Positions 1 to 64,000 of a stretch of 64,000 nt of DNA are shown one piece after another. Under the pieces are notes generated by a model that ran no database searches, was not told the origin of the DNA, and worked only from the letters and a program-made list of their open reading frames with translations. Within the stretch, counting starts at the first letter, position 1; each line of letters opens with the position of its first letter. The stretch is from NCBI GenBank assembly GCA_001818495.1, contig MHKS01000005.1:250038-314037 (forward strand), written 5' to 3'. The position numbers and the translations under genes were made by a program. The DNA comes from Candidatus Komeilibacteria bacterium RIFOXYD1_FULL_37_29 (GTDB lineage: Bacteria; Patescibacteriota; Patescibacteriia; UBA1558; GWA2-36-10).

Positions 1-1
1 A

Positions 2-3000
2 GCAACTATCTTTGCTGATAAAGTTTTTGCTCAAGAAGAATTTGGCATCAATGATTTAGCTGATGCTGGGATAGCCTTGGGCACCAGGTCGATTCAAGAG
101 ACCATTGCCGGAATTGTCAATGTATTTTTGGGATTTTTGGGGATACTGGCCACCTTGCTTATTTTGTACGCGGGCTATCTTTGGATGACATCTGCCGGTA
201 ATGCTGAAAAAGTAGCCAAAGCCAAATTATTAATAGCCAGTGCTGTTATTGGCTTGGTGATTATATTGTCGGCTTATGCTATTTCTAGATTTATATTGAG
301 TAGATTATATGAAGAGGCTGGACCAACTGGTCCGGGTGGTGATCCAGGACCTGGTCCGGGTGGATTACCCACTTGTGATGAGCCATTCAATTTAGAAGAT
401 CCTTTGGTCTGCTCTTTAAGTAGAGGTAGTGGACCAGTCGGCAGTGGTTTGACTATCCGCGGTTGGCATTTTGATACTGATAGTGATGGTAATCCTGGCG
501 TTGGTCGAGTAGAAATTGGTGGCGTGGTGGCTGAAGTAGTGGAGTGCGCCGGTTCAGCTATGTGGGATGATAGGCGAGTCAAGGTAAAAATTCCCGATGT
601 TTTAGATCCAGGAAATTATGAAGTTATTTTATATAATGATTTTGTACCAGGTTTAGCCAGTGTAGAAAATCCACATTTTGATTTTACGGTTCTGCCTGGA
701 GTAGCCTCTGTCAATATAGATTGTCTGGTGCCAGATGAAGAAGCTGTTTCAAACCTACCAATTAATGTTCAGATTTTAGGTAATGGTTTTACCGATACTC
801 AAGATAATGTATCTATGACCGCTTGGGTAGCGGGAGCAGAAACGCCAATTGATTTAGCTATTAATTCTTGGTCAGATTTGGAAATCAATGTGGCTGTGCC
901 AGTTGATGCTTTATCTAGTGATATAGTGGTTAGTGTGGGAGCTAGCTTTGACCAAGAATTTTTTAATGTTACTTGCGCTAATGATCCGGAGTGTTCTTCT
1001 GGCTGTTGTAGTGATAATTCTTGCGTTGATTTAGCGATTTGCCAAGGAGCTGATATCCCTGGAGCCAATGCCCCGGTCATACAATCCATATCTCCAGAAG
1101 ATGGAGAAGAAGGAAGTCTCGTTACTATTTTTGGTTATAATTTTGGTAATGACCCGGGGGCAGTTACTTTTGAAGGAGCCCCAGGAGATTTGCCATCGGT
1201 TTTAAGTGGTGGCGTTTGTATTGATGTTTGGACCAATGAATATATTGTGATGGGAGTACCAGCCGGAGCCAACGGAGTTTTAAATGTCGTAATTACTCAA
1301 GCAGCCGGGGCCGGAGGAGAAAGTAGCGATCCTTATCCTGGTTTTGATCGAAATGATATTGTCCGACCAGGTCTTTGTAGTCTTAGCACCGACGAGGGAC
1401 AATACGGCGATGTTTTAGCTATCAGTGGTATAAATTTTGCGGCGACTGACGAAGTTTATTTTGATACAGTCGTTAGTTATGATACCAATATAATTTCAGC
1501 CAACAATGCGACCGCTGAAGTGCCAAATGTAGTTGGTAATCTGGGTGTTAGTTTGCAAACAGTAGCTGATGTGGCTAGTAATTTTTTACCTTTTTCAGCC
1601 TTAGCGATTGGTGGGGGCGGACCAATTATTAGCGAGTTGTCTCCAGACAACGGACCGGTAGATTCTTATGTGACTATTATGGGTTCTAATTTTGGAGATA
1701 ACGTAGGTTTAGTTTTATTTGATCTAGACAATGACCCAGGCAATGGTAATGAAGTACCGGGTAGTTTTGATTTTCCGGTAGTTTGTGGTGATTATTGGTT
1801 TGACAATTATATTATTGTCAAAGTGCCGGCTGGTCCTTGGGTAATTGGTAATGATTATCCAATCAGAGTGCAAAGAAATCCCGACGGTGCTTTGAGTAAT
1901 GATTTTGATTTTACTATTACTGATGTTGAGCCGGGACCACAGATTTGTTCAGTCAGCCCAGACAATGGTCCAATAGGAAATTTGGTAACTATTTCGGGAG
2001 AAAATTTTGGACCAAATTTAGGTAACGTTTTATTTTATAATTCCGTACCAGCCGGAGCTATTGCTAATTGGAGCTCTAATCAGGTTTTTGGAGTAGAGAT
2101 TCCAGTCGGAGCAGTCACTGGCCCTTTGATAGTTAGAGATTCAGCCGGCAATGATAGCAACGGAGTAGCTTTTAGTGTTGGCGCTTGTAGCAATGACTTG
2201 CAATGCGGTGCGGATGTTTGTTGTCCTGGGGAAAATGGTAATTATTGTGCCGCATCCTGCGATATAGTTTTAAATGCTTGTGAATATACCTGGGAAGTTA
2301 GTACCCAAGCGGATCCTTTTGAACTTCATTATAACTATAGTTGTGTTAGTGGTCTTCAATCTCCAACTCCTTGGCCTGATGAGCATGAAGGCGTTGGTGC
2401 CGATGGATTTTTGGCTCCCCAATCATCTCTTGATGCTTTTATTGATACCAATATTTCCGCTTTATTTACTCGCAATGTGGAAGATGTAGATTTTAATACA
2501 AATAATGTAGAGGTGTGGGAGTGTGATGACGGCGCAGTATTTAATCCGGCTACTTGTACGGTTGAAATTTTTGACAATGATGGAATTTTGGAAATTATCA
2601 ATCACAATAGTGACCGAGAAGGTTTTACTTTTAATCCAGCTAATAATTTATTAGCCAATCATTGGTATCAAGTTCGTTTGGGAACATTTAATGCCGAAGT
2701 GGGGGCTGATAGCTGGACACCTGATCCAGTAAATGATGCTTGGCATTTTAAAACTAGGGACAGTGATGTAATGTGCGAGGTTTCTACAGTGGCTGTTACC
2801 CCACAGAGCCCACAGGCCAACATGTATCCTAGTCGAGAAAAGACTTTTACTGCTTCGCCTTTGGCTGATAATTGTAATATCTGCGGTGGAGATTATGATT
2901 GGCAGTGGTCTTTGGGTCCTGACCCAGCGCCGATAGCAGATTATGCTACTATTGTTGGGCCATTTATTAACATGAGTGTTAATCAGGGTTACACTAGGAT

Positions 3001-6000
3001 AGAAGGTGGTCCAATGTCCACACAGTTAGTCACTGATCCAAATCATATTACTTTAATAGCTGAGAATTCTAATTATGGAATATCCGGTGAGTCTTATCCA
3101 ATTATCTTGGCGCCAATTTTAAGAGTAGAAGATAATGTGCCATCTTGTAGTGACTCTTGTACCAATGTAGCAGTCTGGGCAGATTTTAATACAGTGTTGA
3201 GTGGACCATTAAATATAAATGATTTTGCTATCTATCAATGTCTGGATGCTGATTGTAGTGGCTGGGACATTGGTACAAATTATACTAATAATTTAGACTC
3301 TTACGAAGTGCCGGGTGATGGAGTATATCGGGTGGATATTTTGCACGATCCTTTACCAGCCAATGAAAACTATATTGTTATTATTGATGAAACAGTCACC
3401 AATGTTCATGGTTATCCATTGGGATTGGATTATACTTGGGATTTTGGTGTTAGTGATACTAATTGTAGCATCACGGGCGCAGATATTTTGCCAGATAATT
3501 ATACAGCCAACTCTTTAAGCAATATTAATTATCGGGGCTATGCTTTGGCCAATGCTGGCTCTTGCGGTACCCAAGCTATCCAATGTGAAAATTGTCTTTG
3601 GAATTGGAGCAGTAGTAATCCAGCTATCGCTACTATTTTACCAGGCGGAGCAGGAGAACGGACAGTGCCGGCTACGCCAATAGCCAATGGCAATACTAAT
3701 ATAAATTTGGAAATTGATGGTACTCTCTTGGGACTTGGCTCAGCCAACAACAGCACACCTTTGACAGTAGATGTAGCTGGAGCAGATGTAGATTTTACCG
3801 AATTATCCGTTGATAATTATTTCCCCAATTGTGGCGCTTGTACCAATTCTATTGCCGAAGTTTGGTTTAATTCCAATTTGCAATTAGCTACGGTTAATAA
3901 TAATAGCGTCAGAATTTTTGATATTACCGACGGAGTTTATGATAATTCTGGTGTAACAGTTATTGCTAATAGGCATGTGATTTTAGATCATGGGCTATTT
4001 GATTTAGGACATGATTATCGAATTGAAGTAACCGACACAGTTTTAAATAGTAGTAACGATAATATTTTAGGCGGTTGGCAATCGCCAGTGATTACTATTG
4101 AAAATGATGGTTGTCTAGCTGATGCAGCCTGGGTTGATCCAGTGGTGGCTACCGCTGGCGCCAGTGATGCTATAGCTTATCGGGCTGTCACTACGTATGA
4201 TTCTCCAACTTGCGGACCAGCGCCGGTTGATTGTGACAGCTGTACCTTTGATTGGTTAAACAACGCTTTGGGTAGTTTCAATCAAACTGATGTTCAGTAT
4301 CCTATTTTTATGACCTTGGCTAATGTCAATGATGGTGATAGTGCTGTGATGACTTTAAATGTTTGGGAAGGCGCCAACGTTTTGCCAGTCACTGACGGAA
4401 CATTAAATATAGATCTTAGTATTGATGGTGGTAATTCTTTAAATATTATAGATAGTTGGCCGGATTGTGACGGTGCTTGTGATAATTCTCAGGTGGGAGT
4501 CAGGTTTAATACAGCTATAGACGAAACTACTTTGGGCGGTCAATATTCTATCACCGATGTTACCATTGGGGCAGTAGTAACTAGTGGCTATACACTTACC
4601 GGAGGGGACAGAACTTTGATTATAGAACATTTACCTTTGGTTTTGGGTCATGATTATGCGGTGCTGGTTAGTCAGGGCATCGCCAATGTTGATGGTAATT
4701 CTTTGCCAGGGCCGTTTAGTTTTGATTTTACAGTTGGTGAGGCAGAATGTCAGATTACCTCAGTCAATGTTGAGCCGGCTAGTACTACAGCTGTAGCTAG
4801 CCAGGGCATTACTTATAATGTAGAAACTTTGGCCAATACTGTGGCTTGCGGTAATTTGCCAGTTTATTGTGATAGTTGTACTTACAGTTGGTCTGATTTA
4901 CCTGACTTGGGAGCTTTTAATAATGCTACTTTACAAAATCCAATTTTTACCACGTCTCCAGCAGTGGTTAATGGTGATATCATCACTATTGAAGCTGATG
5001 TAGTAGACCAAGGAACTTTGTTTGAAGACAGTGGACAAATAAATATAGTGATTGGTCCAGCAATAAATCCAACGGTTAACTTAATAGGATTTTTCCCGCC
5101 AGATGAAATCTTAATGTGTATCAATGCCGTCCCATATTTCGAATTTGATATTAGTAATGGTGATTTGGATAGGCAGAGTTTGATAGACCAGGCGATTTTC
5201 TTAGAGATAGATGGCACACCAGTTAGTTTTTCAGTGAGATTTTTAGAGTTAAATCCAGGCATTTTATCAGCTATTTACGAGCCAGCTAATGTTTTGGATA
5301 GGGGTACCATTTATTTTTTCGGTTTTATTAACTTAGGACAAGTCAGAGCCGAAGGTGGTGGGCCAGTGGGTGTCAATTTACCAGAACCTTTAAATAATCA
5401 TCTAGGTAATCTCGGCAGATTTTTAATGACCTTAGATGAGGAGTGTCCTATTCAGCATGTAGAAATTTATCCGGCAGCAGATTCTTTTACTTGTATAGAT
5501 AACAATGGTTGTGATGATGATGAGGGGGCTATGATCGGTAACCAGCATTTATACCAGAGTGTAGTCTATGATATTCAAAATAATATACTAGGACAAGCTC
5601 TTTCTACTTATGCTTGGTCCTCTAGTGATAATAATATAGTTGACCCAGAAAGTTTGAATGATCCGGAAATTTTAGGCACAGCTGGGGAAAATGGTATTGC
5701 CCATTTGAATTTAGAAGTTTTCCTAAATACTGATCCAGCTGATGTTTTTAATACTAATAATACAGTGGAGGTAAATACCTGTCAGAATCCTTGGCCAAAT
5801 TTGGCTACTTATCCCTGGAATGACAATACTTTGCCGGATATGAATTTCTCCACTTATTATTGTGAAGAATATGGAATACCAGGCGAAACGATTTTGCCAC
5901 ATATGGATATTCCAAATATTATAAATTCTCCAGATCCCAATGTCATTAGAGAATACATTACTACGATTGAATATCCAATGGCTTTAAATGGGGCTAGTTC

Positions 6001-9000
6001 TTATCTTGGTTCTTTGGCTTATAATGAAAAATCAAACGATGATTCTTGGGCCAAAAAGTTAGTAGCTTTATTTAAACCAGTCAGGGCTAACAGCCAAGGT
6101 AATCCGACAGTTGATATTATCGCTTTTAGAGTCATGAATAATTCAGAGCATCTTTCTATAATCGATTGGTATACCAAAAATGCTCCCAATCCAGAAGGTG
6201 GACAAACTATAACTATCAACGGTTACGAAGCCATGCAAGTCGGCGCTTCAATCTATATAGCGGCCACCAATATTGAAGGTGGAACAATTTATACCAATGT
6301 CTATATAATTGCTCATAATATTGGAGCCAATGCTACGACTTTAGAAATTTATAATCAGTTAGTTGAAAATTTCAAATTAAATGTTAATATTGGTACTACT
6401 TTGGCTGGTACCTGTAATGGTCAGACATCTTTATCGTGTTCTAGTGATTTTGACTGCCCAAATTATTGTGATAATTTTGCTGATAATAATCAGGCCGATT
6501 GTCTAGCCAGTGGCTCAAATTGGCTACCTGATAGTTGTGATGCCTCACTTCTAAAATTGCGTCGGGATACCAAGCGTCTCAGTGATTTGGTTAATATCAA
6601 TGAAGCTGTTTTAGCTTACGGAGAAATGCATAAAGCTTGTGCTAACAACAGCTTGATTTCTTGTCAAAATTCTTCCAATTGTCCGAGCGGGGCAGCTTGT
6701 GTGCCATATTATCCACCTTTAAATTCTGGAACGTATCTAAATGGATCTTCCAATACTCGCTGGCCGTCCTGGCAAGAAACTTTGTCCGGCACTTTGGGCT
6801 ATTCTTTGCCAGAAGATCCAATCAATTTATTTAATGGTTGTAATGATCCTTATAATCCTGAGACTTGTTGGGATGAACAGGCTTTGGAATTTATCTGTCC
6901 AGCCAATTCTTTGGTCTATATGTATAACATCGGGGGCATTGGACAGTCTTACTATTTGGGGGCAAAATTTGAATTTGATATGCAAAATCCTGCCCCGCCA
7001 GTTACTTTTGTTAATAATTTAAATAATCCAGTCACTATGGATTTGGATATCAATACTCCATATTGTGATGCTATTGTGTTAAATCCTCCGGGAGCTTCAG
7101 CTAGCCCCTATTGTGGTAACGGTGTGATTGATAATGATTACTGTACTGAGCCTGTTTATAATAATCAGGCCGCTTGTCTAGCCGCTGGTGCAGATTGGAT
7201 TGTCAGTGAAGAGTGTGATAACGAATTTTGGAGATTTGCTTGTTCAGAGTCTCCGCCAACTGCTAATCCAGCTATACCAACAGTCGGCAACCATGAATGG
7301 TGGAGAGAGCAGACCATTGGTTGTAATCCTCCTGGAACTATCAATAGTACCGGAGAATTGATTGAATGTACTTGGTATAGACCAAGTCCGCCAATTATTG
7401 CCTCTCAATGTGGCGGTTATTGCGGTGATGGAACTCGCCAGCCTTATTATGAAAGATGTGATGGAGGCTTACCAGCTGAACCTTATCATTGTGCTGAGGC
7501 CGGAGTAAACCCATATTGTGCCGATTGTCAGGTGCTTTGTAACAATGGCACAAATATTTATCCAGCTGCTTTATGTGGTGATGGTATTTGGTCACAACCA
7601 ACAGAACAATGTGATCCAACAGCCAACCCAAACGGTAATGCTGGTTGGGATTGTACGGATGGCGGTAACATTGGTTGTAGTAATAGTTGTCAAAGAACTT
7701 GTACAGTAGGTACTCCTTATCCAGGACTTTGTGGTGATGGTTCTTTTAATCCATTAAATGAAGAATGTGATTATTCTAACTACAGTGCACCACTACCAAT
7801 AAATTCTAGCGCCATAGCTAGTTACAGCTGTACTTTATTTTGTGAGATGAATGGTGAATTTTGTGGTGATGGTGTAGCTCAGTATGAATATCAAGAACTA
7901 TGTGATTGGAATGGAGGATCTTATACCAGTCCCACACCATTATTTTCTGATGAATTTCATCAATATGGTTGTCGGGAAAATGGTTTTTATACAGCTTTAA
8001 ATGGAGCAGACTATGGTGCTTGTACAGCTACTTTGGACGGTTGGTGCGGTGACGGTAATATTCAGGACGGTGTAACATTCCCAGATTATGGAGAAGAGTG
8101 TGATCCGGGAGCACCTTGGGATGAAATAGATCAAAACCCTCCACCACCACTGCCGGAAAATAGTAGTATCAACAATCAGTATTCTTGTGATATTGATTGT
8201 GTGGGCAGAATCGGTGGCTATTGTGGCGATAATGCGGCCAATGAACCATTTGAAATTTGTGACGGCTCAGATTATCCAACCAGGCCAATACCATTTTTCT
8301 CTGGACCAAACAATACTTATGCCTGTGATGCTGATTGTAGTGGTGGGGCAGTAGGTGGTGGCTGGTGTGGCGATGGTACCAAAAATAGCAATTATTACGA
8401 AGCCTGTGATTGGGGTATTGAGGGTGCTCAAGATGCAGACAATTATCCATGGCCCCGGGGAGCTAGCTTGAGTAATTTCTCCAGTGAAATGAATCAGTAT
8501 GTTTGTAGCTCCTGTGTAAATTTTGGTGGCTATTGCGGTAACGGTGTAGTGGATGGTGCTTGCACAGTCAATTGTACTGATTGCGATCAAAATAATAATA
8601 ATTGTCAGAGCTCAGTTGGCTGCACTGCCTTTCAGTGTACCTCCAAGAGTGGCACTTTCTTCCCTTATGAGCAGTGCGATAGCGGTTATGACCCGGCCTA
8701 TTTGGTCAATAAAAATGTCGATATTGTTTACATATTTGATACTTCTGGATCTATGAGTGGAGCGGCTGCCCAATTATGTCAATCTACTGCTACAGTAGTT
8801 AACACCTTAAATACTGAGCATCCAGATATAAATTATCGTATTACTATTTTCCCAATGGGCGATGGCGACGGTACAGATGGAGTGGGTTATGAACTGACAG
8901 CTACGGAAACTGATAATATTCAATATTTTTTTGAGTTAGAAAACGGAGAAGGTACTACAGAACCATGGTACGATGAAGTTTTCGATGCCTTGTATTCCAA

Positions 9001-10813
9001 TTGTCCGCAACTGGTCAATCCGGTTACGGGAGCCACTGTTGATCCAAAAATTAGATATCGTAGCTTATACGATGACGCTACCAACGATATTGATGACCCA
9101 GTTGATATCTATGCCGGTGATACAGTTAATGAATTTTGTCCAGCATATGATGCTACAGAGAATTGGGGTTATGATGTCAAGAGAATAGCCGAGGATTATA
9201 ATTGGCTAGAGGGTTATCATAGAATTATTGTACCGGTCAGCAATGAACACGCTGTTTGTGGAGGACAAGGGGGTGCCAGCGCCAACGAAAATTTTGTTGA
9301 GGTTGATGGAATTTATGATATTTTAGCTGAAGCAGTTAGAGCGGCTAAAATTGATCCATCTAATCCAGTCTTTATAAACCCAGTTTTATGGGGAGCTTCG
9401 GGTATTACGACCATTGGTAGCGCCATTGCTGATGCTACTGGTGGACAATTTACTAGCAATACAGCTGGCTGGGAAGTCCAAACCCTTCAAGTAATCAACT
9501 CTACTATTTGTGATGGCGTCGGCGGTGGTGCTGACGGCAATGATCCAGACGGTCATATGGATTGTGTTTTAGACGACACCTGGGTTCCAGCTGAACCGCC
9601 ACCAGCTCCACCTTGTCGTGTCGAAGGACAATCTTGTAGTTTTATTCCTTGTTGTGCTGGACCGGGACTATTTTGTAATGCTTCTCAAGTTTGTGAAGCG
9701 CCAGCTATACCGCCACCAATGATTACTAGTCCACTGACTGCTAGTGGAGCACCTAGTCAGCCATTTACTTATACTATCACCGCCACCAACAATCCCACTT
9801 CATATGGCGCGGCCAATTTACCAGCTGGTTTATCAATCAATACCACTACTGGCGTGATATCGGGCAGTACGGCTGTTTTGGGAACACGCCTAGTCACTAT
9901 CACGGCTACCAATGCTACTGCAACAGACAGCGAAACCCTCAATCTGACTATTGCCGCAGTCCCTGTTATTACTAGCCCCCTAGCTGCCACCGGAACAGCT
10001 AATCAGCCGTTTACTTATACTATTACCGCTACCAATAATCCTACTAGCTTTAACGCTGAGCCATTCTTACCTCAAGGATTATCTATAAATTTAGCCACCG
10101 GAGTAATTTCTGGTGCTACAGCGACTGTGGGGGTACACAATATTACTATTAGTGCCAGCAATAATATCGGTAGTGATTCAGAAACTTTGGTTATTACTAT
10201 TTTGGCGCCTATACCAGTTATTACTTCTCCTTTGACGGCTACTGTGCCAGTTGGCCAGGCTTTTACCTATACTATTACCGCTAGTGGTAACCCTACCAGT
10301 TTTAATGCCGTTGGTTTACCAGCCGGGCTATCTGTAAATACTACTAGTGGTGTAATATCAGGTACGCCAACCATCGCCGGAACCTACAATGTTACTATTA
10401 GCGCTACCAACGGCAGTGGCACCGGTTCAGCTACTTTGGTTTTGACTGTGACGTTAAGCGCGCCAGTCATTACTAGCGCCAATACAGCCACAGCCACACT
10501 AACCAGGTTTTTCGGTTATTTGATTACTGCTACCAACAGTCCAAGCACCTTTAATGCCGTTGGTTTACCAGCCGGACTATCTATTGATACTAATACTGGT
10601 GTAATATCAGGTATTCCGACAGCTACTGGTGTTTACAGTGTCACTATTAGTGCCACTAATGCCGCTGGTACTGGTACTAGCGTATTAACTATTACGGTTA
10701 ATAATTGTAGTGGTGCTAATCAAGCTTGTAGCGCTACTCAACTTTGTTGTTCAGGAACATCTTGTAGTGGTGGTACTTGTTCAATTGTTTCTGATCGAGA
10801 AAGCTCGTTCTAA
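2..10813 (+). CDS. giant surface/adhesin-like protein, 5' end outside window (>3,578 aa): pilin-like double-TM anchor, IPT/TIG-like and Ig-like domains, Cys-rich CGDG..ECD repeat field, vWA domain, four tandem He_PIG-like Ig repeats
   Basis: One uninterrupted frame. It stays open from nt 2 up to the TTG at 77 (ATIFADKVFAQEEFGINDLADAGIAL...), so the true start is probably upstream of the window. Motifs read in the translation: TM-SAGNAEKVAKAK-TM hairpin, G/P linker, repeated SP(E/D)(D/N)GxxGxxVTIxGxNFG, repeated (Y/L/W/F)CGDG...(E/Q)CD, DIVYIFDTSGSMSG (DxSxS MIDAS, nt 8738-8752), and 4x ~82-aa PFTYTITATNNPTSF..LPAGLSINTTTGVISG units. Confidence 0.9.
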   Translation, partial: ATIFADKVFAQEEFGINDLADAGIALGTRSIQETIAGIVNVFLGFLGILATLLILYAGYLWMTSAGNAEKVAKAKLLIASAVIGLVIILSAYAISRFILSRLYEEAGPTGPGGDPGPGPGGLPTCDEPFNLEDPLVCSLSRGSGPVGSGLTIRGWHFDTDSDGNPGVGRVEIGGVVAEVVECAGSAMWDDRRVKVKIPDVLDPGNYEVILYNDFVPGLASVENPHFDFTVLPGVASVNIDCLVPDEEAVSNLPINVQILGNGFTDTQDNVSMTAWVAGAETPIDLAINSWSDLEINVAVPVDALSSDIVVSVGASFDQEFFNVTCANDPECSSGCCSDNSCVDLAICQGADIPGANAPVIQSISPEDGEEGSLVTIFGYNFGNDPGAVTFEGAPGDLPSVLSGGVCIDVWTNEYIVMGVPAGANGVLNVVITQAAGAGGESSDPYPGFDRNDIVRPGLCSLSTDEGQYGDVLAISGINFAATDEVYFDTVVSYDTNIISANNATAEVPNVVGNLGVSLQTVADVASNFLPFSALAIGGGGPIISELSPDNGPVDSYVTIMGSNFGDNVGLVLFDLDNDPGNGNEVPGSFDFPVVCGDYWFDNYIIVKVPAGPWVIGNDYPIRVQRNPDGALSNDFDFTITDVEPGPQICSVSPDNGPIGNLVTISGENFGPNLGNVLFYNSVPAGAIANWSSNQVFGVEIPVGAVTGPLIVRDSAGNDSNGVAFSVGACSNDLQCGADVCCPGENGNYCAASCDIVLNACEYTWEVSTQADPFELHYNYSCVSGLQSPTPWPDEHEGVGADGFLAPQSSLDAFIDTNISALFTRNVEDVDFNTNNVEVWECDDGAVFNPATCTVEIFDNDGILEIINHNSDREGFTFNPANNLLANHWYQVRLGTFNAEVGADSWTPDPVNDAWHFKTRDSDVMCEVSTVAVTPQSPQANMYPSREKTFTASPLADNCNICGGDYDWQWSLGPDPAPIADYATIVGPFINMSVNQGYTRIEGGPMSTQLVTDPNHITLIAENSNYGISGESYPIILAPILRVEDNVPSCSDSCTNVAVWADFNTVLSGPLNINDFAIYQCLDADCSGWDIGTNYTNNLDSYEVPGDGVYRVDILHDPLPANENYIVIIDETVTNVHGYPLGLDYTWDFGVSDTNCSITGADILPDNYTANSLSNINYRGYALANAGSCGTQAIQCENCLWNWSSSNPAIATILPGGAGERTVPATPIANGNTNINLEIDGTLLGLGSANNSTPLTVDVAGADVDFTELSVDNYFPNCGACTNSIAEVWFNSNLQLATVNNNSVRIFDITDGVYDNSGVTVIANRHVILDHGLFDLGHDYRIEVTDTVLNSSNDNILGGWQSPVITIENDGCLADAAWVDPVVATAGASDAIAYRAVTTYDSPTCGPAPVDCDSCTFDWLNNALGSFNQTDVQYPIFMTLANVNDGDSAVMTLNVWEGANVLPVTDGTLNIDLSIDGGNSLNIIDSWPDCDGACDNSQVGVRFNTAIDETTLGGQYSITDVTIGAVVTSGYTLTGGDRTLIIEHLPLVLGHDYAVLVSQGIANVDGNSLPGPFSFDFTVGEAECQITSVNVEPASTTAVASQGITYNVETLANTVACGNLPVYCDSCTYSWSDLPDLGAFNNATLQNPIFTTSPAVVNGDIITIEADVVDQGTLFEDSGQINIVIGPAINPTVNLIGFFPPDEILMCINAVPYFEFDISNGDLDRQSLIDQAIFLEIDGTPVSFSVRFLELNPGILSAIYEPANVLDRGTIYFFGFINLGQVRAEGGGPVGVNLPEPLNNHLGNLGRFLMTLDEECPIQHVEIYPAADSFTCIDNNGCDDDEGAMIGNQHLYQSVVYDIQNNILGQALSTYAWSSSDNNIVDPESLNDPEILGTAGENGIAHLNLEVFLNTDPADVFNTNNTVEVNTCQNPWPNLATYPWNDNTLPDMNFSTYYCEEYGIPGETILPHMDIPNIINSPDPNVIREYITTIEYPMALNGASSYLGSLAYNEKSNDDSWAKKLVALFKPVRANSQGNPTVDIIAFRVMNNSEHLSIIDWYTKNAPNPEGGQTITINGYEAMQVGASIYIAATNIEGGTIYTNVYIIAHNIGANATTLEIYNQLVENFKLNVNIGTTLAGTCNGQTSLSCSSDFDCPNYCDNFADNNQADCLASGSNWLPDSCDASLLKLRRDTKRLSDLVNINEAVLAYGEMHKACANNSLISCQNSSNCPSGAACVPYYPPLNSGTYLNGSSNTRWPSWQETLSGTLGYSLPEDPINLFNGCNDPYNPETCWDEQALEFICPANSLVYMYNIGGIGQSYYLGAKFEFDMQNPAPPVTFVNNLNNPVTMDLDINTPYCDAIVLNPPGASASPYCGNGVIDNDYCTEPVYNNQAACLAAGADWIVSEECDNEFWRFACSESPPTANPAIPTVGNHEWWREQTIGCNPPGTINSTGELIECTWYRPSPPIIASQCGGYCGDGTRQPYYERCDGGLPAEPYHCAEAGVNPYCADCQVLCNNGTNIYPAALCGDGIWSQPTEQCDPTANPNGNAGWDCTDGGNIGCSNSCQRTCTVGTPYPGLCGDGSFNPLNEECDYSNYSAPLPINSSAIASYSCTLFCEMNGEFCGDGVAQYEYQELCDWNGGSYTSPTPLFSDEFHQYGCRENGFYTALNGADYGACTATLDGWCGDGNIQDGVTFPDYGEECDPGAPWDEIDQNPPPPLPENSSINNQYSCDIDCVGRIGGYCGDNAANEPFEICDGSDYPTRPIPFFSGPNNTYACDADCSGGAVGGGWCGDGTKNSNYYEACDWGIEGAQDADNYPWPRGASLSNFSSEMNQYVCSSCVNFGGYCGNGVVDGACTVNCTDCDQNNNNCQSSVGCTAFQCTSKSGTFFPYEQCDSGYDPAYLVNKNVDIVYIFDTSGSMSGAAAQLCQSTATVVNTLNTEHPDINYRITIFPMGDGDGTDGVGYELTATETDNIQYFFELENGEGTTEPWYDEVFDALYSNCPQLVNPVTGATVDPKIRYRSLYDDATNDIDDPVDIYAGDTVNEFCPAYDATENWGYDVKRIAEDYNWLEGYHRIIVPVSNEHAVCGGQGGASANENFVEVDGIYDILAEAVRAAKIDPSNPVFINPVLWGASGITTIGSAIADATGGQFTSNTAGWEVQTLQVINSTICDGVGGGADGNDPDGHMDCVLDDTWVPAEPPPAPPCRVEGQSCSFIPCCAGPGLFCNASQVCEAPAIPPPMITSPLTASGAPSQPFTYTITATNNPTSYGAANLPAGLSINTTTGVISGSTAVLGTRLVTITATNATATDSETLNLTIAAVPVITSPLAATGTANQPFTYTITATNNPTSFNAEPFLPQGLSINLATGVISGATATVGVHNITISASNNIGSDSETLVITILAPIPVITSPLTATVPVGQAFTYTITASGNPTSFNAVGLPAGLSVNTTSGVISGTPTIAGTYNVTISATNGSGTGSATLVLTVTLSAPVITSANTATATLTRFFGYLITATNSPSTFNAVGLPAGLSIDTNTGVISGIPTATGVYSVTISATNAAGTGTSVLTITVNNCSGANQACSATQLCCSGTSCSGGTCSIVSDRESSF

Positions 10814-10834
10814 TATTAAGCTTTAATAATATTT

Positions 10835-11731
10835 ATGTTTGATGACTTAAAACAAGACAGTCCAATAAAATCAACTGCTCCCAATGGAGCGTCCAATACG
10901 AACAACTCGACAGTTCGTCAACCCCAAAGAGCGACTGGTATTGATGATATGTTTGATGATGTGGATCCGGTAGCTAGTGCAAGTAGCGGTGGACCAGTTG
11001 ATCCCAACAAACCTAGTGCTGTAAAGTCGGGTAAGATTAAGGTAGTTTCTCAAACCAACTTACCTACCAGCGCCCAGGCGGCTTCTCAGGTGGCTAGCTA
11101 TCCAGTTATACCACAGCCAGTTCGACCATCTAGCATGCCCACTATGTCACTAGATGATTCTATGGTTGTGACCGACGGAAGATCCAATGGCGTTATGAGA
11201 AAAATAATTATTACTTTTTTAGTCATTGTTCTTTTGGCCTTGGTCGGCGGGGGAGTTTATTATTTCTTTTTAAGAACTAATGGTTTGGACAATAACGCTC
11301 AGCCAAACGATAATGCCAATAATAATGTGGCTAATGAAAATAATAATCAAGTGGATGTATTTAATGAATCCGACCAAGAGCCGACAATCAATGAAGATGA
11401 ATTGGATGATGATTTTGATGGACTGAGCAATGGTTTAGAAAAGACCTATGGCACCAATCCTTTGGAAGTAGATAGTGATAATGACGGAGTTTTTGATCAA
11501 GATGAGGTCGAAACCCACAAGACTGATCCCTTAGCTGATGATAGTGATAGCGACGGACTTAGTGATTATCAGGAAATTATTATTTATAAGTCCGATCCCA
11601 ATGATCCCGATACAGATGGAGACACATTTTTAGACGGTGTGGAGGTGCTAAATGGTTATAATCCACTAGGTGCTGGTAAATTGGAAGAGGCTACTTCTAC
11701 TAGTAATTTAAATACTAACAATACTTTATAA
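10835..11731 (+). CDS. single-pass membrane protein with N-rich linker and thrombospondin type-3-like (DxDxDGxxDxxE) Ca-binding repeats
   Basis: 298-aa ORF starting 22 nt after the giant gene. TM segment IIITFLVIVLLALVGGGVYYFFL. Repeats DSDNDGVFDQDE / DDSDSDGLSDYQE / DPDTDGDTFLDGVE. Confidence 0.75.
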   Translation: MFDDLKQDSPIKSTAPNGASNTNNSTVRQPQRATGIDDMFDDVDPVASASSGGPVDPNKPSAVKSGKIKVVSQTNLPTSAQAASQVASYPVIPQPVRPSSMPTMSLDDSMVVTDGRSNGVMRKIIITFLVIVLLALVGGGVYYFFLRTNGLDNNAQPNDNANNNVANENNNQVDVFNESDQEPTINEDELDDDFDGLSNGLEKTYGTNPLEVDSDNDGVFDQDEVETHKTDPLADDSDSDGLSDYQEIIIYKSDPNDPDTDGDTFLDGVEVLNGYNPLGAGKLEEATSTSNLNTNNTL

Positions 11732-11735
11732 AATT

Positions 11736-12854
11736 ATGTTTAATGATCAGAATGTAAATAATCATTCGAGTGGCTTTGGTCGGGGCGATAATAACGGTTT
11801 TGGTAAAAAAAATAGCGCAGCTTTGGGCAATATTTTAGGTGTACAGAAAGAGGTGGTTAATGTCCATGCTATGCCATCCAAGTTTGTCACCACCACTCAG
11901 CGAACCGGCCATTTAACTACTGCTAGTGGAGCCAAAGGATCGGGGCGCAAATTATTATTAATTACTATTTCCTTGATTTTAGTAATCATTGTAGTAATTG
12001 GGGGAATTATGTATTTTGTTAATGGTGGAAAAGAAAAACTCAATTTTAGCCAACTATTTGGTCAAAATTTAGATTCTAATAATGTAGCCAATGAAAGTGT
12101 CAATCAGAATATAAATGACAACACAAACGACAACACCAATGAAGTAGTCAATGACAATACCAATCAGAATATAAACGACAACACCAACGACAACACCAAT
12201 GAAGTAGTCAATGACAATACCAATCAGAATATAAATGACAACACAAACGACAACACCAACGAAACTCCAAATTATCAGCCCGCTGTTGATACAGATGGAG
12301 ACGGTTTAACTACTGAAGAAGAATTGGTCTTTGGCACCAATCCGGATTTGGAGGACACCGATAAAGATGGTTATAAAGATGGACAAGAAATAACTAGTCT
12401 TTATAATCCTTTAGTACCAGCCCAAGATTTATTTTCTTCGGGCCTAGTTAAAAAATTTATTTCCTCCAATTATGGTTATACATTTTTTAGACCCAACACT
12501 TGGACAGCCAAGGTGGTCGGTACAGTTAGTAATATTATTATTTTGCCGGATTCTGAATCTGGTGAATCATTTAATATTGAAATAACGACTAATCCAGAAA
12601 ATAAAACACTTAGCCAGTTATTAGATGAAACGGGTAGTGTTTTTGTTGACGCTGAAAATTATAGTCTAGCTGGAGCACCGGCCTATCGTTCATTAGATGG
12701 CCGTAAAGTATCGGCTATCAGTAACGGTTTTTTATTCGTTATTTCTCACAATGTTAGTGGTTTAGGTGAAGTTAGTTTTGATAATATTTTTGAGATGATG
12801 TTAAAAAGTTTTACCTGGACGGAAATAGAGAGCCCCGATGTCAATGAATTATAA
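11736..12854 (+). CDS. paralogous single-pass membrane protein with NDNTN tandem repeats, TSP3-like repeats and a C-terminal globular domain
   Basis: 372-aa ORF with the same architecture as the preceding gene: disordered N-terminus, TM LLLITISLILVIIVVIGGIMYFV, N/D/T-rich repeats, DTDGDGLTTEEE / DTDKDGYKDGQE. Confidence 0.75.
   Translation: MFNDQNVNNHSSGFGRGDNNGFGKKNSAALGNILGVQKEVVNVHAMPSKFVTTTQRTGHLTTASGAKGSGRKLLLITISLILVIIVVIGGIMYFVNGGKEKLNFSQLFGQNLDSNNVANESVNQNINDNTNDNTNEVVNDNTNQNINDNTNDNTNEVVNDNTNQNINDNTNDNTNETPNYQPAVDTDGDGLTTEEELVFGTNPDLEDTDKDGYKDGQEITSLYNPLVPAQDLFSSGLVKKFISSNYGYTFFRPNTWTAKVVGTVSNIIILPDSESGESFNIEITTNPENKTLSQLLDETGSVFVDAENYSLAGAPAYRSLDGRKVSAISNGFLFVISHNVSGLGEVSFDNIFEMMLKSFTWTEIESPDVNEL
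12101..12259. repeat. 60-bp tandem repeat, about 2.7 copies, in-frame (NQNINDNTNDNTNEVVNDNT)
   Basis: Units start at 12101, 12161 and 12221 (caatcagaatataaa[t/c]gacaaca[c/]...). Units differ at only a few positions. Confidence 0.9.
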
Positions 12855-13260
12855 GTTATTAAATTTGAATAAAGCCGGTCAGGTGGCTGATTTTTCTTGG
12901 TTGGGTAATCTGGAAAAGATAGTGAGAAATAAGTTTAAATTAAAAAAACAAATATCCATTGCTCTAATTGGAGAAAGGGAAATTAAAAATTTAAATCGTT
13001 TTTATCGGAAGAAAAATAAAATTACGGATGTCCTATCTTTTGGGGTAGCCAATGATTATATTTTAGGGGAAGTATTAATCTGTACCGATCAGGCGCGTCG
13101 GCAGGCTAAAACAAAAAAACAGACTTATCGAGCTGAATTACAGCTTCTGACAATTCATGGAATTTTACATCTTTTGGGTTATGATCATGAAAAGAGTATC
13201 AAAGAGCAAGTTCGTCAGGAGACCACGGAGAACAAAATATTAGTTGATTTAAATACATAA
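12838..13260 (+). CDS. ybeY: rRNA maturation endoribonuclease YbeY
   Basis: 140 aa with the metal-binding motif HGILHLLGYDHE near the C-terminus. Overlaps the upstream gene by 17 nt. Confidence 0.85.
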   Translation: MSMNYKLLNLNKAGQVADFSWLGNLEKIVRNKFKLKKQISIALIGEREIKNLNRFYRKKNKITDVLSFGVANDYILGEVLICTDQARRQAKTKKQTYRAELQLLTIHGILHLLGYDHEKSIKEQVRQETTENKILVDLNT

Positions 13261-13262
13261 TA

Positions 13263-13604
13263 ATGAATTGGAATTTTTATAGAAATTTTAGATTTGCTTT
13301 TCGGGGCCTTAAAAATGTTTTTTATACAGAAAAAACTTTTCGTTTGCATACCTTGATTGCTCTTTTAGTCATTGCCTATTCTTGGTATCAGGGACTGGAA
13401 AAGATTTATTGGGTAGTAGTTTTGATGATTATTGCACTGGTTATGTCTTTGGAAATTTTTAATTCAGCCATTGAGAGACTAGTAGACATGTTGGCTCCGC
13501 GTACCCACAATTTTGCCAAAGAAATCAAAGATCTTTTGGCCGCTATGGTGCTTTTGGTCTCACTTTTTGCCGCGGCCATCGGTTTTATTGTATTTCTATG
13601 GTAG
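13263..13604 (+). CDS. dgkA: diacylglycerol/undecaprenol kinase family protein
   Basis: 113 aa, three hydrophobic segments, and the DAGK_prokar-type motif SLEIFNSAIERLVD. Confidence 0.75.
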   Translation: MNWNFYRNFRFAFRGLKNVFYTEKTFRLHTLIALLVIAYSWYQGLEKIYWVVVLMIIALVMSLEIFNSAIERLVDMLAPRTHNFAKEIKDLLAAMVLLVSLFAAAIGFIVFLW

Positions 13605-13699
13605 TTTATAAATAATTTGTATATTGAGAGTAAAAAAGGGTCTAATCAATTTGGCAAATATAGATAATTTAGTTATAATTAATAATCATAAGACATAAA

Positions 13700-14950
13700 A
13701 TGGTCAGTAACAGGGACATCATTACCGGTTTGGATATCGGCACTAACGCGATTAGGATAGTCATGGGGCAAAGAATGCCCGAGGGCCGTCTTAAGATTAT
13801 TGGTGCGGCTGACACTCCCTCGGAAGGGATTATTAGGGGTAGTATAAATTCTATCGAAGAGGCTGTTTCAGTCATATCCGAGACTATAGAAAAATGTGAA
13901 CGCATGACCGGCATGCGGATTGATAAGATTGTGGTGGGTATTTCTGGTTCACACATTAAAACTATTAGTAGTAAAGGTGTGGTAGCGGTGGCCAAGGCCA
14001 ATGAACAGGTAGAAGACTCAGATGTCGAGAGAGCTTTGGAGGTGGCAGAAAATACCACCACTTTGCCAAATTATGAGATACTACATGTTTTGCCAATTAG
14101 TTACAATTTGGATGATCAAAAGAACATTCGCGAGCCCCAAGGGATGAGTGGCGTGCGTTTGGAAGTAGAAACTCAAGTAGTGCTGGCTTTGTCTTCGCAG
14201 GTCAAAAATATGACCAAAGTTATTTATCGAACGGGAGTAGATATTGAGTTTATAGTTTTTTCTATTTTAGCTACAGCCGAAGCAGTTTTGACTGTCAAGC
14301 AAAAAGAATTGGGTGTGGCTGTAGTCAATATTGGTTCAGCCACCACTTCTTTGGCTGTTTTTGAAGAAGGCAATATTTTACACACCGCAGTTTTACCCGT
14401 TGGTGCTGGACATATCACCAACGATTTAGCGATTGGTCTGAAAACATCAGTGGAAGTAGCCGAGTCTGTCAAGATAGACCACGGTCAAGCCATTGATGAT
14501 GGAATTTCCAAAAGAGATGAAGTGGATTTACACAAATATTCCGAGGAAGAAAAGAAGGGTTCTTATGTTTATAAAAAAGACATTGTTGATATTGCTCAGG
14601 CCAGACTCGAAGAAATATTTTCTTTGGTTAAAGACGAGCTTAAAGCCATTGATCGCGATGGTAAATTGCCGGGCGGTATAATACTGACTGGTGGCGGAGC
14701 CAAGATGCCAATGATCGTTGATCTAGCTAAAGATGTTTTAGAACTGCCAGTTTTTTTGGGCATGCCAGTTGACAGCCATTTTCCCATTGATAAATTAAAC
14801 GATACAGAATATACTACAGCTCTCGGCTTGGTGCTGTGGGCCAATAAAAATATGGAAGGTGGCCGAGGTATCTTGGGTAATATATCCGCAATTTCCCAAA
14901 GTACCGATAGAATGAAACGTTGGTTCAAATCACTTTGGCCATCATCTTAA
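13700..14950 (+). CDS. ftsA: cell division protein FtsA
   Basis: 416 aa. Actin-like ATPase motifs (GLDIGTNAIRIV, VVNIGSATTSLAVF, ILTGGGAKMP). Lies directly upstream of ftsZ. Confidence 0.9.
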   Translation: MVSNRDIITGLDIGTNAIRIVMGQRMPEGRLKIIGAADTPSEGIIRGSINSIEEAVSVISETIEKCERMTGMRIDKIVVGISGSHIKTISSKGVVAVAKANEQVEDSDVERALEVAENTTTLPNYEILHVLPISYNLDDQKNIREPQGMSGVRLEVETQVVLALSSQVKNMTKVIYRTGVDIEFIVFSILATAEAVLTVKQKELGVAVVNIGSATTSLAVFEEGNILHTAVLPVGAGHITNDLAIGLKTSVEVAESVKIDHGQAIDDGISKRDEVDLHKYSEEEKKGSYVYKKDIVDIAQARLEEIFSLVKDELKAIDRDGKLPGGIILTGGGAKMPMIVDLAKDVLELPVFLGMPVDSHFPIDKLNDTEYTTALGLVLWANKNMEGGRGILGNISAISQSTDRMKRWFKSLWPSS

Positions 14951-14977
14951 AAATTATATTTATTTAAATTTAAAATA

Positions 14978-16159
14978 ATGGTAAAAAAGAATATCAAAGA
15001 AGTTATGCCGCCGATAGAGACTTTTGCTAATATCAAAGTAATTGGTGTTGGTGGTTCTGGTGGATCAGCTGTCAATCGTATGGTTGCTTCCAAAATTAGA
15101 GGAGTTGATTTTATTGCTGTAAATACCGATGCCCAGGCTTTACATAGTTCTATTGCTCCTCGCAAAATTCATATTGGTAAAACTACCACCAAAGGATTGG
15201 GGGCTGGCATGGATCCAGATTTGGGCCTAAAGAGTGCCGAAGAAAATGAGCAGGATATCATGGAACATATTGCTGGAGCCGATATGGTGTTTATTACTTG
15301 CGGTTTGGGAGGGGGAACTGGTACTGGGGCGGCACCACTAATTGCTGATTTGGCTAGAGAAGCTGGAGCACTGACTGTCGCGGTAGTGACCAAACCATTT
15401 ACTTTTGAAGGGGTCCAAAGAAAAGCCATTGCTGAAAGAGGACTAGAAAGACTGATTGATAAAGTCGATACTATTATTACCATTCCCAATGATCGCTTAC
15501 TGCAAATTATTGATAAAAAAACTTCATTGCTTGAAGCTTTCTCTATTGTTGATGAGGTTTTAAAACAGGGTGTCCAGGGAATTTCGGAGGTCATTACTGT
15601 TCCGGGACTGGTCAATGTAGACTTTGCCGATGTCAAAGCGATTATGAGTTCAGCCGGTAGCGCTTTGATGGGCATTGGTACAGCTAGTGGTGAAAACAGA
15701 GCTCGGGATGCTGCTAAAGCTGCTATTGATAGTCCGCTTTTGGAGCTATCAATAAATGGCGCCACTGGTGTGCTATTTACTATTTCTGGTGCTAGCGATT
15801 TGACTATGTATGAGGTCAATGAAGCAGCCGAGGTGATTACTGGTAGCTGTGATCCAGAAGCAAAAATAATTTTTGGTACAGTGATTGATGAGGCCTTGGG
15901 TGATAAAGTAAAGGTAACGGTTATTGCCACCGGCTTTAAGGGCAATGATAATATGACTGTAAAGTCCAATGTTTCTTCTAGCCACAGTATGAGTCATCCG
16001 GAAAATTTTGCCAAAAAATCTGAAGAAAGAAAAATGAAGCAGGCTTTTGAAAAAGAAAGAGATGATAGAGTAGAAGAAGTAGTGGATGTGCCAAAAACTC
16101 AAAAAGAAGAAGAACTTGATATACCGGCATTTTTACGAAAAAAACTAAGGAACAGATAA
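14978..16159 (+). CDS. ftsZ: cell division GTPase FtsZ
   Basis: Tubulin signature GGGTGTGAAP, an N-terminal IKVIGVGGSGGSAVNRM motif, and the C-terminal DIPAFLRKK peptide. Confidence 0.97.
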   Translation: MVKKNIKEVMPPIETFANIKVIGVGGSGGSAVNRMVASKIRGVDFIAVNTDAQALHSSIAPRKIHIGKTTTKGLGAGMDPDLGLKSAEENEQDIMEHIAGADMVFITCGLGGGTGTGAAPLIADLAREAGALTVAVVTKPFTFEGVQRKAIAERGLERLIDKVDTIITIPNDRLLQIIDKKTSLLEAFSIVDEVLKQGVQGISEVITVPGLVNVDFADVKAIMSSAGSALMGIGTASGENRARDAAKAAIDSPLLELSINGATGVLFTISGASDLTMYEVNEAAEVITGSCDPEAKIIFGTVIDEALGDKVKVTVIATGFKGNDNMTVKSNVSSSHSMSHPENFAKKSEERKMKQAFEKERDDRVEEVVDVPKTQKEEELDIPAFLRKKLRNR

Positions 16160-16160
16160 A

Positions 16161-16233
16161 ATGAATCCCGTTAGAAATTCAAATTGTATTACTAATGGGA
16201 TAATATAAACAAGTATAAATTTCTAACGGGATG
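16161..16233 (+). promoter_or_regulatory. perfect 15-bp inverted repeat (atcccgttagaaatt / aatttctaacgggat) abutting the nrdR start codon; the left arm lies inside a mini-ORF MNPVRNS...
   Basis: Left arm 16165-16179, right arm 16218-16232; nrdR ATG at 16231. An ATG at 16161 opens atg aat ccc gtt aga aat tca... (15 codons). Confidence 0.5.
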
Positions 16234-16704
16234 AACTGTCCGGTTTGTGCTAATAAAGATACTAAAGTAGTAGACTCTCGTCTGGGTGGCGAGGGTTTTA
16301 GTATTCGCCGTCGTCGTTTATGTGCCAAATGTAGTTTTCGTTTTTCTACAGTGGAAAAGATGGAAATCTTGGATTTGACCGTGATCAAACGCGATGGTCG
16401 TCGGGAAAATTATAATAAAGAAAAATTAATCAGAGGTCTTAGAACATCTTTAGAAAAAAGACAGTATTTGGAGGATGATTTTTATAAATTGATCAACGAG
16501 ATTGAAAAAGATATTCAAAAAGACGCTAAAAACGAGATAACTTCTAAAAAAATTGGTGAAATAGTCATGAAGCAGCTGAAATCTTTTGATCAGGTGGCTT
16601 ATATCCGCTATGCTTCAGTTTATCGGTCTTTTAAAGATGTCCAGACATTTCAAAAAGAACTCAATCAACTACTGAGAAAAAAGAAAATCAGGCCTCGCTT
16701 GTAG
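16231..16704 (+). CDS. nrdR: transcriptional repressor NrdR
   Basis: Canonical N-terminus MNCPVCANKDTKVVDSRLGGEGFSIRRRRLCAKCSFRFSTVE (zinc ribbon) followed by an ATP-cone region. Confidence 0.95.
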   Translation: MNCPVCANKDTKVVDSRLGGEGFSIRRRRLCAKCSFRFSTVEKMEILDLTVIKRDGRRENYNKEKLIRGLRTSLEKRQYLEDDFYKLINEIEKDIQKDAKNEITSKKIGEIVMKQLKSFDQVAYIRYASVYRSFKDVQTFQKELNQLLRKKKIRPRL

Positions 16705-16716
16705 GCTACGGTCGAG

Positions 16717-16751
16717 GGAAAATAGTTATCCACTTGTGGGCTATTTTTTTT
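16717..16751 (+). terminator. putative intrinsic terminator after nrdR
   Basis: Imperfect hairpin gaaaatag..ccac/gtgg..ctatttt followed by a T8 run (16743-16750). Confidence 0.5.
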
Positions 16752-16779
16752 CATGTTAAGATCATATTACTTTGACAAT

Positions 16780-16952
16780 TCAATCAGGGAAGTGAGGTGT
16801 GAATCCTCTACAGTCCTAGCTACGGTAAGCTCCATGCAAGTATTATGGGGACAAGTCCGATACCTGAGATATTTGCTTTCTCCTAAGGAGAGAAGAGCTA
16901 AATTTATTAACCAATAACTTTAACTCTGCTTTTCTTAGGGCAGAGATTTTTT
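16780..16952 (+). promoter_or_regulatory. cobalamin (B12) riboswitch-like leader with terminator expression platform
   Basis: aatcaGGGAAgtgaGGTGtgAATCCtctaCAGtCCtaGCtACgGTaagc (16783-16830) matches the conserved cobalamin-aptamer core (GGGAA..GGTG..AATCC..GC.G.CC..AC.GT). A B12-box-like agtccgatacctg lies at 16854-16866. Terminator hairpin ctctgc/gcagag plus T-run at 16924-16952. Confidence 0.6.
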
Positions 16953-16978
16953 GTATATAATTTATAATTTAAAATATT

Positions 16979-17065
16979 ATGAACCCCGTTAGAAATTCAT
17001 AAAATATAGCGGGGGAATAAAGAGTAAATATAATATTATGAAAGTTACTAAAATTTTTAACGGGG
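16979..17065 (+). promoter_or_regulatory. second copy of the start-codon-flanking hairpin plus MNPVRNS mini-ORF
   Basis: atg aac ccc gtt aga aat tca taa at 16979-17002. Left arm ccccgttagaaatt (16984-16997) pairs with aatttttaacgggg (17052-17065; 14 bp, one G.U). The loop contains the ATG at 17038. Confidence 0.5.
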
Positions 17066-18837
17066 CGAAAAAAATTATTCTTATTATTTTGGCCATAATT
17101 ACTTTGGTTATTCCCAGTTTGATTTTGGCAGACAATAATACCACCATTAGTTATTTAAAAGGACAAAATCAAAATGCCTGGATTAGTCAGGCTCTTACGG
17201 CTGCTTCAGTAGAAGAAGTGGATATTTCCTATCTAGACTATCAAACTACTGACTTGATGACAGCTGCTAAAAATATTTTGGTTTTAGCCGCTGTAAAATC
17301 TCCGGAAACAGTCAAAATAAATCAGCTAGTAGAAGTTATAGTTACTAGCAAAAATAATGGCCAATTTGGTTCAGTAGATTTATTAAATGATGATTTTTGG
17401 GCTATTTTAGCTTTGGCCTCAGTCAAGCATTTAGATAATACTCAAGATGTTAAAAATTTTATTTTAGAGCACCAAAACAGCGACGGTGGTTGGAGTTGGG
17501 CCAAAAATGGCGCCTCTGATAGCAACGACACAGCCGCCGCTATTATGGCTTTACTTGATTGGGGACTTACTAGCTCATCAACCGAGATCACCAGAGCTTT
17601 GGGTTATTTAAAGAGCGTTCAAAATGATGATGGTGGTTTTGCTTATGATATAGGTAGTCTATCTGATGGAGCTTCGACCGCTTGGATTATGGCGTCTTTA
17701 AATAAAGCAGAGATTAGCGCTAGTAGTTGGCAAAAAAATAATAATAACCCCGTAGCTTTTTTAGAAAATCTTAGACAAGATGACGGGTCATTTTTGTGGA
17801 TGCCGTCTGATGACCACGGTTCTAGTATGGTCACAGCTTATGCTTTATTAGCCCTAAGTGGCCAGAGCTATCCAGTAAATTATATAGACATAGGTACAGA
17901 AGACGAAGAACCGATTTCTGGTCATAGTTTGCGGATTGAAGGGCCAGAGGGCACTATTTGTTTGGCTAGTGGCTTACAGGCCCAAACAGTTTTGGATTTA
18001 TTGGAATTGGGCGCTGAGGTCTGTGATTTTGAATATGTGCTTCAAGACAGCTCTTATGGTACTTATGTTTCGGCTATTGGTGGCTTGAGTGGTCAGGGGA
18101 TGAATGGCTGGCAATATTTTGTCGATTGGCAACCGGCTATGGTAGCGGCTCCTGATTATATTTTAGAGGGTCATCAGGGTGTCTTGTGGGCTTATGGTGG
18201 TTGGCCTTTTTATCCGGTCAGAGTAGAAATAAATAATACCCGTTTTCAAACCGGAGATACTTTGCTAGCTAGTTTCAATTATTATGATGGAGAAAAGTGG
18301 CTACCGCTTGCCAGTCAAGCTGTGATTTTTGGTAGCGATACCTATCAAACAGATAATTTGGGTAAATTTATTTTTACTTTAAACACGGACGGCATTTGGC
18401 CGCTATTTTCTCAACAGTCCGATCAGTATGTTAGAAGTAATCGGGAGTATATTATTGTTGGTAGTGGAGTGTCTAAAGTAGTGGACTTATCAGTCAAAAT
18501 AGAATCTGGTAGTGGTGGAGTAGGTGATAATACTATTGCTTTTAGTATTGATAAATCTAGCATTGATTTTGGTACCTTAAAACCCGGCCAAGCAGCTGAC
18601 ACTATTGTTTCGCTGGTTAATACCGGCAATGTGGATATTCATATTGAAGCCAGTGTCTTGGGTGATCAGCTTTTTCAAAATTTTACTAGCTTAGATCAGA
18701 ATTTATGGGAAGATTATAATATAGCTTTGTCTAGCAGTGCTTCTCGTCCAGTCAATGTCGGATTGTCTGTCCCTACTACTTTTAATACCCCTGGTCAAAA
18801 GGCCGGTCAATTGATTTTTTGGGCCACTAGTCAATAA
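17038..18837 (+). CDS. secreted/membrane-anchored transcobalamin-like protein: prenyltransferase-like alpha/alpha-toroid repeats + DUF4430 (transcobalamin-like C-terminal) domain + Ig-like C-terminal domain; candidate B12-capture protein
   Basis: N-terminal signal/TM KKIILIILAIITLVIPSLILA. Toroid repeats SDGGWSW, DDGGFAY, DDGSFLW. DUF4430-like block SLRIEGPEGTI...TVLDLL...SSYGTYVSAIGGL..GMNGWQYFVDWQPA..APDYILEGHQGVLWAYG. Preceded by the cobalamin-riboswitch-like leader. Confidence 0.6.
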   Translation: MKVTKIFNGAKKIILIILAIITLVIPSLILADNNTTISYLKGQNQNAWISQALTAASVEEVDISYLDYQTTDLMTAAKNILVLAAVKSPETVKINQLVEVIVTSKNNGQFGSVDLLNDDFWAILALASVKHLDNTQDVKNFILEHQNSDGGWSWAKNGASDSNDTAAAIMALLDWGLTSSSTEITRALGYLKSVQNDDGGFAYDIGSLSDGASTAWIMASLNKAEISASSWQKNNNNPVAFLENLRQDDGSFLWMPSDDHGSSMVTAYALLALSGQSYPVNYIDIGTEDEEPISGHSLRIEGPEGTICLASGLQAQTVLDLLELGAEVCDFEYVLQDSSYGTYVSAIGGLSGQGMNGWQYFVDWQPAMVAAPDYILEGHQGVLWAYGGWPFYPVRVEINNTRFQTGDTLLASFNYYDGEKWLPLASQAVIFGSDTYQTDNLGKFIFTLNTDGIWPLFSQQSDQYVRSNREYIIVGSGVSKVVDLSVKIESGSGGVGDNTIAFSIDKSSIDFGTLKPGQAADTIVSLVNTGNVDIHIEASVLGDQLFQNFTSLDQNLWEDYNIALSSSASRPVNVGLSVPTTFNTPGQKAGQLIFWATSQ

Positions 18838-18839
18838 AT

Positions 18840-19406
18840 ATGCTAAAAATTTTCTCAGTTCTATTAGTCGTGTTGTTTGGACTACCTCTCACAGTCCAAG
18901 CCGTTGGTTTGTCTGTTTCGCCGTCTTCTCTGGATATTTTTTATCCGGATGTTTTAACACAAAAAATAAAAATACAAAATATTTCTAGTGAGCCTATAAA
19001 AATCTATGTGCGGGCTGATGATTTTTCAAAAGAGATTAGCTTAGAACCGTCGGAGTTTAATTTGTTACCCCAAGAGATTGCTCTGGTAAATATTTCAGCT
19101 GATTTTAAGCATTTATCAGCCGGTGTTAGAAAAACCAATATTTCTGTTTTGTCCCAAGCTCTAGATAAAAAGAGTTTCAATGCTATCTCTGGTATCAAGG
19201 TGCCAGTCAGTATTTATGTTACGGAAAGTTATTTCAAGTGGTCAGGACCAGCTGTCTTTGTCGTAGTGTTTTTGGGCTTGGGAGTTATTTTTATGCTTTG
19301 GTATTTATTGGTTTATATTTTCCGGCTTAAACCCAAGAAAAATAAATTAGCGGGTTTTAACTTTTTGTTACATCATAAGCGGAAAAAGTGGTATAAATGG
19401 TGGTAA
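18840..19406 (+). CDS. signal-peptide protein with Ig-like/PapD-like body and C-terminal TM anchor (hypothetical)
   Basis: 188 aa. Signal peptide ends ...LPLTVQA. C-terminal TM AVFVVVFLGLGVIFMLWYLLVYIF plus a basic tail. Starts 3 nt after the upstream stop, so probably co-transcribed. Confidence 0.6.
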   Translation: MLKIFSVLLVVLFGLPLTVQAVGLSVSPSSLDIFYPDVLTQKIKIQNISSEPIKIYVRADDFSKEISLEPSEFNLLPQEIALVNISADFKHLSAGVRKTNISVLSQALDKKSFNAISGIKVPVSIYVTESYFKWSGPAVFVVVFLGLGVIFMLWYLLVYIFRLKPKKNKLAGFNFLLHHKRKKWYKWW

Positions 19407-19428
19407 TTTGTTATGATATTTGGAGTAG

Positions 19429-19596
19429 GGAGAGGTAGCAGATCCCGCGTAGCGGGACCCCGCTTTGCGGGGGTGGTTTAGAAATAGTAAGTTGATAATT
19501 TCATTTAGTTTTGGAGAGGTGGCAGCTCCCGCGCAGCGGGACCCCGCTTTGCGGGGGTGGTTTAGAAATAGTAAGTTGATAATTTCATTTAGTTTT
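19429..19596. repeat. two tandem 84-bp units, each beginning with the first 8-9 nt of the downstream tRNA-Ser and carrying twin GC-rich hairpins
   Basis: Units 19429-19512 and 19513-19596 (ggagaggt[a/g]gcag[a/c]tcccgcg[t/c]agcgggaccccgctttgcgggggtggtttagaaatagtaagttgataatttcatttagtttt). Three differences between units. Confidence 0.9.
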
Positions 19597-19686
19597 GGAG
19601 AGGTGCTAGAGTGGTTGAATAGGGTGCTCTCGAAAAGCACTAGTCCTGAAAGGGACTCGGGGGTTCAAATCCCTCCCTCTCCGCCA
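19597..19686 (+). tRNA. tRNA-Ser (anticodon CGA), class II with long variable arm, CCA encoded
   Basis: Hand-folded cloverleaf. Acceptor GGAGAGG/CCTCTCC; D stem CTA/TAG; anticodon stem GTGCT/AGCAC with loop CTCGAAA; variable-arm hairpin AGTCC/GGACT; T arm GGGGG-TTCAAAT-CCCTC; discriminator G plus CCA. Confidence 0.9.
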
Positions 19687-20051
19687 TCCTTCGCTAAAGC
19701 TACGGAATGACTAGCCATATGTTATATTATACTTACATTTTATTAAGCTCAAAATCTCATATTTTTTATTTTGGTTCAACGAATAATTTAAAAAATAGAT
19801 TGGAGCTGCATAATAGCGGCAAGGTAACATCAACTAAATCGCATATACCTTGGAAATTAGTTTGGTATTGTGTATTTGAAACGGAAAAACAGGCAAGAGA
19901 TTTTGAGCTTTATTTAAAAACAGGGTCAGGAAAATCTTTTGCTTATAAAAGACTTATTTCCGTGGCTTTAGAGAAGGATTTCAGGGAAGGGAGAATAGGT
20001 AGTCCGAAGCGGAAGCCTTAGCTTTTGCGAAGGATACCTCCCTCTCCGCCA
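19687..20051 (+). mobile_element. 365-bp GIY-YIG gene cassette bounded by 14-bp inverted repeats and a 15-bp duplication of the tRNA-Ser 3' end
   Basis: cctccctctccgcca occurs at 19672-19686 (tRNA 3' end) and again at 20037-20051. IR-L tccttcgctaaagc is at 19687-19700 and IR-R gcttttgcgaagga at 20021-20034 (1 mismatch). Confidence 0.55.
19707..20021 (+). CDS. small GIY-YIG (URI-domain) nuclease family protein
   Basis: YYTYILL...IFYFGSTNNLKNRLELHN...E...K matches the GIY...YIG...R...E layout of COG2827-type proteins. The start may instead be the ATG at 19719. Confidence 0.8.
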   Translation: MTSHMLYYTYILLSSKSHIFYFGSTNNLKNRLELHNSGKVTSTKSHIPWKLVWYCVFETEKQARDFELYLKTGSGKSFAYKRLISVALEKDFREGRIGSPKRKP

Positions 20052-20158
20052 GATTACCAAGTTTGAACCCAAGCAAAATAAGGGTTTTGTGCTATTGAAA
20101 AGCCGGTGTCCGAATAAGGTGCTGATTTTTTAAAATCCTTATCAAATGAGTAAATTTT

Positions 20159-20167
20159 TGGTAAAAT
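20159..20167 (+). promoter_or_regulatory. extended -10 promoter element (tggtaaaat) upstream of mod
   Basis: A TGn-TAAAAT element 24 nt upstream of the ATG at 20191. The same TGnTAnAAT style recurs at other operon starts in this window. Confidence 0.4.
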
Positions 20168-20190
20168 AGAGTTAATAAGAATAGAATTAT

Positions 20191-22020
20191 ATGTCTAAAA
20201 AAATTGATTACGACAACTGGTCAAAAGATGAGATAATCAAGGAGATTAGGCGAATCAAAGAAACTACATACGGACTTGTGTGGCATCGCGACTTACCTGA
20301 GGAAAAAATTGATATTCTTATAAACCCAGATGCTCGGACTCCAAATGAAATGTTCCCTAACGAAATGGCGGGCAAGCCATTTCCAGTTTTGAAAGAGGCA
20401 AAAACAAAAACAATTGAGACTGATAAAAATAAGCCGACAAATATTTTGATTGAGGGTGATAATTATCATTCTCTTGCCGTTTTGAATTTTACTCATCAAG
20501 AAGCAATTGATTTGATTTACATTGATCCGCCTTACAATACTGGCCACAACGATTTTGTTTACAATGATAAAATTAAAAGCGGTTATGTTGTTAAAGATGA
20601 TCCATTTAGGCATAGTAAATGGATTTCTTTCATGGAAAAAAGGTTAAAACTCGCAAAAAATTTATTGAAATCGTCGGGTGTTATTTTTATTAGTATTGAC
20701 GACAATGAATTTGCTCCATTAAAAATGCTGTGTGACGAGATTTTTGATGAAAGTAATTTCATCTCTATGTTGTCAATTGAAAATAATCCTAAGGGACGGA
20801 AAAACTCCGATTTTATATCTATTTGTAATGATTATTGTCTTATATACGCTAAAGACAAAGGTAAAAGTTATTTTGTTGAAAATATTCCCAAACAAGCTGA
20901 CGACTTAACGATTGATGATAATGGAGACTATGTACACAATAGCGGCAAACGGGTCCTTGTTGGAGAAAATAAATTTAATCCGCTTGTAGAAGATTTTGAA
21001 TCAGCTAAGCATTATAGTGTTTATTACAATCAGACTGATAATAAAATTAAAATAGAGGTGGAAAAAAATATTCACGAGGCAAACAAAGATTTATTAAAAA
21101 ACGGATATAAAAGATACTATTCTTATTTTGGAGACAGATTTGTCTTGAATACTTATACAAAATCAAAAATCATAGAGCTTTTCGAAGATGAGGCTCTCGA
21201 ATTCAAAAATGGGAGTATATATGAAAAAAATTTCAGCACAACAATTAGACTAAAAAGTCTTGTTATCAATAAAAAATATGAGGCAGTAATAAATAATGAA
21301 AAAGCAGAATATCAAATAGATGTTAAAACGACTTCAGCGAAGACTGAATTAAAGGATATTTTCAACACTGACCAAATTCCATTTGATAACCCCAAGAATA
21401 TTGGTTTGATAAAATTATTGGTAACATTATTTGAAAATAAATCAATAACTATTTTAGATTTTTTTGCAGGATCGGGAACGACCGGGCATGCAGTCCTTGG
21501 TCAAAATAAAGAAGATGGAGGAAATCGACAATTTATTCTGTGCACGAATAATGAAAATAATATATGCACTGATATCTGCTATCCCCGTCTTGGAAAAGTT
21601 ATAAAGGGATATAAAAATTCAAGAAATGAAAAAATTGATGGTTTGGGTGGAAACCTGAGATATTTTACTGCTTATGACTTTGTAGAAGCTAAGGAAACAG
21701 ATAGAAACAAAAGAAAACTAGTAAACCAATCAACAGAAATGCTTTGCATTAAGGAAAATGCTTTTGAGCTTGTGCAAGAAGTTGAAGATTATAAAATCTT
21801 CAAGAATCATGATAAATATTTGGGAATTATTTTTCATGAAGATTCTATATCGGACTATGTCAAAGCAATAAAAAAGATAAAAGGACACTTTAATACTTAT
21901 ACATTTTCAATGACGGATGATCCTCACAAAGAGGAATTTACTGATGTTGCGGACAAAGTAACTCTTTGTGCAATTCCAGAAATGATTTTGAAAGTATATC
22001 ATGAGATTTTCAAGGAATAA
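20191..22020 (+). CDS. mod: Type III restriction-modification DNA methyltransferase (Mod, beta-class N6A/N4C)
   Basis: 609 aa. Catalytic IDPPYNTG sits near the N-terminus (nt 20524-20535) and the SAM-binding FFAGSGTTGHAV near the C-terminus, with a variable middle region (TRD). Followed directly by a res-like helicase-nuclease gene. Confidence 0.85.
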   Translation: MSKKIDYDNWSKDEIIKEIRRIKETTYGLVWHRDLPEEKIDILINPDARTPNEMFPNEMAGKPFPVLKEAKTKTIETDKNKPTNILIEGDNYHSLAVLNFTHQEAIDLIYIDPPYNTGHNDFVYNDKIKSGYVVKDDPFRHSKWISFMEKRLKLAKNLLKSSGVIFISIDDNEFAPLKMLCDEIFDESNFISMLSIENNPKGRKNSDFISICNDYCLIYAKDKGKSYFVENIPKQADDLTIDDNGDYVHNSGKRVLVGENKFNPLVEDFESAKHYSVYYNQTDNKIKIEVEKNIHEANKDLLKNGYKRYYSYFGDRFVLNTYTKSKIIELFEDEALEFKNGSIYEKNFSTTIRLKSLVINKKYEAVINNEKAEYQIDVKTTSAKTELKDIFNTDQIPFDNPKNIGLIKLLVTLFENKSITILDFFAGSGTTGHAVLGQNKEDGGNRQFILCTNNENNICTDICYPRLGKVIKGYKNSRNEKIDGLGGNLRYFTAYDFVEAKETDRNKRKLVNQSTEMLCIKENAFELVQEVEDYKIFKNHDKYLGIIFHEDSISDYVKAIKKIKGHFNTYTFSMTDDPHKEEFTDVADKVTLCAIPEMILKVYHEIFKE

Positions 22021-22024
22021 TTAT

Positions 22025-24262
22025 ATGTCATGGATTAATTTTAAAAATTATCAAGAAACTGCAATCGATGAAATACGCGACAAGATTAATGCCCTGCTCA
22101 AAAAAGAGGGTAATAGACTTTGCGTATTCAAAGCTCCGACTGGTTCGGGGAAAACTTTAATGATGGCGGAATGGATGATGAGGTTTTGTGACCCATATTC
22201 GCGAATTGATGGGAAAACTTTTTCTTTTGTATGGATAGCAGTAAATAAATTACATGATCAAAGCCATGACAGTTTAAAAAAGTTTTATGAGCTCAAAGGA
22301 GCGGGGCTTCGTTGTTCATATTTTCACGAACTTGAGGATAGAAAAATAAAACAGAACGAGATTTTATTTTTGAATTGGGCAAGTATCAATAATGAAGACA
22401 AGATTATTGTTCGCGCGAATGAAAGAGATAATAATCTCTCAACAATAATTGATCGGACCAAAGATGCCAGTCGGACAATTATTTTGATTATCGACGAAAG
22501 CCACCATACCGCAAAAAGTAAAAATTCAAAGGCTTTAATAAAAAATATTGACCCTAAAATTACGATCGAGGTTTCTGCTACACCAGAAATTTTTGATTTT
22601 GATGAGCGGGTAACCATTGATATTGAGGATGTACGAAGCGAGGAAATGATAAAGAAAGAAATTGTAGTGAACCCTGGCTTCAAAAATTACACAGTTGATC
22701 CAAAAAAGAACGATCAAACAGCAGACGAATTAATCTTGAAGTCTGCTTTGCAAAAAAGGATTGATTTGCGAAAAAAATTAGAAAAAGATGGTTCAAATGT
22801 CAATCCCTTATTACTTATTCAATTACCGGATACAAAAAAAGGAGTTCCTGATAAAAAAGAGGAGATTGAAACACTTCTTGCTAAATTTGGCTATACAACA
22901 AAAAATGGAAAGTTGGCTGTCTATCTTTCTGAAAAAGATAACAAAATAAATCTTGCTAATATTGAGAAAAATGAAAACGAAGTGGAGGTAATGATGTTCA
23001 AGCAAGCGATTGCACTTGGTTGGGATTGTCCAAGAGCTACAATTCTTGTGCTTTTCCGTCAATGGAAAGATGAAACGATAACATTCTCAATCCAAACATT
23101 GGGAAGAATCATGCGTATGCCTGAGCAAAAACATTATAAAGATCAAGAGTTGAATATTGCTTATCTTTATACTAGTTTACAAGACATTAATACTCGTATT
23201 TTGAAAGGTGCTTCGTCGGGAATAAAATCTCTTACGAGTTATCGCAATGAGAAATATAAAAATATTGACCTAATTTCATATCACTCAAAACGATTCCGTG
23301 AGGAAACTCGTTTGTCTTCTGATTTTGTGAAAATTTTTATCGAAGCCGCTAAAAAAACAAATTTAAAAGATGTTTCGCTAAAAGTCGGGATTGTGAAAAC
23401 AACAATGATCAAAGATGGACGCGTGGAAAATGCGGATAAAGAAATAACAAAGATTGAAAGTGATACTTTTTCTATACCCAAAACAGAGACGGAGCTGCAA
23501 TATACTTTTGATATGTTTGTGCTTGATAATCTTGATCCGTTTGAACATGAAGCCCGTTCTATAAAACGCATAAACGATTCAATTTATACTTTCTTTGGCG
23601 CACGACGCAAAGAAGATGAATGGCCTAAAATACAAGCCACGATACTTTCGTATGAAAAGAATCGCCAAGCTGTAATTGATGCTATTAATCTAGCAAAAGA
23701 TTTATATAAAACCGAAGTTGGAAAAGGCAAAAAAGAACTGATACAAAATGATGAGCCGTGGAATGTGCCAGAAGCTATTAATTTTGATCCGTCATTTGTA
23801 GAGCAAAATTATAAAAAATCTATAATGCAACCATATTACGCTCGTTCTCGGGATGGAGAAAACGGACGATTGTTTGAGGACAGTGAAATTGAAAATGATT
23901 TTATTAAATACCTAGAAAAAGCACAGAAAGTTGTTTGGTGGTTCAGAAATGGGAAACAAGACGGATCATTTTTTGCTGTCCCGCACATTGAACACGGACA
24001 AGAAAAGCCGTTTTATGTTGATTTTATAGTTATGATGAAAAATGGAACTGTTGGGCTTTTTGATACAAAATCAGGATATACTGCCGAACTAGCAAAATCT
24101 CGCTCTGATGGACTTGTAAAATATATTAATGAGCAGAAAAAGAAAAAAATTACTGGCGGAATTGTGAGATACGAAAAGAAAAGTTGGCTATATTTTACTA
24201 ACAAAGAATATAAATATAATCCGAATGATATAAAGGATTGGGAATTTTTGGATTTGAATTAA
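22025..24262 (+). CDS. res: Type III restriction enzyme Res subunit (SF2 helicase + PD-(D/E)xK nuclease)
   Basis: Helicase motifs FKAPTGSGKT, IIDESHH and QTLGRIMR. C-terminal nuclease-like FYVDFIV...GLFDTKSG. The ATG at 22025 has an aagga SD-like element; the alternative start at 22001 overlaps mod. Confidence 0.85.
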   Translation: MSWINFKNYQETAIDEIRDKINALLKKEGNRLCVFKAPTGSGKTLMMAEWMMRFCDPYSRIDGKTFSFVWIAVNKLHDQSHDSLKKFYELKGAGLRCSYFHELEDRKIKQNEILFLNWASINNEDKIIVRANERDNNLSTIIDRTKDASRTIILIIDESHHTAKSKNSKALIKNIDPKITIEVSATPEIFDFDERVTIDIEDVRSEEMIKKEIVVNPGFKNYTVDPKKNDQTADELILKSALQKRIDLRKKLEKDGSNVNPLLLIQLPDTKKGVPDKKEEIETLLAKFGYTTKNGKLAVYLSEKDNKINLANIEKNENEVEVMMFKQAIALGWDCPRATILVLFRQWKDETITFSIQTLGRIMRMPEQKHYKDQELNIAYLYTSLQDINTRILKGASSGIKSLTSYRNEKYKNIDLISYHSKRFREETRLSSDFVKIFIEAAKKTNLKDVSLKVGIVKTTMIKDGRVENADKEITKIESDTFSIPKTETELQYTFDMFVLDNLDPFEHEARSIKRINDSIYTFFGARRKEDEWPKIQATILSYEKNRQAVIDAINLAKDLYKTEVGKGKKELIQNDEPWNVPEAINFDPSFVEQNYKKSIMQPYYARSRDGENGRLFEDSEIENDFIKYLEKAQKVVWWFRNGKQDGSFFAVPHIEHGQEKPFYVDFIVMMKNGTVGLFDTKSGYTAELAKSRSDGLVKYINEQKKKKITGGIVRYEKKSWLYFTNKEYKYNPNDIKDWEFLDLN

Positions 24263-24265
24263 ATT

Positions 24266-25450
24266 ATGGCATTAGAATCAGAAAAATTGGAAGAAAAAAT
24301 AGTTGATAATTATTTTACTGATACTCTATATAGTAGTCGGGAATTTAAGGGTGGAGTAGGTAAATTTTTTACAATAGTATCTCAGGATGAAAATGATATC
24401 CCAAATGTAGTTGATGTTGAGCATTCGTATCCTATACGCAATAAAATAAAGACAACGCTGACATTTATCAAAAAAGAAAACGAAATTACAGCCATTTCCT
24501 TTAAGCGTTTTAAATATTATAAAAAAGAACATTGGGTTGAACAACCAGAAGAACAGATTACTTTTTCATACAGTCTTTTTAAAAAAATTATTGGGTATTT
24601 ACAGTTACTATCAGAATTAAATTTGTCGGCTATTAGTGAGCGAAGAATTGCTTTAGCCGATGACACATTACCGAATATTGACGATGAAACAAAAAAGAAG
24701 ATTAAAACATTGCTTTTACGCAAAGATGGGCAAAAAATTATTGAGGAATTAATAAATAGCGGAATAATTACATCAACCGATATTGTAAATATCGGGTATC
24801 GAAAAAAACAACTTGATGTTTTTGAGAAGCTCCTGACACAACCCGATTATTTTGCAACCTATATAACTGAAAGTAAAATTACAGATACTCGTCATGAGTC
24901 TGTTTGGCAACATTTCTTCCATTCTAATGATTGGATTTTTGGATATGGACTAGATTATCGCTTTCTTGGCATCCTGCAAAAAGAAGCTCATATTTCAAAT
25001 ACAGACGTCGCAGGAAAAGGGGCTGTTATAAATGATTTTCTACTCGGGTGCAATAAATTCACCGTTTTGGTTGAATTAAAAAAACACGACACACCATTAT
25101 TTGGAAAAGACAAAAACCGGTCAAACTCTTGGACACTTTCAGATGATTTAATATCTGGTCTATCTCAAATATTAGAGCAAAAAGCTAGTTGGCAGGTTTC
25201 GGCCGAGACAAATGCAAGTGGAAATTTTGACGATAAGGGTAATTTGATAAAACAAAAAACTATCGATCCAAAAAGTATCTTAGTTATCGGATCAACAAAG
25301 CAATTTGATGGTGATGATAAAGAAAATCAAATTAAAGCAAAAACCTTTGAACTTTTTAGACGAGATTCAAGAAATATAGAAATTCTTACTTATGACGAAC
25401 TGTATGAGAGAGCGAAGTTTATTGTTGAACATAAACAGAAAGACAACTAG
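24266..25450 (+). CDS. DUF4263 / Shedu (SduA)-like PD-(D/E)xK nuclease-domain protein
   Basis: 394 aa. The C-terminal half reads WQHFFHSNDWIFGYGLDY...VINDFLLGC..FTVLVELKKHDTPLF...ILVIG...FELFRRDSRNIEILTYDELYERAKF, the layout I associate with DUF4263. Starts 4 nt after the res stop. Confidence 0.6.
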   Translation: MALESEKLEEKIVDNYFTDTLYSSREFKGGVGKFFTIVSQDENDIPNVVDVEHSYPIRNKIKTTLTFIKKENEITAISFKRFKYYKKEHWVEQPEEQITFSYSLFKKIIGYLQLLSELNLSAISERRIALADDTLPNIDDETKKKIKTLLLRKDGQKIIEELINSGIITSTDIVNIGYRKKQLDVFEKLLTQPDYFATYITESKITDTRHESVWQHFFHSNDWIFGYGLDYRFLGILQKEAHISNTDVAGKGAVINDFLLGCNKFTVLVELKKHDTPLFGKDKNRSNSWTLSDDLISGLSQILEQKASWQVSAETNASGNFDDKGNLIKQKTIDPKSILVIGSTKQFDGDDKENQIKAKTFELFRRDSRNIEILTYDELYERAKFIVEHKQKDN

Positions 25451-25793
25451 GTTTAAATAGAATAATCCACCTCATTTTTGCTCTTATCTGATTTTAGCTT
25501 CGGTGTCTCAAACCATTCTGGATGAACCTTGAACATAGCCCTTAATTCGCGTATACTTTTATCAATATCCTTAAATTTGAACCACTTTTTTGGTTCAAAC
25601 TTCGGGACATCGCCACCGCCACTCGATTCGCATTTTGCTTCGCAAAAAGCTCACTCGTGATCTACGGTGCTAAAGCACCTTCGACCATTCTAATTCTAGA
25701 ATCGAGTGTATTGAGCGAGCGTAGCGAGTCGAAAGGCACGCGCTATCGTGCTAGCATAAGTGTATTAAAAAATTTCTATATAGTTATTAAAAT

Positions 25794-26387
25794 ATGGATC
25801 AACAAACAATCAATACATACAACAGGATGTCACAAGAGTATGATGATGAAACAGCTGATTTTTGGGAGCGATTTCCTCGAACATTTCTTGATAAATTTAT
25901 TAAGCTATCCGGTAATAAAATACTTGATGTTGGGAGCGGACCAGGTAGAGATGGTTTGATACTTCAACAGGCCGGTAAAAATGTTGTCTGTGTGGATGCT
26001 TCTGCAGCAATGGTGAAATTGTCTTCAGACAGAGGTTTAAACTCTATAGTAGCCAGTTTCGACAATTTACCATTTGAAAATAATTCATTTGACGGCGTAT
26101 GGTCATATACTGCTCTTTTACATATTCCCAAAAAATCTATCGATACCCCTCTTCAAGAGATTTTTCGTATTATCAAACCTTCAGGTATTTTTGCTCTTGG
26201 TCTGATTGAAGGGGACACAGAAGGATACAAAGAAAGCTCTGAAGTGACTATGCCTCGTTGGTTTAGTTTCTATCAGAAAGACGAAGTTGAAAATTTATGC
26301 CAAAAGCACGGATTTGAGCTGGTTTACTTTGAGACTTTTAAACCAGGGTCCAAGCCCTATTTGAATTTTATTTTTCGAAAAATATAA
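25794..26387 (+). CDS. class I SAM-dependent methyltransferase
   Basis: 197 aa with motif I ILDVGSGPGRDG and post-I/II motifs (VVCVDAS, FDGVWSYTALLHI). Confidence 0.8.
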   Translation: MDQQTINTYNRMSQEYDDETADFWERFPRTFLDKFIKLSGNKILDVGSGPGRDGLILQQAGKNVVCVDASAAMVKLSSDRGLNSIVASFDNLPFENNSFDGVWSYTALLHIPKKSIDTPLQEIFRIIKPSGIFALGLIEGDTEGYKESSEVTMPRWFSFYQKDEVENLCQKHGFELVYFETFKPGSKPYLNFIFRKI

Positions 26388-26416
26388 TACTACTAGAACA
26401 TTTTTATCTATCTCAA

Positions 26417-26666
26417 TTTTCACTGTCTTTTCAGGCAGTTTTTTGGTATAATCAAAGCATTAATTAATAAAAATATTATGATTGACGAAGAAATAAAGCA
26501 AATTATTCAGGAAAATAAGGACACTTTGGCTAATATTGATAAAAGGATTGGTCGGATTGAGAAAAATTTTATTTGGAGTTCAATTTTTGGTTTTATAAAG
26601 ATTGTTATTATTGTAGCACCGATTGTTTTTGGTATTATTTATTTTACGCCATTTTTGAAAGATTTA
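26417..26666 (+). repeat. left copy of a ~250-bp direct repeat (promoter + 5' part of a small TM-protein gene)
   Basis: Aligns with 33400-33649 at a fixed offset of 6,983 nt. I count about 9 mismatches, and the first ~104 nt are identical. Contains tggtataat (26444-26452). Confidence 0.9.
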
Positions 26667-26690
26667 AATAAATTGGGTATTATTACATAA
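26478..26690 (+). CDS. small TM protein, truncated paralog of the 33461-33811 gene
   Basis: 70 aa. MIDEEIKQIIQENK..NIDKRIGRIEKNFIWSSIFGF.KIVII is nearly identical to the N-terminus of the downstream paralog and diverges after FTPFLKD. Confidence 0.6.
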   Translation: MIDEEIKQIIQENKDTLANIDKRIGRIEKNFIWSSIFGFIKIVIIVAPIVFGIIYFTPFLKDLNKLGIIT

Positions 26691-26707
26691 TTAAGAAATG
26701 GTAGTAT

Positions 26708-28426
26708 ATGAAAAAGTCAAAAGTCATATTAGGGATTACTGCCTTTAATCATGATTCTTCGGCGTGCTTAATTTATCAAGGTAGAGTAATTGCATTTTGT
26801 GAGGAGGAAAGATTCAATGGCATAAAACATACCGGAGATTTTCCGATAAAATCAATTTTATTTTGTTTAGAAAAAGCTGGTTTGTCATTAAATGATGTGA
26901 CTGATGTAGCTTTTTATTTTAATATTAAAAAATGTTTATTGAGTTATATAAAGAACAATAATCCACTCTATTATATTATTCATCCATCTTTATTTAAGAG
27001 GAAAAGATTTTATTATGAAATTATTTGGTTATTTAGTTTTATAAACAAAATTAATTCAATTAAAAAACTCCTTAATAATTATAAGATAAAGATTACTTAT
27101 GTAGATCATCATATGGCGCACGCTTGGTATGGGTATTTTTCTTCAAATTTTAAAAATTGCACGGTAGTTTCTAATGACAGCGTAGGCGAGAGTGTGAGTA
27201 GTTTAGCCGTAAAGATACAGAGAGAAGATAAAAAAATTATTTTTGGTAAGACATTCAGTCAAACAGACCCTCACTCTATTGGGTATTTGTATGGTGCTAT
27301 AACTGAATTTTTAGGATTCAAAAGAGGTCAAGACGAAGGAAAGGTTATGGCTATGGCGGCTTTAGGGAAAGATAAATATGTAAAATATTTTGATGACTTG
27401 ATTAGATATTTACCTAATGGGGAATTTAGAATAAGTAAGGAGTTGATTTCCTTACGTAATTTTCAGCCAAAATCACAAAGATTAAGCAATGATTTTTTAA
27501 AAAAATTTGGATATTATCGTCAACCCCAAGAACCATTTATCCAAAAGCATTATGATATTGCTTATGCAATACAAGGGGTAACGGAAAAAATTTTATATCA
27601 CCAATTAAAATATATTAATGATGATAATATAGTCATTACTGGTGGTATTGCTCAAAATAGTGTAGCCAACGGGAAACTCAACAATTTTTTTTATAAAAGA
27701 AATATATTTATTCCTCCGATTCCTAATGATGCCGGGTGTGGTATTGGCGCGGCGCTTTCTTTATATTATAAGTATTATGAAGATTTACCAGAGTTTGTGG
27801 ATACTGCGTTTTTAGGCCCAGAATTTTCTGATCATAAAATCATTAAAACATTAGAAAATAATAAAATAAATTTTAAAATTATAAAAAATCAGACGGAATT
27901 CATTATTAATGAGCTTTTGAAAAATAAGATTATCGCTATATATAGAAATGAGATGGAGTGTGGTCCTAGGGCATTAGGTAATAGGAGTATAATAGCCAAT
28001 CCAATTGATCCGGCGATGAAGAATTACATCAATGAAAAAATAAAACACCGTGAATTTTTTCAGCCATACGGCGGGTTGATTATTGATAAAAATGTTAAAG
28101 AAGTATTTGATTATAAGAATAAAAATATTTCCGGACCATATATGTCTTTTGTTTATCCAATTAAAGATAAATGGTTAAAAATGTTTCCATCTTTGGTTCA
28201 TTTTGATAAAACTTCTAGAATTCAAATAATAAAGAAGGAACAAAATTTTTTATATAGTCTCTTGGAAGAATTTTATAAAAAAACAGGTGTCCCCGTAATT
28301 ATAAATACTTCCCTTAATTTAAGAGGGCAGCCTATGGCAAGAAGCCATCAAGATGCTTTAAACACATTTTATAATTCGGGGATTCATTATATTTTATTTA
28401 ATAACAGTATTCTAGTTTCAAAATGA
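26708..28426 (+). CDS. NodU/CmcH/TobZ-family O-carbamoyltransferase
   Basis: 572 aa. N-terminal ILGITAFNHDSSACLIYQGRVIAFCEEERFNGIKH, VDHHMAHAWYGYF, and C-terminal domain ECGPRALGNRSIIANP. Confidence 0.85.
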   Translation: MKKSKVILGITAFNHDSSACLIYQGRVIAFCEEERFNGIKHTGDFPIKSILFCLEKAGLSLNDVTDVAFYFNIKKCLLSYIKNNNPLYYIIHPSLFKRKRFYYEIIWLFSFINKINSIKKLLNNYKIKITYVDHHMAHAWYGYFSSNFKNCTVVSNDSVGESVSSLAVKIQREDKKIIFGKTFSQTDPHSIGYLYGAITEFLGFKRGQDEGKVMAMAALGKDKYVKYFDDLIRYLPNGEFRISKELISLRNFQPKSQRLSNDFLKKFGYYRQPQEPFIQKHYDIAYAIQGVTEKILYHQLKYINDDNIVITGGIAQNSVANGKLNNFFYKRNIFIPPIPNDAGCGIGAALSLYYKYYEDLPEFVDTAFLGPEFSDHKIIKTLENNKINFKIIKNQTEFIINELLKNKIIAIYRNEMECGPRALGNRSIIANPIDPAMKNYINEKIKHREFFQPYGGLIIDKNVKEVFDYKNKNISGPYMSFVYPIKDKWLKMFPSLVHFDKTSRIQIIKKEQNFLYSLLEEFYKKTGVPVIINTSLNLRGQPMARSHQDALNTFYNSGIHYILFNNSILVSK

Positions 28427-29247
28427 TTAAAGATTTTCAAAAGATAGAGTTTTTAAAATCACTTTACAGTGATAAAGACTTAATATCGTTTCGTGGCAAT
28501 TTTTTAAAAAATAATTCCAACCGTAAATTCTCATTAAGATCTTTTATTATTAAACTTTTGCCGATGCTAAAGGATAAAAAAATATTAGACATTGGTTGCG
28601 GAGACGGGTCATTCCTCAATAAATTACATACGGTATATCCTCAAAATAAATATTTTGGTTTGGATGTAGTAGATAATGCTAAATGCCATAAATTGAAATT
28701 TCTTGACTACAAAATTTATGATGGTAAATCCAGGGTTTATTATACGGAAAAATTTGATGTGATATTTTGTATGCACACTGTTTATCATATCGAAGATTTA
28801 TTCACTTTTTTTACAACGATGAAAGACTATTTAAAGCCCCATGGCATTATTATCATTACTACGAAGTCTAAATTGACTTTTCCTAAAATAGAATCAATCT
28901 TTTTAAAGATTGTCGGTAAGCTTGACTTAAAAAAATATTTAAAAATTAGCAAACACAGAGAGGAATCAAAATTTTGTTTGGAGAACGGATTAAACAGATT
29001 AAAAAAACACTTCGCTAGGCGGTCATTTAGTATAAATGAGTATGTTTTAGAAACGCAGGTTTTTGTTAATGACAAAAAAGATCTTTTGAAATATGTTTTT
29101 TCTACAAATAGATATAATATTTTGAAAGATACTTTAAACAAAAAAATTGTTGAAAAATATACAAAACTTTGGTTTGAAGAAATTGATAAAGATCAGATAT
29201 TCATTGATAAATATACGGAGGCTGTTTATTTAATAAAAAAATTATGA
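28423..29247 (+). CDS. class I SAM-dependent methyltransferase
   Basis: 274 aa with ILDIGCGDGSF motif I, YFGLDVV and FDVIFCMHTVYHIEDL. ATGA overlap with the carbamoyltransferase stop. Confidence 0.75.
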   Translation: MIKDFQKIEFLKSLYSDKDLISFRGNFLKNNSNRKFSLRSFIIKLLPMLKDKKILDIGCGDGSFLNKLHTVYPQNKYFGLDVVDNAKCHKLKFLDYKIYDGKSRVYYTEKFDVIFCMHTVYHIEDLFTFFTTMKDYLKPHGIIIITTKSKLTFPKIESIFLKIVGKLDLKKYLKISKHREESKFCLENGLNRLKKHFARRSFSINEYVLETQVFVNDKKDLLKYVFSTNRYNILKDTLNKKIVEKYTKLWFEEIDKDQIFIDKYTEAVYLIKKL

Positions 29248-30311
29248 AAATAGGTTATAGTTGCTGGGGATTTTTGGGTAACGGAATAAAGGATACACCG
29301 GATGGCGGGAGGAGTCACCGGTTGACTTTATTGAAAGAATTAATCCGTCAAGGAGTTGAAATAGTAATGTTGCAAAAGAATAGAGACCTCATTGAAGGCA
29401 ATCAAAGTTTTTCACGAAAGAATTTAATATTTAGTGGTGAGTTACCGGAAATAGATGCTCTATTTGTAGAATATAGATGGAAGATAGTAGGAAGGAATTA
29501 TAAGGTGAGAAAAAATAATCCAGCCTATACTCCGGATTTCGATAGACAGAGTGAATTAATTAATTTTTATAATAATAGAAATATTCCTATTATTATTTGG
29601 GATAAAGATCAGAAACTTGGTAAGAATGAAATAAAAGGCATTAAAAATTTGATTGTATTTGAACCTGCTTTAAAGCCAAGGTTTAATAGAAAAAGTTTAT
29701 TGTTTCCGATGGACAATCATAGAACAAAAATTGTCCTCAAATTGATAGGTAAGTATAAAAAAAATATTAAGAGCTCCAAGTTGTGTTACATTGGAAATCA
29801 ATATGAGAGAGATGGTAGTTTTAAAGAGTTTATTAATAAGCCAGCCAGTATGCTCGATACCAAAACACCAGTATTTGGTAATTGGAACAAATATCCAGAA
29901 AAGTATAAGCAAAATATGCAAAAATTTTCCAATGTTGAATTTAAAGGTAGGGTGCAGTTTAATAAAGTTAATAATATTTATAAAAAATCTTTTTCTACAG
30001 TTCTTATCGCGCCACGGAGATATTATATCACGGGTCATTTTACACAAAGATTATTTGAGGCAATGTGGGGCTTATGCATTCCTTTTACCCCGCAGCAATA
30101 TCATGGATGGCAGGGTTTAATAATAAAAGATTTTATAATTAGATCTGGCAAAGATTTAATAAATAAGATAAAAAAATTAGAAACAACGCCCGATTCAGAT
30201 ATAAGGAGAATGTTTGATAGACAGTTTGAGAAACTTAATTTATTTAATGCCAGTAAACAAGCCAGTATAATTATAAACGAAATCAATAATCATAATGGTA
30301 GACTCGGGTAA
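29244..30311 (+). CDS. hypothetical protein, possibly GT-B-fold (CgeB/DUF3880-like) glycosyltransferase
   Basis: 355 aa. The C-terminal half (YIGNQYERD...VEFKGRV...YKKSFSTVLIAPRRYYITGHFTQRLFEAMWGLCIPF) resembles the donor-binding half of GT-B enzymes. The assignment is by eye only. ATGA overlap with the upstream gene. Confidence 0.3.
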   Translation: MKIGYSCWGFLGNGIKDTPDGGRSHRLTLLKELIRQGVEIVMLQKNRDLIEGNQSFSRKNLIFSGELPEIDALFVEYRWKIVGRNYKVRKNNPAYTPDFDRQSELINFYNNRNIPIIIWDKDQKLGKNEIKGIKNLIVFEPALKPRFNRKSLLFPMDNHRTKIVLKLIGKYKKNIKSSKLCYIGNQYERDGSFKEFINKPASMLDTKTPVFGNWNKYPEKYKQNMQKFSNVEFKGRVQFNKVNNIYKKSFSTVLIAPRRYYITGHFTQRLFEAMWGLCIPFTPQQYHGWQGLIIKDFIIRSGKDLINKIKKLETTPDSDIRRMFDRQFEKLNLFNASKQASIIINEINNHNGRLG

Positions 30312-31074
30312 TAAAAATAAATCTTTAGAAATTGTAATTGATTCTAAACACTATATTAAAAAAAGATATTCTGATATCCAACGTTTTTTTTGTGAATTAA
30401 AATATCTTAAATATTTTAAAGATGAAGATATCAATGTTCCTTTTATATATAAATTTGATAAAATCCAAAAAACAATAATAATAGATAAAATAAAGGGGAA
30501 AATCGGCGATTCATTAAATAATAGAGACACAAAACTATGCATTGATGTGCTTGTCAAAATAATTTTTATTTTTGGTTTGGAAAAGAAAAATAATAATGAA
30601 ATTGATAGGTATATTTCAAAAGTCAGGTCAAATATAATATGGTGGTGTGAAAATAATAATTATATAGTAGAAAAAGAAAAATTAAATATTTTACTTCAAA
30701 AGTTAAGAAAAGTGTGTTATATATCTTTATTCAAAGATGCCAAACCATCTAATTGGATTTTTCAAAAAGATAAAATATACGCAATAGACTTTGATTATGT
30801 AAAAAAATCATTTTTTTTAGCAGATTTAGCACAACTTTTAAGTTATATTTCATTAAGGAAAAAAATAAGTTATATTTTCTTTGTAAATTATTATCTAAAG
30901 CAAATATTCCCAAAAATGAAGGATTATGATAAATTTTATATACCTTTTAAATTAGCGCTTGTTAATTCCAACATTGCTTCTGAACTTCACAGAGAGAATT
31001 TAGGAGCCTATGTAAAAAGGGGTTTTGCCAAACAAAACAGGTTTATTTTGAGTGAATTTAAGATAATATTATAA
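30295..31074 (+). CDS. protein-kinase-like fold kinase (APH/Bud32/LPS-kinase-like)
   Basis: 259 aa. Catalytic-loop-like FKDAKPSNWIF followed by IYAIDFDYV (DFG-equivalent). Overlaps the upstream gene by 17 nt. Confidence 0.5.
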   Translation: MVDSGNKNKSLEIVIDSKHYIKKRYSDIQRFFCELKYLKYFKDEDINVPFIYKFDKIQKTIIIDKIKGKIGDSLNNRDTKLCIDVLVKIIFIFGLEKKNNNEIDRYISKVRSNIIWWCENNNYIVEKEKLNILLQKLRKVCYISLFKDAKPSNWIFQKDKIYAIDFDYVKKSFFLADLAQLLSYISLRKKISYIFFVNYYLKQIFPKMKDYDKFYIPFKLALVNSNIASELHRENLGAYVKRGFAKQNRFILSEFKIIL

Positions 31075-31955
31075 TGTCAATATCAATAACCGCCAAATCA
31101 GCTAATGAAGCATTCATTAAAATAGCTGATAAATTGTATAATAATCCGGAATATGTTTCTAGTCCTCGAAGCTGGGAAACAAGGGAGTTATTAGGGGCTT
31201 TTATTGTTATCAACAATCCCTATGATCGTTTTATAAATAATGTTCATAGGAAGATTTCTTTAAAGTATCTTATTGGTGAATGGTTATGGTATGAGCGAGG
31301 ATCCAATTCTTTAAATGAAATTAATTATTATGCAAAATTTTGGAGCAGTATTTCGGATGATAAAATAACTGCCAATTCAGCTTATGGTCATAGAATTTTA
31401 GGGATCAATAAGTTCGTGATTATTAATCAATGGAAGTGGGCCAAACGGCAAATAATAAAAGATAAGGAAACAAGGAGAGCCATCATTTTTATTGGATTGC
31501 CAAGTGATATGAAAAACGAAACGAAAGATTTTCCTTGCACTATGTCACTCCAGTTTTTAATAAGAAATAATGAGTTACATTTAATTTGCAATATGAGGAG
31601 CAATGATTTAGTATTGGGTTTTACTTATGATGTAGCTACCTTTACTTTATATCAAGAAAAAATGTTGTTGGAGTTGAAAAAATATTATCCAAAATTAAAG
31701 ATAGGTAAATATTTTCATATGGTAGGCAGTTTACACGTATATAAGAAAAACTATGAGATGATAAAAAAAGTGATAAATGATCAGGACAATAATTTGAAAA
31801 TTACCATGCCTCGCATGGGTGATTTAAAAGAAATAAAAAAACTCCAGTATAACGAGAGTATTATAAGAGAAAATAAAAATAAAAAGTTTAAAAAAATTGA
31901 AGATAGATTCTGTATCTGGTGTCAGAATATTTTATTAAATAAAATTAAATACTAA
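31074..31955 (+). CDS. thymidylate synthase (ThyA) superfamily enzyme with Asp at the Asn177-equivalent position; candidate deoxycytidylate/cytidylate C5-hydroxymethylase or methylase
   Basis: Hand alignment to E. coli ThyA. GEWLWYERG ~ ELLWFLQG; TRRAIIF ~ SRRIIVSAW; FPCTMSLQF ~ APCHAFFQF (Cys codon 31536-31538); MRSNDLVLGFTYDVATF ~ QRSCDVFLGLPFNIASY (Asp codon 31629-31631 replaces Asn177); GSLHVY ~ GDTHLY. TAATG overlap with the upstream gene. Confidence 0.7.
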   Translation: MSISITAKSANEAFIKIADKLYNNPEYVSSPRSWETRELLGAFIVINNPYDRFINNVHRKISLKYLIGEWLWYERGSNSLNEINYYAKFWSSISDDKITANSAYGHRILGINKFVIINQWKWAKRQIIKDKETRRAIIFIGLPSDMKNETKDFPCTMSLQFLIRNNELHLICNMRSNDLVLGFTYDVATFTLYQEKMLLELKKYYPKLKIGKYFHMVGSLHVYKKNYEMIKKVINDQDNNLKITMPRMGDLKEIKKLQYNESIIRENKNKKFKKIEDRFCIWCQNILLNKIKY

Positions 31956-31956
31956 A

Positions 31957-32628
31957 ATGAAAGGCATAATTATAGACGGAGTTGTTTCTTCTGGTAAAAC
32001 GTCTATCTTAAAACATCTTCATCGTCTGATTTCAGAACAAAACCCTACTTCAACCAAGTTTTTTATTAGTGAACACTATACTGAGAGAATGTTGGAGCAT
32101 TTGAAAGATAAAGGTGAATTAGACGGTAGCCATATAAAAGCCCACGTTGATCAGTTAATCCATACTTTAGCTTCTTTTCAGTCTATGTTGGATAATTCTA
32201 AGTTTCGTGATAACCCGAAAGGAGCAGATTTGTTTGTTACTTTAGAAAGATTTATTCTAACCCATTTGTCCTCAGTGGACATAGGAGATAAATATAGTCT
32301 TGATGAAGTCAAAGCTCATTTTGAAATTTTAAACAAGCTAGGAGTAAAACAAGTAGCTTTAATAATTCCCGAATCAAGACTAAAAGAAAATATCATGTCG
32401 ACTCTGCAATATCGAAATGACGCCTGGTTGGATTATTTGTATTCTAGGGGTGGAGAAAAAGAAATTATAGAATATTATATCAATTGGCAGAATAATTTTT
32501 TAGAGTATATCAACAAATTTAAAGATATAATAGATACCTTAGTCATCGAAGTAAAAGATCAAGACTATCTTCAATATAGTAATACTATTTTTAATAGTTG
32601 TATTAAATCAGATATTCTCTCAAAATAA
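31957..32628 (+). CDS. P-loop kinase, (deoxy)nucleoside/nucleotide-kinase-like
   Basis: 223 aa. Walker A IIIDGVVSSGKTS at the N-terminus and a possible ERS-like LERF motif. Starts 2 nt after the ThyA-like stop. Confidence 0.4.
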   Translation: MKGIIIDGVVSSGKTSILKHLHRLISEQNPTSTKFFISEHYTERMLEHLKDKGELDGSHIKAHVDQLIHTLASFQSMLDNSKFRDNPKGADLFVTLERFILTHLSSVDIGDKYSLDEVKAHFEILNKLGVKQVALIIPESRLKENIMSTLQYRNDAWLDYLYSRGGEKEIIEYYINWQNNFLEYINKFKDIIDTLVIEVKDQDYLQYSNTIFNSCIKSDILSK

Positions 32629-33114
32629 ATGTTTTTTAATTTTATGTTTTTTATACTTTACCCCGGCTAAATCAAAGAGTTTTTTAGAAACGATAAAATT
32701 ATTCGCATCTTTGTCTGATCTATCATCTTGATAGATTATATTTTTTATGCCGCTTTGGATAATAATTTTTGCACACTCATTGCAGGGGAAGAGTAAACAG
32801 TAAAGTTTTGCATTTTCGGCTGATTGATTAGTATTTAAAATGGCATTTACTTCAGCGTGAACAACATACGGATATTTTGTATTTAAGATATTTTTTTTGT
32901 TATGCCCGTAATTATTACTCCAAGAAAAATGCCCTTCCTTAATACCTCTAGGCCAACCGTTGTAGCCAACTCCTAAAACAACATTATTTTTATCAACCAC
33001 GACAGCTCCGGTTTGAGTTGATGGGTCTTTTGATCTCTGAGCTATAACTTGAGCCATTAGCATAAATGTTTCATCCCACGATAAATAGTTTTTTCTAGCT
33101 TTTATATTATCCAT
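32620..33114 (-). CDS. dCMP deaminase (ComEB/Cd family)
   Basis: 164 aa. Zinc motifs VHAEVNAI and PCNECAKII, with N-terminal SWDETFMLMAQVIAQRSKDPSTQTGAVVV. Convergent with the operon, with a 9-nt 3' overlap. Confidence 0.9.
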   Translation of the reverse strand: MDNIKARKNYLSWDETFMLMAQVIAQRSKDPSTQTGAVVVDKNNVVLGVGYNGWPRGIKEGHFSWSNNYGHNKKNILNTKYPYVVHAEVNAILNTNQSAENAKLYCLLFPCNECAKIIIQSGIKNIIYQDDRSDKDANNFIVSKKLFDLAGVKYKKHKIKKHLF

Positions 33115-33399
33115 TTTTGTAGGTTAGATCACTTTATAAGAATATAATACCCCATACTTATCTTAAAAGTCAAAGATTATAACTATTATTTTTATGTCGA
33201 AACTAGTCAACAAACTAAAACCGAGAAAAATTTTTGGTTGTCAGAAAGAAGCTTGAATAATATAGGCAAGAAAGAGAGTTTTATTATAATGCTCGGAGGA
33301 GATATGTGAAATATTATGAACCAAACATTTAATTCGCAATGATTACTGGTTGTTCTATATAAAAAGATAGAGCCGTTAGTGTTAGTTGACGATTTCTGT

Positions 33400-33649
33400 T
33401 TTTCACTGTCTTTTCAGGCAGTTTTTTGGTATAATCAAAGCATTAATTAATAAAAATATTATGATTGACGAAGAAATAAAGCAAATTATTCAGGAAAATA
33501 AGGAAACTTTAGCTAATATTGATAAAAGAATTGGTCGGATTGAGAAAAATTTTATTTGGAGTTCAATTTTTGGTTTTGTAAAGATTGTTATTATTTTAGG
33601 GCCGATTATTTTTGGTATTATTTATTTTACGCCATTTTTAAAAGATTTT
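33400..33649 (+). repeat. right copy of the ~250-bp direct repeat
   Basis: See the left copy. Contains tggtataat at 33427-33435 and the ATG at 33461. Confidence 0.9.
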
Positions 33650-33811
33650 ATTCGTATTTATGAACCATTTTTCAAGAATCTACCGATTACTTTACAAAAT
33701 TTAAACAATCCTTCTTCGGACTCAAATATTCCAACTGGCGCTCAGGCTGGGTTAGAAAATTTTTGTGATCCACAAGTTCGCGAGGCCATGATCGATAGTC
33801 TTTGTAAATAA
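33461..33811 (+). CDS. small TM protein (full-length paralog), hypothetical
   Basis: ATG at 33461 corresponds to the start of the left-copy ORF and sits downstream of the repeated promoter. The ORF-track start at 33386 would place the promoter inside the coding region. Confidence 0.6.
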   Translation: MIDEEIKQIIQENKETLANIDKRIGRIEKNFIWSSIFGFVKIVIILGPIIFGIIYFTPFLKDFIRIYEPFFKNLPITLQNLNNPSSDSNIPTGAQAGLENFCDPQVREAMIDSLCK

Positions 33812-33817
33812 AAAATC

Positions 33818-34903
33818 ATGGAAGAATTACGCAGTAAAATAAAAACTTTATTTTTGGAGATTTCTAAATCTTTGAAAATTTTTGATTTAGAAAATAAAAA
33901 AAGTAAATTGGGAGAACTCAAAAACGAAATGACCAGACCAGACTTTTGGAATGACCAAGAACGAGCCAAAAATATTAGCTGGCAAGCCAGTGTTTTGGAG
34001 AAGGGTATCAATGACTGGCAGAATATAGCCAAGGAAGTAGCCGAGCTTAATGATTTGTCTCAAGATCAGCAGGCTGAGGAGTTATTAAAAGAATTGGAAA
34101 ATAAGTATAATATTCTTTATAATCAATTTACATCTTTGGCCGTTCAACTTTTTCTGCAAGGAAAATATGACGAGCTAGCCGCTATCATCACTGTCAATGC
34201 TGGAGCCGGAGGAGTAGATGCTCAAGACTGGGCGCAAATGATCGAAAGAATGTATTTACGACTAGCTGAGAAAAATAATTGGCAGGTCCATTTGATGTCG
34301 CGTTCAGTCGGCTCGGAAGCAGGGATTAAAAGTGTGATTTTTAAAGTCCAAGGTCCTTATGCTTATGGCTATTTAAAAAACGAAGCTGGAGTACATCGTT
34401 TGGTCCGTTTGTCGCCTTATGATGCTGATCACGCCCGGCATACTTCTTTTGCTATGTTAGAAGTTTTGCCGGAGATAATCAATCCGGAGATAGATATCAA
34501 AGAAGAAGATATCAAAGTTGATACTTTTCGGTCTTCTGGTAATGGCGGTCAGTCGGTCAATACTACTGATTCGGCTGTGCGGGTGACACATCTACCAACG
34601 GGAATTTCCGCTGGCTGTCAAAACGAGAGATCACAGATACAAAATAAAAAGCAAGCTCTCAGTCATCTCTACGCCAAATTGCAAAAATATTATGAGGCCG
34701 AGCAAGAAGACGAAAGAAAAATGATAAAGGGAGAATATACCGAAGCGGCTTGGGGCAATCAAATTCGCTCTTATGTTATTCATCCGTATAAAATGGTCAA
34801 AGACCATCGGACAAATTTTCAGTCCAAAGATCCAGACAGGGTCTTAGGTGGAGATTTAATGCCATTTATTAAGGCCAATTTGGAAAAAAATGTAGTGGCC
34901 TAA
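33818..34903 (+). CDS. prfB: peptide chain release factor 2, encoded without the programmed +1 frameshift
   Basis: 361 aa. HRLVRLSPYDADHARHTSFAMLEVLPE (RF2 SPF-region, here SPY) and SGNGGQSVNTTDSAVRVTHLPTG (GGQ). The N-terminus IFDLENKKSKLGELKNEMTRPDFWND is contiguous in one frame. Confidence 0.9.
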   Translation: MEELRSKIKTLFLEISKSLKIFDLENKKSKLGELKNEMTRPDFWNDQERAKNISWQASVLEKGINDWQNIAKEVAELNDLSQDQQAEELLKELENKYNILYNQFTSLAVQLFLQGKYDELAAIITVNAGAGGVDAQDWAQMIERMYLRLAEKNNWQVHLMSRSVGSEAGIKSVIFKVQGPYAYGYLKNEAGVHRLVRLSPYDADHARHTSFAMLEVLPEIINPEIDIKEEDIKVDTFRSSGNGGQSVNTTDSAVRVTHLPTGISAGCQNERSQIQNKKQALSHLYAKLQKYYEAEQEDERKMIKGEYTEAAWGNQIRSYVIHPYKMVKDHRTNFQSKDPDRVLGGDLMPFIKANLEKNVVA

Positions 34904-34928
34904 ACAATTTTGTGCTATAATAGACTAT

Positions 34929-36407
34929 ATGTTTGAGCATTTGGGTCCAGCACCAGAAGTAGGAATGTATAGACCAGGACCAAAATACAAATTGTATTTG
35001 AGTCTGCTTTTTTTGGCTATCTTAGGATTTATTTTCTCGGCTGCTATTAGCCGTGGGCCCAGCTCTCGGGCTATGGAGCCGGAGATTTTATCATCCGAGG
35101 TGTTAGTTGACAGTAGTGATAAAAAAATTGTTTCTAGCGCCAAAAATTTTCCGATTTTTGATTTTGTAGTCGAGGTTGATAATGCCAATACCTCTCTTTA
35201 TAAGCTAAATATTTTAGTAGAAGGTATTTATGATTTGAATTTACTCAAAGATTTAAAGTTGTTTCATGAAAATGTCCAACTCGGTCAAATAGAGCAAATA
35301 GACAGCACTGGTAAAATATATTTTGATTTAAAAGAGTACCAGCTACCAGTGGGTCAGAATAGGTTTTCTTTATTTTTTAGCAGTGGCGATAGTCTCAAAG
35401 ACAGTCCAGTTTTAAAGTTTAGTATTCCCACCAAAGATGACATCTTTCTTATTAGCTCTGGTCAAGTTTTTAGACCACGGGCTGATTTTCCTGTTAGTAG
35501 CGGGCTCATTTCTATTTCTGATCAGGGGCAAATCATGGCTTCTAACAGTTATATTATTGATGATTTTATTGTTGATTCAGAGGTGCCTCAACCGGTTTCA
35601 TCTTTTGAGCTTAGGTCTATTGGTGAAAAAGCTGATTTAAAACAAATAATATTATCCTATCAAAATTTAAGTGACGGGGCTGATACAAAGGCAGATTTCT
35701 TTTTATCTTTAGAGGGAGCACCCATTGCTCAAGCGTCATCTCAAGATGGCCAGATTATTTTTGATATTAAAAAAGGTATACTGCTAGAAGAGTTGTCTAG
35801 AAAAATATTTGAGTTGCACACCTTTGCTTTACCAGAGGGAAGCTATCAGTTTTCTTTAGACAATGTTTCTGCTCAAGGTGTCTGGTCCGGAGCTGACATT
35901 GCACTGCCAGCGCCAATTGCTTTAAGCCAAGTGGAAGCTAGAGCCTATTTTATGCAGTTTCAAGCCAAGGAGTTGGATCAGCGATTAACAGAGGGTTGGA
36001 ATAAAATTTATAATTTACAAATTAGCGCCAGAGGGGCTAAGACACTTTATTTAAATAAATTTACTTGGAGTATTGCCCCACAAAATTTGGATATAACCGC
36101 TTTGGAAATTTGGTACAGTGGTCAGCCCTATATTGCCGATATCATCTTTGAAGACGGCCAAGTAATTGTTAAAACAGACGGTCAAGATCCTTTGCCGATT
36201 GGTCAAGAGCCAACTGAATTATTACTTTTAGCCAAGGTAGAAAATATCAAAAACAAAGCCAAAATAGAGGCCTTTATTTTACCAGATGATAGTCCACTTG
36301 ATCAGGAAAATATTTTTGGCCATATTATCTGGTCAGATGGGCAAGATTTTTATAACGGTTATAAAATGCCATATTTACCGCTTCAGCCGAGTATCTTAAA
36401 CAATTAA
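34929..36407 (+). CDS. membrane-anchored hypothetical protein
   Basis: 492 aa. TM LYLSLLFLAILGFIFSAAI. No recognisable motif. tgctataat at 34913-34921 ends 8 nt before the ATG, so the transcript may be leaderless. Confidence 0.6.
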   Translation: MFEHLGPAPEVGMYRPGPKYKLYLSLLFLAILGFIFSAAISRGPSSRAMEPEILSSEVLVDSSDKKIVSSAKNFPIFDFVVEVDNANTSLYKLNILVEGIYDLNLLKDLKLFHENVQLGQIEQIDSTGKIYFDLKEYQLPVGQNRFSLFFSSGDSLKDSPVLKFSIPTKDDIFLISSGQVFRPRADFPVSSGLISISDQGQIMASNSYIIDDFIVDSEVPQPVSSFELRSIGEKADLKQIILSYQNLSDGADTKADFFLSLEGAPIAQASSQDGQIIFDIKKGILLEELSRKIFELHTFALPEGSYQFSLDNVSAQGVWSGADIALPAPIALSQVEARAYFMQFQAKELDQRLTEGWNKIYNLQISARGAKTLYLNKFTWSIAPQNLDITALEIWYSGQPYIADIIFEDGQVIVKTDGQDPLPIGQEPTELLLLAKVENIKNKAKIEAFILPDDSPLDQENIFGHIIWSDGQDFYNGYKMPYLPLQPSILNN

Positions 36408-36432
36408 ATCCTGCCTTAGAGCAGGATTTTTT
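36406..36432 (+). terminator. intrinsic terminator
   Basis: aaatcctgc-cttaga-gcaggattt followed by a T-run. Confidence 0.8.
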
Positions 36433-36488
36433 GACAAAGATGTTTTTCTTTGTTTAAATATAGCCAAGAAAAGTAAAAAGCGGTTTTG

Positions 36489-37799
36489 ATGAGCAAAAGC
36501 AAAATATTTTTGTTGGTTAGTTTTATTTTTTTAGCTGGTAATTTTTTTTGGTTGTTATATTTTGAAGATAGGGGAAACCATAATTTTAATTATGGTTCTT
36601 TTTATAGTTTCACCGCCCAGGTAGTCAGAGTTGATAAAAAAATTAATGGTTATAATATTGTGGTCCGTCCCGAAGGACTGGCCGATTTTTTCGGTCAGAT
36701 TTTGTTGTATACGCCACTTTACCCGGAGTATTATTATGGCGATATTTTGCAAATCTCCGGCAAGATTTATCAGCCGGAAAAACTAGCTGGCGACGATGGT
36801 CAGGTTTTTGCTTATGATAAATATCTCGCCAAAGATAATATTTTTGGCACCAGCTTCCGGCCGATTTTAAAAAAAATTGGTCAGTCAAAAAATCTGACTT
36901 TTTATGTTTATCAGGCCAGGCATTATTTTTGGCAAAACCTCAATGATTATTTGAGAGAGCCAGCTTCGGCTTTGGCCAAGGCCATGTTTTTGTCTCCTCA
37001 GCGGGAAATCAGCCCAGAGCTTTGGGATGTTTTTGCCAAAGTCGGCGTCAGTCATATGATCTCTATTTCCGGTTCGCATATGGTGATTATTATTTGGTTG
37101 TTGCAGTCTTTTTTGATTGCCGTGGGGTTTAGCAGAAAATCAGCTTGGTGGTGGCTGGTGATTTTTTTGTTGTTTTATTTATATTTGATTGGTTTTATCA
37201 GTCCGGCGGTACGCTCGGCCGCCATGGCTATCATTTTATTGTCCGGGCCATTTGTGGGTCGTCAGACTGATTCAGTTTATAGTCTGTTTTTGGTGGCCGA
37301 TATTTTGGTAGCTTTAAATCCTTTTATTATTTTATATGATATTGGTTTTCAGTTGTCTTTTTTGGCGGTTTTGGGATTGGTGTATTATGCTAGATTTTTT
37401 AATAAAATTTTGATTTTTATTCCTAGTAAATTCAAATTGCGCGAAGTCTTGGCCATGACTTTGGCCTCACAAGTGTTTACTTGGCCAATTACTGTTTATA
37501 ATTTTGGTATATTTTCCATTGTGGCTCCTTTGGCCAATTTTTTGATTCTGCCACTACTTCCAGCAGTTTTAGTTTTGTCCATGGCTTTAAGTGTCTGTGG
37601 CTTTTGGCCGTTTTTAGCCGAGCTTATCTCCTGGTCATTATTTTTGCTTTTAAAAATCATTGTCTTGATCAGTCAGCTGTTATCGCAAGTGTCTTATGCT
37701 TCTGTTTATATCAAAGGTTTTGATATTTGGTCTTTGTTTTTGTCTTTATTTTTTATAGGTGTTATTACTTGGATTTTAAAGCCACGGTCTTATGAATAA
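36489..37799 (+). CDS. comEC: ComEC/Rec2 DNA-uptake channel, membrane (Competence) domain only
   Basis: Polytopic membrane protein with the Competence-domain motif FAKVGVSHMISISGSHM. The ATG at 36489 is preferred over the TTG at 36486. Confidence 0.8.
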   Translation: MSKSKIFLLVSFIFLAGNFFWLLYFEDRGNHNFNYGSFYSFTAQVVRVDKKINGYNIVVRPEGLADFFGQILLYTPLYPEYYYGDILQISGKIYQPEKLAGDDGQVFAYDKYLAKDNIFGTSFRPILKKIGQSKNLTFYVYQARHYFWQNLNDYLREPASALAKAMFLSPQREISPELWDVFAKVGVSHMISISGSHMVIIIWLLQSFLIAVGFSRKSAWWWLVIFLLFYLYLIGFISPAVRSAAMAIILLSGPFVGRQTDSVYSLFLVADILVALNPFIILYDIGFQLSFLAVLGLVYYARFFNKILIFIPSKFKLREVLAMTLASQVFTWPITVYNFGIFSIVAPLANFLILPLLPAVLVLSMALSVCGFWPFLAELISWSLFLLLKIIVLISQLLSQVSYASVYIKGFDIWSLFLSLFFIGVITWILKPRSYE

Positions 37800-38586
37800 A
37801 ATAATATTATTAATACTGGTTATTGGTGGAATTTTATTTTTTTCTTTATATTACGAAAAAAAACAACTTGAGATATATTTTTTAGATGTTGGCCAAGGCG
37901 ATGCTATTTTAATTCGTAGCCCCCAGGGACAAAATATACTGATTGATGGCGGTCCAGACAACCAATTGCTCTCCGAGCTTGGCCAAGTCCTGCCTTGGTG
38001 GGAAAGGCAAATTGATTATGTGATCGTTAGCCATTATCATGATGATCATTTGACCGGACTGATAGAATTGTTAAATAAGTACAAGATTAAAAATGTTTTA
38101 GTGACCGCTCATCAACCTGATGATTTTTTATATCAGGTTTGGGCAGATAAATTGTTAGCAAAAAATATTAAGCCAACAGTAGTTAAAGCCGGTGATAGTT
38201 TTGTTGCCTCTGATGGTCTCTCCTGGCAAGTTATTTTAGCTGACTCAGAGCATGAGGATTATAATGAGAATTCTTTGGTTATTAGACTGACTTATCATAA
38301 TAAAAGTTTTTTATTGACCGGAGATTTGGGCAAAGTCGGGGAGGATAAAATTTTATCTGCTGGCTTAGCCATTGATGCTGATTATCTCAAAGTCGGCCAT
38401 CACGGCAGCAAGTATTCTTCTTCGGCCGAGTTTTTAGAAGTAGTCAGTCCAGAGATTTGTATTATACAATCGGGAAAAGATAATAAGTTTGGTCATCCGC
38501 ATCTGGAGACACTCAAAAGATTGTCAGCGGTGGGTTGTCAGATTATGAACACCCAAGATTTGGGCACAATTAGCTTTAATTTTTAG
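37792..38586 (+). CDS. ComEC-type metallo-beta-lactamase domain protein (separate ORF with its own TM anchor)
   Basis: 264 aa. N-terminal TM, then DVGQGDAILI, SHYHDDHLTG and VGHHGSKYSS (MBL motifs). The start overlaps the comEC stop by 8 nt. Confidence 0.8.
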   Translation: MNKIILLILVIGGILFFSLYYEKKQLEIYFLDVGQGDAILIRSPQGQNILIDGGPDNQLLSELGQVLPWWERQIDYVIVSHYHDDHLTGLIELLNKYKIKNVLVTAHQPDDFLYQVWADKLLAKNIKPTVVKAGDSFVASDGLSWQVILADSEHEDYNENSLVIRLTYHNKSFLLTGDLGKVGEDKILSAGLAIDADYLKVGHHGSKYSSSAEFLEVVSPEICIIQSGKDNKFGHPHLETLKRLSAVGCQIMNTQDLGTISFNF

Positions 38587-38696
38587 GGTTGTTATATTTA
38601 TTTTTTGGTATTATAATTTAACAAAGTCCACATATAGTATGTGGATTGTCGTACATATCAACCGATGCTTTATAAGCATCAGCAAGGAGTTTCTAT

Positions 38697-38798
38697 TATG
38701 AAACGCTTGAATCCACTTCGTATGAAGTGGCAAGAAGGTTTAGGCGGCAACAAGATCGAGAAGAACAAGGTCGTATCTGACCCGACAGACGGCCGCTA
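38697..38798 (+). CDS. candidate 33-aa small protein (MKRLNPLRMKWQEGLGGNKIEKNKVVSDPTDGR)
   Basis: Strong aaggag SD 8 nt upstream of the ATG, which is unusual in this window. Upstream -10-like tattataat at 38609-38617, two leader hairpins, and an intrinsic terminator downstream. Confidence 0.35.
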
Positions 38799-38821
38799 AC
38801 CAAGAAGGTCGCCGGTTCGCA

Positions 38822-38861
38822 GGGGGTCCAAAGTGTAGTCTTTGGCCCCCTTATTTATTTT
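38822..38861 (+). terminator. intrinsic terminator
   Basis: gggggtccaaag / ctttggccccc hairpin followed by ttatttatttt. Confidence 0.75.
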
Positions 38862-38862
38862 C

Positions 38863-38891
38863 TTGATTTTTGTATAGATTTGACCTATAAT
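38863..38891 (+). promoter_or_regulatory. sigma70-type promoter for the response-regulator gene
   Basis: -35 ttgatt (38863-38868), 17-nt spacer, -10 tataat (38886-38891). Confidence 0.5.
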
Positions 38892-38921
38892 AAAGGCACT
38901 AAATCATTAAATTTTTGCTTT

Positions 38922-39308
38922 ATGGCCAGTGATAAGAAAATTAAAATTTTACTCATCGAAGACGAGGAAATGCTCGCCAATATGTACGAGGTCAAGTTTA
39001 AAAACGAAGGTTTTGACTTGGAAAAAGCTTTAGATGGAGCTGAGGGTTTGGCTAAAGCCAAGGCCAATGTGCCAGATTTTATATTGTTGGATATTATTAT
39101 GCCAAAAATGGACGGCTTTTCAGTCTTGAAAGCTCTCAAAGATGATCCAGCTACCAAAAATGTGCCAGTTATTTTACTGACCAATCTTGGTCAGGAAGAA
39201 GATGTTGAAAAGGGTAAAGAATTGGGAGCAGTTGGTTATTTGGTTAAGGCCAATATTACTCCTTCCGAAGTAGTGGCCGAAGTAAAGAAAAAGCTTGGCA
39301 AAAAATAA
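38922..39308 (+). CDS. receiver-domain-only response regulator (CheY-like)
   Basis: KILLIEDEE...DFILLDIIMPKMDGFSVLKALK...PVILLTNLG...K. The ATG at 38922 is preferred because the TTG at 38880 lies inside the promoter. Confidence 0.85.
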   Translation: MASDKKIKILLIEDEEMLANMYEVKFKNEGFDLEKALDGAEGLAKAKANVPDFILLDIIMPKMDGFSVLKALKDDPATKNVPVILLTNLGQEEDVEKGKELGAVGYLVKANITPSEVVAEVKKKLGKK

Positions 39309-39381
39309 AATTTTTGTTAGTATATAGCCACCGCACCTCGCTTCGGCGGGGTGAGTTTAAATAATTAATAGTTTACGGAGT

Positions 39382-39960
39382 ATGAATTTTAAAGAGGAAA
39401 AAACATTTGTGATGATCAAGCCGGACGGTGTCCGCAAGAATCTGATTGGCGAAATTATTGCTCGTTTTGAACAACGCGATTTAAAAATAGTAGCTTTGGA
39501 AATGTTTCAGCCAACTGTTGCCCAGATTGATGAGCATTATCCCAAGGATAAGGCTTGGATCGCTCGCTTGGGTCAAAAAACTTTAAGTACTTATGAAAAA
39601 TACGGAGTTGATCCGATTAAAGAGCTGGGTACTGACAATGATTTTGAAATTGGTCAGATGGTCCGCAAGTGGTTGGTTGATTATATGACCTCTGCTCCTT
39701 TGGTTAGAATGGTGGTCCAAGGTATTCATGCGGTTGATATGGTTCGTAAAATTTGCGGTGTCACTATTCCCAATATGGCTGACATGGGTACTATTCGTGG
39801 TGATTTTTCCTCTGATTCTCCTTCAGTAGCTAATAGTGAAAAAAGAGCAGTAATGAATTTGATCCATGCGTCTGAAACTCCGCAAGAAGCTGAACACGAA
39901 ATGAAACATTGGTTTGGAAGCAGAAAGGTTATATTCAATTACGAGCGTTACCAAGATTAA
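39382..39960 (+). CDS. ndk: nucleoside diphosphate kinase (long form)
   Basis: KTFVMIKPDGVRKNLIGEIIARFEQRDLKIVALEM, RGDFS, and NLIHASE (catalytic His). Confidence 0.9.
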   Translation: MNFKEEKTFVMIKPDGVRKNLIGEIIARFEQRDLKIVALEMFQPTVAQIDEHYPKDKAWIARLGQKTLSTYEKYGVDPIKELGTDNDFEIGQMVRKWLVDYMTSAPLVRMVVQGIHAVDMVRKICGVTIPNMADMGTIRGDFSSDSPSVANSEKRAVMNLIHASETPQEAEHEMKHWFGSRKVIFNYERYQD

Positions 39961-39965
39961 AAATT

Positions 39966-39993
39966 AAAAAGAGCTAGGTTTAGCTCTTTTTTT
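39966..39993 (+). terminator. intrinsic terminator after ndk
   Basis: aaaaagagcta-ggtt-tagctcttttt plus a T-run. Confidence 0.8.
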
Positions 39994-40037
39994 GTTTTAG
40001 TTTGCTAGGATATTTTTCCGGTGTTATAATGGCTTTG

Positions 40038-40268
40038 TAGCCTCTTCTTTTAAAAATATGTAACTCTACAACAATTGCTATCGGTGTTTTATATTAGCTT
40101 AGACCTTGGTCTTATGTTTGCGAACACCACCCTTTTAAATAGGGGTTATACATATAGGAAAGAATGCTACTTAGTCAATTTTATCAGTAACCAATCAAAC
40201 ATGCTGACATGTGACTAGCAAAAAGGTGTTTTATAAGTTTTGCACTATACAAACGCCTTTTTGTTTTG
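40038..40268 (+). ncRNA. candidate ~230-nt non-coding RNA (orphan promoter-to-terminator unit), identity unknown
   Basis: Near-consensus promoter: -35 ttgcta 40002-40007, 18-nt spacer, extended -10 tgttataat 40023-40031. A 12-bp terminator stem (40221-40232 / 40252-40263) plus T-run. No ORF with a start context in between; internal pairings include cggtgtt/gaacacc. Confidence 0.3.
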
Positions 40269-40291
40269 GTTTAAAAAATATTTTTGTCAAT

Positions 40292-40351
40292 AAAAAAATC
40301 CAGTTGCCCTTAGTTGCTATATAAACATTAATTAGCAGGAGCCACTGGATT
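40292..40351 (-). terminator. putative terminator of rpmB
   Basis: Imperfect long hairpin closed by atccagt/actggat, followed on the minus strand by T7. Confidence 0.5.
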
Positions 40352-40362
40352 AAATAATAAAA

Positions 40363-40554
40363 TTATTTTGAAGTTTGTTTTTTCTTTAATTTGTTGAGAG
40401 TCTTTAAACAAGAAGTGCAAATAGTCATTCTAGCACCACCCAATTTTTTGGATTGCAAGTTGATTTTCATGGTTCGGCGGCTGGCCATATTGGAATGGCT
40501 GCGTGAATTACCACTTACTTTCCCTCGGTTACAGATATCACATACTTTGGCCAT
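40363..40554 (-). CDS. rpmB: 50S ribosomal protein L28
   Basis: MAKVCDICNRGKVSGNSRSHSNMASRRTMKINLQ matches the L28 N-terminal pattern. Confidence 0.85.
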   Translation of the reverse strand: MAKVCDICNRGKVSGNSRSHSNMASRRTMKINLQSKKLGGARMTICTSCLKTLNKLKKKQTSK

Positions 40555-40638
40555 ATGCTTGAATTTCTAATTAATTAAGCTATAATTATTAATACGACGT
40601 AGAATAATTTAGCATAAAAGTAACTTTTTGTCAAAGCT

Positions 40639-41268
40639 ATGTTAATATCAACTTTGTTTTCCGAGCCATCTCTATTTTTAATTGTTATATTGTCTATTAT
40701 TTATGCCTTAACGGTTCATGAGTTTTCTCATGCTCTAGCCGCCACTTATTTGGGGGATAATACAGCCAAATATAGCGGTCGGCTAAATTTAAATCCCTTA
40801 TCTCATCTGGAGATCTTTGGTACTTTGATGTTACTTTTTGCCGGCTTTGGCTGGGGTAAACCAGTGCCGGTCAATCCTTTTAATCTTCGTTTTAAACGAT
40901 GGGGGGAGGCCATAGTTTCTTTGGCTGGTCCGGTTTCAAATTTTATATCGGCGGCCATTTTTGTTGCTTTGGCTAGTTTACTGGTCAGATTTATGCCAGC
41001 TGGTAGTTTATTGTTTGATTTCTTGTTTTATTTGATTTTTATCAATTTTGTTTTAGGAGTTTTTAATCTTATTCCTATTCCGCCACTAGATGGCTCCAAG
41101 GTTCTTTTTGCCATATTGCCCGCCAATTTTGAAGGTTTTAAGCGTAGTTTTTCTGTTAATGGACCATGGGTACTGCTCGGTTTGATATTTTTGGATAATT
41201 TTGTTGGTGTCAACATTTTTGGTCATATTTTTCAGTTTTTCATAAATATAATATATTTGCTATTCTAA
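40639..41268 (+). CDS. M50-family (site-2 protease-like) zinc metalloprotease
   Basis: Polytopic membrane protein with HEFSHALAA (HExxH) and NLIPIPPLDGSKV. Confidence 0.85.
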   Translation: MLISTLFSEPSLFLIVILSIIYALTVHEFSHALAATYLGDNTAKYSGRLNLNPLSHLEIFGTLMLLFAGFGWGKPVPVNPFNLRFKRWGEAIVSLAGPVSNFISAAIFVALASLLVRFMPAGSLLFDFLFYLIFINFVLGVFNLIPIPPLDGSKVLFAILPANFEGFKRSFSVNGPWVLLGLIFLDNFVGVNIFGHIFQFFINIIYLLF

Positions 41269-41297
41269 AATTTATTCAAATCTTAGCTAAAGACCAG

Positions 41298-41330
41298 ATT
41301 TGCCAAGATTATTTTGGCAAATTTTTATTT
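41298..41330 (+). terminator. intrinsic terminator
   Basis: atttgccaa / ttggcaaat hairpin plus a T-run. Confidence 0.7.
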
Positions 41331-41346
41331 AAATAGTAGACAATCC

Positions 41347-41375
41347 TTGACTTTGTTAATTTTTTATGCTATTTT
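41347..41375 (+). promoter_or_regulatory. candidate str-operon promoter
   Basis: -35 ttgact (41347-41352), 17-nt spacer, TG-extended -10 tgctatttt (41367-41375). Confidence 0.4.
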
Positions 41376-41452
41376 ATTGGGGACTTTTCTTTGGAAACAA
41401 TGGGTTGTTTTTGGAGAAAAATTAGTCGCATTTTTATTTTTTTTAATACAAT

Positions 41453-41890
41453 ATGCCAACAGTCAATCAATTATTGAGACATCCTAGAAGAAAACAGAAA
41501 GCCAAGAGTTCTACACCGGCTTTACATACTGTTTTAAATAGCTTAAGAAGAAGAAAAAGAGAGCTTCCCGAAGGTGCTCCTTTTAAGCGTGGTGTTTGCA
41601 TTAAGGTAACTACCAGCACCCCCAAAAAACCGAACTCTGCTCTTCGTAAAATTGCTAGGGTTAGATTATCGAACGGTATGGAAGTAACTGCTTATATTCC
41701 CGGCGAAGGTCACAACTTACAAGAGCACAGCATTGTGTTAATTCGTGGTGGTAGGGTCAAAGATTTACCTGGTGTCCGTTATCATATTGTCCGTGGTGTT
41801 TATGACACCCAAGGTGTGGCTAGTAGAAAACAGGGCCGATCTTTGTATGGTACTAAAAAGGAAAAAGCTGCCAAAAAAAAAGTAAAATAA
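41453..41890 (+). CDS. rpsL: 30S ribosomal protein S12
   Basis: MPTVNQLLR..., [10 protein letters not shown], and operon context. Confidence 0.97.
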
Positions 41891-41914
41891 TATTTCAATA
41901 AACCTAATCAAATT

Positions 41915-42379
41915 ATGAGAGGAAAAAGAAGTCCCAAGAGAGATATTTTGCCAGATCCTAAATTTCAAAGGATTGACATTGCTAAGTTGATCAACAAAGT
42001 AATGACCAGAGGTAAAAAAACTACCGCCCAAAAAGTTGTTTATGAGGCCTTTGAGTATATTTCTGAGAAAACCAAACAGGATCCGATTGGTATCTATGAC
42101 GCGGCTATTAGAAATGTTTCCCCCAGTCTAGAAGTAAAAGGTAAAAGAATTGGTGGCGCCAATTATCAGGTGCCGATTGTAGTGACTGGTGAAAGAAAAC
42201 TTATTTTAGCTTACCGTTGGATTTTGGAAGCGGCGCGCAGTCGCAAAGGTTCGGCTATGTATAAAAGATTGGGTGATGAGTTGATATCAGCGTCTACCGG
42301 AGAAGGAACAGCTATGAAAAAGCGTGAAGATGTCCAGAAAATGGCTGAATCAAACAAAGCCTTTGCTCACTTTGCTTAA
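41915..42379 (+). CDS. rpsG: 30S ribosomal protein S7
   Basis: Sequence family match (..DPKFQRIDIAKLINKVM..GKK..A..I) and position after rpsL. Confidence 0.95.
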   Translation: MRGKRSPKRDILPDPKFQRIDIAKLINKVMTRGKKTTAQKVVYEAFEYISEKTKQDPIGIYDAAIRNVSPSLEVKGKRIGGANYQVPIVVTGERKLILAYRWILEAARSRKGSAMYKRLGDELISASTGEGTAMKKREDVQKMAESNKAFAHFA

Positions 42380-42463
42380 ATTAAAAATTTTTAAATAAAA
42401 GGCAGACATTGTCTGCATTTTATTTTTAACCCATAAACCAATCCATTAAATCAAAACAATATT

Positions 42464-44560
42464 ATGGCCAGACAACCATTGGAAAAAGTAAGAAATATCG
42501 GAATTATCGCTCACATTGATGCTGGAAAGACCACAGTCACCGAGCGTATACTTTTTTATACTGGTAAAAAACATAAGATTGGAGAAGTGCACGAAGGTAA
42601 GGCTGAAATGGACTGGATGGAGCAGGAAAAAGAGCGCGGTATTACCATTACCTCGGCCGCTACGACTTGTTTTTGGCCATTACCAGATTGGTTGGGAGGC
42701 GACAAAGCCAACGTCAATATTATTGATACTCCTGGTCACGTGGACTTTACAGTGGAAGTAGAAAGATCATTGCGTGTGCTAGATGGCGGTGTCATTGTCT
42801 TTGACGGTGTAGCTGGTGTGGAACCACAATCAGAAACTGTTTGGCGTCAAGCTGATAAATATCATGTTCCTAGACTGGCCTTTATCAACAAGATGGACAG
42901 AATGGGAGCGGATTTTTATTTTGATATGAAGACCATCTATGAGAGATTGACCAAGCACGCTCATCCAGTACAGTTACCGATTGGAGCCGCTGAAACTTTT
43001 GTTGGTATAGTCAATTTATTGGAACGGGAAGCCTGGTATTATTTGGATGAAGATGGCAAACAATATGAAAAAAGAGATATTCCAGCCGATATGAAAGATA
43101 AGGTAGAGCAGTATCGCTCTCAGCTGATTGAAGCCGTGGTAGAGCACGATGACGTCTTGATGGAAAAATATCTAGCTGGCGAAGAATTAGCTATAAATGA
43201 TATTAAAAAAGTTTTACGTAAAGCTGTTATTAGTAATAAAATAGTGCCGATATTTTGCGGCTCAGCTTTGAAAAACAAAGGAGTCCAATTCTTATTGGAT
43301 GCTATTGTTTCTTATTTGCCGTCACCACTTGATGTACCACCAATTGAAGGTACTGAGCCAAGAAATGAAGAAAATAAAATCAAAGTAAAAATTGGAGATA
43401 ATGAGCCATTTGTTGGCCTAGCTTTTAAAGTAGCTACCGATCCTTATGTCGGACGACTCACTTATGTGCGTGTTTATGCCGGTACCCTAAAATCCGGATC
43501 TTATGTCTATAATGCTAACACCGAAAAGAAAGAAAGAATCGGTCGTATTTTGAGAATGCACGCCAATGCTCGAGAAGAAGTACAGGAAATTTTTAGTGGA
43601 GATATAGTGGCTGTAGTGGGACTAAAAGATACTACCACTGGTCATTCTTTGTGTGATCCAGATCATCCAGTAGTTTTGGAAAGTATGGATTTTCCTGATC
43701 CAGTAATTTTTGTGGCTGTCGAGCCAAAGACCAAAGCTGACCAAGAAAAGATGGGTATGGCCTTAGCCAAATTGACCGAAGAAGATCCTACCTTTACTGT
43801 TAGGTCAGATGAAGAAACCAATCAAACTGTTCTTGGTGGTATGGGAGAATTACATTTGGATATCATTGTCGATCGTATGAAACGAGAGTTTTCTGTTGAG
43901 GCCAATGTCGGTGCTCCACAGGTAGCCTATAAAGAAACTATTATGGGTACGGCTGAAGCGGAAGGAAAATATATCAAACAATCCGGTGGTCGCGGTCAAT
44001 ACGGACATTGTTGGCTTCGTTTAGAGCCACAAGAACGCGGTAAGGGCTTTGAATTTATTGATGAAATTAAAGGTGGAGCTATTCCTCGAGAATATATTCC
44101 AGCTATTCAAAAAGGTGTTAAGGAAACTATGGACAATGGTATTTTGGCTGGTTATCAAATTCAGGATATCAAGGTAGCTGTCTATGATGGATCTTTCCAT
44201 GATGTTGATTCATCTGAAGCTGCTTTTAAAGTAGCTGGCTCTATGGCTTTTAAAGCTGCTTTTAGGTTGGCTAAGCCGGTTATTTTGGAGCCGATTATGA
44301 AAGTAGAAGCTGTTACTCCGGAACAATACATGGGTGATGTAATTGGTGATTTAAATTCCAAGAGAGGACAAGTATCAGAAATGAGTGATCGGGCTGGTGT
44401 CAAAGTAATTGCTGCTGAAGTGCCTTTATCAGAAATGTTTGGTTATGCTACGGCCCTTCGCTCAATGACTCAAGGCAGAGCTAGTTATAGTATGGAATTT
44501 TCCAAATATCAGGAAGTGCCTCGTAGTGTTGCTGAAGCCATCATCAGTAAAAAAGCTTAA
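42464..44560 (+). CDS. fusA: translation elongation factor G
   Basis: [24 protein letters not shown] and NKMD GTPase motifs; 698 aa. Confidence 0.97.
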
Positions 44561-44573
44561 TGATTATAATTTT

Positions 44574-44606
44574 ATCCCGCCGCGTTTGACGCGGCGGGAT
44601 TTTTTT
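44574..44606 (+). terminator. intrinsic terminator after fusA (GC-rich palindrome + T-run)
   Basis: atcccgccgcg-tttga-cgcggcgggat followed by tttttt. A second hairpin (aagaagcg...cgcttctt plus T-run) follows at 44613-44643. Confidence 0.8.
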
Positions 44607-44670
44607 AATTTTAAGAAGCGCCTCAGTGGAGACGCTTCTTTTTACAGGGAGGGAGGGGGAGCAACACAGG

Positions 44671-45114
44671 TTATTCTGTGATATCGTCGACAAGCTTGTG
44701 GTAGCCGACACTGATATGATCCTGATTTGGCAGGTTCCACCAGAAAGCCAGGCCGTAGCGGCCGACTTCGATTAGAGCTTTGTCTATGAGTTCAGGGAAC
44801 TCCATGCGCAGATACAGCTTCATTAAGCTGCGGAGTAGAAAGAGCCGATCTTCCAGCGGAGAAACAAAGTCGTTGTAGAATTCGTTGCTCTCATCTGATT
44901 TGCACGGCAGTTTTTTATGTCTCCTTTTGAGATCTTTGAGTGCCCATTCAGTTTCCTGAATCAGGCGATAGAACTTCTTGATCAGCGGGCTAGCAGTACC
45001 CACTACGACTTGATGGGGACCGATTTTTATGTTCGGCCACAACATTGATTTTTTCAAATCAACTGCCTTTACCTCTTCAATGAGTTCTAGTGCCAGATCT
45101 TTTTCTGCTGTCAA
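44671..45114 (-). CDS. hypothetical protein, compositionally atypical (GC-richer), antisense to the str operon
   Basis: 147-aa ORF. TTG start preceded by a strong aaggagga SD (rare in this window). No family recognised by eye. Confidence 0.55.
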   Translation of the reverse strand: MTAEKDLALELIEEVKAVDLKKSMLWPNIKIGPHQVVVGTASPLIKKFYRLIQETEWALKDLKRRHKKLPCKSDESNEFYNDFVSPLEDRLFLLRSLMKLYLRMEFPELIDKALIEVGRYGLAFWWNLPNQDHISVGYHKLVDDITE

Positions 45115-45461
45115 AATATCCTCCTTGTGAGTGATTGTTAATTCTCTTCCAGTGAGAAGAAATGGAGGCGAAGAGCTAGGGTTTTGACCGTGGTCACCGC
45201 TAACCAGATAAATATACCGAAGTAATCAAGCTAAAGCCCAATTAAATCTGGCTAAGCTTATCTGTTTCGCTGCTCCAATTCTCCTCACTGGAAAAAGTAA
45301 TTGTAAATAACTTTTATAATGATAAATCATAGCATATATTTAAATTATTGTCAATAGTTACTGCTCTTGTTTTTGTTTGACAAAATAAAGCTTTTTGCTA
45401 TAAAATACCAACACTTTCCCCATTGAATGGGGTGCAGTAATTTACCTAAAAGCGTAATAAT

Positions 45462-45836
45462 ATGCCAAATTATAAGCAAATGGAAAGGGTGTTAGATTTA
45501 GCCGCTAAGACTGGCGATAAAGTGATTGTTTTATCAGATCATCATGATCCTTATGTTTTGATGACTATCAAGGAATATGAGGCTCTATTACACGGTCCGT
45601 CTTCAGTCAAAAATTTATCAGAAGATGAATTGCTTAGTAAAATTAACCGCGATATAGCCATTTGGAAAGCCTCCCAGGAGAGTTTAAGTGACTATAGTTT
45701 AGAGGATTTTAAGGTGGATAGCATTAGAAAAGATGAAAAAAAGCCTGAAATATCTAAGAAAAATGCCGATAAGCCTATTGTTGATAAGTCAGTTAATCCA
45801 GAGGAAGATAGGTATTATATTGAGCCAGTAGATTAA
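45462..45836 (+). CDS. hypothetical protein with possible Phd/YefM-like N-terminal region
   Basis: 124 aa. KVIVLSDHHDPYVLMTIKEYEALL resembles antitoxin-type N-termini. The acidic/lysine-rich C-terminal half looks disordered. Weak assignment. Confidence 0.5.
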   Translation: MPNYKQMERVLDLAAKTGDKVIVLSDHHDPYVLMTIKEYEALLHGPSSVKNLSEDELLSKINRDIAIWKASQESLSDYSLEDFKVDSIRKDEKKPEISKKNADKPIVDKSVNPEEDRYYIEPVD

Positions 45837-45893
45837 AATATTGGCTAATATTAGATAAAAGATTTGATAAATCAAAGCGGGTCCCTTAGGGGC

Positions 45894-45922
45894 TTGTCAA
45901 ATTTTTAAAACAGTGCTATAAT
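45894..45922 (+). promoter_or_regulatory. sigma70-type promoter upstream of tuf
   Basis: -35 ttgtca (45894-45899), 17-nt spacer, extended -10 tgctataat (45914-45922). About 110-nt leader with a gaaggag RBS. Confidence 0.55.
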
Positions 45923-46031
45923 CTGTTTGTTTTAAAAAAACAATATATAGATAATTAATAAATAATTTTTAAGATAGCTGGTTTACAAACCCCTGTATTT
46001 AAGGAGGGCTATCACGAAGGAGAAAAATAAA

Positions 46032-47219
46032 ATGGCAAATGTTTTCAAACGTGAAAAGCCGCACGTAAATATTGGCACCATTGGTCATGTAGACCATGGT
46101 AAAACTACTCTCACTGCAGCTATTTTAAAAGTATTATCCGCCGCCGGTGGTGTAGCTCAACAGAAGGACGTTGATCAAATTGATAATGCTCCAGAAGAAA
46201 GAGAACGTGGTATTACTATTGCTACATCTCATGTTGAGTATGAATCAGATAAGAGACACTATGCACACGTTGACTGTCCCGGTCATGCTGACTATGTCAA
46301 AAACATGATTACTGGTGCAGCTCAAATGGATGGTGCTATTTTAGTGGTATCCGCCGCTGATGGTCCAATGCCTCAAACCAGAGAACACATTCTATTAGCT
46401 CGTCAGGTTGGCGTGCCTTATATTGTTGTTTTCTTAAACAAAATGGATCAAGTAGACGATCCAGAATTGGTTGATCTAGTAGAAGAAGAAATCAGAGATT
46501 TACTTAAAAAATACGAATTCCCTGGAGACAAAACTCCAATTATTCGTGGTAGTGCTTTAAAAGCTTTGGAAAATCCAATTGGCGAATATGCCAAACCTAT
46601 TTTAGATCTTATTAAAGCCGTTGATGAATATATTCCTGAACCAAAACGTGATACTGATAAACCATTTTTGATGCCGATTGAAGACATCTTCTCAATTGAA
46701 GGTCGTGGTACTGTAGTAACCGGCCGTATTGACAGAGGTATTGTCAAACTAAACGATGAAGTAGCCTTAGTTGGTATCCATGACACTACTAAAACAGTAG
46801 TGACTGGTATTGAGATGTTTAACAAACAATTGGACGAAGGTAGAGCTGGTGATAATGCTGGACTACTTTTACGCGGTACTAAGAAAGAAGAAGTTGAGCG
46901 CGGTCAAGTTTTGGCCAAGCCAGGTTCTATTACTCCTCATACCGAATTTGAAGCTGAAACTTATGTTTTAAGCAAAGAAGAAGGTGGTCGTCATACCCCA
47001 TTTTTCAAAGGTTATAAACCACAGTTCTATATCCGTACTACAGATATTACTGGTGAAGTAGAACTTCCAGAAGGTACTGAGATGGTTATGCCAGGGGACA
47101 CCATCAATTTAAAAATTAAATTGATTGCTCCAGTCGCCCTTGAAGAGAAATCCAAGTTTGCTATCCGCGAAGGCGGACGCACTGTTGGTGCTGGTGTAGT
47201 AACCAAGATTATCAAATAA
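46032..47219 (+). CDS. tuf: translation elongation factor Tu
   Basis: [34 protein letters not shown]; 395 aa. Confidence 0.98.
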
Positions 47220-47226
47220 ATTTACA

Positions 47227-47259
47227 TTTACCCAGCCGCGTCAAACGCGGCTGGGTAAA
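47227..47259. repeat. GC-rich palindrome after tuf; same stem as the fusA terminator with the loop inverted and no T-run
   Basis: tttacccagccgcg-tcaaa-cgcggctgggtaaa. The core gccgcg-tcaaa-cgcggc is the reverse complement of gccgcg-tttga-cgcggc at 44579-44595. Confidence 0.7.
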
Positions 47260-47300
47260 GGGGTTTAAATAATTTAAGTAAATTAACAATTCACAATTTC

Positions 47301-47630
47301 ATGCCAGTCAAAGCTAAAGAAGATACTCAGTCAAGAATTCGTATCAAGATTAGAGCCTATGATCACAAAATCATTGATCAGTCTACCAAGACTATCATTG
47401 AGACTGTTGATCGTAGTGGAGCTAAGATTATCGGACCCATTCCGCTGCCTACCGAAAAAAAGAAATTCACGGTTCTTCGTTCAACTTTTGTTCACAAAGA
47501 TGCCCGTGATCAGTATGAAATGAGAGTTCACAAAAGACTTTTGGATATTATTGATCCTACTCCGCAAACTGTTGATGCTTTACAGAGCCTCAATTTACCA
47601 GCCGGTGTAGATTTGGAAATAAAAATGTAA
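47301..47630 (+). CDS. rpsJ: 30S ribosomal protein S10
   Basis: [24 protein letters not shown]...GPIPLPT. Confidence 0.97.
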
Positions 47631-47959
47631 TCATTGCTTGTTCATTGGGTAATTAAAAATTCTTTGTTTGTTTAGACAACCCCAATCCCATAATCTATCT
47701 AGATTATTTGCTTGGGAAGTGTATAGATAGATAAAGTTTTGTAAGAAGGATAAAAATAGTAAAATTGTTTAAACACTACTGCTAATCAGGCAGTAGCCAT
47801 AAAGCGAAAAAATTAGCCCGAGGCTAATAGTCGCGATTTTATCCTTAAAAGTATTTTGTCAGTATTTTTGAAGATAGAATCGCGATTTTTTTCACCTACA
47901 TAAATTTATATAAAAAAGGTGATCCCGCTCTGCGGGGTAAAAGAGTAGATTTAAATTAT

Positions 47960-48736
47960 ATGGCCAAGTTTATCTTAGGAAGAAAATTGAATATGACCCA
48001 AAAGTTTTTGGCAGACGGTCGTTTGGTCCCAGTTACAGTAGTAGAAGCTGGTCCTTGTACAGTTGTTCAAGTAAAGAGCAAAGATAAGGAAAAATACACT
48101 TCTATTCAGGTGGGATTTGCCCAAAAACCCCAGGTCAATAAACCACTGGCAGGTCATCTAAAAGGATTGGAAAATTTTAGATACTTGAAAGAATTTAGAT
48201 TAGATAATATTGAGAATTTCACCAAAGGGAAAGTTTTTGATGTTACTAGTTTTTCAGCTGGTGATAATTTGAAAATTACCGCTACATCCAAAGGAAAGGG
48301 TTTTCAAGGCGTGGTAAAAAGACACGGTTTTCACGGTTCTCCAGCTAGTCATGGTCACAAAGACCAGCTTAGAATGTCTGGTTCTGTCGGAGCAACCGAC
48401 CCAGCTAGAGTTTTTAAAGGCACTCGCATGGGTGGACGCATGGGTTCAGATACAGTGACTGTTAACAATCTGGAATTAATCGAAGTAGATGTAGCTAAAA
48501 ATTTGCTTTATATTAAAGGAGCTGTGCCCGGTTCTAGAAATGCTTTGGTAACTATTTGGTCCGATGGTGGTCAAATTGTTTTTGTAGAAAAGCCAAAGGA
48601 AGTGGTAAAAACAGAAGTTGTTAAAGAAGCAGTGGCTGCCAAACCAGCCGGAGAAGTAAAAACCGAACTAGCTGTTGAGCCAAAAGAGCTTGAAAAAAAA
48701 GCAGTCAAACAAGAAGAAAATAAGGAAGAGAAATAA
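47960..48736 (+). CDS. rplC: 50S ribosomal protein L3 (with K/E-rich C-terminal extension)
   Basis: ILGRKLNMTQKF..DGRLVPVTVVEAGPC, FQGVVKRHGF. Confidence 0.95.
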   Translation: MAKFILGRKLNMTQKFLADGRLVPVTVVEAGPCTVVQVKSKDKEKYTSIQVGFAQKPQVNKPLAGHLKGLENFRYLKEFRLDNIENFTKGKVFDVTSFSAGDNLKITATSKGKGFQGVVKRHGFHGSPASHGHKDQLRMSGSVGATDPARVFKGTRMGGRMGSDTVTVNNLELIEVDVAKNLLYIKGAVPGSRNALVTIWSDGGQIVFVEKPKEVVKTEVVKEAVAAKPAGEVKTELAVEPKELEKKAVKQEENKEEK

Positions 48737-48741
48737 ATTAT

Positions 48742-49377
48742 ATGGCAGAGATTAAAGTAAAATTATATGATTTTCAGGGTAAGGAGCTAGGAGAAGAAAT
48801 TCTAGATTCCAAACTTTTTGGTGTAGCCGTTGATCCCCAGATTATCCAGGAAATAGTTGTTTCCCAAAGAAAAAATGCTCGGGAAGTATTGGCTCATACC
48901 AAAGGAAGATCAGAAGTTCGCGGTGGTGGTAAAAAACCATGGAAGCAAAAAGGAACCGGTCGGGCTCGTCATGGTTCTATCCGTTCTCCACTTTGGATTG
49001 GTGGTGGTATTACTTTTGGTCCAACTAGAGAAAGAAATTTTTCTGTCAAAGTTAATAAAAAAGTCAAAAAGAAAGCCATGGCCATGGTCTTATCTGATAA
49101 AGTAGCTAATAGTAAATTAGTTTTAGTAGAATCATACAATCTTCCAGAAGCCAAAACCAAGCTTTTACAAACTGCTTTTACAAAATTACCAAATAAGAAT
49201 AAATCAACTTTGGTAGTTACTAAGAGTGCTGAGGAAAATATTGTCCGAGCTTCAAAAAATTTACCAAAAGTGCATACTATCAATTATGGTAGTTTGAATT
49301 TGGTAGATTTGATGAAAAATGAATATTTGGTTCTTAATAAGGAATTACTTAAAAAAGTAAGCGAACATTATTTATAA
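48742..49377 (+). CDS. rplD: 50S ribosomal protein L4
   Basis: GGGKKPWKQKGTGRARHGSIRSPLWIGGG. Confidence 0.95.
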   Translation: MAEIKVKLYDFQGKELGEEILDSKLFGVAVDPQIIQEIVVSQRKNAREVLAHTKGRSEVRGGGKKPWKQKGTGRARHGSIRSPLWIGGGITFGPTRERNFSVKVNKKVKKKAMAMVLSDKVANSKLVLVESYNLPEAKTKLLQTAFTKLPNKNKSTLVVTKSAEENIVRASKNLPKVHTINYGSLNLVDLMKNEYLVLNKELLKKVSEHYL

Positions 49378-49381
49378 ACAT

Positions 49382-49861
49382 ATGGGTTTGTTCAGTAAAA
49401 AAAATAAAGAAGTAGCTAAGGACACGGTTAGTCAAACCGCTAAAGATTCTGTGTCTAGTCAGGCCAGTAGCCAGCTTAAGGTAGTTGATAAAAAAGTTAA
49501 GGCTTTGAAAAACAGTCAACCCAAAAGTAAAAAAGTTACTGATAAAAAAGATGGCCATAAGTTCGGTGGACAAAATGCCCAAGCGCATCGATTTTTACTT
49601 AGACCAGTTATTTCTGAAAAGGCCACCATTAGTGTCAGCGACGGAAAATATACTTTTGAAGTATCTGGCGATTCTAATAAAGTAGCTATTAAAAAAGCGA
49701 TTGAAGAAATATATGGAGTCAGGCCAATCGGAGTAAATATTATCAACCAATGCGGTAAAAATGTTCGTTTTGGTAGAAAATTTGGACAAACCAAAAATGT
49801 TAAAAAAGCCATTGTTACTCTGAAAAAGGGTGATAGTATAAAACTATACGAGGGTATTTAA
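49382..49861 (+). CDS. rplW: 50S ribosomal protein L23 (with ~65-aa K/S-rich N-terminal extension)
   Basis: The C-terminal ~95 aa are L23-like (LLRPVISEKAT...YTFEV...KKAIEEIYGV...KKAIVTL). Confidence 0.9.
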   Translation: MGLFSKKNKEVAKDTVSQTAKDSVSSQASSQLKVVDKKVKALKNSQPKSKKVTDKKDGHKFGGQNAQAHRFLLRPVISEKATISVSDGKYTFEVSGDSNKVAIKKAIEEIYGVRPIGVNIINQCGKNVRFGRKFGQTKNVKKAIVTLKKGDSIKLYEGI

Positions 49862-49872
49862 TATAGATCTAT

Positions 49873-50721
49873 ATGCCAATTAAAGTTTACAAACCAACCA
49901 CACCAGCTCGCCGTAAAACCAGCGTTTTGATAAATAAAAATTTATCTAAAAAACGTCCGGAGAAATCTTTGGTTATTATTAGAAAAGAACAAGCTGGTCG
50001 TAACAACCAAGGCCGTATTTCTGTCAGACACAAGGGTGGTGGAGAAAAAAGATATATCAGATTGATTGACTTTAAACAATCTAAATTTGATATGCCCGCT
50101 AAAGTAACAGCCGTAGAGTATGACCCAAATAGAAACGCTGATATTGCTTTAGTTGTTTATCCAGACGGTGTAAAGAGTTATATTGTTGCCGCCGAAGGAA
50201 TGGCTGTTGGTCACGAAGTATTGTCTTCCGAGAAAAAAATTGATATTAAAGTTGGCAATCGTTTAGTTTTAAAAAATATTCCTACCGGTACGATTGTTTA
50301 TAATGTAGAAATGGTTCCGGGTAAAGGCGGTCAATTGGCTCGCAGTGCTGGAAATGGTTTAGTGTTGATGGCTATTTATGATGGTAAAGCTCAACTAAAG
50401 ATGCCAAGTGGAGAAATCAGAGTTGTCCCAGAAAATTGTATGGCTTCTATTGGTATGCCTAGCAATTCTGAACACAGAAATATCCGTTATGGTAAAGCTG
50501 GCCGGAAGCGTCATATGGGTATCAGACCAACTGTTCGTGGTAAAGTTATGAACCCGGTCGATCACCCTCATGGTGGTGGAGAAGGTCATAATCCGATTGG
50601 TATGAAACATCCTAAGACCTACAAAGGTAAACCGGCTTATGGTGTCAAAACTAGAAAGAGAAATAAGAGGAGTGATCGGATGATTATCAAACGTCGTTTA
50701 TCTAGAACGGGTAGAAAATAA
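49873..50721 (+). CDS. rplB: 50S ribosomal protein L2
   Basis: [14 protein letters not shown]..., HPHGGGEG. Confidence 0.97.
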
Positions 50722-50741
50722 TTGGTAAATATTTATAAATT

Positions 50742-51026
50742 ATGTCAAGAAGTTTAAAAAAAGGTCCGTTTACAGATCCAAAGTTGCTCAAAAAAGTAGC
50801 CGGTCTAAAACCAGAAAGCGGTTCAGTGATCAAAACTTGGTCACGTTCTTCAGTTATTACACCGGAGATGGTTGGTTTTACTTTTGGAGTGCATAATGGT
50901 CGGATTCATTCCAACGTTTATGTAGTGGAAAACATGGTTGGACATCGTTTGGGAGAATTTGCTCCAACCAGAAAATTTGTTGTTCACGGTGGTAAAATGG
51001 CCAAGAGTCAAACCCAGGAAAGTTAA
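50742..51026 (+). CDS. rpsS: 30S ribosomal protein S19
   Basis: [12 protein letters not shown]...[11 protein letters not shown]. Confidence 0.97.
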
Positions 51027-51049
51027 TTTAGGTAAATTATTTATATTGT

Positions 51050-51571
51050 ATGGTTGAATCAAAAGCACAATTGAAAAATCTTCGCATCTCCTACAAGAAA
51101 GTCGGTTTGGTAGCCGGCGCTATTCGTGGTTTGGATGTCAGTGTTGCTTTGGCTAAACTTCAGATTGTTTTTAAAAAATCTTCTCCAGAAATTGAGAAAT
51201 TGCTTAAATCAGCTGTCGCCAATGCTATTGATAGATACAGTGTTAAAGAAGAGGACTTGAAGATTAAGAGCATTATAGTTAATAAAGCCATGGATCTAAA
51301 GCGTTGGAAACCAGCGGCTTTTGGTCGGGCCCATCCTTTCCGCAAGGCTTCTTGTCATGTAGCCATTATTTTGCAAACCAAAGAAGGAGTCAAAGTTGTG
51401 GCTAAAGAAAAGGTTAAAAAAGTCATAGACACGGTTGATTTGACCAAAACTGATAAGAAATTGGGTTCTCGGGTTGATAGCAAAAAAGTCAATAGTAATA
51501 TAAGCAAGAAAACAGTTAAGGAATCTACGACTGGTGCAGCCAAAGATAAATCTAAAGTAAAAAAGGGTTAA
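51050..51571 (+). CDS. rplV: 50S ribosomal protein L22 (with K-rich C-terminal extension)
   Basis: LRISYKKVGLVAGAIRG...RWKPAAFGRAHPFRK. Confidence 0.93.
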   Translation: MVESKAQLKNLRISYKKVGLVAGAIRGLDVSVALAKLQIVFKKSSPEIEKLLKSAVANAIDRYSVKEEDLKIKSIIVNKAMDLKRWKPAAFGRAHPFRKASCHVAIILQTKEGVKVVAKEKVKKVIDTVDLTKTDKKLGSRVDSKKVNSNISKKTVKESTTGAAKDKSKVKKG

Positions 51572-51575
51572 TTAT

Positions 51576-52367
51576 ATGGGAAAAAAGGTAAATCCAAGAG
51601 TATTTAGATTAGGCTTGAGTGAGAAATGGAGATCTCGCTGGTATTCTGGTAGGGATTTTTCTAAATTTTTACAACAAGATGTTTGTCTCAGAAGGGGTCT
51701 AAATCATGAATTAAAAGAAGCCGGTATTGATCGGATTGAGATTGAAAGAAATAGAGGCGAAATTATTGTCAATATTTTGGCTGCCAAACCAGGTATTATC
51801 ATCGGTCGTGGTGGTAGTGGTATTGAAGATCTAAAGAAAAAGATTAAAAGTAAATATTTAGACAAGGATATTAAGTTGAGTGTTAATATTAGAGAAGTCG
51901 CCATTCCTAATCAATCAGCCAATATCATTGTTGATGCGGTCAGAGTTGATTTGGAAAAGCGTATTCCTTTTAGACGAGTACTGAAGCAAAATGTAGATAA
52001 GGTTATGAAAGCTGGCGCTAAGGGAGTAAAGATTTTGGTTGCCGGTCGTTTAAACGGAGTAGATATTGCCCGTCGTGAAAAAATCGTCCAAGGTAAAATT
52101 CCTCTACAAACTTTAAGATCAAATATTGATTATAGTCGTGGCGTTGCTCAGACTATGTATGGAGTGATTGGTATTAAAGTGTGGGTTTATAAGGGAGAAT
52201 ATTTTACTAAAAAAGAAGAAAAAGAAGCTACCAAGAAACTGGCTCCGGTTAAAAGCGCCAAGCTATTTTCCGGCGATGATATGAAGCGAAGACCAATAGA
52301 AAAACCTAGCACCAGTCGACGTGAAACCGGCACTCGTGTTCATCCTAGAGCAAAAACCAAGAAATAA
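51576..52367 (+). CDS. rpsC: 30S ribosomal protein S3
   Basis: MGKKVNPRVFRLG...KH domain IIGRGGSGIEDLKK. Confidence 0.97.
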   Translation: MGKKVNPRVFRLGLSEKWRSRWYSGRDFSKFLQQDVCLRRGLNHELKEAGIDRIEIERNRGEIIVNILAAKPGIIIGRGGSGIEDLKKKIKSKYLDKDIKLSVNIREVAIPNQSANIIVDAVRVDLEKRIPFRRVLKQNVDKVMKAGAKGVKILVAGRLNGVDIARREKIVQGKIPLQTLRSNIDYSRGVAQTMYGVIGIKVWVYKGEYFTKKEEKEATKKLAPVKSAKLFSGDDMKRRPIEKPSTSRRETGTRVHPRAKTKK

Positions 52368-52397
52368 TATTTCAAATAATTTCCACATAATAAATAT

Positions 52398-52814
52398 ATG
52401 TTAGCACCAAAGAAAGTAAAACATAGAAAATGGCATAGAGGAGATCAAATAAAAGGTAAGGCTACCCGTATGAATAGGGTGAGCTTTGGCGACTATGGTT
52501 TGAAAAGTTTACAGACCGGTTGGATTACTGCTCGTCAAATTGAATCTGCTCGTCGAGCTGTGGTTGGACATATGCAACGCGGTGGGGAAATGTTTATTCG
52601 TATTTTTCCAGATAAGCCTATTACCGCCAAAGGTAGCGAGATGCCGATGGGTAAAGGTAAAGGAGCTGTTGATCATTATGTAGCGACAGTTAAGCCAGGC
52701 ACCATTATGTTGGAAATTGGTGGAGTAGATGCAGAAACCGCTAAGCGTTCTTTACAATTAGCCGGTTACAAATTGCCAGTCAAAACAAAATTGGTCAGCA
52801 AGGAATTATTATAA
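52398..52814 (+). CDS. rplP: 50S ribosomal protein L16
   Basis: MLAPKKVKHRKWHRG...ARQIESARRA. Confidence 0.97.
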   Translation: MLAPKKVKHRKWHRGDQIKGKATRMNRVSFGDYGLKSLQTGWITARQIESARRAVVGHMQRGGEMFIRIFPDKPITAKGSEMPMGKGKGAVDHYVATVKPGTIMLEIGGVDAETAKRSLQLAGYKLPVKTKLVSKELL

Positions 52815-52819
52815 AATAT

Positions 52820-53035
52820 ATGAAAATTTCAGAATTAAGAAAATTAGATATAGAAAAGCTAAACGACACATTGGCAGAATTGCGTAATAAAAATCGTGAG
52901 CTTAGGTTTTCTATTACTAATAATCAATTGAAGAATGTCAGACAGGCCCGAGTAGTTAAAAAGGAGATTGCTAAAATTTTGACAGCTTTAAATGAAAAAA
53001 GAACAGTGGCTGAAGATTTGAAACAAGAAAAATAA
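52820..53035 (+). CDS. rpmC: 50S ribosomal protein L29
   Basis: ELRKL...L..L..ELR.LRF pattern and operon position. Confidence 0.9.
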   Translation: MKISELRKLDIEKLNDTLAELRNKNRELRFSITNNQLKNVRQARVVKKEIAKILTALNEKRTVAEDLKQEK

Positions 53036-53046
53036 TTTGAAATAAG

Positions 53047-53295
53047 ATGGAAAAGACATTAATAAAAAAGAAATTAGAGGGTCAGGTAGTCAGCGATAAG
53101 ATGGATAAAACCGTTGTAGTTTTGGTGACGACCATAAAAACCCACCCTAAGTATGGTAAACAATTCAAGGCATCTAAAAAATACAAAGCTCATGATGAAA
53201 AAAATGAGTATAAAGTAGGTGACCAAGTATTGCTCCAGGCCTGTCGTCCACTATCTAAAGATAAAAGATGGCGAGTAATTAAAAAAGTAAAGTAA
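53047..53295 (+). CDS. rpsQ: 30S ribosomal protein S17
   Basis: [18 protein letters not shown]...HPKYGK...KYKAHDE. Confidence 0.95.
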
Positions 53296-53305
53296 ACATA
53301 CAGAT

Positions 53306-53677
53306 ATGATTCAACACATGTCACTATTAAAAGTCGCAGATAATTCTGGTGCAAAATTGGTAAAATGCATTAGGGTTTTAGGTGGCTATAAAAAAAGATA
53401 TGCTCGTGTTGGCGATTTGATTACGGTAGCTGTCAGAAGCGCCCAGCCTCATAGTGCTGTTAAAAAAGGTCAGGTACTACATGCGGTCATTGTCAGACAA
53501 AGAAAAGAAATTCGTAGAATCAACGGTACTTATATTCGTTTTGACGATAACGCTGTGGTCATTGTGGATAAGAAAAATAAAGAGTTAAAAGGTACTCGTA
53601 TTTTTGGGCCAGTCGCTCGCGAGCTTCGAGCCGCCGGCTATACCAAGCTTATTTCATTAGCCCCAGAAGTTTTATAA
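53306..53677 (+). CDS. rplN: 50S ribosomal protein L14
   Basis: [17 protein letters not shown]... Confidence 0.97.
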
Positions 53678-53681
53678 ACAT

Positions 53682-54008
53682 ATGAACATCAAGATAAAAG
53701 TAAATGATAAAGTACAAGTGCTGTCCGGCAAGGATAAGGGTAAAACTGGTAAAGTTTTACAGATTTTGCCTGGCCTAAACAAAGCAGTGGTTGAAGGTAT
53801 CAATACTATGTACAAGCACATTAAGTCACGTAAAAAAGGGGAGAAGGGCCAAAGAGTTCAATTTAATGGTCCAGTGATTGGCAGTAACTTGATGTTGGTT
53901 TGTCCAAAATGCAACAAACCTAGTCGCTTGGGAGTGAAGATTTCCGAAATGGCCAATAAAAAAACCAAAGTAAGATTTTGTAAAAAATGTAAGGAAGTAA
54001 TTGATTAG
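53682..54008 (+). CDS. rplX: 50S ribosomal protein L24
   Basis: KVNDKVQVLSGKDKGKTGKVLQI (KOW motif) and operon position. Confidence 0.95.
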   Translation: MNIKIKVNDKVQVLSGKDKGKTGKVLQILPGLNKAVVEGINTMYKHIKSRKKGEKGQRVQFNGPVIGSNLMLVCPKCNKPSRLGVKISEMANKKTKVRFCKKCKEVID

Positions 54009-54040
54009 GTTTTACTAGATGTAGTTAAATATATAAAAAT

Positions 54041-54592
54041 ATGAGCAGATTAGCAGACAAATATAAAAAAGATTTAAAGCCTCAATTGGCCAAAACTTTG
54101 GGTTTAAAAAATCTAATGGCCGCTCCCAAAGTAGAAAAAGTGGTACTTAATATTGGTATTGGAAAAGCCACCCAAGACAAACAATGGATTGATTTGGCTA
54201 CTTCTATTTTAGGTCGGATTACCGGTCAAAAAGCCGTTACTACTAAATCTAGAAAATCAATTTCTAATTTTAAAGTACGTAAAGGTATGGTAGTGGGAGC
54301 CAAAGTAACCTTACGCGGTGAGAAGATGTATGATTTTTTGGATAGATTGGTCAATGTCACTATTCCACGATTGCGAGATTTTTTTGGCTTAGATCTTAAA
54401 AAGGGCTTTGACAAGCACGGAAATTATACTATTGGTTTTAAAGAACACATTGTTTTTCCGGAGATTGGTATGGACGATTTGGATAAAATACATGGGTTAG
54501 AACTCACCGTAGTTACTTCTGCTAAAAATGATCAAGATACTTTAGAATTGCTCAAGGTCTTGGGATTTCCTTTTAAAAAAAGTAAAAAATAA
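54041..54592 (+). CDS. rplE: 50S ribosomal protein L5
   Basis: Family match (..[13 protein letters not shown]...FPEI..D) and operon position. Confidence 0.95.
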
Positions 54593-54609
54593 TTGTAAAA
54601 ATTCTTAAT

Positions 54610-54795
54610 ATGGCAACATCAGCACAAATTGCAAAATCAAACAGAACACCAAAGTATTCAACACGAATTACCCGTCGTTGTTGGCGATGTGGCAGACACC
54701 GTTCTTATATGAGAAGATTCGACCTTTGTCGCATTTGTTTTAGGGAGTTAGCTGATAAAGGCGAAATTCCGGGAATTAAAAAATCAAGTTGGTAA
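54610..54795 (+). CDS. rpsN: 30S ribosomal protein S14, type Z (zinc-binding)
   Basis: 61 aa with CWRCGR...CRIC. Confidence 0.95.
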
Positions 54796-54815
54796 TTAAT
54801 TATAATTAAAATATC

Positions 54816-55205
54816 ATGACAGATCCTATTGCAGACATGTTAACAAGAATAAGGAATGCCGCAGCCGTTAAAAAGGTGGAGGTAGTTTTGCCTTATTCAA
54901 AGTTAAAGTTTAATATAGCCAAGATTTTGGAAAAAGAAAGTTATATATCCAAAGTAGAAAAGATCAAGACTGGAAAGTTTGATGAACTTAAAATTGAATT
55001 GAAATACACCAGTCATGGTCCAGCCATTAGGCATATTAAGAGAATTTCTAAACCTGGTCAGAGAATTTATTCTGCTGGAAAAGAATTGCCCCGTGTTTTA
55101 AACGGCTATGGCTTGGCTATCCTTTCTACTTCCAAAGGAATTATGACTAATAAGGAAGCAAAAAGTCAGAATATAGGTGGAGAATTAGTTTGTGAAATTT
55201 GGTAA
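54816..55205 (+). CDS. rpsH: 30S ribosomal protein S8
   Basis: MTDPIADMLTRIRNA... Confidence 0.97.
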   Translation: MTDPIADMLTRIRNAAAVKKVEVVLPYSKLKFNIAKILEKESYISKVEKIKTGKFDELKIELKYTSHGPAIRHIKRISKPGQRIYSAGKELPRVLNGYGLAILSTSKGIMTNKEAKSQNIGGELVCEIW

Positions 55206-55214
55206 TAAAAAATT

Positions 55215-55769
55215 ATGTCAAGAGTTGGAAAAAAACCAATAGAAATACCCAAAGGCGTTGAAGTAAAAATAAACGCCGAAAAAATGGGTTATCAAGTAGG
55301 CATTAAAGGACCGAAAGGATCTTTGAATGTTGCTTTACCACAGGGAGTGGTTGTTGAACAAAAAGATAATCAGCTTGTTTTAAGTGTACAGAATTCTGAA
55401 GATGGGCATGAAAAGGCTCTCTGGGGTCTATCTAGATCATTGATCAACAATGCTGTTTTAGGAGTGACTGGTGGATTTTCTAAAGAATTAGAAATCAACG
55501 GTGTCGGTTTTAAAGTGGCTTTGCAAGGAAAGAAATTGGTATTAAATGTTGGATTTTCTCATCCAGTAGAATATGCTTTACCCGATGGTATCGTGGCGGT
55601 TGTAGAAAAAAATAACATTAAAATATCAGGTATTGATAAGCAGCTATTGGGCCAGGTCACCGCTGAAATCAGGGCTATTAAAAAACCAGAGCCATATAAA
55701 GGTAAAGGTATTAAATATATTGACGAACATATTCGCAGAAAAGCTGGTAAAGTTGTCAAAGCTGCCTAA
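55215..55769 (+). CDS. rplF: 50S ribosomal protein L6
   Basis: MSRVGKKPIEIPKGV... Confidence 0.97.
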   Translation: MSRVGKKPIEIPKGVEVKINAEKMGYQVGIKGPKGSLNVALPQGVVVEQKDNQLVLSVQNSEDGHEKALWGLSRSLINNAVLGVTGGFSKELEINGVGFKVALQGKKLVLNVGFSHPVEYALPDGIVAVVEKNNIKISGIDKQLLGQVTAEIRAIKKPEPYKGKGIKYIDEHIRRKAGKVVKAA

Positions 55770-55789
55770 GTCCATTAATATAAAATATT

Positions 55790-56146
55790 ATGAAGGATAA
55801 AAATAAAGTAAAACTAAGCAATATTATCAGACGACAGCGTCGAACCAGGGCTAAAATTAGTGGTACTGCTGTTCGGCCGAGAGTTTCTGTTTTCAAGAGT
55901 TTGATGCATACTAGCGTTCAAGCGATTGATGATGTAGCCAGAAAGACTTTGGCTGCTATGACTGATAAAACTCTTAAAGTTAAGGGTACCAAATCAGACA
56001 AAGCAGCTGCTTTGGGCGAGGAGTTTGGTAAAAAATTGAAAACTCTTAAGATTGAGGCCATCATTTTTGATAAAGGAGCTTATAAATACCACGGCCGAGT
56101 AAAAGCTTTAGCCGACGGCATTAGAAAAGCAGGTATAAATTTTTAA
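55790..56146 (+). CDS. rplR: 50S ribosomal protein L18
   Basis: RPRVSVFKSLMHTSVQAIDD...YHGRVKALADGIRKAG. Confidence 0.95.
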   Translation: MKDKNKVKLSNIIRRQRRTRAKISGTAVRPRVSVFKSLMHTSVQAIDDVARKTLAAMTDKTLKVKGTKSDKAAALGEEFGKKLKTLKIEAIIFDKGAYKYHGRVKALADGIRKAGINF

Positions 56147-56150
56147 TATT

Positions 56151-56888
56151 ATGGAAGAAAAAAATATAAAAGAAATTGAGCCTAAGGTTTTGGAACAAAG
56201 TAGCGATGATTTACAAGTCATTGATGATTTGGTCAAAACCCCCGCTGATCAAAAAGTTTTTACCAAAGTAAAGGTTAACTTTAGACGGGCTCCTATTAAG
56301 AGACGACAGTCAGATAAACCAAAAGATGATTTTGAACAAAAAGTTTTGGATTTAGCTAGAGTTACTCGTGTGATGGCCGGTGGTAAGAGAATGAAATTTA
56401 GAGCCACTATGGTTATTGGTGATAAAAAAGGTAAAGTTGGTATCGGCATTGCTAAAGGTATGGATGTTTCTATGGCTATTTCTAAAGCAGTGTCTAAAGC
56501 CAGGAAAAATTTGGTGGAAGTACCGATTATTGATGGTACAGTACCTCATCAGGTACGGATCAATGATCATTCAGCTAAACTGATGATTCGTCCAGCTCGT
56601 TCTGGTAGTGGTATCAAAGCTGGTGGTGTAATGCGTATTGTTTTTGAGTTAGCTGGAATCAAGGACGTAGTAGCCAAAATTTTGGGTACCAGTAATAAAG
56701 TAAACAACGCCAAAGCTACTGTTAAGGCTTTAAATTCTTTTATTCCTCAGGCTGTTGAAGCAGCTCGAGCTAGTAAAAAAGCGCCAGCTCAGCCAGCCAC
56801 TTATAGTGCTCATAATCAAAATAGGGGAGCTTTTGTTAGAAAAGATAAACCCACCGGTCACAAAAAAGACCGAGGAGAAAGTAAATAA
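56151..56888 (+). CDS. rpsE: 30S ribosomal protein S5 (with N- and C-terminal extensions)
   Basis: VTRVMAGGKRMKFRATMVIGDKKGKVGIGIAKG. Confidence 0.95.
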   Translation: MEEKNIKEIEPKVLEQSSDDLQVIDDLVKTPADQKVFTKVKVNFRRAPIKRRQSDKPKDDFEQKVLDLARVTRVMAGGKRMKFRATMVIGDKKGKVGIGIAKGMDVSMAISKAVSKARKNLVEVPIIDGTVPHQVRINDHSAKLMIRPARSGSGIKAGGVMRIVFELAGIKDVVAKILGTSNKVNNAKATVKALNSFIPQAVEAARASKKAPAQPATYSAHNQNRGAFVRKDKPTGHKKDRGESK

Positions 56889-56890
56889 AT

Positions 56891-57412
56891 ATGTTGAATC
56901 TACACAGTCTAAAAAAATCAAAAGGAACCAAAAGAAAGAGAGAAAGATTGGGACGCGGTAATGCTACTGGCAGTGGAAATTATTCTACTCGTGGTATGAA
57001 GGGTCAGCGCGCTCGTTCTGGCGGTAAATCTGGTTTGGCTTTACGCAGTATCAGAAGCTATCTTTTGGCTGTACCAAAAGTTAGGGGTTTTAAATCTCTA
57101 AGTATTCCTCGATCAGTTGTTAATGTGGGTGATTTGGAAAAGAATTTCTCTAGCGGTGAGAAAGTTAATATTAGAGCAATGCTTAAGGCCGGATTAATTA
57201 TGACCATTTCTGGCGGCGTTAAAGTATTGTCTTTGGGTAAAATTAGTAAAAATTTAATTGTTGAGGCCAATGCTTTTTCAGCTGAAGCTAAAGGAAAGAT
57301 TGAAGCAGCTGGTGGTAAGGCTATTGTAGTTTACGGTAGTAAGCGGGCCAAAGAATTATCGGCCAAAGCTGGTCAAAAAGATGATCAGGCCACAGCAGAA
57401 ATTAAGGCTTAA
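56891..57412 (+). CDS. rplO: 50S ribosomal protein L15
   Basis: LNLHSL...KRKRERLGRGNATGSGNYSTRGMKGQRARSGG. Starts 3 nt after the rpsE stop, leaving no room for rpmD. Confidence 0.95.
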   Translation: MLNLHSLKKSKGTKRKRERLGRGNATGSGNYSTRGMKGQRARSGGKSGLALRSIRSYLLAVPKVRGFKSLSIPRSVVNVGDLEKNFSSGEKVNIRAMLKAGLIMTISGGVKVLSLGKISKNLIVEANAFSAEAKGKIEAAGGKAIVVYGSKRAKELSAKAGQKDDQATAEIKA

Positions 57413-57429
57413 GAAATAAATAAAAATTT

Positions 57430-58707
57430 ATGTTAGCCAAACTACAACAAATTTTCAAGGCTAAGGATATTAGAAACAATATTCTCTTTGTTTTGGCTCT
57501 CTTGATAGTATTTAGAATAGCCGCTCATATTCCAGTACCAGGAGTTAATGTCATGGATTTGCAGGCATATTTTTCTGGCAATCAGGTTTTAGGATTGTTG
57601 GATTTATTTTCCGGCGGGGCCATGCAAAATTTTTCTATTGTAATGTTGGGAGTTGGTCCTTATATCACTGCTTCCATTATTTTTCAATTATTGGTCATGA
57701 TTGTCCCAAAACTAGAAGCTATGTCTAAAGAGGGAGAATACGGTCGTCAAAAAATCAATCAATATACTAGAATCGCTACTGTGCCCTTGGCCATAATCCA
57801 GGGTTACAGCTTTCTTAAACTTTTATCCAATCAGACTAATGGTCAGTTATTAGCCAATATTACTTCTATGCAACTTATTGCCACTTTACTGATAGTGACC
57901 GCCGGTACTATATTTTTGATGTGGATTGGAGAACTTATTAGCGAACGTCATATTGGAAATGGTGTATCACTTATTATCTTTGCTGGTATTGTCAGCGGTT
58001 TGCCCCAGTCAATTAGAAATACTTTTATATCAGTGGATAATACTATGGTATTAAATTTGGTAATATTTGCCGTGATTGCTTTAATTACCATTGCCGCCAT
58101 TGTGCTTATTACTGAAGGTACTAGAAATATCCCAGTTTCTTATGCTCGGCATGTGGTGGGACAGAAAAATCTGGGTGGAGTCAAAACTCATTTACCACTT
58201 CGTGTTAATCAAGCCGGAGTAATTCCAATTATCTTTGCTATTTCAGTGATTATTTTTCCACCAATGGTAGCCCAGTTTTTTATCCGTTCGCAAGTAAATT
58301 GGATTGCTGATTCTTCCCAATGGATTATTGATATTTTTGCCAATCAAACTTTTTATGCTATTTTTTATTTTTTAATGGTAGTATTTTTTACCTATTTTTA
58401 CACTTCCGTCATTTTCAAACCAACAGAAATAGCTGAAAATCTTCAAAAACAAGGAGGCTTTATTCCAGGCATTAGACCAGGTAAAAATACTTCGGATTAT
58501 TTAAATTTTACTATGAACCGAGTGGTTTTTGCTGGAGCAGTATTTTTGGGTCTCGTCGCCATATTACCGCTTATCGTTGGTCCGGTGACTGGTATTGCTA
58601 CTATCAATATTGGTGGTACTAGTCTGCTCATTACCGTAGCCGTGGTTATTGAAACAGTCAAACAAATTGATGCCCAATTAGTTATGAGAGACTACGAAGG
58701 ATTTTAA
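57430..58707 (+). CDS. secY: preprotein translocase subunit SecY
   Basis: 425-aa polytopic protein with SecY motifs (GVNVMDL, LFSGGA..NFSIVMLGVGPYITASII) and operon position. Confidence 0.97.
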   Translation: MLAKLQQIFKAKDIRNNILFVLALLIVFRIAAHIPVPGVNVMDLQAYFSGNQVLGLLDLFSGGAMQNFSIVMLGVGPYITASIIFQLLVMIVPKLEAMSKEGEYGRQKINQYTRIATVPLAIIQGYSFLKLLSNQTNGQLLANITSMQLIATLLIVTAGTIFLMWIGELISERHIGNGVSLIIFAGIVSGLPQSIRNTFISVDNTMVLNLVIFAVIALITIAAIVLITEGTRNIPVSYARHVVGQKNLGGVKTHLPLRVNQAGVIPIIFAISVIIFPPMVAQFFIRSQVNWIADSSQWIIDIFANQTFYAIFYFLMVVFFTYFYTSVIFKPTEIAENLQKQGGFIPGIRPGKNTSDYLNFTMNRVVFAGAVFLGLVAILPLIVGPVTGIATINIGGTSLLITVAVVIETVKQIDAQLVMRDYEGF

Positions 58708-58727
58708 TTTTTACATTTATTTTTAAT

Positions 58728-58770
58728 CAAAACCCCTTCCAAAATATCTCTGGCGGGGGTTTTGATTTTA
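58728..58770 (+). terminator. putative terminator after secY
   Basis: caaaacccc / ggggttttg stem with a 19-nt loop and a U-rich tail. Confidence 0.5.
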
Positions 58771-58781
58771 AGTAGTTAATT

Positions 58782-58790
58782 TGCTATAAT
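58782..58790 (+). promoter_or_regulatory. extended -10 element (tgctataat) upstream of adk
   Basis: A TGnTATAAT element 25 nt upstream of the ATG at 58815. Confidence 0.4.
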
Positions 58791-58814
58791 CTTATTGACA
58801 ATATAAGGAATAAT

Positions 58815-59465
58815 ATGGCACAACAAATGAAAAGAATAGTACTTTTAGGGCCACAAGCTTCTGGCAAAAGTACTCAATCTAAAGTCATTACGGATTTTTT
58901 AAAAATACCCCTGGTTTCAGCTAGTCATAGTTTACGTAAGATGATAGGGCGTGGTACTGTTTTGGGTAAAAAAATCAAAGAACTGATGGACCAAGGGTCC
59001 TTGGTGCCAGATGATCAGATGATCAGTTTGATTTTGGGAGAGTTGGGCAGTGAATATTGTCTGAATGGTTATTTATTAGATGGTTTTCCTAGAAATATAC
59101 GTCAAGCTCAAGTTTTGGATAGCAGTTGTGGGGTAGATAAGGTTTTTAATATTGAAATATCTGATGAAGAGGCTATTAAGCGCATGGCTGGTAGGCGGAT
59201 GTGTTCCAATGGTCATGTTTTTCATATTAAGTTTAAGCCTTCTGGCAAAGGGGATATTTGTGATATCTGTGACCAAGAGCTTTATCAGCGTGAAGATGAT
59301 AAGGAAGAAATAGTTAAAAAAAGATTGGGTATTTATCGAAGAGACACTTCCAAGTTATTGGATTATTATGATAAGCAAAATAAATTAGTCAGTTTTGATG
59401 GGGAAAAAGATATTAGTGAAGTTTCAGAGGATATTTTAAATTATTTAAAAGCCAATGTTGGATAA
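58815..59465 (+). CDS. adk: adenylate kinase (zinc-lid type)
   Basis: LLGPQASGKSTQ P-loop; lid CSNGHVFH...CDICD. Confidence 0.93.
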   Translation: MAQQMKRIVLLGPQASGKSTQSKVITDFLKIPLVSASHSLRKMIGRGTVLGKKIKELMDQGSLVPDDQMISLILGELGSEYCLNGYLLDGFPRNIRQAQVLDSSCGVDKVFNIEISDEEAIKRMAGRRMCSNGHVFHIKFKPSGKGDICDICDQELYQREDDKEEIVKKRLGIYRRDTSKLLDYYDKQNKLVSFDGEKDISEVSEDILNYLKANVG

Positions 59466-60201
59466 AAAAACTCCCGAGGAAATCAAAATTTTAAGAGAAG
59501 GCGGTAAAAAACTAGGTCAGATTTTGCGTCAGCTTGTTGAAGAGACAGTAGTGGGAAATACCGGTCGAAAATTAAATGACCGGGCGGAAAAATTAATCAA
59601 ACAAGCTGGTGGTGTTCCATCTTTTAAGAATTATCAAGGTTTTCCAGCGGCTTTATGTGTATCGATAAATGATGTGGTAGTGCATGGCATACCGACCGAT
59701 GAATCTTTTCAAGAAGGTGATCTAGTAGGGCTTGATTTGGGTATGCAATACAAAGGCCTTTATACCGATACAGCTATTACCGTAGGGGTTGGTCGGATCA
59801 GTTCAGCCGCTGAAAAGCTTCTTTTTGCTACTAAAAAGTCTTTAGATTTAGCCATTTCTCAACTTAAAGTCGGTGGCTATATTTCTGATATTGGTCAAAC
59901 TATTGAGCAATTTATCAAGCCTTATGGCTATGGGATAGTCAGAGATTTAGCTGGTCATGGTGTTGGTCGGCAGGTGCACGAAAATCCTAGTATCCCCAAT
60001 TATTACATTGGCCGAAATTCAGTAAAAATATTTGATGGTATGGTCATTGCTATTGAGCCAATGTTGATTATAAATAACAATTGGAGAATAAAGATCAAAA
60101 ATAATAAATGGGATGTTGTTTCTCAAGACGGCAGTTTAACCGCTCATTTTGAACATTCGGTCGCTATTACTCAGGATGGGCCAATTATTTTGACAGAATA
60201 A
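59455..60201 (+). CDS. map: type I methionine aminopeptidase
   Basis: Metal ligands in context: GDLVGLDLG, DTAITV, GHGVGRQVHE, IAIEPM, HFEHSV. Confidence 0.95.
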   Translation: MLDKKTPEEIKILREGGKKLGQILRQLVEETVVGNTGRKLNDRAEKLIKQAGGVPSFKNYQGFPAALCVSINDVVVHGIPTDESFQEGDLVGLDLGMQYKGLYTDTAITVGVGRISSAAEKLLFATKKSLDLAISQLKVGGYISDIGQTIEQFIKPYGYGIVRDLAGHGVGRQVHENPSIPNYYIGRNSVKIFDGMVIAIEPMLIINNNWRIKIKNNKWDVVSQDGSLTAHFEHSVAITQDGPIILTE

Positions 60202-60207
60202 ATAATC

Positions 60208-60594
60208 ATGACGAAGAAAAAATTTTTAGGCATTGATTTTGGAGATAAAAGAGTCGGTTTGGCTTTGGCAGAGGACAAAGGACCGGCTCTGCCTTTTAAA
60301 GTGATTCCCAATGATTCCAAATTAGTGGCTTCTTTACAAGAGATTATCAAGCAAGAAAATATCACCGCTGTAGTGGTAGGCTTACCACATAGTTTTTCTG
60401 GCCAAGAAAATGAGCGAATGTTTTTGACTAAAAAATTTGTCGAAATATTACAGCATAATTTGAGTATAGAAGTCTATACTATTGATGAACAATTTACTTC
60501 TAAGCTTTATGAGAAAATGGGTGTGACTAAAGATTTAGACAAACATGCCGCTACCGCTATTTTAGATACTTATTTGATTAAAAATGATTTTTAA
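60208..60594 (+). CDS. ruvX: YqgF/RuvX-family putative pre-16S rRNA nuclease / Holliday-junction resolvase-like protein
   Basis: FLGIDFGDKRVGLALAE N-terminus; 128 aa. Confidence 0.85.
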   Translation: MTKKKFLGIDFGDKRVGLALAEDKGPALPFKVIPNDSKLVASLQEIIKQENITAVVVGLPHSFSGQENERMFLTKKFVEILQHNLSIEVYTIDEQFTSKLYEKMGVTKDLDKHAATAILDTYLIKNDF

Positions 60595-61654
60595 TATTCC
60601 CAAATTTATTTTTGTTTTTATCTTGGCTCTAGTTTTATCTGGGGTCTTGGTAAAATTGGTCATGATTTTAGCGCGCCGTTTAAAGATTTTAGATTATCCC
60701 AATACTGATCGAAAGATTCATCAAAAACCCATACCGCTTTTAGGGGGCTTGGCTATCTACGGAGCTTTCTTACTAACGGTGTTTATTTTATGGCAACAGA
60801 AGCTACTACTAGATGGCCGAGTAGATTTGTCTATCATTGTCTGGTTTTTGCTAGCAGGCCTGGTTTTAATGATTAATGGCTATTTGGATGATAAATACTC
60901 CTTAGCCCCTAAAATAAGCATTGGGGGGCCTATTTTGGCCTCTCTGATAGTGATTGTCGGGGGTTTAAAGATTGCGTACATTACTAATCCGAGTGGTGGG
61001 GTATTATATCTAGATGGTTTGTTTAATTGGGATTTTATTGGGTTGGCTATTACATTTTTGTGGCTGATGGGGATTACTTATACTACCAAACTTTTAGATG
61101 GTATTGACGGCCTGACTTCCAGTATTGGACTGATTGCTAGCTTGGTTATCTTTGGCGTTAGTATGAGTTGGGATGTAGCTGGCTCAAGTACTTCTCTTTT
61201 ATCTTTAGCTTTGGCTGGTTCTATTCTTGGTTTTTTGATTTTTAATTGGCATCCCGCTAAGATATTTTTGGGAGAAGCTGGTAGTACATTTATTGGTTTT
61301 GCTCTCGGTGTTTTATCGATTATTTCTGGTTCTAAAATAGCTACAGCTCTTTTAGTTATGGGGCTACCGGTTTTGGATATTTTTTGGGTAATTATAAAAA
61401 GAATTAAGCGCGGTCAGGTTTTTTGGCATAGCGATCAGGAACACTTACATTTTCGACTGTTAAAAAGCGGGTTTTCCCAAAAACAGATTGTTTTATTTCT
61501 CAGCGCCGTTTCTTTGTCATTTGGAATAATTTCCATATTCTTTACTACTAAAATTAAAATCAGTGCTTTACTTATTGTAATAATTTTAATGATTATATTA
61601 AGTAGTTGGATAAATTATCGTTTAAGAGAACAAGATGAAAAAACAAAAATTTAA
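60584..61654 (+). CDS. glycosyltransferase family 4 polyprenyl-phosphate sugar-1-phosphate transferase (WecA/TagO/MraY-like)
   Basis: Polytopic membrane protein with INGYLDDKYSLAPK and TKLLDGIDGLTS motifs. Confidence 0.8.
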   Translation: MIFNIPKFIFVFILALVLSGVLVKLVMILARRLKILDYPNTDRKIHQKPIPLLGGLAIYGAFLLTVFILWQQKLLLDGRVDLSIIVWFLLAGLVLMINGYLDDKYSLAPKISIGGPILASLIVIVGGLKIAYITNPSGGVLYLDGLFNWDFIGLAITFLWLMGITYTTKLLDGIDGLTSSIGLIASLVIFGVSMSWDVAGSSTSLLSLALAGSILGFLIFNWHPAKIFLGEAGSTFIGFALGVLSIISGSKIATALLVMGLPVLDIFWVIIKRIKRGQVFWHSDQEHLHFRLLKSGFSQKQIVLFLSAVSLSFGIISIFFTTKIKISALLIVIILMIILSSWINYRLREQDEKTKI

Positions 61655-62099
61655 ATTAGTTATCTTGATAGCCGTCTTGGGCCTATTGACTATTGCTTAT
61701 TACAGTTTTGCTTATTTTAATAATAAGCCAACGGTGACTATCAATGGCCATGTCTTTGAGGTTGATGTGGCCGAAGAGGCTGATGATATAGAAAGAGGTT
61801 TGTCTGGGCGTAAAGATTTGGCTGATGACCAGGCTATGCTTTTTATTTTTCCTAGGAAGCAGGAATTAGCTTTTTGGATGCATGGCATGAATTTTAATGT
61901 TGATCTTTTATGGATAGATGGTAATAAGGTATTAGATTATGAAAAAAATATGCCAGCTCCAGGTGATAATACAGCCATTAGAGATTTGCCTAGATTTTTT
62001 CCGTCTCAGCCAGTTGATAAGGTTTTGGAAATAAAAGCCGGGCTGATTGATTTATTGGGTATAAAAATAGGGGACTCAGTTGATATAAATATTGACTAG
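61635..62099 (+). CDS. DUF192 family protein
   Basis: N-terminal TM, then ERGLSGRKDLADDQAMLFIF and FWMHGMNFNVDLLWID. Confidence 0.7.
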   Translation: MKKQKFKLVILIAVLGLLTIAYYSFAYFNNKPTVTINGHVFEVDVAEEADDIERGLSGRKDLADDQAMLFIFPRKQELAFWMHGMNFNVDLLWIDGNKVLDYEKNMPAPGDNTAIRDLPRFFPSQPVDKVLEIKAGLIDLLGIKIGDSVDINID

Positions 62100-62130
62100 T
62101 GTTAATTTATCAGGTAAGAGGTTTAAATAT

Positions 62131-62448
62131 ATGACAGCAGAGCGTTGGCAGGAGATAAAATTTCATATTAAGGAAAATTTTGGCATAGAAGACGAGTATG
62201 AAGAAGATTTAGATCCGGGGTTGGCTGAAGTTATACAATTTACCGGACCGCGGGGAAAAATGTTGGCCCGTTTTGTTACTCGGCCAAAATTATTGGATAA
62301 AAAGACTAGTTTTTCCAATCGAGTTGGCTCAAATGTCAAGGTGGATTATGTTTATTCGCCTGATGAGACAGCCTCTCATGTGGAAATGTATAGTTGGTCA
62401 GAACAGAAAGATGATTGGGTAAAACTGGATTCGGAGTCTTTATTGTAA
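62131..62448 (+). CDS. hypothetical protein
   Basis: The ATG at 62131 is preceded by a taagagg SD-like element. The ORF-track TTG at 62092 overlaps the DUF192 gene. Confidence 0.5.
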   Translation: MTAERWQEIKFHIKENFGIEDEYEEDLDPGLAEVIQFTGPRGKMLARFVTRPKLLDKKTSFSNRVGSNVKVDYVYSPDETASHVEMYSWSEQKDDWVKLDSESLL

Positions 62449-62461
62449 GTATTTAATAAGT

Positions 62462-62872
62462 ATGCAACAGACAAAACGTGTTTTAATGTTGATCCTAGCT
62501 TTTGCGGGGCTTGGTTTAGTGGCTGTATTTTTTACTCATGAAGCAGCTAAGCCGAGTGAATTAGTTTCTATGGAAAATTATGTTATTCATGTCGAACCGT
62601 GGATTAGTCAAGCCCACCGCGATCAATCTCTGGCCAATATAACAGTCGTAAGAGATAATTTTTTAAATTTTAAAGGTTCTGATCATTCTATGGGGGCAAC
62701 CCATCTAGCTCTATTTTTAGCTTTTGATGCTTGGCAGAGATTTTTAATAACTGGTGATAATAATAATATAAATCAGTCCCTCAAACATTTTTCTGTAGCC
62801 AAGGATTTGTTACCGGAACTGAGAGTAGAAATAGAAAATTTGGAAAATTTATTAAGACAAAAAAATGCTTAA
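62462..62872 (+). CDS. hypothetical membrane-anchored protein
   Basis: 136 aa with N-terminal TM VLMLILAFAGLGLVAVFF. Confidence 0.55.
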   Translation: MQQTKRVLMLILAFAGLGLVAVFFTHEAAKPSELVSMENYVIHVEPWISQAHRDQSLANITVVRDNFLNFKGSDHSMGATHLALFLAFDAWQRFLITGDNNNINQSLKHFSVAKDLLPELRVEIENLENLLRQKNA

Positions 62873-63590
62873 ATACTTAACAATTTTTATCAGCTCACTG
62901 TTACTGCTAGCTGGATTTTGGTCTTTATTTTATAGTCAAAAAAATATACATTATTGGTTAGTGGCCATAGCGGTGGCGGTGATTTTATTGTCTGGGCGTA
63001 TTTTATCCCGAAATAGATTTTTTCGTTTTAAGATATTGTGGCTCAATCTTATTTTTGTTTACATATCTCAGTTATTATTTCTTTTACTCTTGATTTCTGA
63101 AGAATGGCGATATCTTTTATCTCTGGTTTTGTCTTTATTATGGATGTTGATTTGGTGGCTCTTGGCCAAGTATTTTGAAAATATAGATAATATAGAAAAT
63201 AGCAATTATTTGGTAGTTAATAAGTTTTTTTATTATTTAGCTTTTTGGTTTTTAGCCACTAGTTTGTATTCCTTAGTTATTTTTATACACTTTCCCTTGC
63301 TTTATGCTTATTTGATCTGTATTGTTTTTACATTTTTTTGGTTAGTTGATATTGTCCGATATCAGGATAATTTTAGTTGGGTTAATCTAATTTTTTCCCT
63401 ATTTATTTTAAGCCAAATTTTGGTGGCAGTTTATTTATTGCCAGTTAGTTTTTATGTGGCTGGTACTATTGCAACTTTATGGTTTTTCTTTATAATAGAT
63501 AATACGGCCAATACTTTGAGGTCTTTTAAGCTATACTTAGGCCTATTTTTATTGATAACGATACTTTTATTAACTACTTCTATAATATAA
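62865..63590 (+). CDS. hypothetical polytopic membrane protein
   Basis: 241 aa with about 6-7 hydrophobic segments. Overlaps the upstream gene by 8 nt. Confidence 0.6.
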   Translation: MLKYLTIFISSLLLLAGFWSLFYSQKNIHYWLVAIAVAVILLSGRILSRNRFFRFKILWLNLIFVYISQLLFLLLLISEEWRYLLSLVLSLLWMLIWWLLAKYFENIDNIENSNYLVVNKFFYYLAFWFLATSLYSLVIFIHFPLLYAYLICIVFTFFWLVDIVRYQDNFSWVNLIFSLFILSQILVAVYLLPVSFYVAGTIATLWFFFIIDNTANTLRSFKLYLGLFLLITILLLTTSII

Positions 63591-63655
63591 TAAAATATAC
63601 GTGCTCGGTTAGAAATTTGTGGTAATAACCGGGCTAACAATTAATTTGATACTTT

Positions 63656-64000
63656 ATGCTTGATAATAAAATTTCTAATAGGACAGAAGATAGACACAAA
63701 CATTTTGAAAGGCCCACTACACAGCGGCCACCGTCCATGTTTAACCTGACTTTATGGGCTATTTTTGTCAGTCTAGCGGCTGGTTTTGGGGGTTATTTAT
63801 TGGCCAATTATATACTGCCGAGCAGTAATACCAATTATTTTAGCGTCGATAATTTAGGTCGAAATATCAATGTTGATATTGATCAACCTATGGTAGATAT
63901 TGGTAATCAACATCAAAAAAGCATAGCGGGAGTTTATAAAAAAGTAGCTACGGCTACTAGTATTGGCCAGACTATTTTTTCCCAAGAAGATTTTTTGGGA
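63656..64000 (+). CDS. membrane-anchored hypothetical protein, 3' end outside window
   Basis: ATG at 63656. I read 115 stop-free codons to the window edge, including TM LTLWAIFVSLAAGFGGYLLANYIL. Absent from the ORF track because it has no stop. Confidence 0.55.
   Translation, partial: MLDNKISNRTEDRHKHFERPTTQRPPSMFNLTLWAIFVSLAAGFGGYLLANYILPSSNTNYFSVDNLGRNINVDIDQPMVDIGNQHQKSIAGVYKKVATATSIGQTIFSQEDFLG

What the first reader, a model, noticed from the sequence alone, without database searches (positions are those of the whole stretch)
20159..25450. Defence operon: Type III R-M (mod-res) directly coupled to a Shedu-like DUF4263 nuclease gene
mod (DPPY ... FxGxG order, beta class), res (SF2 helicase plus C-terminal D..DxK nuclease) and a 394-aa DUF4263-type protein (D...ELK PD-(D/E)xK core) lie on one strand. 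The gaps are 4 nt each when res starts at 22025, behind a single extended -10 promoter. Shedu (SduA, DUF4263) is known as a stand-alone anti-phage nuclease. A three-gene transcription unit with a Type III R-M implies functional coupling, such as layered or co-regulated defence. The long unassigned N-terminal half of the third protein (aa 1-190) may be a sensor domain. Defence systems are reportedly sparse in CPR-type genomes, which makes this island notable.
Basis: partly seen in the sequence, partly recalled or inferred. Interest (0 to 1): 0.55.

Follow-up and report, generated by a model that had tools for sequence, protein, structure and literature searches.

The report
Type III restriction operon carrying Shedu
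A small groundwater bacterium (candidate phyla radiation, CPR) has a standard Type III restriction-modification gene pair with a Shedu anti-phage nuclease gene joined to its end, an arrangement already reported in other bacteria in which the Shedu gene is a swappable add-on rather than a fixed third part.

Summary
Three same-strand genes are present: mod (20191-22020), res (22025-24262) and sduA (24266-25450). The gaps are 4 nt and 3 nt. The genes match Type III methyltransferase, Type III restriction enzyme and full-length Shedu SduA models, and all catalytic motifs are intact. The window is chromosomal DNA of Candidatus Komeilibacteria (CPR).

- The link is not chance. The same mod-res-sduA order with gaps of 10 nt or less recurs in five other genomes, and about half of 48 well-flanked homologues of this SduA sit inside R-M operons.
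- The link is facultative and does not depend on the partner type.
  - The closest SduA relatives (93%, 88% and 79% identity) follow Type I or Type II-like operons.
  - The closest Res relative (91%) has a different, unannotated gene in the same slot.
  - Only about 4 of 59 related Type III operons carry any Shedu. Others carry OLD/GajA-like, GmrSD-like or PDC genes there.
- Shedu genes inside Type I-IV R-M loci were already published (Gu et al. 2023: 602 of 5,499).
- This SduA clade is common in Patescibacteria, so it is not a rarity there.

Most likely this is a co-expressed, co-transferred second defence layer. Synergy through DNA ends made by restriction is plausible but untested. Verdict: a new member of a known kind, of modest interest.

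The parts
20104..20124 (+). Terminator-like hairpin followed by a T-run. It separates the tRNA-Ser/GIY-YIG unit from the operon.
   Evidence: 7-bp stem, 3 GC pairs, tail ATTTTTTAAA. This is a consensus match only; the region has 4 such sites against 3.7 expected.
20139..20167 (+). Promoter-like site TTATCA-17-TAAAAT with TG (extended -10), 24 nt upstream of the mod ATG.
   Evidence: Consensus match only, not above the shuffle expectation.
20191..22020 (+). mod: Type III DNA methyltransferase, beta-class, 609 aa.
   Evidence: The central segment (about 20764-21451) does not align at the DNA level with the closest operon L088 while both flanks do (78% and 84% nt), as expected for a swapped target-recognition domain.
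22025..24262 (+). res: Type III restriction subunit, 745 aa, with an SF2 helicase and a C-terminal PD-(D/E)xK nuclease.
   Evidence: Mod lies directly upstream in 68 of 69 related loci.
24231..24265 (+). The last ~35 nt of res plus the spacer. This stretch travels with sduA.
   Evidence: DNA similarity to sduA loci with other upstream genes begins here (L081, L001, L085, L004, L010). A remnant of the res tail lies in the intergenic DNA of L081 (after hsdS) and L001.
24266..25450 (+). sduA: Shedu nuclease, 394 aa. The N-terminal region (aa 1-200) has an unassigned fold; the C-terminal part is the DUF4263 PD-(D/E)xK domain.
   Evidence: E211, D257, E270, K272 and Q301 align with the published B. 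cereus motif residues E204, D249, E264, K266 and Q295, and they are invariant in 78 homologues.
25451..25621 (.). Conserved ~170-nt flank directly after the sduA stop. Two copies of it bracket the whole HTH-mod-res-sduA unit in L004.
   Evidence: 187-nt direct repeats in L004 at 5379-5565 and 11197-11383, 83% identical; about 80% identical to the window copy. No Pfam hit to its minus-strand reading.
19597..19686 (+). tRNA-Ser(CGA), the genomic landmark upstream of the island.
   Evidence: The closest operon, L088, sits downstream of a different tRNA (tRNA-Thr) with no flank homology.

Best explanation
Mod and Res form a complete, self-sufficient Type III R-M system. Mod methylates host sites, and the Mod-Res complex uses ATP to cleave unmodified incoming DNA.

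The sduA gene is an autonomous Shedu nuclease with an intact PD-(D/E)xK active site and an N-terminal regulatory region. It occupies a variable accessory slot at the 3' end of the operon, 3 nt after the res stop. It is therefore most likely transcribed from the mod promoter and translated by coupling to res.

SduA is exchangeable cargo. It is co-expressed and co-transferred with R-M operons of any type and adds a second, sequence-independent layer of defence. It probably does not need specific contacts with Mod or Res.

Shown here: the gene identities, the intact motifs, the tight spacing, the recurrence of the arrangement, and the independence of the two modules. Inferred: co-transcription, anti-phage activity, and any synergy.
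For: - Identities and motifs.
- Spacing: gaps of 4 and 3 nt. In 32 of 56 loci where the gene upstream of sduA is on the same strand, the gap is 20 nt or less.
- Recurrence: 24 of 48 well-flanked loci of this SduA clade have R-M genes in the same-strand gene chain. This compares with 11% for all Shedu in Gu et al.. The same trio is in L002, L004, L006, L010 and L035.
- Independence of partner type:
  - SduA at 93% identity follows Type I hsdM-hsdS.
  - SduA at 88% identity follows an HTH / C5-MTase / unknown / N6_N4-MTase operon.
  - SduA at 79% identity follows hsdMSR.
  - R-M partner types are interleaved in the SduA tree.
  - Mod and Res in the other trios are only about 30% identical to the window's, while their SduA is 70-82% identical.
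- Variable slot:
  - L088 (Res 91%) carries an unrelated 473-aa gene 2 nt after the res stop.
  - 20 of 59 related operons have a tightly coupled third gene of 150 aa or more (my count).
  - Those checked include OLD/GajA-like, GmrSD/NsnA-like, PDC-M36A, PDC-S39, AAA_13, and two other SduA types: subfamily PDLC00385 and a second, distinct SduA.
- Mobility: in L004 the unit is bracketed by 187-nt direct repeats.
Against: - There is no expression or activity data. Co-transcription is inferred from spacing alone, and the promoter and terminator calls do not exceed the shuffle expectation.
- The strong over-representation of this clade inside R-M operons, and the res tail that moves with sduA, could mean a closer functional dependence on restriction than 'independent layer' implies.
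- The structure models of SduA are weak (pLDDT 61-62), so nothing is known about how this N-terminal region regulates the nuclease.
Confidence: 0.65

Rival explanations
1. Sequential synergy. SduA is a second-stage nuclease that depends on restriction. Cleavage by Res, or by any R-M enzyme, creates free DNA ends. SduA senses and processes these ends, turning a single repairable cut into irreversible degradation. This role is comparable to that of RecBCD after restriction.
For: - E. coli SduA binds free DNA ends with an N-terminal clamp and nicks at a fixed distance from them (Loeff et al.).
- The clade is embedded in R-M operons of every type. That fits a substrate common to all of them, namely ends, better than a protein partner.
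Against: - The N-terminal region here shows no sequence similarity to the E. coli or B. cereus N-terminal domains. PDB matches cover only aa 201-386 or 258-386, and no fold could be assigned.
- About half of the well-flanked homologues are not next to R-M genes.
- Whether this genome lacks RecBCD/AddAB could not be checked.
Confidence: 0.3
2. PrrC-like guard. SduA is held inactive by the R-M enzyme and is released when a phage anti-restriction protein disables restriction.
For: In Type I contexts sduA sits between hsdS and hsdR (L016, L021, L030, L037, L042). From my own knowledge, this is the position of prrC in the EcoprrI locus. A precedent exists for a DUF4263 nuclease that needs an operon partner: KELShedu, with a 3-bp gap between its genes.
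Against: SduA proteins 79-93% identical to this one are paired with unrelated R-M proteins of Type I, II-like and III. This makes a conserved specific interface unlikely. Many homologues have no R-M neighbour at all.
Confidence: 0.08
3. Chance adjacency of two unrelated defence systems in an island, with no shared regulation or function.
For: Both modules occur without the other. The third slot holds many different genes.
Against: - The 3-nt gap is consistent with read-through from res, and no terminator-like site was called at the res-sduA junction.
- The trio recurs in distant lineages: Poribacteria (L006), Maribacter (L035) and several CPR genomes.
- Three different SduA types independently occur behind this Res family.
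- R-M genes are present in the gene chain of half of the well-flanked loci.
Confidence: 0.07

Closest known systems
Shedu genes encoded within R-M loci (Gu et al. [quoted passage not shown] Fig. S8)
   Same: A DUF4263 nuclease gene inside a Type III R-M operon. The authors list Type I, II, III and IV contexts (602 of 5,499 genes) and propose that Shedu complements R-M.
   Different: That survey does not mention CPR/Patescibacteria. The points made here are not in the text I could read: near-identical SduA behind different R-M types, a variable third slot in this Res family, and a res tail that moves with sduA. I could not inspect their supplementary figure.
Bacillus cereus Shedu (PDB 8TI8/8TI9) and E. 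coli SduA (8PS4/8PS5)
   Same: The C-terminal nuclease domain is homologous (phmmer 3.7e-13, profile 2.2e-22; Foldseek 1.2e-7 and 2e-4). All five catalytic motif residues are conserved.
EcoP15I-type Type III R-M (PDB 4ZCF)
   Same: Mod is homologous (4.8e-35). The gene order is mod then res. Res has an SF2 helicase and a C-terminal PD-(D/E)xK motif.
   Different: Res belongs to a divergent, shorter family (745 aa) with no sequence hit to EcoP15I Res in the PDB. It matches one PADLOC REase_III model over its N-terminal 450 aa only. No repeat tract for phase variation was found.
PrrC anticodon nuclease embedded in the EcoprrI Type Ic locus (from my own knowledge)
   Same: An accessory nuclease gene inside an R-M operon. 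In Type I contexts sduA sits at the same hsdS-X-hsdR position.
   Different: PrrC is an RNase held in check by its specific R-M partner. SduA is a DNase family member, and its partners vary freely.
KELShedu two-gene system (PMC12577705)
   Same: A DUF4263 nuclease in an operon with a 3-bp intergenic gap, where both genes are required.
   Different: There the partner is a small dsDNA-binding protein, not an R-M enzyme. No homologue of it was seen here.

Membership tests
Type III restriction-modification system | Mod subunit: beta-class N6-adenine/N4-cytosine DNA methyltransferase, with motif IV (DPPY) before motif I (FxGxG) and the target-recognition domain between them | tested here: met
   PF01555 4.6e-29; PADLOC MTase_III 1.9e-76; DPPY at aa 112 and FAGSG at aa 425; homologous to the EcoP15I, Mbo45V and H. 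pylori Mods.
Type III restriction-modification system | Res subunit: SF2 helicase/ATPase motifs plus a PD-(D/E)xK endonuclease domain | tested here: met
   PF04851 6.6e-21; PADLOC REase_III 4.5e-20. GSGKT, DESH, SATP and GRIMR are present, and D666, D680 and K682 are invariant in 5 homologues. There is no sequence match to EcoP15I Res in the PDB, so this is a divergent Res family.
Type III restriction-modification system | mod directly upstream of res as a conserved pair | tested here: met
   Mod lies upstream in 68 of 69 loci of the Res family that have at least 900 nt of upstream sequence.
Type III restriction-modification system | ATP-dependent cleavage that needs two inversely oriented unmodified sites, with hemi-methylation by Mod | not testable with these tools
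   Biochemical property.
Shedu (SduA) | DUF4263 / SduA_C domain above the curated threshold | tested here: met
   PF14082 scores 104.2 bits against a cut-off of 27. PADLOC SduA PDLC00392 matches at 1.7e-154 over the full length.
Shedu (SduA) | Complete PD-(D/E)xK motifs I-IV | tested here: met
   E211, D257, E270, K272 and Q301 align with B. cereus E204, D249, E264, K266 and Q295. They are invariant in 78 homologues.
Shedu (SduA) | N-terminal regulatory/sensor domain of a described class (Type 1A-1G of Gu et al.) | tested here: inconclusive
Shedu (SduA) | Single-gene system sufficient for anti-phage defence | not testable with these tools
   Genomically the clade occurs both with and without R-M neighbours, which is consistent with autonomy.
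Obligate three-component R-M/Shedu system | The three genes co-occur consistently, each requiring the others | tested here: not met
   SduA follows res in only about 4 of 59 related Type III operons. The closest operon has a different third gene. The closest SduA genes have other R-M partners.
PrrC-like guard of an R-M enzyme | Specific physical association with, and inhibition by, the cognate R-M complex | not testable with these tools
   Indirect evidence against: SduA proteins 79-93% identical to this one are paired with unrelated R-M types.

The most novel reading that the evidence does not exclude
This widespread SduA clade (PADLOC PDLC00392-like) may be a dedicated R-M companion. In this reading it is a portable end-processing nuclease that moves between R-M operons of any type, taking the last ~35 nt of res with it. 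It would act only on the breaks those enzymes make, supplying the post-restriction degradation step in lineages such as CPR that may lack RecBCD/AddAB. A linked reading is that the 3' slot of this Type III family is a recombination hotspot that samples defence cargo, including unannotated genes such as the 473-aa protein in L088 and the 634-aa protein in L091.
Probability: 0.25. Interest if true: 0.55.

Novelty: new member of a known kind. Interest (0 to 1): 0.3.

Why it matters
As it stands, this is one more example of a published pattern: Shedu genes embedded in R-M loci. The instance itself is already in public databases as an SduA_C-domain protein.

What the follow-up adds is a cleaner picture of how the pattern arises. 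The same SduA moves among Type I, II-like and III operons. The 3' slot of this Type III family is a variable cargo position. These points argue for a mechanism that does not depend on the R-M partner.

That makes one question directly testable: does Shedu act on DNA ends produced by restriction? A cultured host, Maribacter algarum RZ26, carries the same trio. The analysis also flags two unannotated genes in the same slot as candidate new defence genes.

Tried and rejected
1. Obligate three-gene system. Rejected by the reciprocal neighbourhood analysis.
3. Phase-variable repeats in mod or res. None were found. The only tandem repeat is the 84-nt pair upstream of tRNA-Ser.
4. Known RNA elements in 19000-26500. 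Only the tRNA was found.
5. Island boundary by repeats of the tRNA 3' end. The 15-nt repeat brackets only the GIY-YIG ORF, not the operon. GC content does not mark the island.
6. Meaning of the conserved ~170-nt flank after sduA. There is no Pfam hit to its ORF-like minus-strand reading. It is unresolved.
7. Phage carriage. Only one distant relative (36% identity) was found in the viral contig collection, so this clade is cellular.
8. Res against solved structures. There is no match to EcoP15I Res by sequence.
9. Literature on experimental Type III-Shedu synergy. None was found in the searchable library.
10. Literature on defence systems in Patescibacteria. The search gave nothing directly usable.
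Full report
**What is there**

The + strand of 20159-25450 carries three ORFs.
- mod is 20191-22020 (609 aa).
- res is 22025-24262 (745 aa). An alternative ATG at 22001 gives 753 aa.
- The third gene, sduA, is 24266-25450 (394 aa).

The mod stop and the res ATG are 4 nt apart. The res stop and the sduA ATG are 3 nt apart.

The homologue alignment supports the 22025 start for res.

A terminator-like hairpin (20104-20124) and a promoter-like site with a TG extension (20139-20167) precede mod. Both are consensus matches only, in a region where such matches are no more frequent than in shuffled sequence.

The window is chromosomal. It also encodes FtsA, FtsZ, RF2, EF-G, EF-Tu and SecY. All five window proteins looked up, among them Mod, Res, SduA and EF-G, are exact matches to entries of Candidatus Komeilibacteria bacterium RIFOXYC1_FULL_37_11, a CPR/Patescibacteria MAG. 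There, UniRef already names the third protein 'Shedu protein SduA C-terminal domain-containing protein'.

**Identity of the parts**

Mod
- It matches Pfam N6_N4_Mtase (4.6e-29) and eleven PADLOC Type III methyltransferase models better than any Type II model (best 1.9e-76).
- DPPY (aa 112) precedes FAGSG (aa 425).
- It is homologous to the solved Type III Mods Mbo45V, H. pylori Mod and EcoP15I Mod.

Res
- It matches Pfam ResIII (6.6e-21) and PADLOC REase_III (4.5e-20).
- It has the helicase motifs GSGKT, DESH, SATP and GRIMR.
- It has a C-terminal YVDF...DTK motif whose D666, D680 and K682 are invariant in five family members.
- It has no sequence match to EcoP15I Res in the PDB, so it belongs to a divergent Res family.

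SduA
- It matches Pfam SduA_C/DUF4263 (9.9e-30, aa 210-380).
- Over its full length it matches PADLOC SduA model PDLC00392 (1.7e-154, aa 9-393).
- Aligned with B. cereus Shedu (PDB 8TI8), residues E211, D257, E270, K272 and Q301 correspond to the published catalytic motifs E204, D249, E264, K266 and Q295.
- All five residues are invariant in 78 homologues.
- Foldseek places the model next to B. cereus Shedu and E. coli SduA.

**Is the trio more than chance?**

Yes. A search of one genome per species returned 80 loci with full-length homologues of this SduA at 40-87% identity.

The same order, mod-res-sduA, is present in five of them, with res of the same family and res-sduA gaps of 10 nt or less:
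- L002 (Paceibacterota; SduA 82%)
- L004 (81%)
- L006 (a 6.5-Mb Poribacteria chromosome; 71%)
- L010 (70%)
- L035 (Maribacter algarum RZ26; 45%)

More generally, clustering of the neighbours and Pfam scans of representatives give these counts:
- 32 of 77 loci have R-M genes in the same-strand gene chain as sduA.
- Among loci with at least 3 kb on both sides, the figure is 24 of 48.
- The R-M partners are of several kinds. Type I is most often arranged hsdM-hsdS-sduA-hsdR. Others are Type IIG/MmeI-like enzymes, paired methyltransferases and Type III.
- In 32 of 56 cases with a same-strand upstream gene, the gap is 20 nt or less.

**Is the coupling specific to Type III, or obligate?**

No. Four lines of evidence point the same way.

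1. The closest SduA relatives sit behind other systems.
   - P0001 (93%) follows Type I hsdM-hsdS.
   - P0005 (88%) follows an HTH / C5-methylase / unknown / N6_N4-methylase operon.
   - P0008 (84%) follows a truncated Res.
   - L003 (79%) follows hsdM-hsdS-hsdR.
   - In a neighbour-joining tree the partner types are interleaved. The window (Type III) is sister to L081 (Type I), L004 (III) to L003 (I), and L010 (III) to L007 (methylases).

2. In the other Type III trios, Mod and Res are only about 30-34% identical to the window's, while SduA is 70-82% identical.

3. The reciprocal search took the 80 closest metagenomic relatives of Res (42-91% identity).
   - mod lies upstream in 68 of 69 loci.
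   - tblastn finds an SduA downstream in only 3 of 59, and a Pfam scan adds L108.
   - Those SduA proteins belong to other subfamilies, such as PDLC00385.

4. The closest operon, L088 (Res 91% aa), aligns with the window at 84% nt identity up to exactly the res stop codon. It then continues, 2 nt later, with an unrelated 473-aa ORF that has no Pfam or PADLOC match.

By my count, about 20 of 59 related operons have a tightly coupled third gene of 150 aa or more. Those I scanned are varied:
- OLD/GajA-like ATPase-TOPRIM proteins (L133, L092)
- a GmrSD/NsnA-like DUF262-HNH protein (L137)
- PDC-M36A (L097)
- PDC-S39/DUF4209 (L114)
- an AAA_13 ATPase (L144)
- a pentapeptide-repeat protein (L110)
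- unknowns (L088, L091)

The position behind res is therefore a variable cargo slot. Shedu is one of several occupants.

**Traces of how sduA moves**

DNA similarity between the window and other sduA loci starts about 35 nt upstream of the sduA ATG, inside the res 3' end. This holds whatever gene lies upstream.

L081, where sduA follows hsdS, keeps a remnant of the res tail in its intergenic spacer. L001 keeps about 75 nt of a res 3' end preceded by stop codons. This suggests that the res-sduA junction is ancestral for the closest clade, and that sduA was carried into other operons together with the end of res.

In L004 the whole HTH-mod-res-sduA unit is bracketed by 187-nt direct repeats plus a repeated hairpin. 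One copy of that element lies directly after the window's sduA (25451-25621), and its neighbouring segment matches 20046-20088 upstream of mod.

The window operon lies after tRNA-Ser. L088 lies after tRNA-Thr and shares no flank homology with the window.

Only one distant relative of this SduA was found in viral contigs.

**Mechanism**

Mod-Res should work as a normal Type III system. This rests on established knowledge of the family; it was not tested here.

For SduA, the published mechanisms are as follows. Both are paper results.
- E. coli SduA is a tetramer whose N-terminal clamp binds free DNA ends and nicks at a fixed distance from them.
- B. cereus Shedu is an auto-inhibited tetramer that is activated by rearrangement.

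Nearly identical SduA proteins serve beside unrelated R-M enzymes. A conserved protein-protein interface with the R-M partner is therefore unlikely.

The best-supported reading is a co-expressed, co-transferred and autonomous second layer of defence (confidence 0.65). A more specific version is that SduA exploits the ends produced by restriction. This is plausible and fits the partner-agnostic pattern, but it is untested (0.3). A PrrC-like guard role (0.08) and pure chance adjacency (0.07) are less likely.

**Comparison with what is known, and novelty**

Gu et al. (bioRxiv 10.1101/2023.08.10.552793) already report 602 of 5,499 Shedu genes within Type I, II, III and IV R-M loci, and 87 within BREX loci. 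They propose that Shedu complements these systems. The finding is a further instance of that pattern.

The CPR angle does not add much. The closest named homologues are from Patescibacteria, and about 20 of the 80 species-level loci carry CPR labels.

I found no experimental study of Type III-Shedu synergy in the searchable literature. KELShedu is a precedent for a DUF4263 nuclease that needs an operon partner.

**Verdict**

This is a new member of a known kind, with interest 0.3.

Noticed in passing
window 19687-20051: A 104-aa GIY-YIG ORF (19707-20021; PF01541 1.5e-16) lies directly after tRNA-Ser(CGA). It is bracketed by an exact 15-nt direct repeat of the tRNA 3' end (CCTCCCTCTCCGCCA at 19672 and 20037; 0.07 matches expected by chance) and by inverted 8-mers (TCCTTCGC and GCGAAGGA). 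It looks like a small GIY-YIG cassette inserted into the tRNA 3' end.
   Followed up: partly
window 19429-19596: Two tandem 84-nt copies (96% identical) end at the tRNA-Ser 5' end. Each starts with the first 8 nt of the tRNA (GGAGAGGT) and contains a GC-rich hairpin. There is no Rfam match, and the fold z-score is only -1.7.
   Followed up: partly
window 25451-25621; L004 5379-5565 and 11197-11383: A conserved ~170-187-nt element lies directly after the sduA stop, and two copies of it bracket the whole operon in L004. Its minus strand reads as an ORF-like C-terminus (...KVHPEWFETPK...NEVDYSI*) with no start codon and no Pfam hit. It may be a recombination or insertion-site remnant.
   Followed up: partly
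L088 4565-5983; L091 5245-7146: Unannotated proteins of 473 aa and 634 aa occupy the slot directly behind res in the most closely related Type III operons. Neither has a Pfam or PADLOC hit. They are candidate uncharacterised defence genes.
   Followed up: no
window 20764-21451 (mod, central part): The central part of mod does not align at the DNA level with the closest operon L088, while both flanks do (78% and 84% nt). Overall Mod identity is 58%, against 91% for Res. This is the pattern expected for a swapped target-recognition domain and hence a different methylation specificity.
   Followed up: partly
L035 (Maribacter algarum RZ26, 5706-11131); L006 (Poribacteria chromosome, 5990-11179): The same mod-res-sduA trio occurs in a cultured Bacteroidota isolate and in a Poribacteria chromosome. 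The SduA proteins are 45% and 71% identical to the CPR protein. This indicates cross-phylum transfer and offers a tractable host.
   Followed up: partly
L004 5686-5880: A small XRE-type HTH ORF precedes mod in L004 and may be a controller (C) protein. I identified it by reading the translated sequence, not by a family search. The window operon has no such gene.
   Followed up: no
window 26000-34000: A low-GC stretch (25-30%, against about 38% elsewhere) lies downstream of the operon. It encodes methyltransferases and a 572-aa protein that I take to be a carbamoyltransferase, judged by reading the sequence only and not by a family search. It may be a separate glycan or biosynthetic island.
   Followed up: no

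Follow-up and report, generated by a model that had tools for sequence, protein, structure and literature searches.

A horizontally acquired, repeat-flanked operon with a predicted role in making and decorating 5-hydroxymethyl-deoxycytidine in a Komeilibacteria chromosome

The closest described parallels to the arrangement reported here are Campbell-type insertion-duplication and homology-facilitated illegitimate recombination in naturally transformable bacteria, where target-derived direct repeats flank the insert, one copy being truncated and the other continuous with an intact gene, and where one homologous side and one microhomology joint occur without an element-encoded recombinase. The usual outcome of homology-facilitated illegitimate recombination is replacement or deletion, not duplication. 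With regard to gene content, the 5-hydroxymethylcytosine (5hmC) pathway of T-even phages comprises a dCMP hydroxymethylase (gp42), a dNMP kinase (gp1), a dCMP deaminase (cd) and alpha/beta-glucosyltransferase. The nucleoside-antibiotic pathways for mildiomycin and bacimethrin employ a CMP hydroxymethylase (MilA/BcmA), and the bacimethrin cluster contains, like the cassette described below, a methyltransferase and a kinase. In a further phage system, a two-domain NodU/TobZ-type carbamoyltransferase is accompanied by a thymidylate-synthase homolog and a dCMP deaminase (Yang et al. 2021, PMC8670742). Its 5hmC O-carbamoyltransferase activity was shown biochemically, and the pairing of carbamoyltransferase and thymidylate-synthase homolog was confined to modified phage contigs, where a dCMP deaminase was often present as well (PMC8670742).

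The window (the whole stretch of 64,000 nucleotides analysed) contains, at 26666-33399, a horizontally acquired seven-gene operon, namely a cassette conserved among CPR bacteria that has lost its 5' end in this copy. The best explanation of the locus as a whole, which we consider probable on balance, combines the insertion of this cassette with a predicted function in making and decorating 5-hydroxymethyl-deoxycytidine.

The direct repeat and its junctions

A repeat search yielded a single direct repeat of 249 nt. Its copies, at 26417-26665 and 33400-33648, are offset by 6,983 nt, match at 96% identity and have sharp boundaries at either edge. From 5' to 3', the repeat consists of a terminator-like hairpin with a T-run (ACTGTCT-TTTC-AGGCAGT; 26422-26439, and 33405-33422 in the right copy), which is kept in the relative L007 and overlaps the extended -10 element TGGTATAAT (26444-52), and of the first 63 codons of a small gene. 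The right copy is continuous with the intact version of this gene (33461-33811, plus strand), which encodes a native, lineage-specific single-pass membrane protein of 116 aa and ends 7 nt before prfB (33818-34903). A ComEC competence gene, a further point in common with naturally transformable bacteria, is located 3 kb downstream. The left copy opens a chimeric 70-aa ORF (26478-26690, plus strand), in which ~60 small-gene codons continue, in the same frame, into the final ~12 codons of a HAD phosphatase gene, and which ends 17 nt ahead of the first cassette gene. These data bear out the preliminary description, which had reported a repeat of ~250 bp at this offset with ~9 mismatches and an identical start, and had considered the left copy a truncated duplicate with its promoter in position to transcribe the operon, and the right copy the keeper of the intact gene upstream of prfB. 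The mismatches are located at repeat positions 106, 112, 130, 179, 197, 201, 202, 209 and 241, which means 0/105 in the first 105 nt versus 9/144 in the remainder (P ~0.007 for all nine lying beyond position 105, assuming that they fall uniformly). The two copies did not clearly differ in origin when compared with the outgroup L009 (171/188 and 168/188 identities).

The 6,734 bp between the repeats have a GC content of 28.5% (0.285) versus 38.0% (0.380) for the rest of the window. Since 6.7-kb windows outside the island average 0.381 (sd 0.017, minimum 0.351), the insert lies ~5.6 sd below them; the earlier claim that this segment is AT-richer and foreign withstood the proposed GC profile check, composition being clearly unequal. 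The shift resides mainly at codon positions 1 and 2, with a smaller difference in GC3, and the cassette is AT-richer than its own flanks in all eight other loci as well (8/8). In diverged relatives (L007/L008, L009 and L010), which it had also been proposed to inspect, the small gene is present as a single copy with no cassette upstream, and the duplication is not conserved. The upstream neighbours of the gene are three different ones in three relatives, the cassette being none of them; in L010, a homolog of window 18840-19406 is located 90 nt upstream.

From window position 26651 onward, the cassette shares 84% identity with that of L011. From this position to 26690 (plus strand) extends the 3' remnant of a HAD phosphatase gene, ancestrally the first of the cassette; it encodes FLKDLNKLGIIT followed by the stop codon, and this tail of the 70-aa ORF, like the leader of L011, matches the C-termini of the HAD genes preceding the carbamoyltransferase in L014 and L110. 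The first ~14 nt of the remnant, TTTTTnAAAGATTT, are a microhomology common to the native small gene, and TTTTTAAAAGATTT, which occurs in the native gene as well as at the 3' end of HAD, is situated exactly at the repeat end. By these alignments, the left repeat-cassette junction can be recognized as an illegitimate join at ~14-nt microhomology (FLKD), leading from small-gene codon ~60 to the last 12 HAD codons, and the cassette's own first gene as cut by it. The left edge of the repeat maps to the start of the conserved small-gene/prfB block of the lineage, which is the limit of conserved synteny, as homology of L007 to the window begins at 33405 and 26422, 5 nt inside the edge. At the right junction, no microhomology is visible in the known sequence. 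Between the deaminase start and the right repeat lies a 285-nt spacer (33115-33399) with promoter-like sites for the deaminase; outside this strain, none of the retrieved loci contained a homolog of it.

Cassette genes and their relatives

In its fuller form, the cassette starts with a phosphatase gene (HAD in L014 and L110, His_Phos in L111), followed by genes for a carbamoyltransferase, a methyltransferase, a GT-B glycosyltransferase, a kinase, a thymidylate-synthase homolog, a P-loop kinase and a dCMP deaminase. In the window, all are encoded on the plus strand except for the deaminase (164 aa; 32620-33114, minus strand), which is inverted also in L011 and co-directional in L013, L014 and L110. 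The carbamoyltransferase (572 aa; 26708-28426) is of the NodU/CmcH/TobZ type (Pfam Carbam_trans_N/C; phrog_1601) and shares 22% identity with the characterised 5hmC carbamoyltransferase. It precedes a class I SAM-dependent methyltransferase (274 aa; 28423-29247) and a CgeB/Glyco_trans_1_2-like GT-B glycosyltransferase (355 aa; 29244-30311; homologs annotated PF13524). The AF2 model of the latter (pLDDT 94.5) has T4 beta-glucosyltransferase as its best solved-structure match (Foldseek 1qkj, E 5.8e-12, TM 0.62; 16% sequence identity), with many GT-B enzymes scoring close behind. The Bud32/APH-like kinase-fold protein (259 aa; 30295-31074) and the glycosyltransferase are one fusion in some relatives (L014). 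The P-loop protein (223 aa; 31957-32628) is weakly thymidylate/nucleoside-kinase-like and is proposed to be a hydroxymethyl-dCMP kinase; its family profile matches thymidylate kinases, and thymidylate synthase-thymidylate kinase fusions occur among the homologs.

The thymidylate-synthase homolog (31074-31955) bears the signature of a dCMP 5-hydroxymethylase. Its closest solved homolog is the CMP hydroxymethylase MilA (1.5e-30); T4 dCMP hydroxymethylase scored 1e-17 and ThyA only 1e-13. Besides the Cys nucleophile, it contains Arg and Ser (deoxy type) and Asp (cytosine type) at the positions defined as setting deoxy and cytosine specificity (PMC5175136); Arg and Ser stand where MilA/BcmA have the ribo-specifying Lys133 and Ala176. 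Assignment to the 5-hydroxy-dCMP synthase type (PMC13326640) was ruled out because D169 of ThyA is retained. The signature R-D-C-S-D-D is present in 14/14 CPR-type homologs and in 9 phage homologs, each of the latter within ~9 kb of a homolog of the window glycosyltransferase.

In other CPR genomes, the cassette occupies other, unrelated loci, adjoining a two-component system and DNA methyltransferases (L110), GAPDH (L111) or an IS30-like gene (L114). Target-derived direct repeats bracket it in L111 (59 nt at 96.6%), L011 (40 nt) and L020 (83 nt from the 3' end of mutL), differing in length and sequence, and a hairpin lies at the repeat edge in L111 as in the window. The core trio of the cassette occurs in more than 70 actinomycete species and also beside thymidylate-synthase homologs on phage contigs. 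Among IMG/VR contigs with glycosyltransferase homologs, a thymidylate-synthase homolog was found within ~9 kb in 9 of 12 loci and within ~1.7 kb in 6.

Predicted pathway

The thymidylate-synthase homolog would convert dCMP to 5-hydroxymethyl-dCMP, which the P-loop kinase would phosphorylate; the T4 beta-glucosyltransferase-like enzyme would then glycosylate the hydroxymethyl group, carbamoyltransferase, methyltransferase and kinase would tailor the product further, and the deaminase would balance dCMP and dUMP. The logic of the gene set is that of the T-even pathway, with which the window shares a thymidylate-synthase homolog with cytosine and deoxy signatures, a kinase-like P-loop protein, a dCMP deaminase and a GT-B glycosyltransferase. 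Unlike the phage pathway, the cassette resides in a cellular chromosome, contains no dCTPase, dUTPase or polymerase, adds carbamoyl-, methyl- and kinase tailoring genes, and has low identity to the T4 enzymes. The phage carbamoyltransferase system likewise shares its three enzymes with the window but differs in its phage context and in the low identity (22%) of its characterised enzyme to that of the window; because a glycosyltransferase, a methyltransferase and a kinase are present here as well, the carbamoyl acceptor could be a sugar, not the hydroxymethyl group. PADLOC defence models did not match the carbamoyltransferase, glycosyltransferase, kinase, thymidylate-synthase homolog or P-loop protein, and gave domain-level matches only for the methyltransferase (mad2) and the deaminase (dCTPase).

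The modification would somewhat more probably end up on DNA than on a free nucleotide or nucleoside. It is quite possible, though less likely, that the cassette yields a free metabolite instead, either an antimetabolite or toxin similar to mildiomycin and bacimethrin or a defence nucleotide, and does not modify DNA. Carbamoyl- and methyltransferases, the sulfotransferases of some relatives and the APH-like kinase are typical of natural-product and small-molecule tailoring, the hosts are symbionts, predators and antibiotic producers, and the lack of a dCTPase would fit. In addition, the Streptomyces version belongs to what looks like a natural-product cluster of ~14 genes, among them NDP-sugar, epimerase, cytidylyltransferase and NUDIX genes; however, NDP-sugar genes also occur in phage DNA-glycosylation clusters (PMC13326640), and the phage neighbourhood of the glycosyltransferase family argues for DNA. 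The same holds for the deoxy-type residues Arg and Ser, which are Lys and Ala in MilA/BcmA, and no N-glycosidase of the MilB/BcmB type was found in the cassette.

Route of insertion

The cassette contains no integrase, transposase or any other recombinase, and the repeat search found no inverted repeats at the ends of the insert. We read the integration as recombinase-independent, with one side homologous and the other illegitimate. A donor related to the recipient, with the cassette already directly upstream of the small gene, may have provided a fragment that circularised, or was bridged, at the microhomology; host recombination functions could then have joined it to the recipient via the 249-bp homology, with a Campbell-type outcome. 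This would leave the order repeat, cassette, repeat, with the left promoter driving the chimeric ORF and the operon, and the right copy retaining the intact small gene and its own promoter. Thus, by duplication of 249 bp, the operon gained a promoter and the small gene was kept intact. A simple crossover of diverged copies does not on its own explain the mosaic of mismatches, for which later gene conversion or a crossover biased to an identical block has to be assumed. The mosaic also distinguishes the locus from textbook insertion-duplication, as does the failure to find a circular form or a donor in which the small gene is natively preceded by the cassette. The preliminary description had offered Campbell-type integration of a circle or duplication-capture; both are compatible with the data, but nothing marks the insert as a self-mobile circle. 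Its suggestion to look for excised circles or an empty site gave neither in JGI metagenome contigs, a weak negative because the scans required exact 22-mers.

Duplication-capture, in the manner of MMBIR/FoSTeS, would need neither a circular intermediate nor a related donor: during replication or break repair, the nascent strand would have left the small gene at codon ~60 by microhomology, switched onto incoming linear cassette DNA, copied it and returned 249 nt upstream, all in a single step; in a variant, the fragment would be trapped by an unequal sister-chromosome join. We regard this as possible but rather unlikely. The microhomology at the left junction and the absent recombinase would fit, repeat-edge hairpins here and in L111 could serve as pause sites, flanking repeats vary among loci, and the same genome has other local promoter-containing duplications, e.g., an 84-nt tandem repeat upstream of tRNA-Ser. 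However, the position of the left edge within 5 nt of the synteny boundary is left unexplained unless selection or hairpin-directed switching was involved, and the right junction lacks the visible microhomology of a second switch, as far as the known sequence extends.

In contrast to the recent acquisition favoured here, the arrangement might be ancestral, with the relatives having lost the cassette by recombination between the repeats. Such a deletion would leave one clean gene behind, the cassette is present on all same-species contigs of sufficient length, and 3.6% divergence between the copies implies some age. Yet truncation of the first gene exactly at the junction, the strongly deviant GC content, the different loci in other CPR genomes and the three dissimilar upstream neighbours make this improbable. 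An assembly or binning artefact is hardly credible, despite the fact that repeats can cause metagenome mis-joins and that many homologous cassettes are found on cassette-sized contigs (6.2-7.8 kb), because the structure recurs, at 99.9-100% identity, in two further independent assemblies that differ in sample and assembler: contig L001 spans both junctions, and contig L003 begins within the left repeat copy, carries the variants specific to it and covers the right junction as well as the join of left repeat and cassette.

The direct repeat and its junctions

The cassette is bracketed by two copies of a 249-nt direct repeat (26417-26665 and 33400-33648), which are 96% identical, offset by 6,983 nt and sharp at both edges. 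The preliminary description had put the repeat at ~250 bp, with about nine mismatches and the first ~104 nt identical; we count nine, every one past position 105 (0/105, then 9/144), a distribution expected with a chance of ~0.007 under a uniform model. Each copy opens with a terminator-like hairpin (26422-26439; 33405-33422), directly followed by the putative promoter TGGTATAAT, and then covers the first 63 codons of a gene for a small membrane protein. Its right copy runs on into the intact 116-aa gene (33461..33811, plus strand), immediately 5′ of prfB. The left copy leads into a chimeric 70-aa ORF ending 17 nt before the first cassette gene, so the claim of one truncated and one intact copy holds. 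Homology to the corresponding region of relatives that carry the small gene (L007, L009 and L010) shows the repeat to be an original part of the small-gene locus. The segment between the copies had also been described as richer in AT, which is borne out by computation: GC of the 6,734-bp insert (26666-33399) is 0.285, compared with 0.380 for the window outside 19.6-33.8 kb, and that of other 6.7-kb windows (standard deviation 0.017) is never lower than 0.351. The same structure is present in two contigs of the same species from other samples, each 99.9-100% identical to the window (L001, covering both junctions, and L003, which begins within the left repeat copy and crosses the join of this copy to the cassette as well as the junction on the right); it is, therefore, not an artefact.

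The left edge of the repeat (26417; 33400) lies at most 5 nt from the start of homology to L007. Upstream of that point, L007 contains a glycosyltransferase gene and two small ORFs, L009 an unrelated gene, and L010 a homolog of window 18840-19406. Since gene content 5′ of the repeat differs in each relative and homology starts there, this edge is the limit of a conserved small-gene/prfB block. At the other end, 84% nucleotide homology to the cassette of another locus, L011, begins at 26651 and so takes in the last ~15 nt of the left repeat copy. Fuller cassettes start with a phosphatase gene, of the HAD type in L014 and L110 and of the His_Phos type in L111. Both the 70-aa ORF's tail (FLKDLNKLGIIT, up to the stop) and the short leader of L011 (KLRMQTLLFEDYAKFLDDLDRLKIIK, likewise) align to the HAD C-termini of L014 (…TLLFVNYDNFLKDLNRLNVI, likewise) and L110, which means that the first gene of the cassette has been cut down (12 codons here, ~27 in L011). 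At the position of this HAD-derived tail, the native small protein reads …TPFLKDFIRIY; TTTTTAAAAGATTT occurs in the native gene as well as at the 3′ end of the HAD gene, and the repeat stops exactly there. Judged by its sequence, the left repeat-cassette join is illegitimate and microhomology-mediated, not site-specific. The 285 nt between the deaminase gene and the right repeat copy have no homolog in any fetched locus.

Proposed routes of integration

The site displays features of a Campbell-type integration: an insert bracketed by target-derived direct repeats, one copy ending in a truncated ORF and the other lying in an intact gene, and relatives (L007/L008, L009, L010; just 52-75% amino-acid identity) with a single small gene and no cassette. 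That one boundary is a limit of homology and the other a microhomology fits DNA from a related donor whose cassette was located upstream of the small gene beforehand. A fragment closing at the FLKD microhomology would form a 6,983-bp circle, and a single crossover within the 249-bp homology would integrate it, using host recombination functions and no self-mobile element. This path of circle formation plus crossover is the simplest one. It is the Campbell-type option of the preliminary description, minus any self-mobile element. A one-step capture, by template switch or unequal exchange, could account for the same product; duplication-capture, the second option raised originally, is compatible with the data as well, as a somewhat less likely alternative. 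To account for the mosaic identity of the copies (0/105 versus 9/144), one has to invoke either gene conversion at a later time or a crossover that favored an identical block. Over the same 188 columns, the left and right copies share 171 and 168 identities, respectively, with L009, showing no differing lineage origin; an apparently closer relationship of the left copy (91% versus 82%) was an artefact of unequal lengths.

An integrase-mediated genomic island or prophage does not fit: domain searches detected no tyrosine or serine recombinase in the ORFs of 26.4-33.4 kb or the neighbours at 20-26 kb, and integration at the nearby tRNA-Ser gene is ruled out, as the repeated 18 nt from the 3′ end of the tRNA enclose just a 365-nt GIY-YIG unit and have no further copy near 26.4 or 33.4 kb. 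A transposon or insertion sequence is ruled out by the absence of a transposase from the insert and of inverted repeats pairing the cassette ends, the duplication being 249 bp instead of 2-14 bp. Exact 22-mer searches of JGI metagenome contigs, which yield weak negatives, returned neither a same-species empty site (left flank, ~252 nt, right-specific sequence) nor the junction of an excised circle, and all same-species contigs long enough to show it carry the cassette (L001-L006). Thus, the insertion appears to be fixed and stable in the sampled populations.

Target-derived repeats recur at other cassette loci. In L111, a 59-nt direct repeat (1709-1766 and 9025-9083; 96.6%) comprising a hairpin and a T-run brackets a full cassette beside GAPDH; in L011, the bracketing repeat is 40 nt long and covers a different promoter. 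In L020 (Amoebophilaceae), 83 nt from the 3′ end of mutL (5035-5117) recur 6 kb downstream (11062-11144), and the bracketed insert holds a truncated ATP/ADP translocase, an ABC transporter, an ATP-grasp fragment and a cassette-type methyltransferase and glycosyltransferase, a degraded version of the gene set. L018 and L116 are weaker cases, and no bracketing repeat was seen in L110, L114 and L017. This recurrence suggests that a duplicative route is usual for the cassette, and the repeat-cassette-repeat order at L011, L111 and L020 speaks for a regular route rather than an accident. Islands flanked by repeats are of an ordinary kind; what is new here are the recombinase-free junctions, resolved to the base pair, and the cargo. 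The junctions show, at base-pair resolution, how an operon entered a minimal genome without the machinery of a mobile element, acquired a promoter and left the target gene intact.

Cassette genes and the predicted pathway

Six of the seven genes in the insert run in the same direction with overlapping or abutting ends. They encode a NodU/CmcH-type carbamoyltransferase (two-domain, Carbam_trans_N/C), a class I SAM methyltransferase, a predicted GT-B glycosyltransferase of 355 aa, a Bud32/APH-like kinase, a thymidylate-synthase homolog (Pfam PF00303) and a 223-aa P-loop protein; the gene for a dCMP deaminase lies on the opposite strand. Direct PDB, Pfam and PHROG searches were empty for the 355-aa and 223-aa proteins, as was a phage tblastn run for the 355-aa protein only. 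The assignment of the latter as a glycosyltransferase comes from Glyco_trans_1_2 annotations on its homologs and from its AlphaFold model (pLDDT 94.5), a GT-B fold whose best solved match is T4 β-glucosyltransferase (E 5.8e-12; TM 0.62, 16% identity), with many GT-B enzymes scoring nearly as well. Single-sequence structure prediction of the P-loop protein was unusable (pLDDT 39). Its family gives weak profile matches to thymidylate kinases, and some thymidylate-synthase homologs carry a fused thymidylate-kinase domain, which ties the hydroxymethylase step to the kinase step. Fusions of this kind, ~500 aa long, are P0059, P0063, P0071 and P0098.

The thymidylate-synthase homolog matches the CMP hydroxymethylase MilA (1.5e-30) and the T4 dCMP hydroxymethylase (1e-17) best, and genuine ThyA at 1e-13 only. 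Residues were read from a HMMER alignment to MilA by published rules for deoxyribose and cytosine specificity (PMC5175136). Besides the catalytic Cys, the protein has Asp at the position of ThyA N177 (cytosine) and Arg and Ser at those of MilA K133 and A176 (deoxyribose), giving the pattern R-D-C-S-D-D of a dCMP 5-hydroxymethylase of the T4 gp42 type; as in MilA, an Asp precedes the Cys by three residues. This Asp and the retained ThyA D169 are indirect indications for the predicted product, hm-dCMP rather than dTMP, 5-methyl-dCMP or 5-hydroxy-dCMP. A 5-hydroxy-dCMP synthase, the mark of which is D169N (PMC13326640), was discarded in view of the retained D169. A plain thymidylate-synthesis module (ThyA, Tmk, ComEB) was discarded in view of the Asp at N177, the best matches being hydroxymethylases, and NCBIfam ThyA scores of 22-63 bits against cut-offs of 108-576 bits. 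A nucleoside-antibiotic enzyme like MilA or BcmA does not fit either, as the deoxy-type Arg and Ser stand where MilA has the ribo-type Lys133 and Ala176, and domain searches found no N-glycosidase (MilB/BcmB) in the cassette. In the pathway we propose, the homolog would convert dCMP to 5-hydroxymethyl-dCMP, which would be phosphorylated; the hydroxymethyl group would then be glycosylated, and carbamoylation, methylation and phosphorylation would tailor the product, with the deaminase adjusting pyrimidine pools.

Phages are known to hypermodify pyrimidines by a route that begins with a thymidylate-synthase-like hydroxymethylase; for a cellular chromosome, we are not aware of any such demonstration. 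We give DNA as the carrier of the modification a roughly even chance. The deoxy type of the hydroxymethylase counts in its favor, as do the glycosyltransferase fold and the linkage of the glycosyltransferase to thymidylate-synthase homologs in phages: on IMG/VR contigs, nine of 12 loci with a glycosyltransferase homolog have a thymidylate-synthase homolog within ~9 kb, six of them within ~1.7 kb. The R-D-C-S-D-D signature is common to those phage thymidylate-synthase homologs and all 14 of the Patescibacteriota (CPR) type. The neighboring type III restriction-modification and Shedu genes also argue for DNA, and so does a report that a carbamoyltransferase and a thymidylate-synthase homolog co-occur, often with a dCMP deaminase, on modified phage contigs only, 5hmC O-carbamoyltransferase activity being proven biochemically (PMC8670742). 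The carbamoyltransferase of the cassette shares the two-domain architecture and the linkage to a thymidylate-synthase homolog and a dCMP deaminase, but is no close relative of the characterized enzyme (22% identity; BLASTP E 7e-13).

This low identity counts against DNA as the carrier. A free nucleotide or nucleoside as the product is a serious contender, whose probability we put somewhat short of one half. The tailoring enzymes are typical of small-molecule pathways, and the actinomycete version of the cluster looks like one for a natural product. Furthermore, domain searches of the cassette found no dCTPase/dUTPase or other dC-excluding function, by which it differs from the T4-type hmC system. 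A free nucleotide would imply an uncharacterized, widely distributed pathway for a deoxycytidine-derived metabolite. If, on the other hand, the operon modifies host DNA, it would constitute a new kind of self-marking in bacterial immunity, in hosts that scavenge foreign DNA. The most far-reaching reading, which we regard as unlikely, is that CPR bacteria such as this Komeilibacteria, and possibly several hundred other bacterial species including many actinomycetes, place glycosylated, carbamoylated 5-hydroxymethylcytosine in their own DNA as a self-mark beside restriction and Shedu, with the operon spreading recombinase-free by homology plus microhomology and duplicating a host promoter each time.

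Distribution and neighboring features

The same gene set occurs at 50-87% protein identity on many metagenomic contigs and in CPR genomes, and the cassette is richer in AT than its flanks in all eight comparable loci. The glycosyltransferase gene is present at ~330 loci. A phage-style cytosine-hypermodification gene set in cellular genomes of several phyla is new; in full-text searches of the searchable literature, no paper was seen to describe the cassette from either CPR bacteria or actinomycetes. A survey of predicted base-modification systems by Iyer et al. (NAR, 2013) reportedly may touch on related bacterial clusters. Contexts vary (L110, two-component system and DNA methyltransferase genes; L111, GAPDH; L114, IS30-like gene), as does content: a sulfotransferase is added in L018 and L114, glycosyltransferase and kinase are fused in L014, and the deaminase gene is inverted in the window and L011 alone. 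The IS30-like transposase gene (HTH_38 and rve; L114 967-1962) lies directly upstream of a variant with the sulfotransferase and an AP_endonuc_2 (TIM-barrel) gene where the deaminase would be. In L111, the thymidylate-synthase homolog is split into ORFs of 193 and 97 aa. Many cassette homologs (P0006-P0033) are on contigs whose size of 6.2-7.8 kb roughly equals that of the cassette, which suggests that assemblies break at its borders, via flanking repeats or several contexts in one sample; the four such contigs from relatives that were checked have no terminal overlaps.

More than 70 representatives of actinomycete species have a trio of genes for hydroxymethylase, carbamoyltransferase and glycosyltransferase side by side, always in the same order. 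In Streptomyces (L096 4794-18325), the trio sits within a cluster of ~14 genes with NDP-sugar-type genes. Besides the trio, the actinomycete clusters (L096, L022-L095) comprise HAD, methyltransferase, APH, His_Phos, epimerase, NUDIX and cytidylyltransferase genes; L096 also encodes a GmrSD-type nuclease ~6 kb upstream. About half of the actinomycete hydroxymethylases have Gly in place of Ser at the MilA A176 position.

In the window, a defense island (20191-25450; GC 0.31-0.34) directly upstream of the cassette encodes a type III methyltransferase and restriction subunit and Shedu SduA (PADLOC E 1.7e-154). L010 lacks the entire interval corresponding to 19.4-33.4 kb. In an Rfam search of 19-35 kb, the tRNA alone was found. 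Directly upstream of this tRNA-Ser(cga) gene is an 84-nt tandem duplication (19429-19596; 96%), another promoter-containing local duplication in this genome, each unit of which starts with the first 8 nt of the tRNA (GGAGAGGT) and holds GC-rich hairpins as well as TTGATAAT, which resembles a promoter. The final 18 nt of the tRNA gene (19669-19686) recur at 20034-20051 (17/18 identical), and the two copies bracket a 100-aa GIY-YIG nuclease ORF (19719-20021; Pfam 1.3e-16), an arrangement that resembles a mini-insertion at the 3′ end of the tRNA gene. The prfB gene (33818-34903) is one unbroken ORF of 361 aa, in which nothing points to the usual +1 frameshift site; in L001, it is called as two pieces, at a site where that contig differs from the window. 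A single ORF of 3,578 aa occupies 77-10813.

Follow-up and report, generated by a model that had tools for sequence, protein, structure and literature searches.

Gene content and boundaries of the cassette

The window, the whole stretch of 64,000 nucleotides that was analysed, comes from a groundwater CPR bacterium. Its gene content is cellular (ftsA, ftsZ, nrdR, prfB, ndk and one ribosomal protein gene), and a viral genome context, as in the phage 5hmC carbamoyltransferase system, is absent from it. Within it lies a predicted mobile cassette of seven genes, and the features considered here are as follows:

26417..26665, + strand: left direct-repeat copy, 249 nt, bounding the cassette
26708..28426, + strand: NodU/CmcH/TobZ-family O-carbamoyltransferase, 572 aa, motifs HHMAH (134-138) and NTSLN (533-537)
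28423..29247, + strand: class I SAM-dependent methyltransferase, 274 aa, motif I LDIGCGDG at 55-62
29244..30311, + strand: GT-B fold glycosyltransferase, 355 aa, of an uncharacterised 'CgeB/GT1-like' family
30295..31074, + strand: PKL/APH-family kinase, 259 aa, catalytic loop DAKPSN (148-153) and Mg-binding DFD (165-167)
31074..31955, + strand: ThyA-fold cytosine C5-hydroxymethylase, predicted to be dCMP-specific, 293 aa, PF00303 at 5e-22
31957..32628, + strand: P-loop (d)NMP-kinase-like protein, 223 aa, Walker A GVVSSGKT (8-15) and LERF (96-99)
32620..33114, - strand: dCMP deaminase, 164 aa, HAE at 86-88 and PCNEC at 110-114, convergent and within the cassette
33400..33648, + strand: right direct-repeat copy, 249 nt, holding the promoter and 5' end of an intact small membrane-protein gene
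33461 (ATG) to 33811, + strand: that intact small membrane-protein gene, its 5' end within the right repeat copy
39382-39960: housekeeping NDK

The gene coordinates, overlaps and domain calls of the initial annotation all held on re-check, including the ATGA overlaps at 28423-28426 and 29244-29247, the 17-nt overlap at 30295-30311, the TAATG at 31072-31076 and the 1-nt gap at 31955/31957. Repeat search and alignment showed that the two repeat copies are 96% identical at a spacing of 6983 and enclose exactly seven genes. The left copy carries a terminator-like hairpin at 26422-26439 and a sequence resembling a promoter. It also contains ORF 26478-26690 (70 aa), in which the 5' end of the membrane-protein gene at 33461 is duplicated in truncated form. 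No empty insertion site was found in pattern scans of metagenomes, and the right boundary of the low-GC island showed no repeat of the tRNA 3' end. The best explanation is that the seven genes are one cassette acquired horizontally.

These boundaries decide which genes belong to the unit. The convergent dCMP deaminase, previously assigned to the operon, is counted in because it lies inside the repeats and, in other CPR lineages, runs in the same direction or is translationally coupled: same-strand adjacent deaminases occur in loci L007/L018, L017 and L111, and in several lineages the gene is translationally coupled to the ThyA-like gene. The R-M/Shedu genes, earlier offered as the setting of the cassette, lie outside the repeats and do not belong to the unit, since the repeats mark the cassette as an insertion of its own.

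Active site of the ThyA homologue

Residue diagnostics for ThyA-fold hydroxymethylases have been established (PMC5175136, PMC13326640). Asp177 marks cytosine rather than uracil as substrate (PMC8670742, PMC13326640), an acidic residue at 143 gives water access and a hydroxymethyl rather than a methyl product (PMC13326640), and Asn at 169 marks the flavin-dependent 5-hydroxy-dCMP (5hoC) synthases, with Asp169 otherwise (PMC5175136, PMC13326640). In E. coli numbering, the window protein has Cys146 (the catalytic Cys, in an FPC motif at residues 153-155), L143D, N177D, a retained Asp169, Arg126/Arg127 and Ser167. Asp143, Asp169 and Asp177 are likewise present in all 74 homologues linked to the glycosyltransferase. 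Judged by these residues, the ThyA homologue carries the full cytosine C5-hydroxymethylase signature. Asp169 is retained, and the enzyme is therefore not a 5hoC synthase; the active-site residues also ruled out a canonical thymidylate synthase, and the score lies far under all curated ThyA cutoffs. Among solved structures, MilA matched best (1.5e-30), ahead of T4 gp42 (1.3e-17) and ThyA (1e-13). The ribo-specific Lys133/Ala176 pair was found in none of the 74 linked homologues; the window protein has Arg and Ser instead, and position 167 is Gly in 33 of the 74. Arg126/Ser167, a pair typical of deoxyribose-specific enzymes, points to dCMP as the predicted substrate.

Partner enzymes

The O-carbamoyltransferase matched PF02543 (1e-41), PF16861 (4e-54) and phrog_1601 (1.7e-112). 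Its best solved structures were 7xb6 (9e-66), for which we found no description in the literature, and GdmN/NovN/TobZ (1e-50 to 1e-56). Identity to the characterised phage 5hmC carbamoyltransferase was 22% (E 7e-13), and to any phage record at most 30%. On sequence comparison, the enzyme is far nearer to small-molecule O-carbamoyltransferases than to the phage enzyme and falls outside the characterised 5hmC subfamily. A scan of viral contigs with the carbamoyltransferase alignment returned only transferases among sugar epimerases, with no ThyA homologue beside them. The methyltransferase matched the profiles Methyltransf_23/31/11/12/25, and its BioC/UbiG/CmoB-like matches were all under cutoff.

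The N-terminal (acceptor) domain of the glycosyltransferase family is highly conserved. Sequence searches found no homologue in phages and no match in the PDB, and direct BLASTP against T4 beta-glucosyltransferase, using an approximate query sequence, was not significant (E 0.09); the resemblance seen by eye between the two is at fold level only. Glycosyltransferase orthologues share no conserved basic charge (pI 5.1-10.0); charge and pI are not conserved across orthologues of this enzyme or of the carbamoyltransferase, and do not discriminate.

The P-loop kinase has an NMP-kinase fold, with thymidylate kinases nearest. Profile searches gave weak APH/Bud32 matches for the PKL kinase, whose motifs are conserved with Streptomyces APH (PF01636) and Agrobacterium orthologues, and by these motifs it is intact. 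The deaminase matched PF00383 (2.4e-23) and phrog_174 (6.7e-39).

Distribution of the gene set

At least 306 further bacterial species carry the same gene set; most are actinomycetes, and CPR, Rickettsiales and Bdellovibrionales are also represented. The system had been presented as new for a CPR-type bacterium; it is not CPR-specific, and its main reservoir is the actinomycetes. In 80 loci sampled from these species, the ThyA-like, carbamoyltransferase and glycosyltransferase genes occurred together in 75-76, across phyla and in rearranged gene orders. The small P-loop kinase was present in nearly all cluster versions (69/80, of the actinomycete type, plus the CPR type). The initial proposal of one functional unit around a pyrimidine hydroxymethylase is supported by the cytosine C5-hydroxymethylase signature, co-occurrence, coupling and the bounding repeats.

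Actinomycete clusters carry extra genes for HAD and histidine phosphatases, NUDIX proteins (confined to these versions), an NDP-sugar epimerase, an AdoHcyase-like protein, a true KdsB-type cytidylyltransferase and LuxR/TPR regulators. An ABC exporter lies next downstream in the Agrobacterium version, sister CPR clusters also have a sulfotransferase, and the cultivable Kitasatospora setae KM-6054 holds a minimal cluster. One Amoebophilaceae MAG has the methyltransferase and glycosyltransferase pair alone, with neither carbamoyltransferase nor ThyA-like gene, and a canonical ThyA about 9 kb away.

Unbiased ORF clustering of the 80 loci, in which naive calling in high-GC DNA gave some spurious antisense clusters, revealed no conserved transporter, nuclease, helicase, DNA-binding or restriction partner. 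Exporters are missing from most loci, including most actinomycete clusters, and the CPR cassette lacks all three of exporter, phosphatase and regulator. Neither the cassette nor the conserved accessory families include an N-glycosidase (MilB/BcmB) domain, and no dCTPase/dUTPase (gp56 function) was found among the window cassette genes. Searchable literature yielded no description of the cellular cluster, and the six-gene core (hydroxymethylase, NMP kinase, GT-B, O-carbamoyltransferase, methyltransferase and PKL kinase) appears undescribed.

Proposed pathway

The cassette probably yields a decorated 5-hydroxymethyl-(deoxy)cytidine nucleotide, because the hydroxymethylase signature is invariant in the linked homologues, a kinase of NMP-kinase fold accompanies nearly every cluster version, and the ThyA-like, carbamoyltransferase and glycosyltransferase genes stay joined. 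In step 1, as the sequence signature indicates, the ThyA-fold enzyme would hydroxymethylate C5 of dCMP to give 5-hydroxymethyl-dCMP. Step 2 has support from the fold of the P-loop kinase, which resembles thymidylate kinases and would convert the monophosphate to the diphosphate; from this the housekeeping NDK could supply the triphosphate. In steps 3-6, the GT-B enzyme may add a sugar, most simply onto the new 5-CH2OH, and the O-carbamoyltransferase, SAM methyltransferase and PKL kinase would then tailor this sugar or the remaining hydroxyls; in sister CPR clusters the sulfotransferase would join them. The dCMP deaminase may either balance the dCMP/dUMP pool or act on an intermediate.

Possible end points

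The initial annotation had set a DNA modification against a free metabolite; both are still live. We lean slightly, and tentatively, towards a tailored nucleoside or nucleotide that stays free, as a secondary metabolite, an antimetabolite or a toxin, over a base in the bacterium's own DNA. We do so because the carbamoyltransferase is nearer the small-molecule enzymes (7xb6, GdmN, NovN, TobZ); an APH-type kinase and a BioC/UbiG-like class I methyltransferase typify small-molecule tailoring; actinomycete clusters add phosphatases, NUDIX, epimerase, AdoHcyase-like, cytidylyltransferase and regulator genes; and the Agrobacterium version has its exporter. The core also has no conserved nuclease, helicase or DNA-binding partner, the glycosyltransferase has no phage homologue and its orthologues no conserved basic charge, and the window cassette has no dCTPase. 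Counting against a free product, the nucleotide kinase pushes it towards the polymerisable pool, the N-glycosidase that is the usual next step in known hmC natural-product routes is absent, exporter, phosphatase and regulator are all missing from the CPR cassette and an exporter from most actinomycete clusters, and the coupled dCMP deaminase is an association also seen on modified-cytosine phage contigs.

Phage-style hypermodification of cellular DNA is a plausible rival but not our favoured one. Here dCMP would pass through 5hm-dCMP and its di- and triphosphate into the bacterium's own DNA, with glycosylation, carbamoylation, methylation and phosphorylation in DNA or at the nucleotide stage, for nuclease protection or as a self-mark. 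The nucleotide kinase fits this route, as a ThyA homologue and a dNMP kinase suffice in E. coli to bring a modified base into DNA (PMC13326640); so do the missing N-glycosidase, the CPR cassette's lack of exporter and phosphatase, and the coupling of deaminase and ThyA-like genes in several CPR lineages. However, pre-replicative hmC is known in no cellular organism, and the window cassette has no dCTPase, so that replacement of cytosine would be partial. The APH-type kinase, BioC-like methyltransferase, sulfotransferase and phosphatases have no precedent on DNA, the carbamoyltransferase lies outside the 5hmC subfamily, no restriction or DNA-binding partner was conserved in the 80-locus clustering, and the cost would be high for actinomycete genomes of 70% GC. 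No 5hmdC turned up when 85 bacterial species were surveyed by mass spectrometry; the survey mentions no actinomycete and so is no test of this system. That cellular bacteria swap part or all of their chromosomal cytosine for glycosylated, carbamoylated, methylated, phosphorylated (or sulfated) 5-hydroxymethylcytosine is less likely than not.

An inducible antiviral or antagonistic nucleotide is unlikely. A modified dCTP analogue would, in viperin-like manner, poison DNA synthesis of phage, host or prey, which would suit the defence-island neighbourhood, the sporadic, HGT-like spread in CPR, Rickettsiales, Bdellovibrionales and actinomycetes (epibionts, predators and antibiotic producers), a kinase reaching the diphosphate level and the scarcity of exporters. 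Yet the cassette was inserted separately from the R-M/Shedu genes, no sensor or effector is evident, and PADLOC defence models matched only a generic methyltransferase domain (mad2) and the deaminase domain.

Chance neighbourhood of glycan-tailoring and pyrimidine housekeeping modules, with the ThyA homologue an ordinary thymidylate synthase, recalls the Amoebophilaceae pair and the carbamoyltransferases beside sugar epimerases common on viral contigs, but it is effectively refuted by joint occurrence in several phyla despite rearrangement, translational coupling, the bounding repeats, L143D and N177D and the low ThyA score; tailoring genes restricted to glycan loci without nucleotide enzymes were not what we saw, but the opposite.

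Significance

Known cytosine C5-hydroxymethylases serve phage DNA hypermodification or one of two nucleoside antibiotic pathways; here such an enzyme is central to a conserved six-gene core in at least 306 bacterial species of several phyla. Should the product be free, as we tentatively prefer, the clusters would define a new and widespread class of natural products or antimetabolites built on hydroxymethyl-(deoxy)cytidine, and their new tailoring enzymes would be of use in nucleic-acid chemistry. Should it enter DNA, a cellular organism would for the first time be seen to hypermodify pyrimidines before replication in the manner of phages, and horizontal transfer would have carried this ability across CPR, Rickettsiales, Bdellovibrionales and hundreds of actinomycete species. 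Pre-replicative hypermodification could then no longer be regarded as confined to viruses, which would bear on sequencing, restriction biology and CPR physiology. The question is directly testable, because cultivable strains such as K. setae KM-6054 hold the minimal cluster.

Comparison with known systems

Cytosine tailoring in albomycin employs the carbamoyltransferase AbmE, the methyltransferase AbmI and the kinase AbmG, with modifications at N3/N4 of cytosine; to our knowledge, that route has no ThyA-fold enzyme and no glycosyltransferase. Thymidine hypermodification by the 5-hmdU DNA kinase route combines a dUMP hydroxymethylase (Asn177) with a 5-HMUDK and an aGPT-Pplase; position 177 here is Asp, and no aGPT-Pplase-like gene was found.

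Among solved structures, the ThyA homologue is matched best by MilA of the mildiomycin pathway, the bacimethrin (BcmA) pathway likewise combines a hydroxymethylase, a methyltransferase and a kinase, and the gene set shares its actinomycete setting with these pathways. The analogy drawn initially nevertheless breaks down at the ribose-specificity residues, which are Arg/Ser (or Gly) and not Lys133/Ala176, and the cassette has no MilB/BcmB N-glycosidase or ThiD-type kinase, with a glycosyltransferase and a carbamoyltransferase instead.

The T4/RB69 set comprises the gp42 hydroxymethylase or 5hoC synthase, the gp1 dNMP kinase, the Cd deaminase and DNA glycosyltransferases (PMC13326640). The cassette likewise joins a ThyA-fold enzyme, a nucleotide kinase, a deaminase and a GT-B enzyme, and its hydroxymethylase signature (L143D, N177D, D169) matches gp42. 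Its kinase is TMK-like; it has no dCTPase (gp56) and no phage replication context, its glycosyltransferase has no phage sequence homologue, and enzymes for carbamoyl, methyl and phospho (and sulfo) tailoring come in addition.

The initial annotation could match the gene combination to no described system, which overlooks the phage set of ThyA(Asp177), carbamoyltransferase and dCMP deaminase that makes 5-carbamoyloxymethylcytosine, described by MetaGPA (Yang et al., eLife 2021; PMC8670742). The acceptor of that carbamoyltransferase is the 5-CH2OH of 5hmC in DNA, RNA or free 5hm(d)CTP (PMC8670742). The cassette differs in its cellular chromosomes, its 22% identical transferase, its additional GT-B, methyltransferase, PKL kinase and NMP kinase genes and its lack of MazG; alike in both, a ThyA homologue with Asp177, a two-domain NodU/TobZ-type carbamoyltransferase and a dCMP deaminase occur together.

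Architecture of the cassette and its surroundings

An ORF check located all seven genes where the initial annotation had placed them and reproduced the junctions it described: two ATGA overlaps (28423-28426, 29244-29247), a 17-nt overlap (30295-30311), a TAATG junction (31072-31076) and a single-base gap (31955/31957). The dCMP deaminase gene does converge on the operon, overlapping the last plus-strand gene by 9 nt. Scans with Pfam, NCBIfam and PHROG confirmed the calls of an O-carbamoyltransferase, which has two domains (CT), a class I SAM methyltransferase (MT), a protein with the thymidylate-synthase fold (ThyL) and a dCMP deaminase, and gave no match above the curated cut-off for three cassette proteins. 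An identical protein is recorded for Candidatus Komeilibacteria RIFOXYC1_FULL_37_11, and the same operon was present on several independent groundwater contigs. GC content was 23-31% in the cluster, compared with 36% in the window. The relevant features were:

20191-24262, type III R-M (Mod 20191-22020, Res 22001-24262), outside the cassette
24266-25450, Shedu SduA (PADLOC SduA, E 1.7e-154), outside the cassette
25794-26387, additional class I methyltransferase, just outside the left repeat
26417-26665, left copy of a direct repeat
26708-33114, cassette: CT, MT, GT-B-like protein (GT), protein-kinase-like (PKL, APH family) kinase, ThyL and P-loop kinase (plus strand), dCMP deaminase (minus strand)
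33400-33648, right copy of the direct repeat
39382-39960, NDK

The direct repeat (249 nt, 96% identity) enclosed exactly the seven genes, including the dCMP deaminase. Its sequence covered a hairpin resembling a terminator, a promoter-like region and ~62 codons from the start of a small membrane-protein gene; the left copy held a truncated 70-aa ORF (26478-26690), a duplicate of the membrane-protein gene starting at 33461. The seven genes are therefore an inserted cassette: the repeat implies that the target was duplicated on insertion, and it allows recombination to excise the cassette.

A tRNA-Ser(CGA) gene (19597-19686) directly preceded the whole low-GC stretch, and its 3' 15 nt (CCTCCCTCTCCGCCA) were repeated 350 nt downstream, at 20037-20051, much as a leftover att site would be after integration. 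The right edge of the low-GC island showed no repeat matching the tRNA 3' end. The region appears to be an integration hotspot. The R-M and Shedu genes form a defence island (20191-25450) that lies outside the repeats. Given the separate repeat-bounded cassette and the apparent hotspot, its adjacency to the cassette probably reflects a common location and not a common function.

Unrelated class I methyltransferases also lay just upstream of the cluster in three sister CPR loci (L007, L009 and L111). In the one pair compared by BLAST, the window protein showed no homology to that of L009, so co-location may be fortuitous or may reflect a loose functional association. Elsewhere in the window, proteins bearing bacterial TSP3 repeats (10835-12854) came after a giant 3578-aa ORF (77-10813).

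ThyL carries a predicted dCMP hydroxymethylase signature

Among solved structures, ThyL matched the CMP hydroxymethylase MilA best (1.5e-30), followed by T4 dCMP hydroxymethylase (1.3e-17) and canonical ThyA (~1e-13). In E. coli numbering, Asn177Asp marks a cytosine substrate, Leu143Asp/Glu a hydroxymethyl product, and Asp169Asn the flavin-dependent 5-hydroxy-dCMP synthases (PMC13326640). Ribose preference goes with Lys133'/Ala176 (MilA, BcmA) and deoxyribose preference with Arg/Ser (ThyA, T4 gp42); the substitutions A176S/K133R in MilA shift its preference to dCMP (PMC5175136). The window ThyL has Cys146, Asp143, Asp177, Asp169, Arg126/Arg127 and Ser167, numbered on an E. coli ThyA reference, with the alignment cross-checked against the canonical ThyA of an Amoebophilaceae MAG (L014) and HMMER alignments. 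Judged from these residues, this is the signature of a putative dCMP hydroxymethylase; it fits neither a thymidylate synthase nor a 5hoC synthase, nor does it fit a MilA-type CMP enzyme. Every ThyL protein linked to GT (74/74) had the hydroxymethylase signature as well as Arg126, with Ser (41/74) or Gly (33/74) at position 167.

Some ~500-aa ThyA-like homologues (P0054, P0058, P0066, P0093) were fused to a thymidylate-kinase domain (PF02223), many of them on ~50 kb contigs, which ties the hydroxymethylase clade independently to a TMK-type kinase.

In the proposed pathway, ThyL would hydroxymethylate C5 of dCMP (CMP being less likely), and a dedicated predicted NMP kinase would yield the diphosphate of this product; both steps are strongly supported. 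GT may then add a sugar, most simply onto the 5-CH2OH, and the sugar-bearing product would be decorated with carbamoyl, methyl and phosphate groups, or sulfate in relatives.

The gene combination recurs across phyla

Other Patescibacteria showed the gene order CT-MT-GT-kinase-[sulfotransferase]-ThyL-P-loop kinase again, at 40-60% identity. A same-strand dCMP deaminase gene followed ThyL in Woesebacteria, Saccharibacteria and an 819-kb CPR contig, where it overlapped the ThyL stop. In four sister CPR clusters a sulfotransferase of the PAPS type (PF13469), absent from the window cassette, separated the PKL kinase from ThyL:

L008, 4514-5674
L007, 8866-10008
L009, 6579-7676
L111, 11819-12961

This insertion indicates that the product is probably sulfated in those lineages.

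GT was the best marker of the system. With a single genome scanned for each species, its family turned up in at least 306 of them, the majority being Streptomyces, Kitasatospora, Micromonospora and other actinomycetes, and also in Rickettsiales, Bdellovibrionales, Acidimicrobiia, Solirubrobacterales, Anaerolineae MAGs and Agrobacterium. The proposed neighbourhood search recovered the combination around GT, as counted within 10 kb at 80 loci.

Genes within 10 kb of GT (80 loci)
CT, 76
ThyL, 75-76
small P-loop kinase ('topology modulation'/adenylate-kinase-like), 69
MT, 67
APH kinase, 65
NDP-sugar epimerase, 65
histidine phosphatase, 50
second APH, 50
623-aa protein of no named family, 36
HAD, 35
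KdsB-type cytidylyltransferase, 28
AdoHcyase-like protein, 22
NUDIX, 14

Unbiased clustering of all ORFs at these loci revealed no conserved transporter, nuclease or helicase, and a TPR regulator in ~18-23 loci.

Actinomycete clusters, such as those of Streptomyces nigrescens (CP114202.1, 4784-18343) and Kitasatospora setae (AP010968.1, 6285-14353), were larger. Their additional genes encode an NDP-sugar epimerase, phosphatases of the HAD and histidine families, a further APH kinase, an AdoHcyase-like protein, NUDIX proteins resembling MutT, and a true cytidylyltransferase of the KdsB type (CMP-Kdo synthetase family), an enzyme unusual in Gram-positive bacteria. The Agrobacterium tumefaciens cluster (QSNR01000020.1, 5455-17223) comprised the core, two APH-like proteins and two proteins annotated without function, and was adjoined by an ABC exporter. 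Agrobacterium K84 has a disubstituted cytidine nucleoside, agrocin 434, and a tie between it and this cluster is possible. In the Amoebophilaceae MAG (L014/L020, 9327-11062), MT and GT occurred without CT or ThyL beside a short epimerase-like gene (62 aa), apparently what is left of a cluster in decay in an endosymbiont.

Destination of the product

We tentatively favor a free metabolite as the end point, at somewhat below even probability. In its favor are the subfamily affinities of CT, MT and the kinase, the phosphatases, KdsB-type enzyme and regulators of actinomycete clusters and the exporter in Agrobacterium, and the lack of DNA-handling partners and of conserved GT charge. Hypermodification of the cell's own DNA is only slightly less likely. 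The deoxy-type specificity residues of ThyL, the ever-present nucleotide kinase and the coupled dCMP deaminase argue for it, as does the absence of both N-glycosidase and exporter from the CPR cassette; moreover, a ThyA homologue and a dNMP kinase alone load E. coli DNA with modified base (PMC13326640), and the MutT-like NUDIX and epimerase genes mirror phage pathways. An inducible antiviral or antagonistic nucleotide is unlikely. Gene order varies between phyla, indicating that the linkage is selected and not inherited by synteny, and chance juxtaposition or housekeeping is very improbable.

Comparison with known systems

Each enzyme class of the cassette is already known. The initial annotation matched the gene combination to no described system, but part of it is described: the triad of ThyA(Asp177), carbamoyltransferase and deaminase has been published for phages. 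The searchable literature, which leaves out most subscription journals, contained no description of the six-gene core, of cassette mobility or of the spread over at least 306 cellular species. That the cassette is the first cellular pre-replicative pyrimidine hypermodification is a real but minority possibility, directly testable in cultivable actinomycetes.

The three domains co-occur in modified-cytosine phage contigs, and a purified phage-contig transferase converts 5hmC to 5-carbamoyloxymethylcytosine on ssDNA, dsDNA, RNA and free 5hm(d)CTP (PMC8670742). The window CT was 22% identical to that published sequence (E 7e-13), and it matched PDB 7xb6 (9e-66) and three enzymes of antibiotic tailoring, GdmN, NovN and TobZ (1e-50 to 1e-56). 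In isolated phages, transferases were at most 30% identical to CT, relatives of ThyL at most 39% identical, and homologues of GT zero. The window system thus shares its first step with the phage 5hmC carbamoyltransferase system but falls outside that lineage. It differs from the MilA/BcmA routes by its specificity residues and by the absent N-glycosidase. The putative sugar decoration resembles NodU/NodS/NodH-type sugar tailoring.
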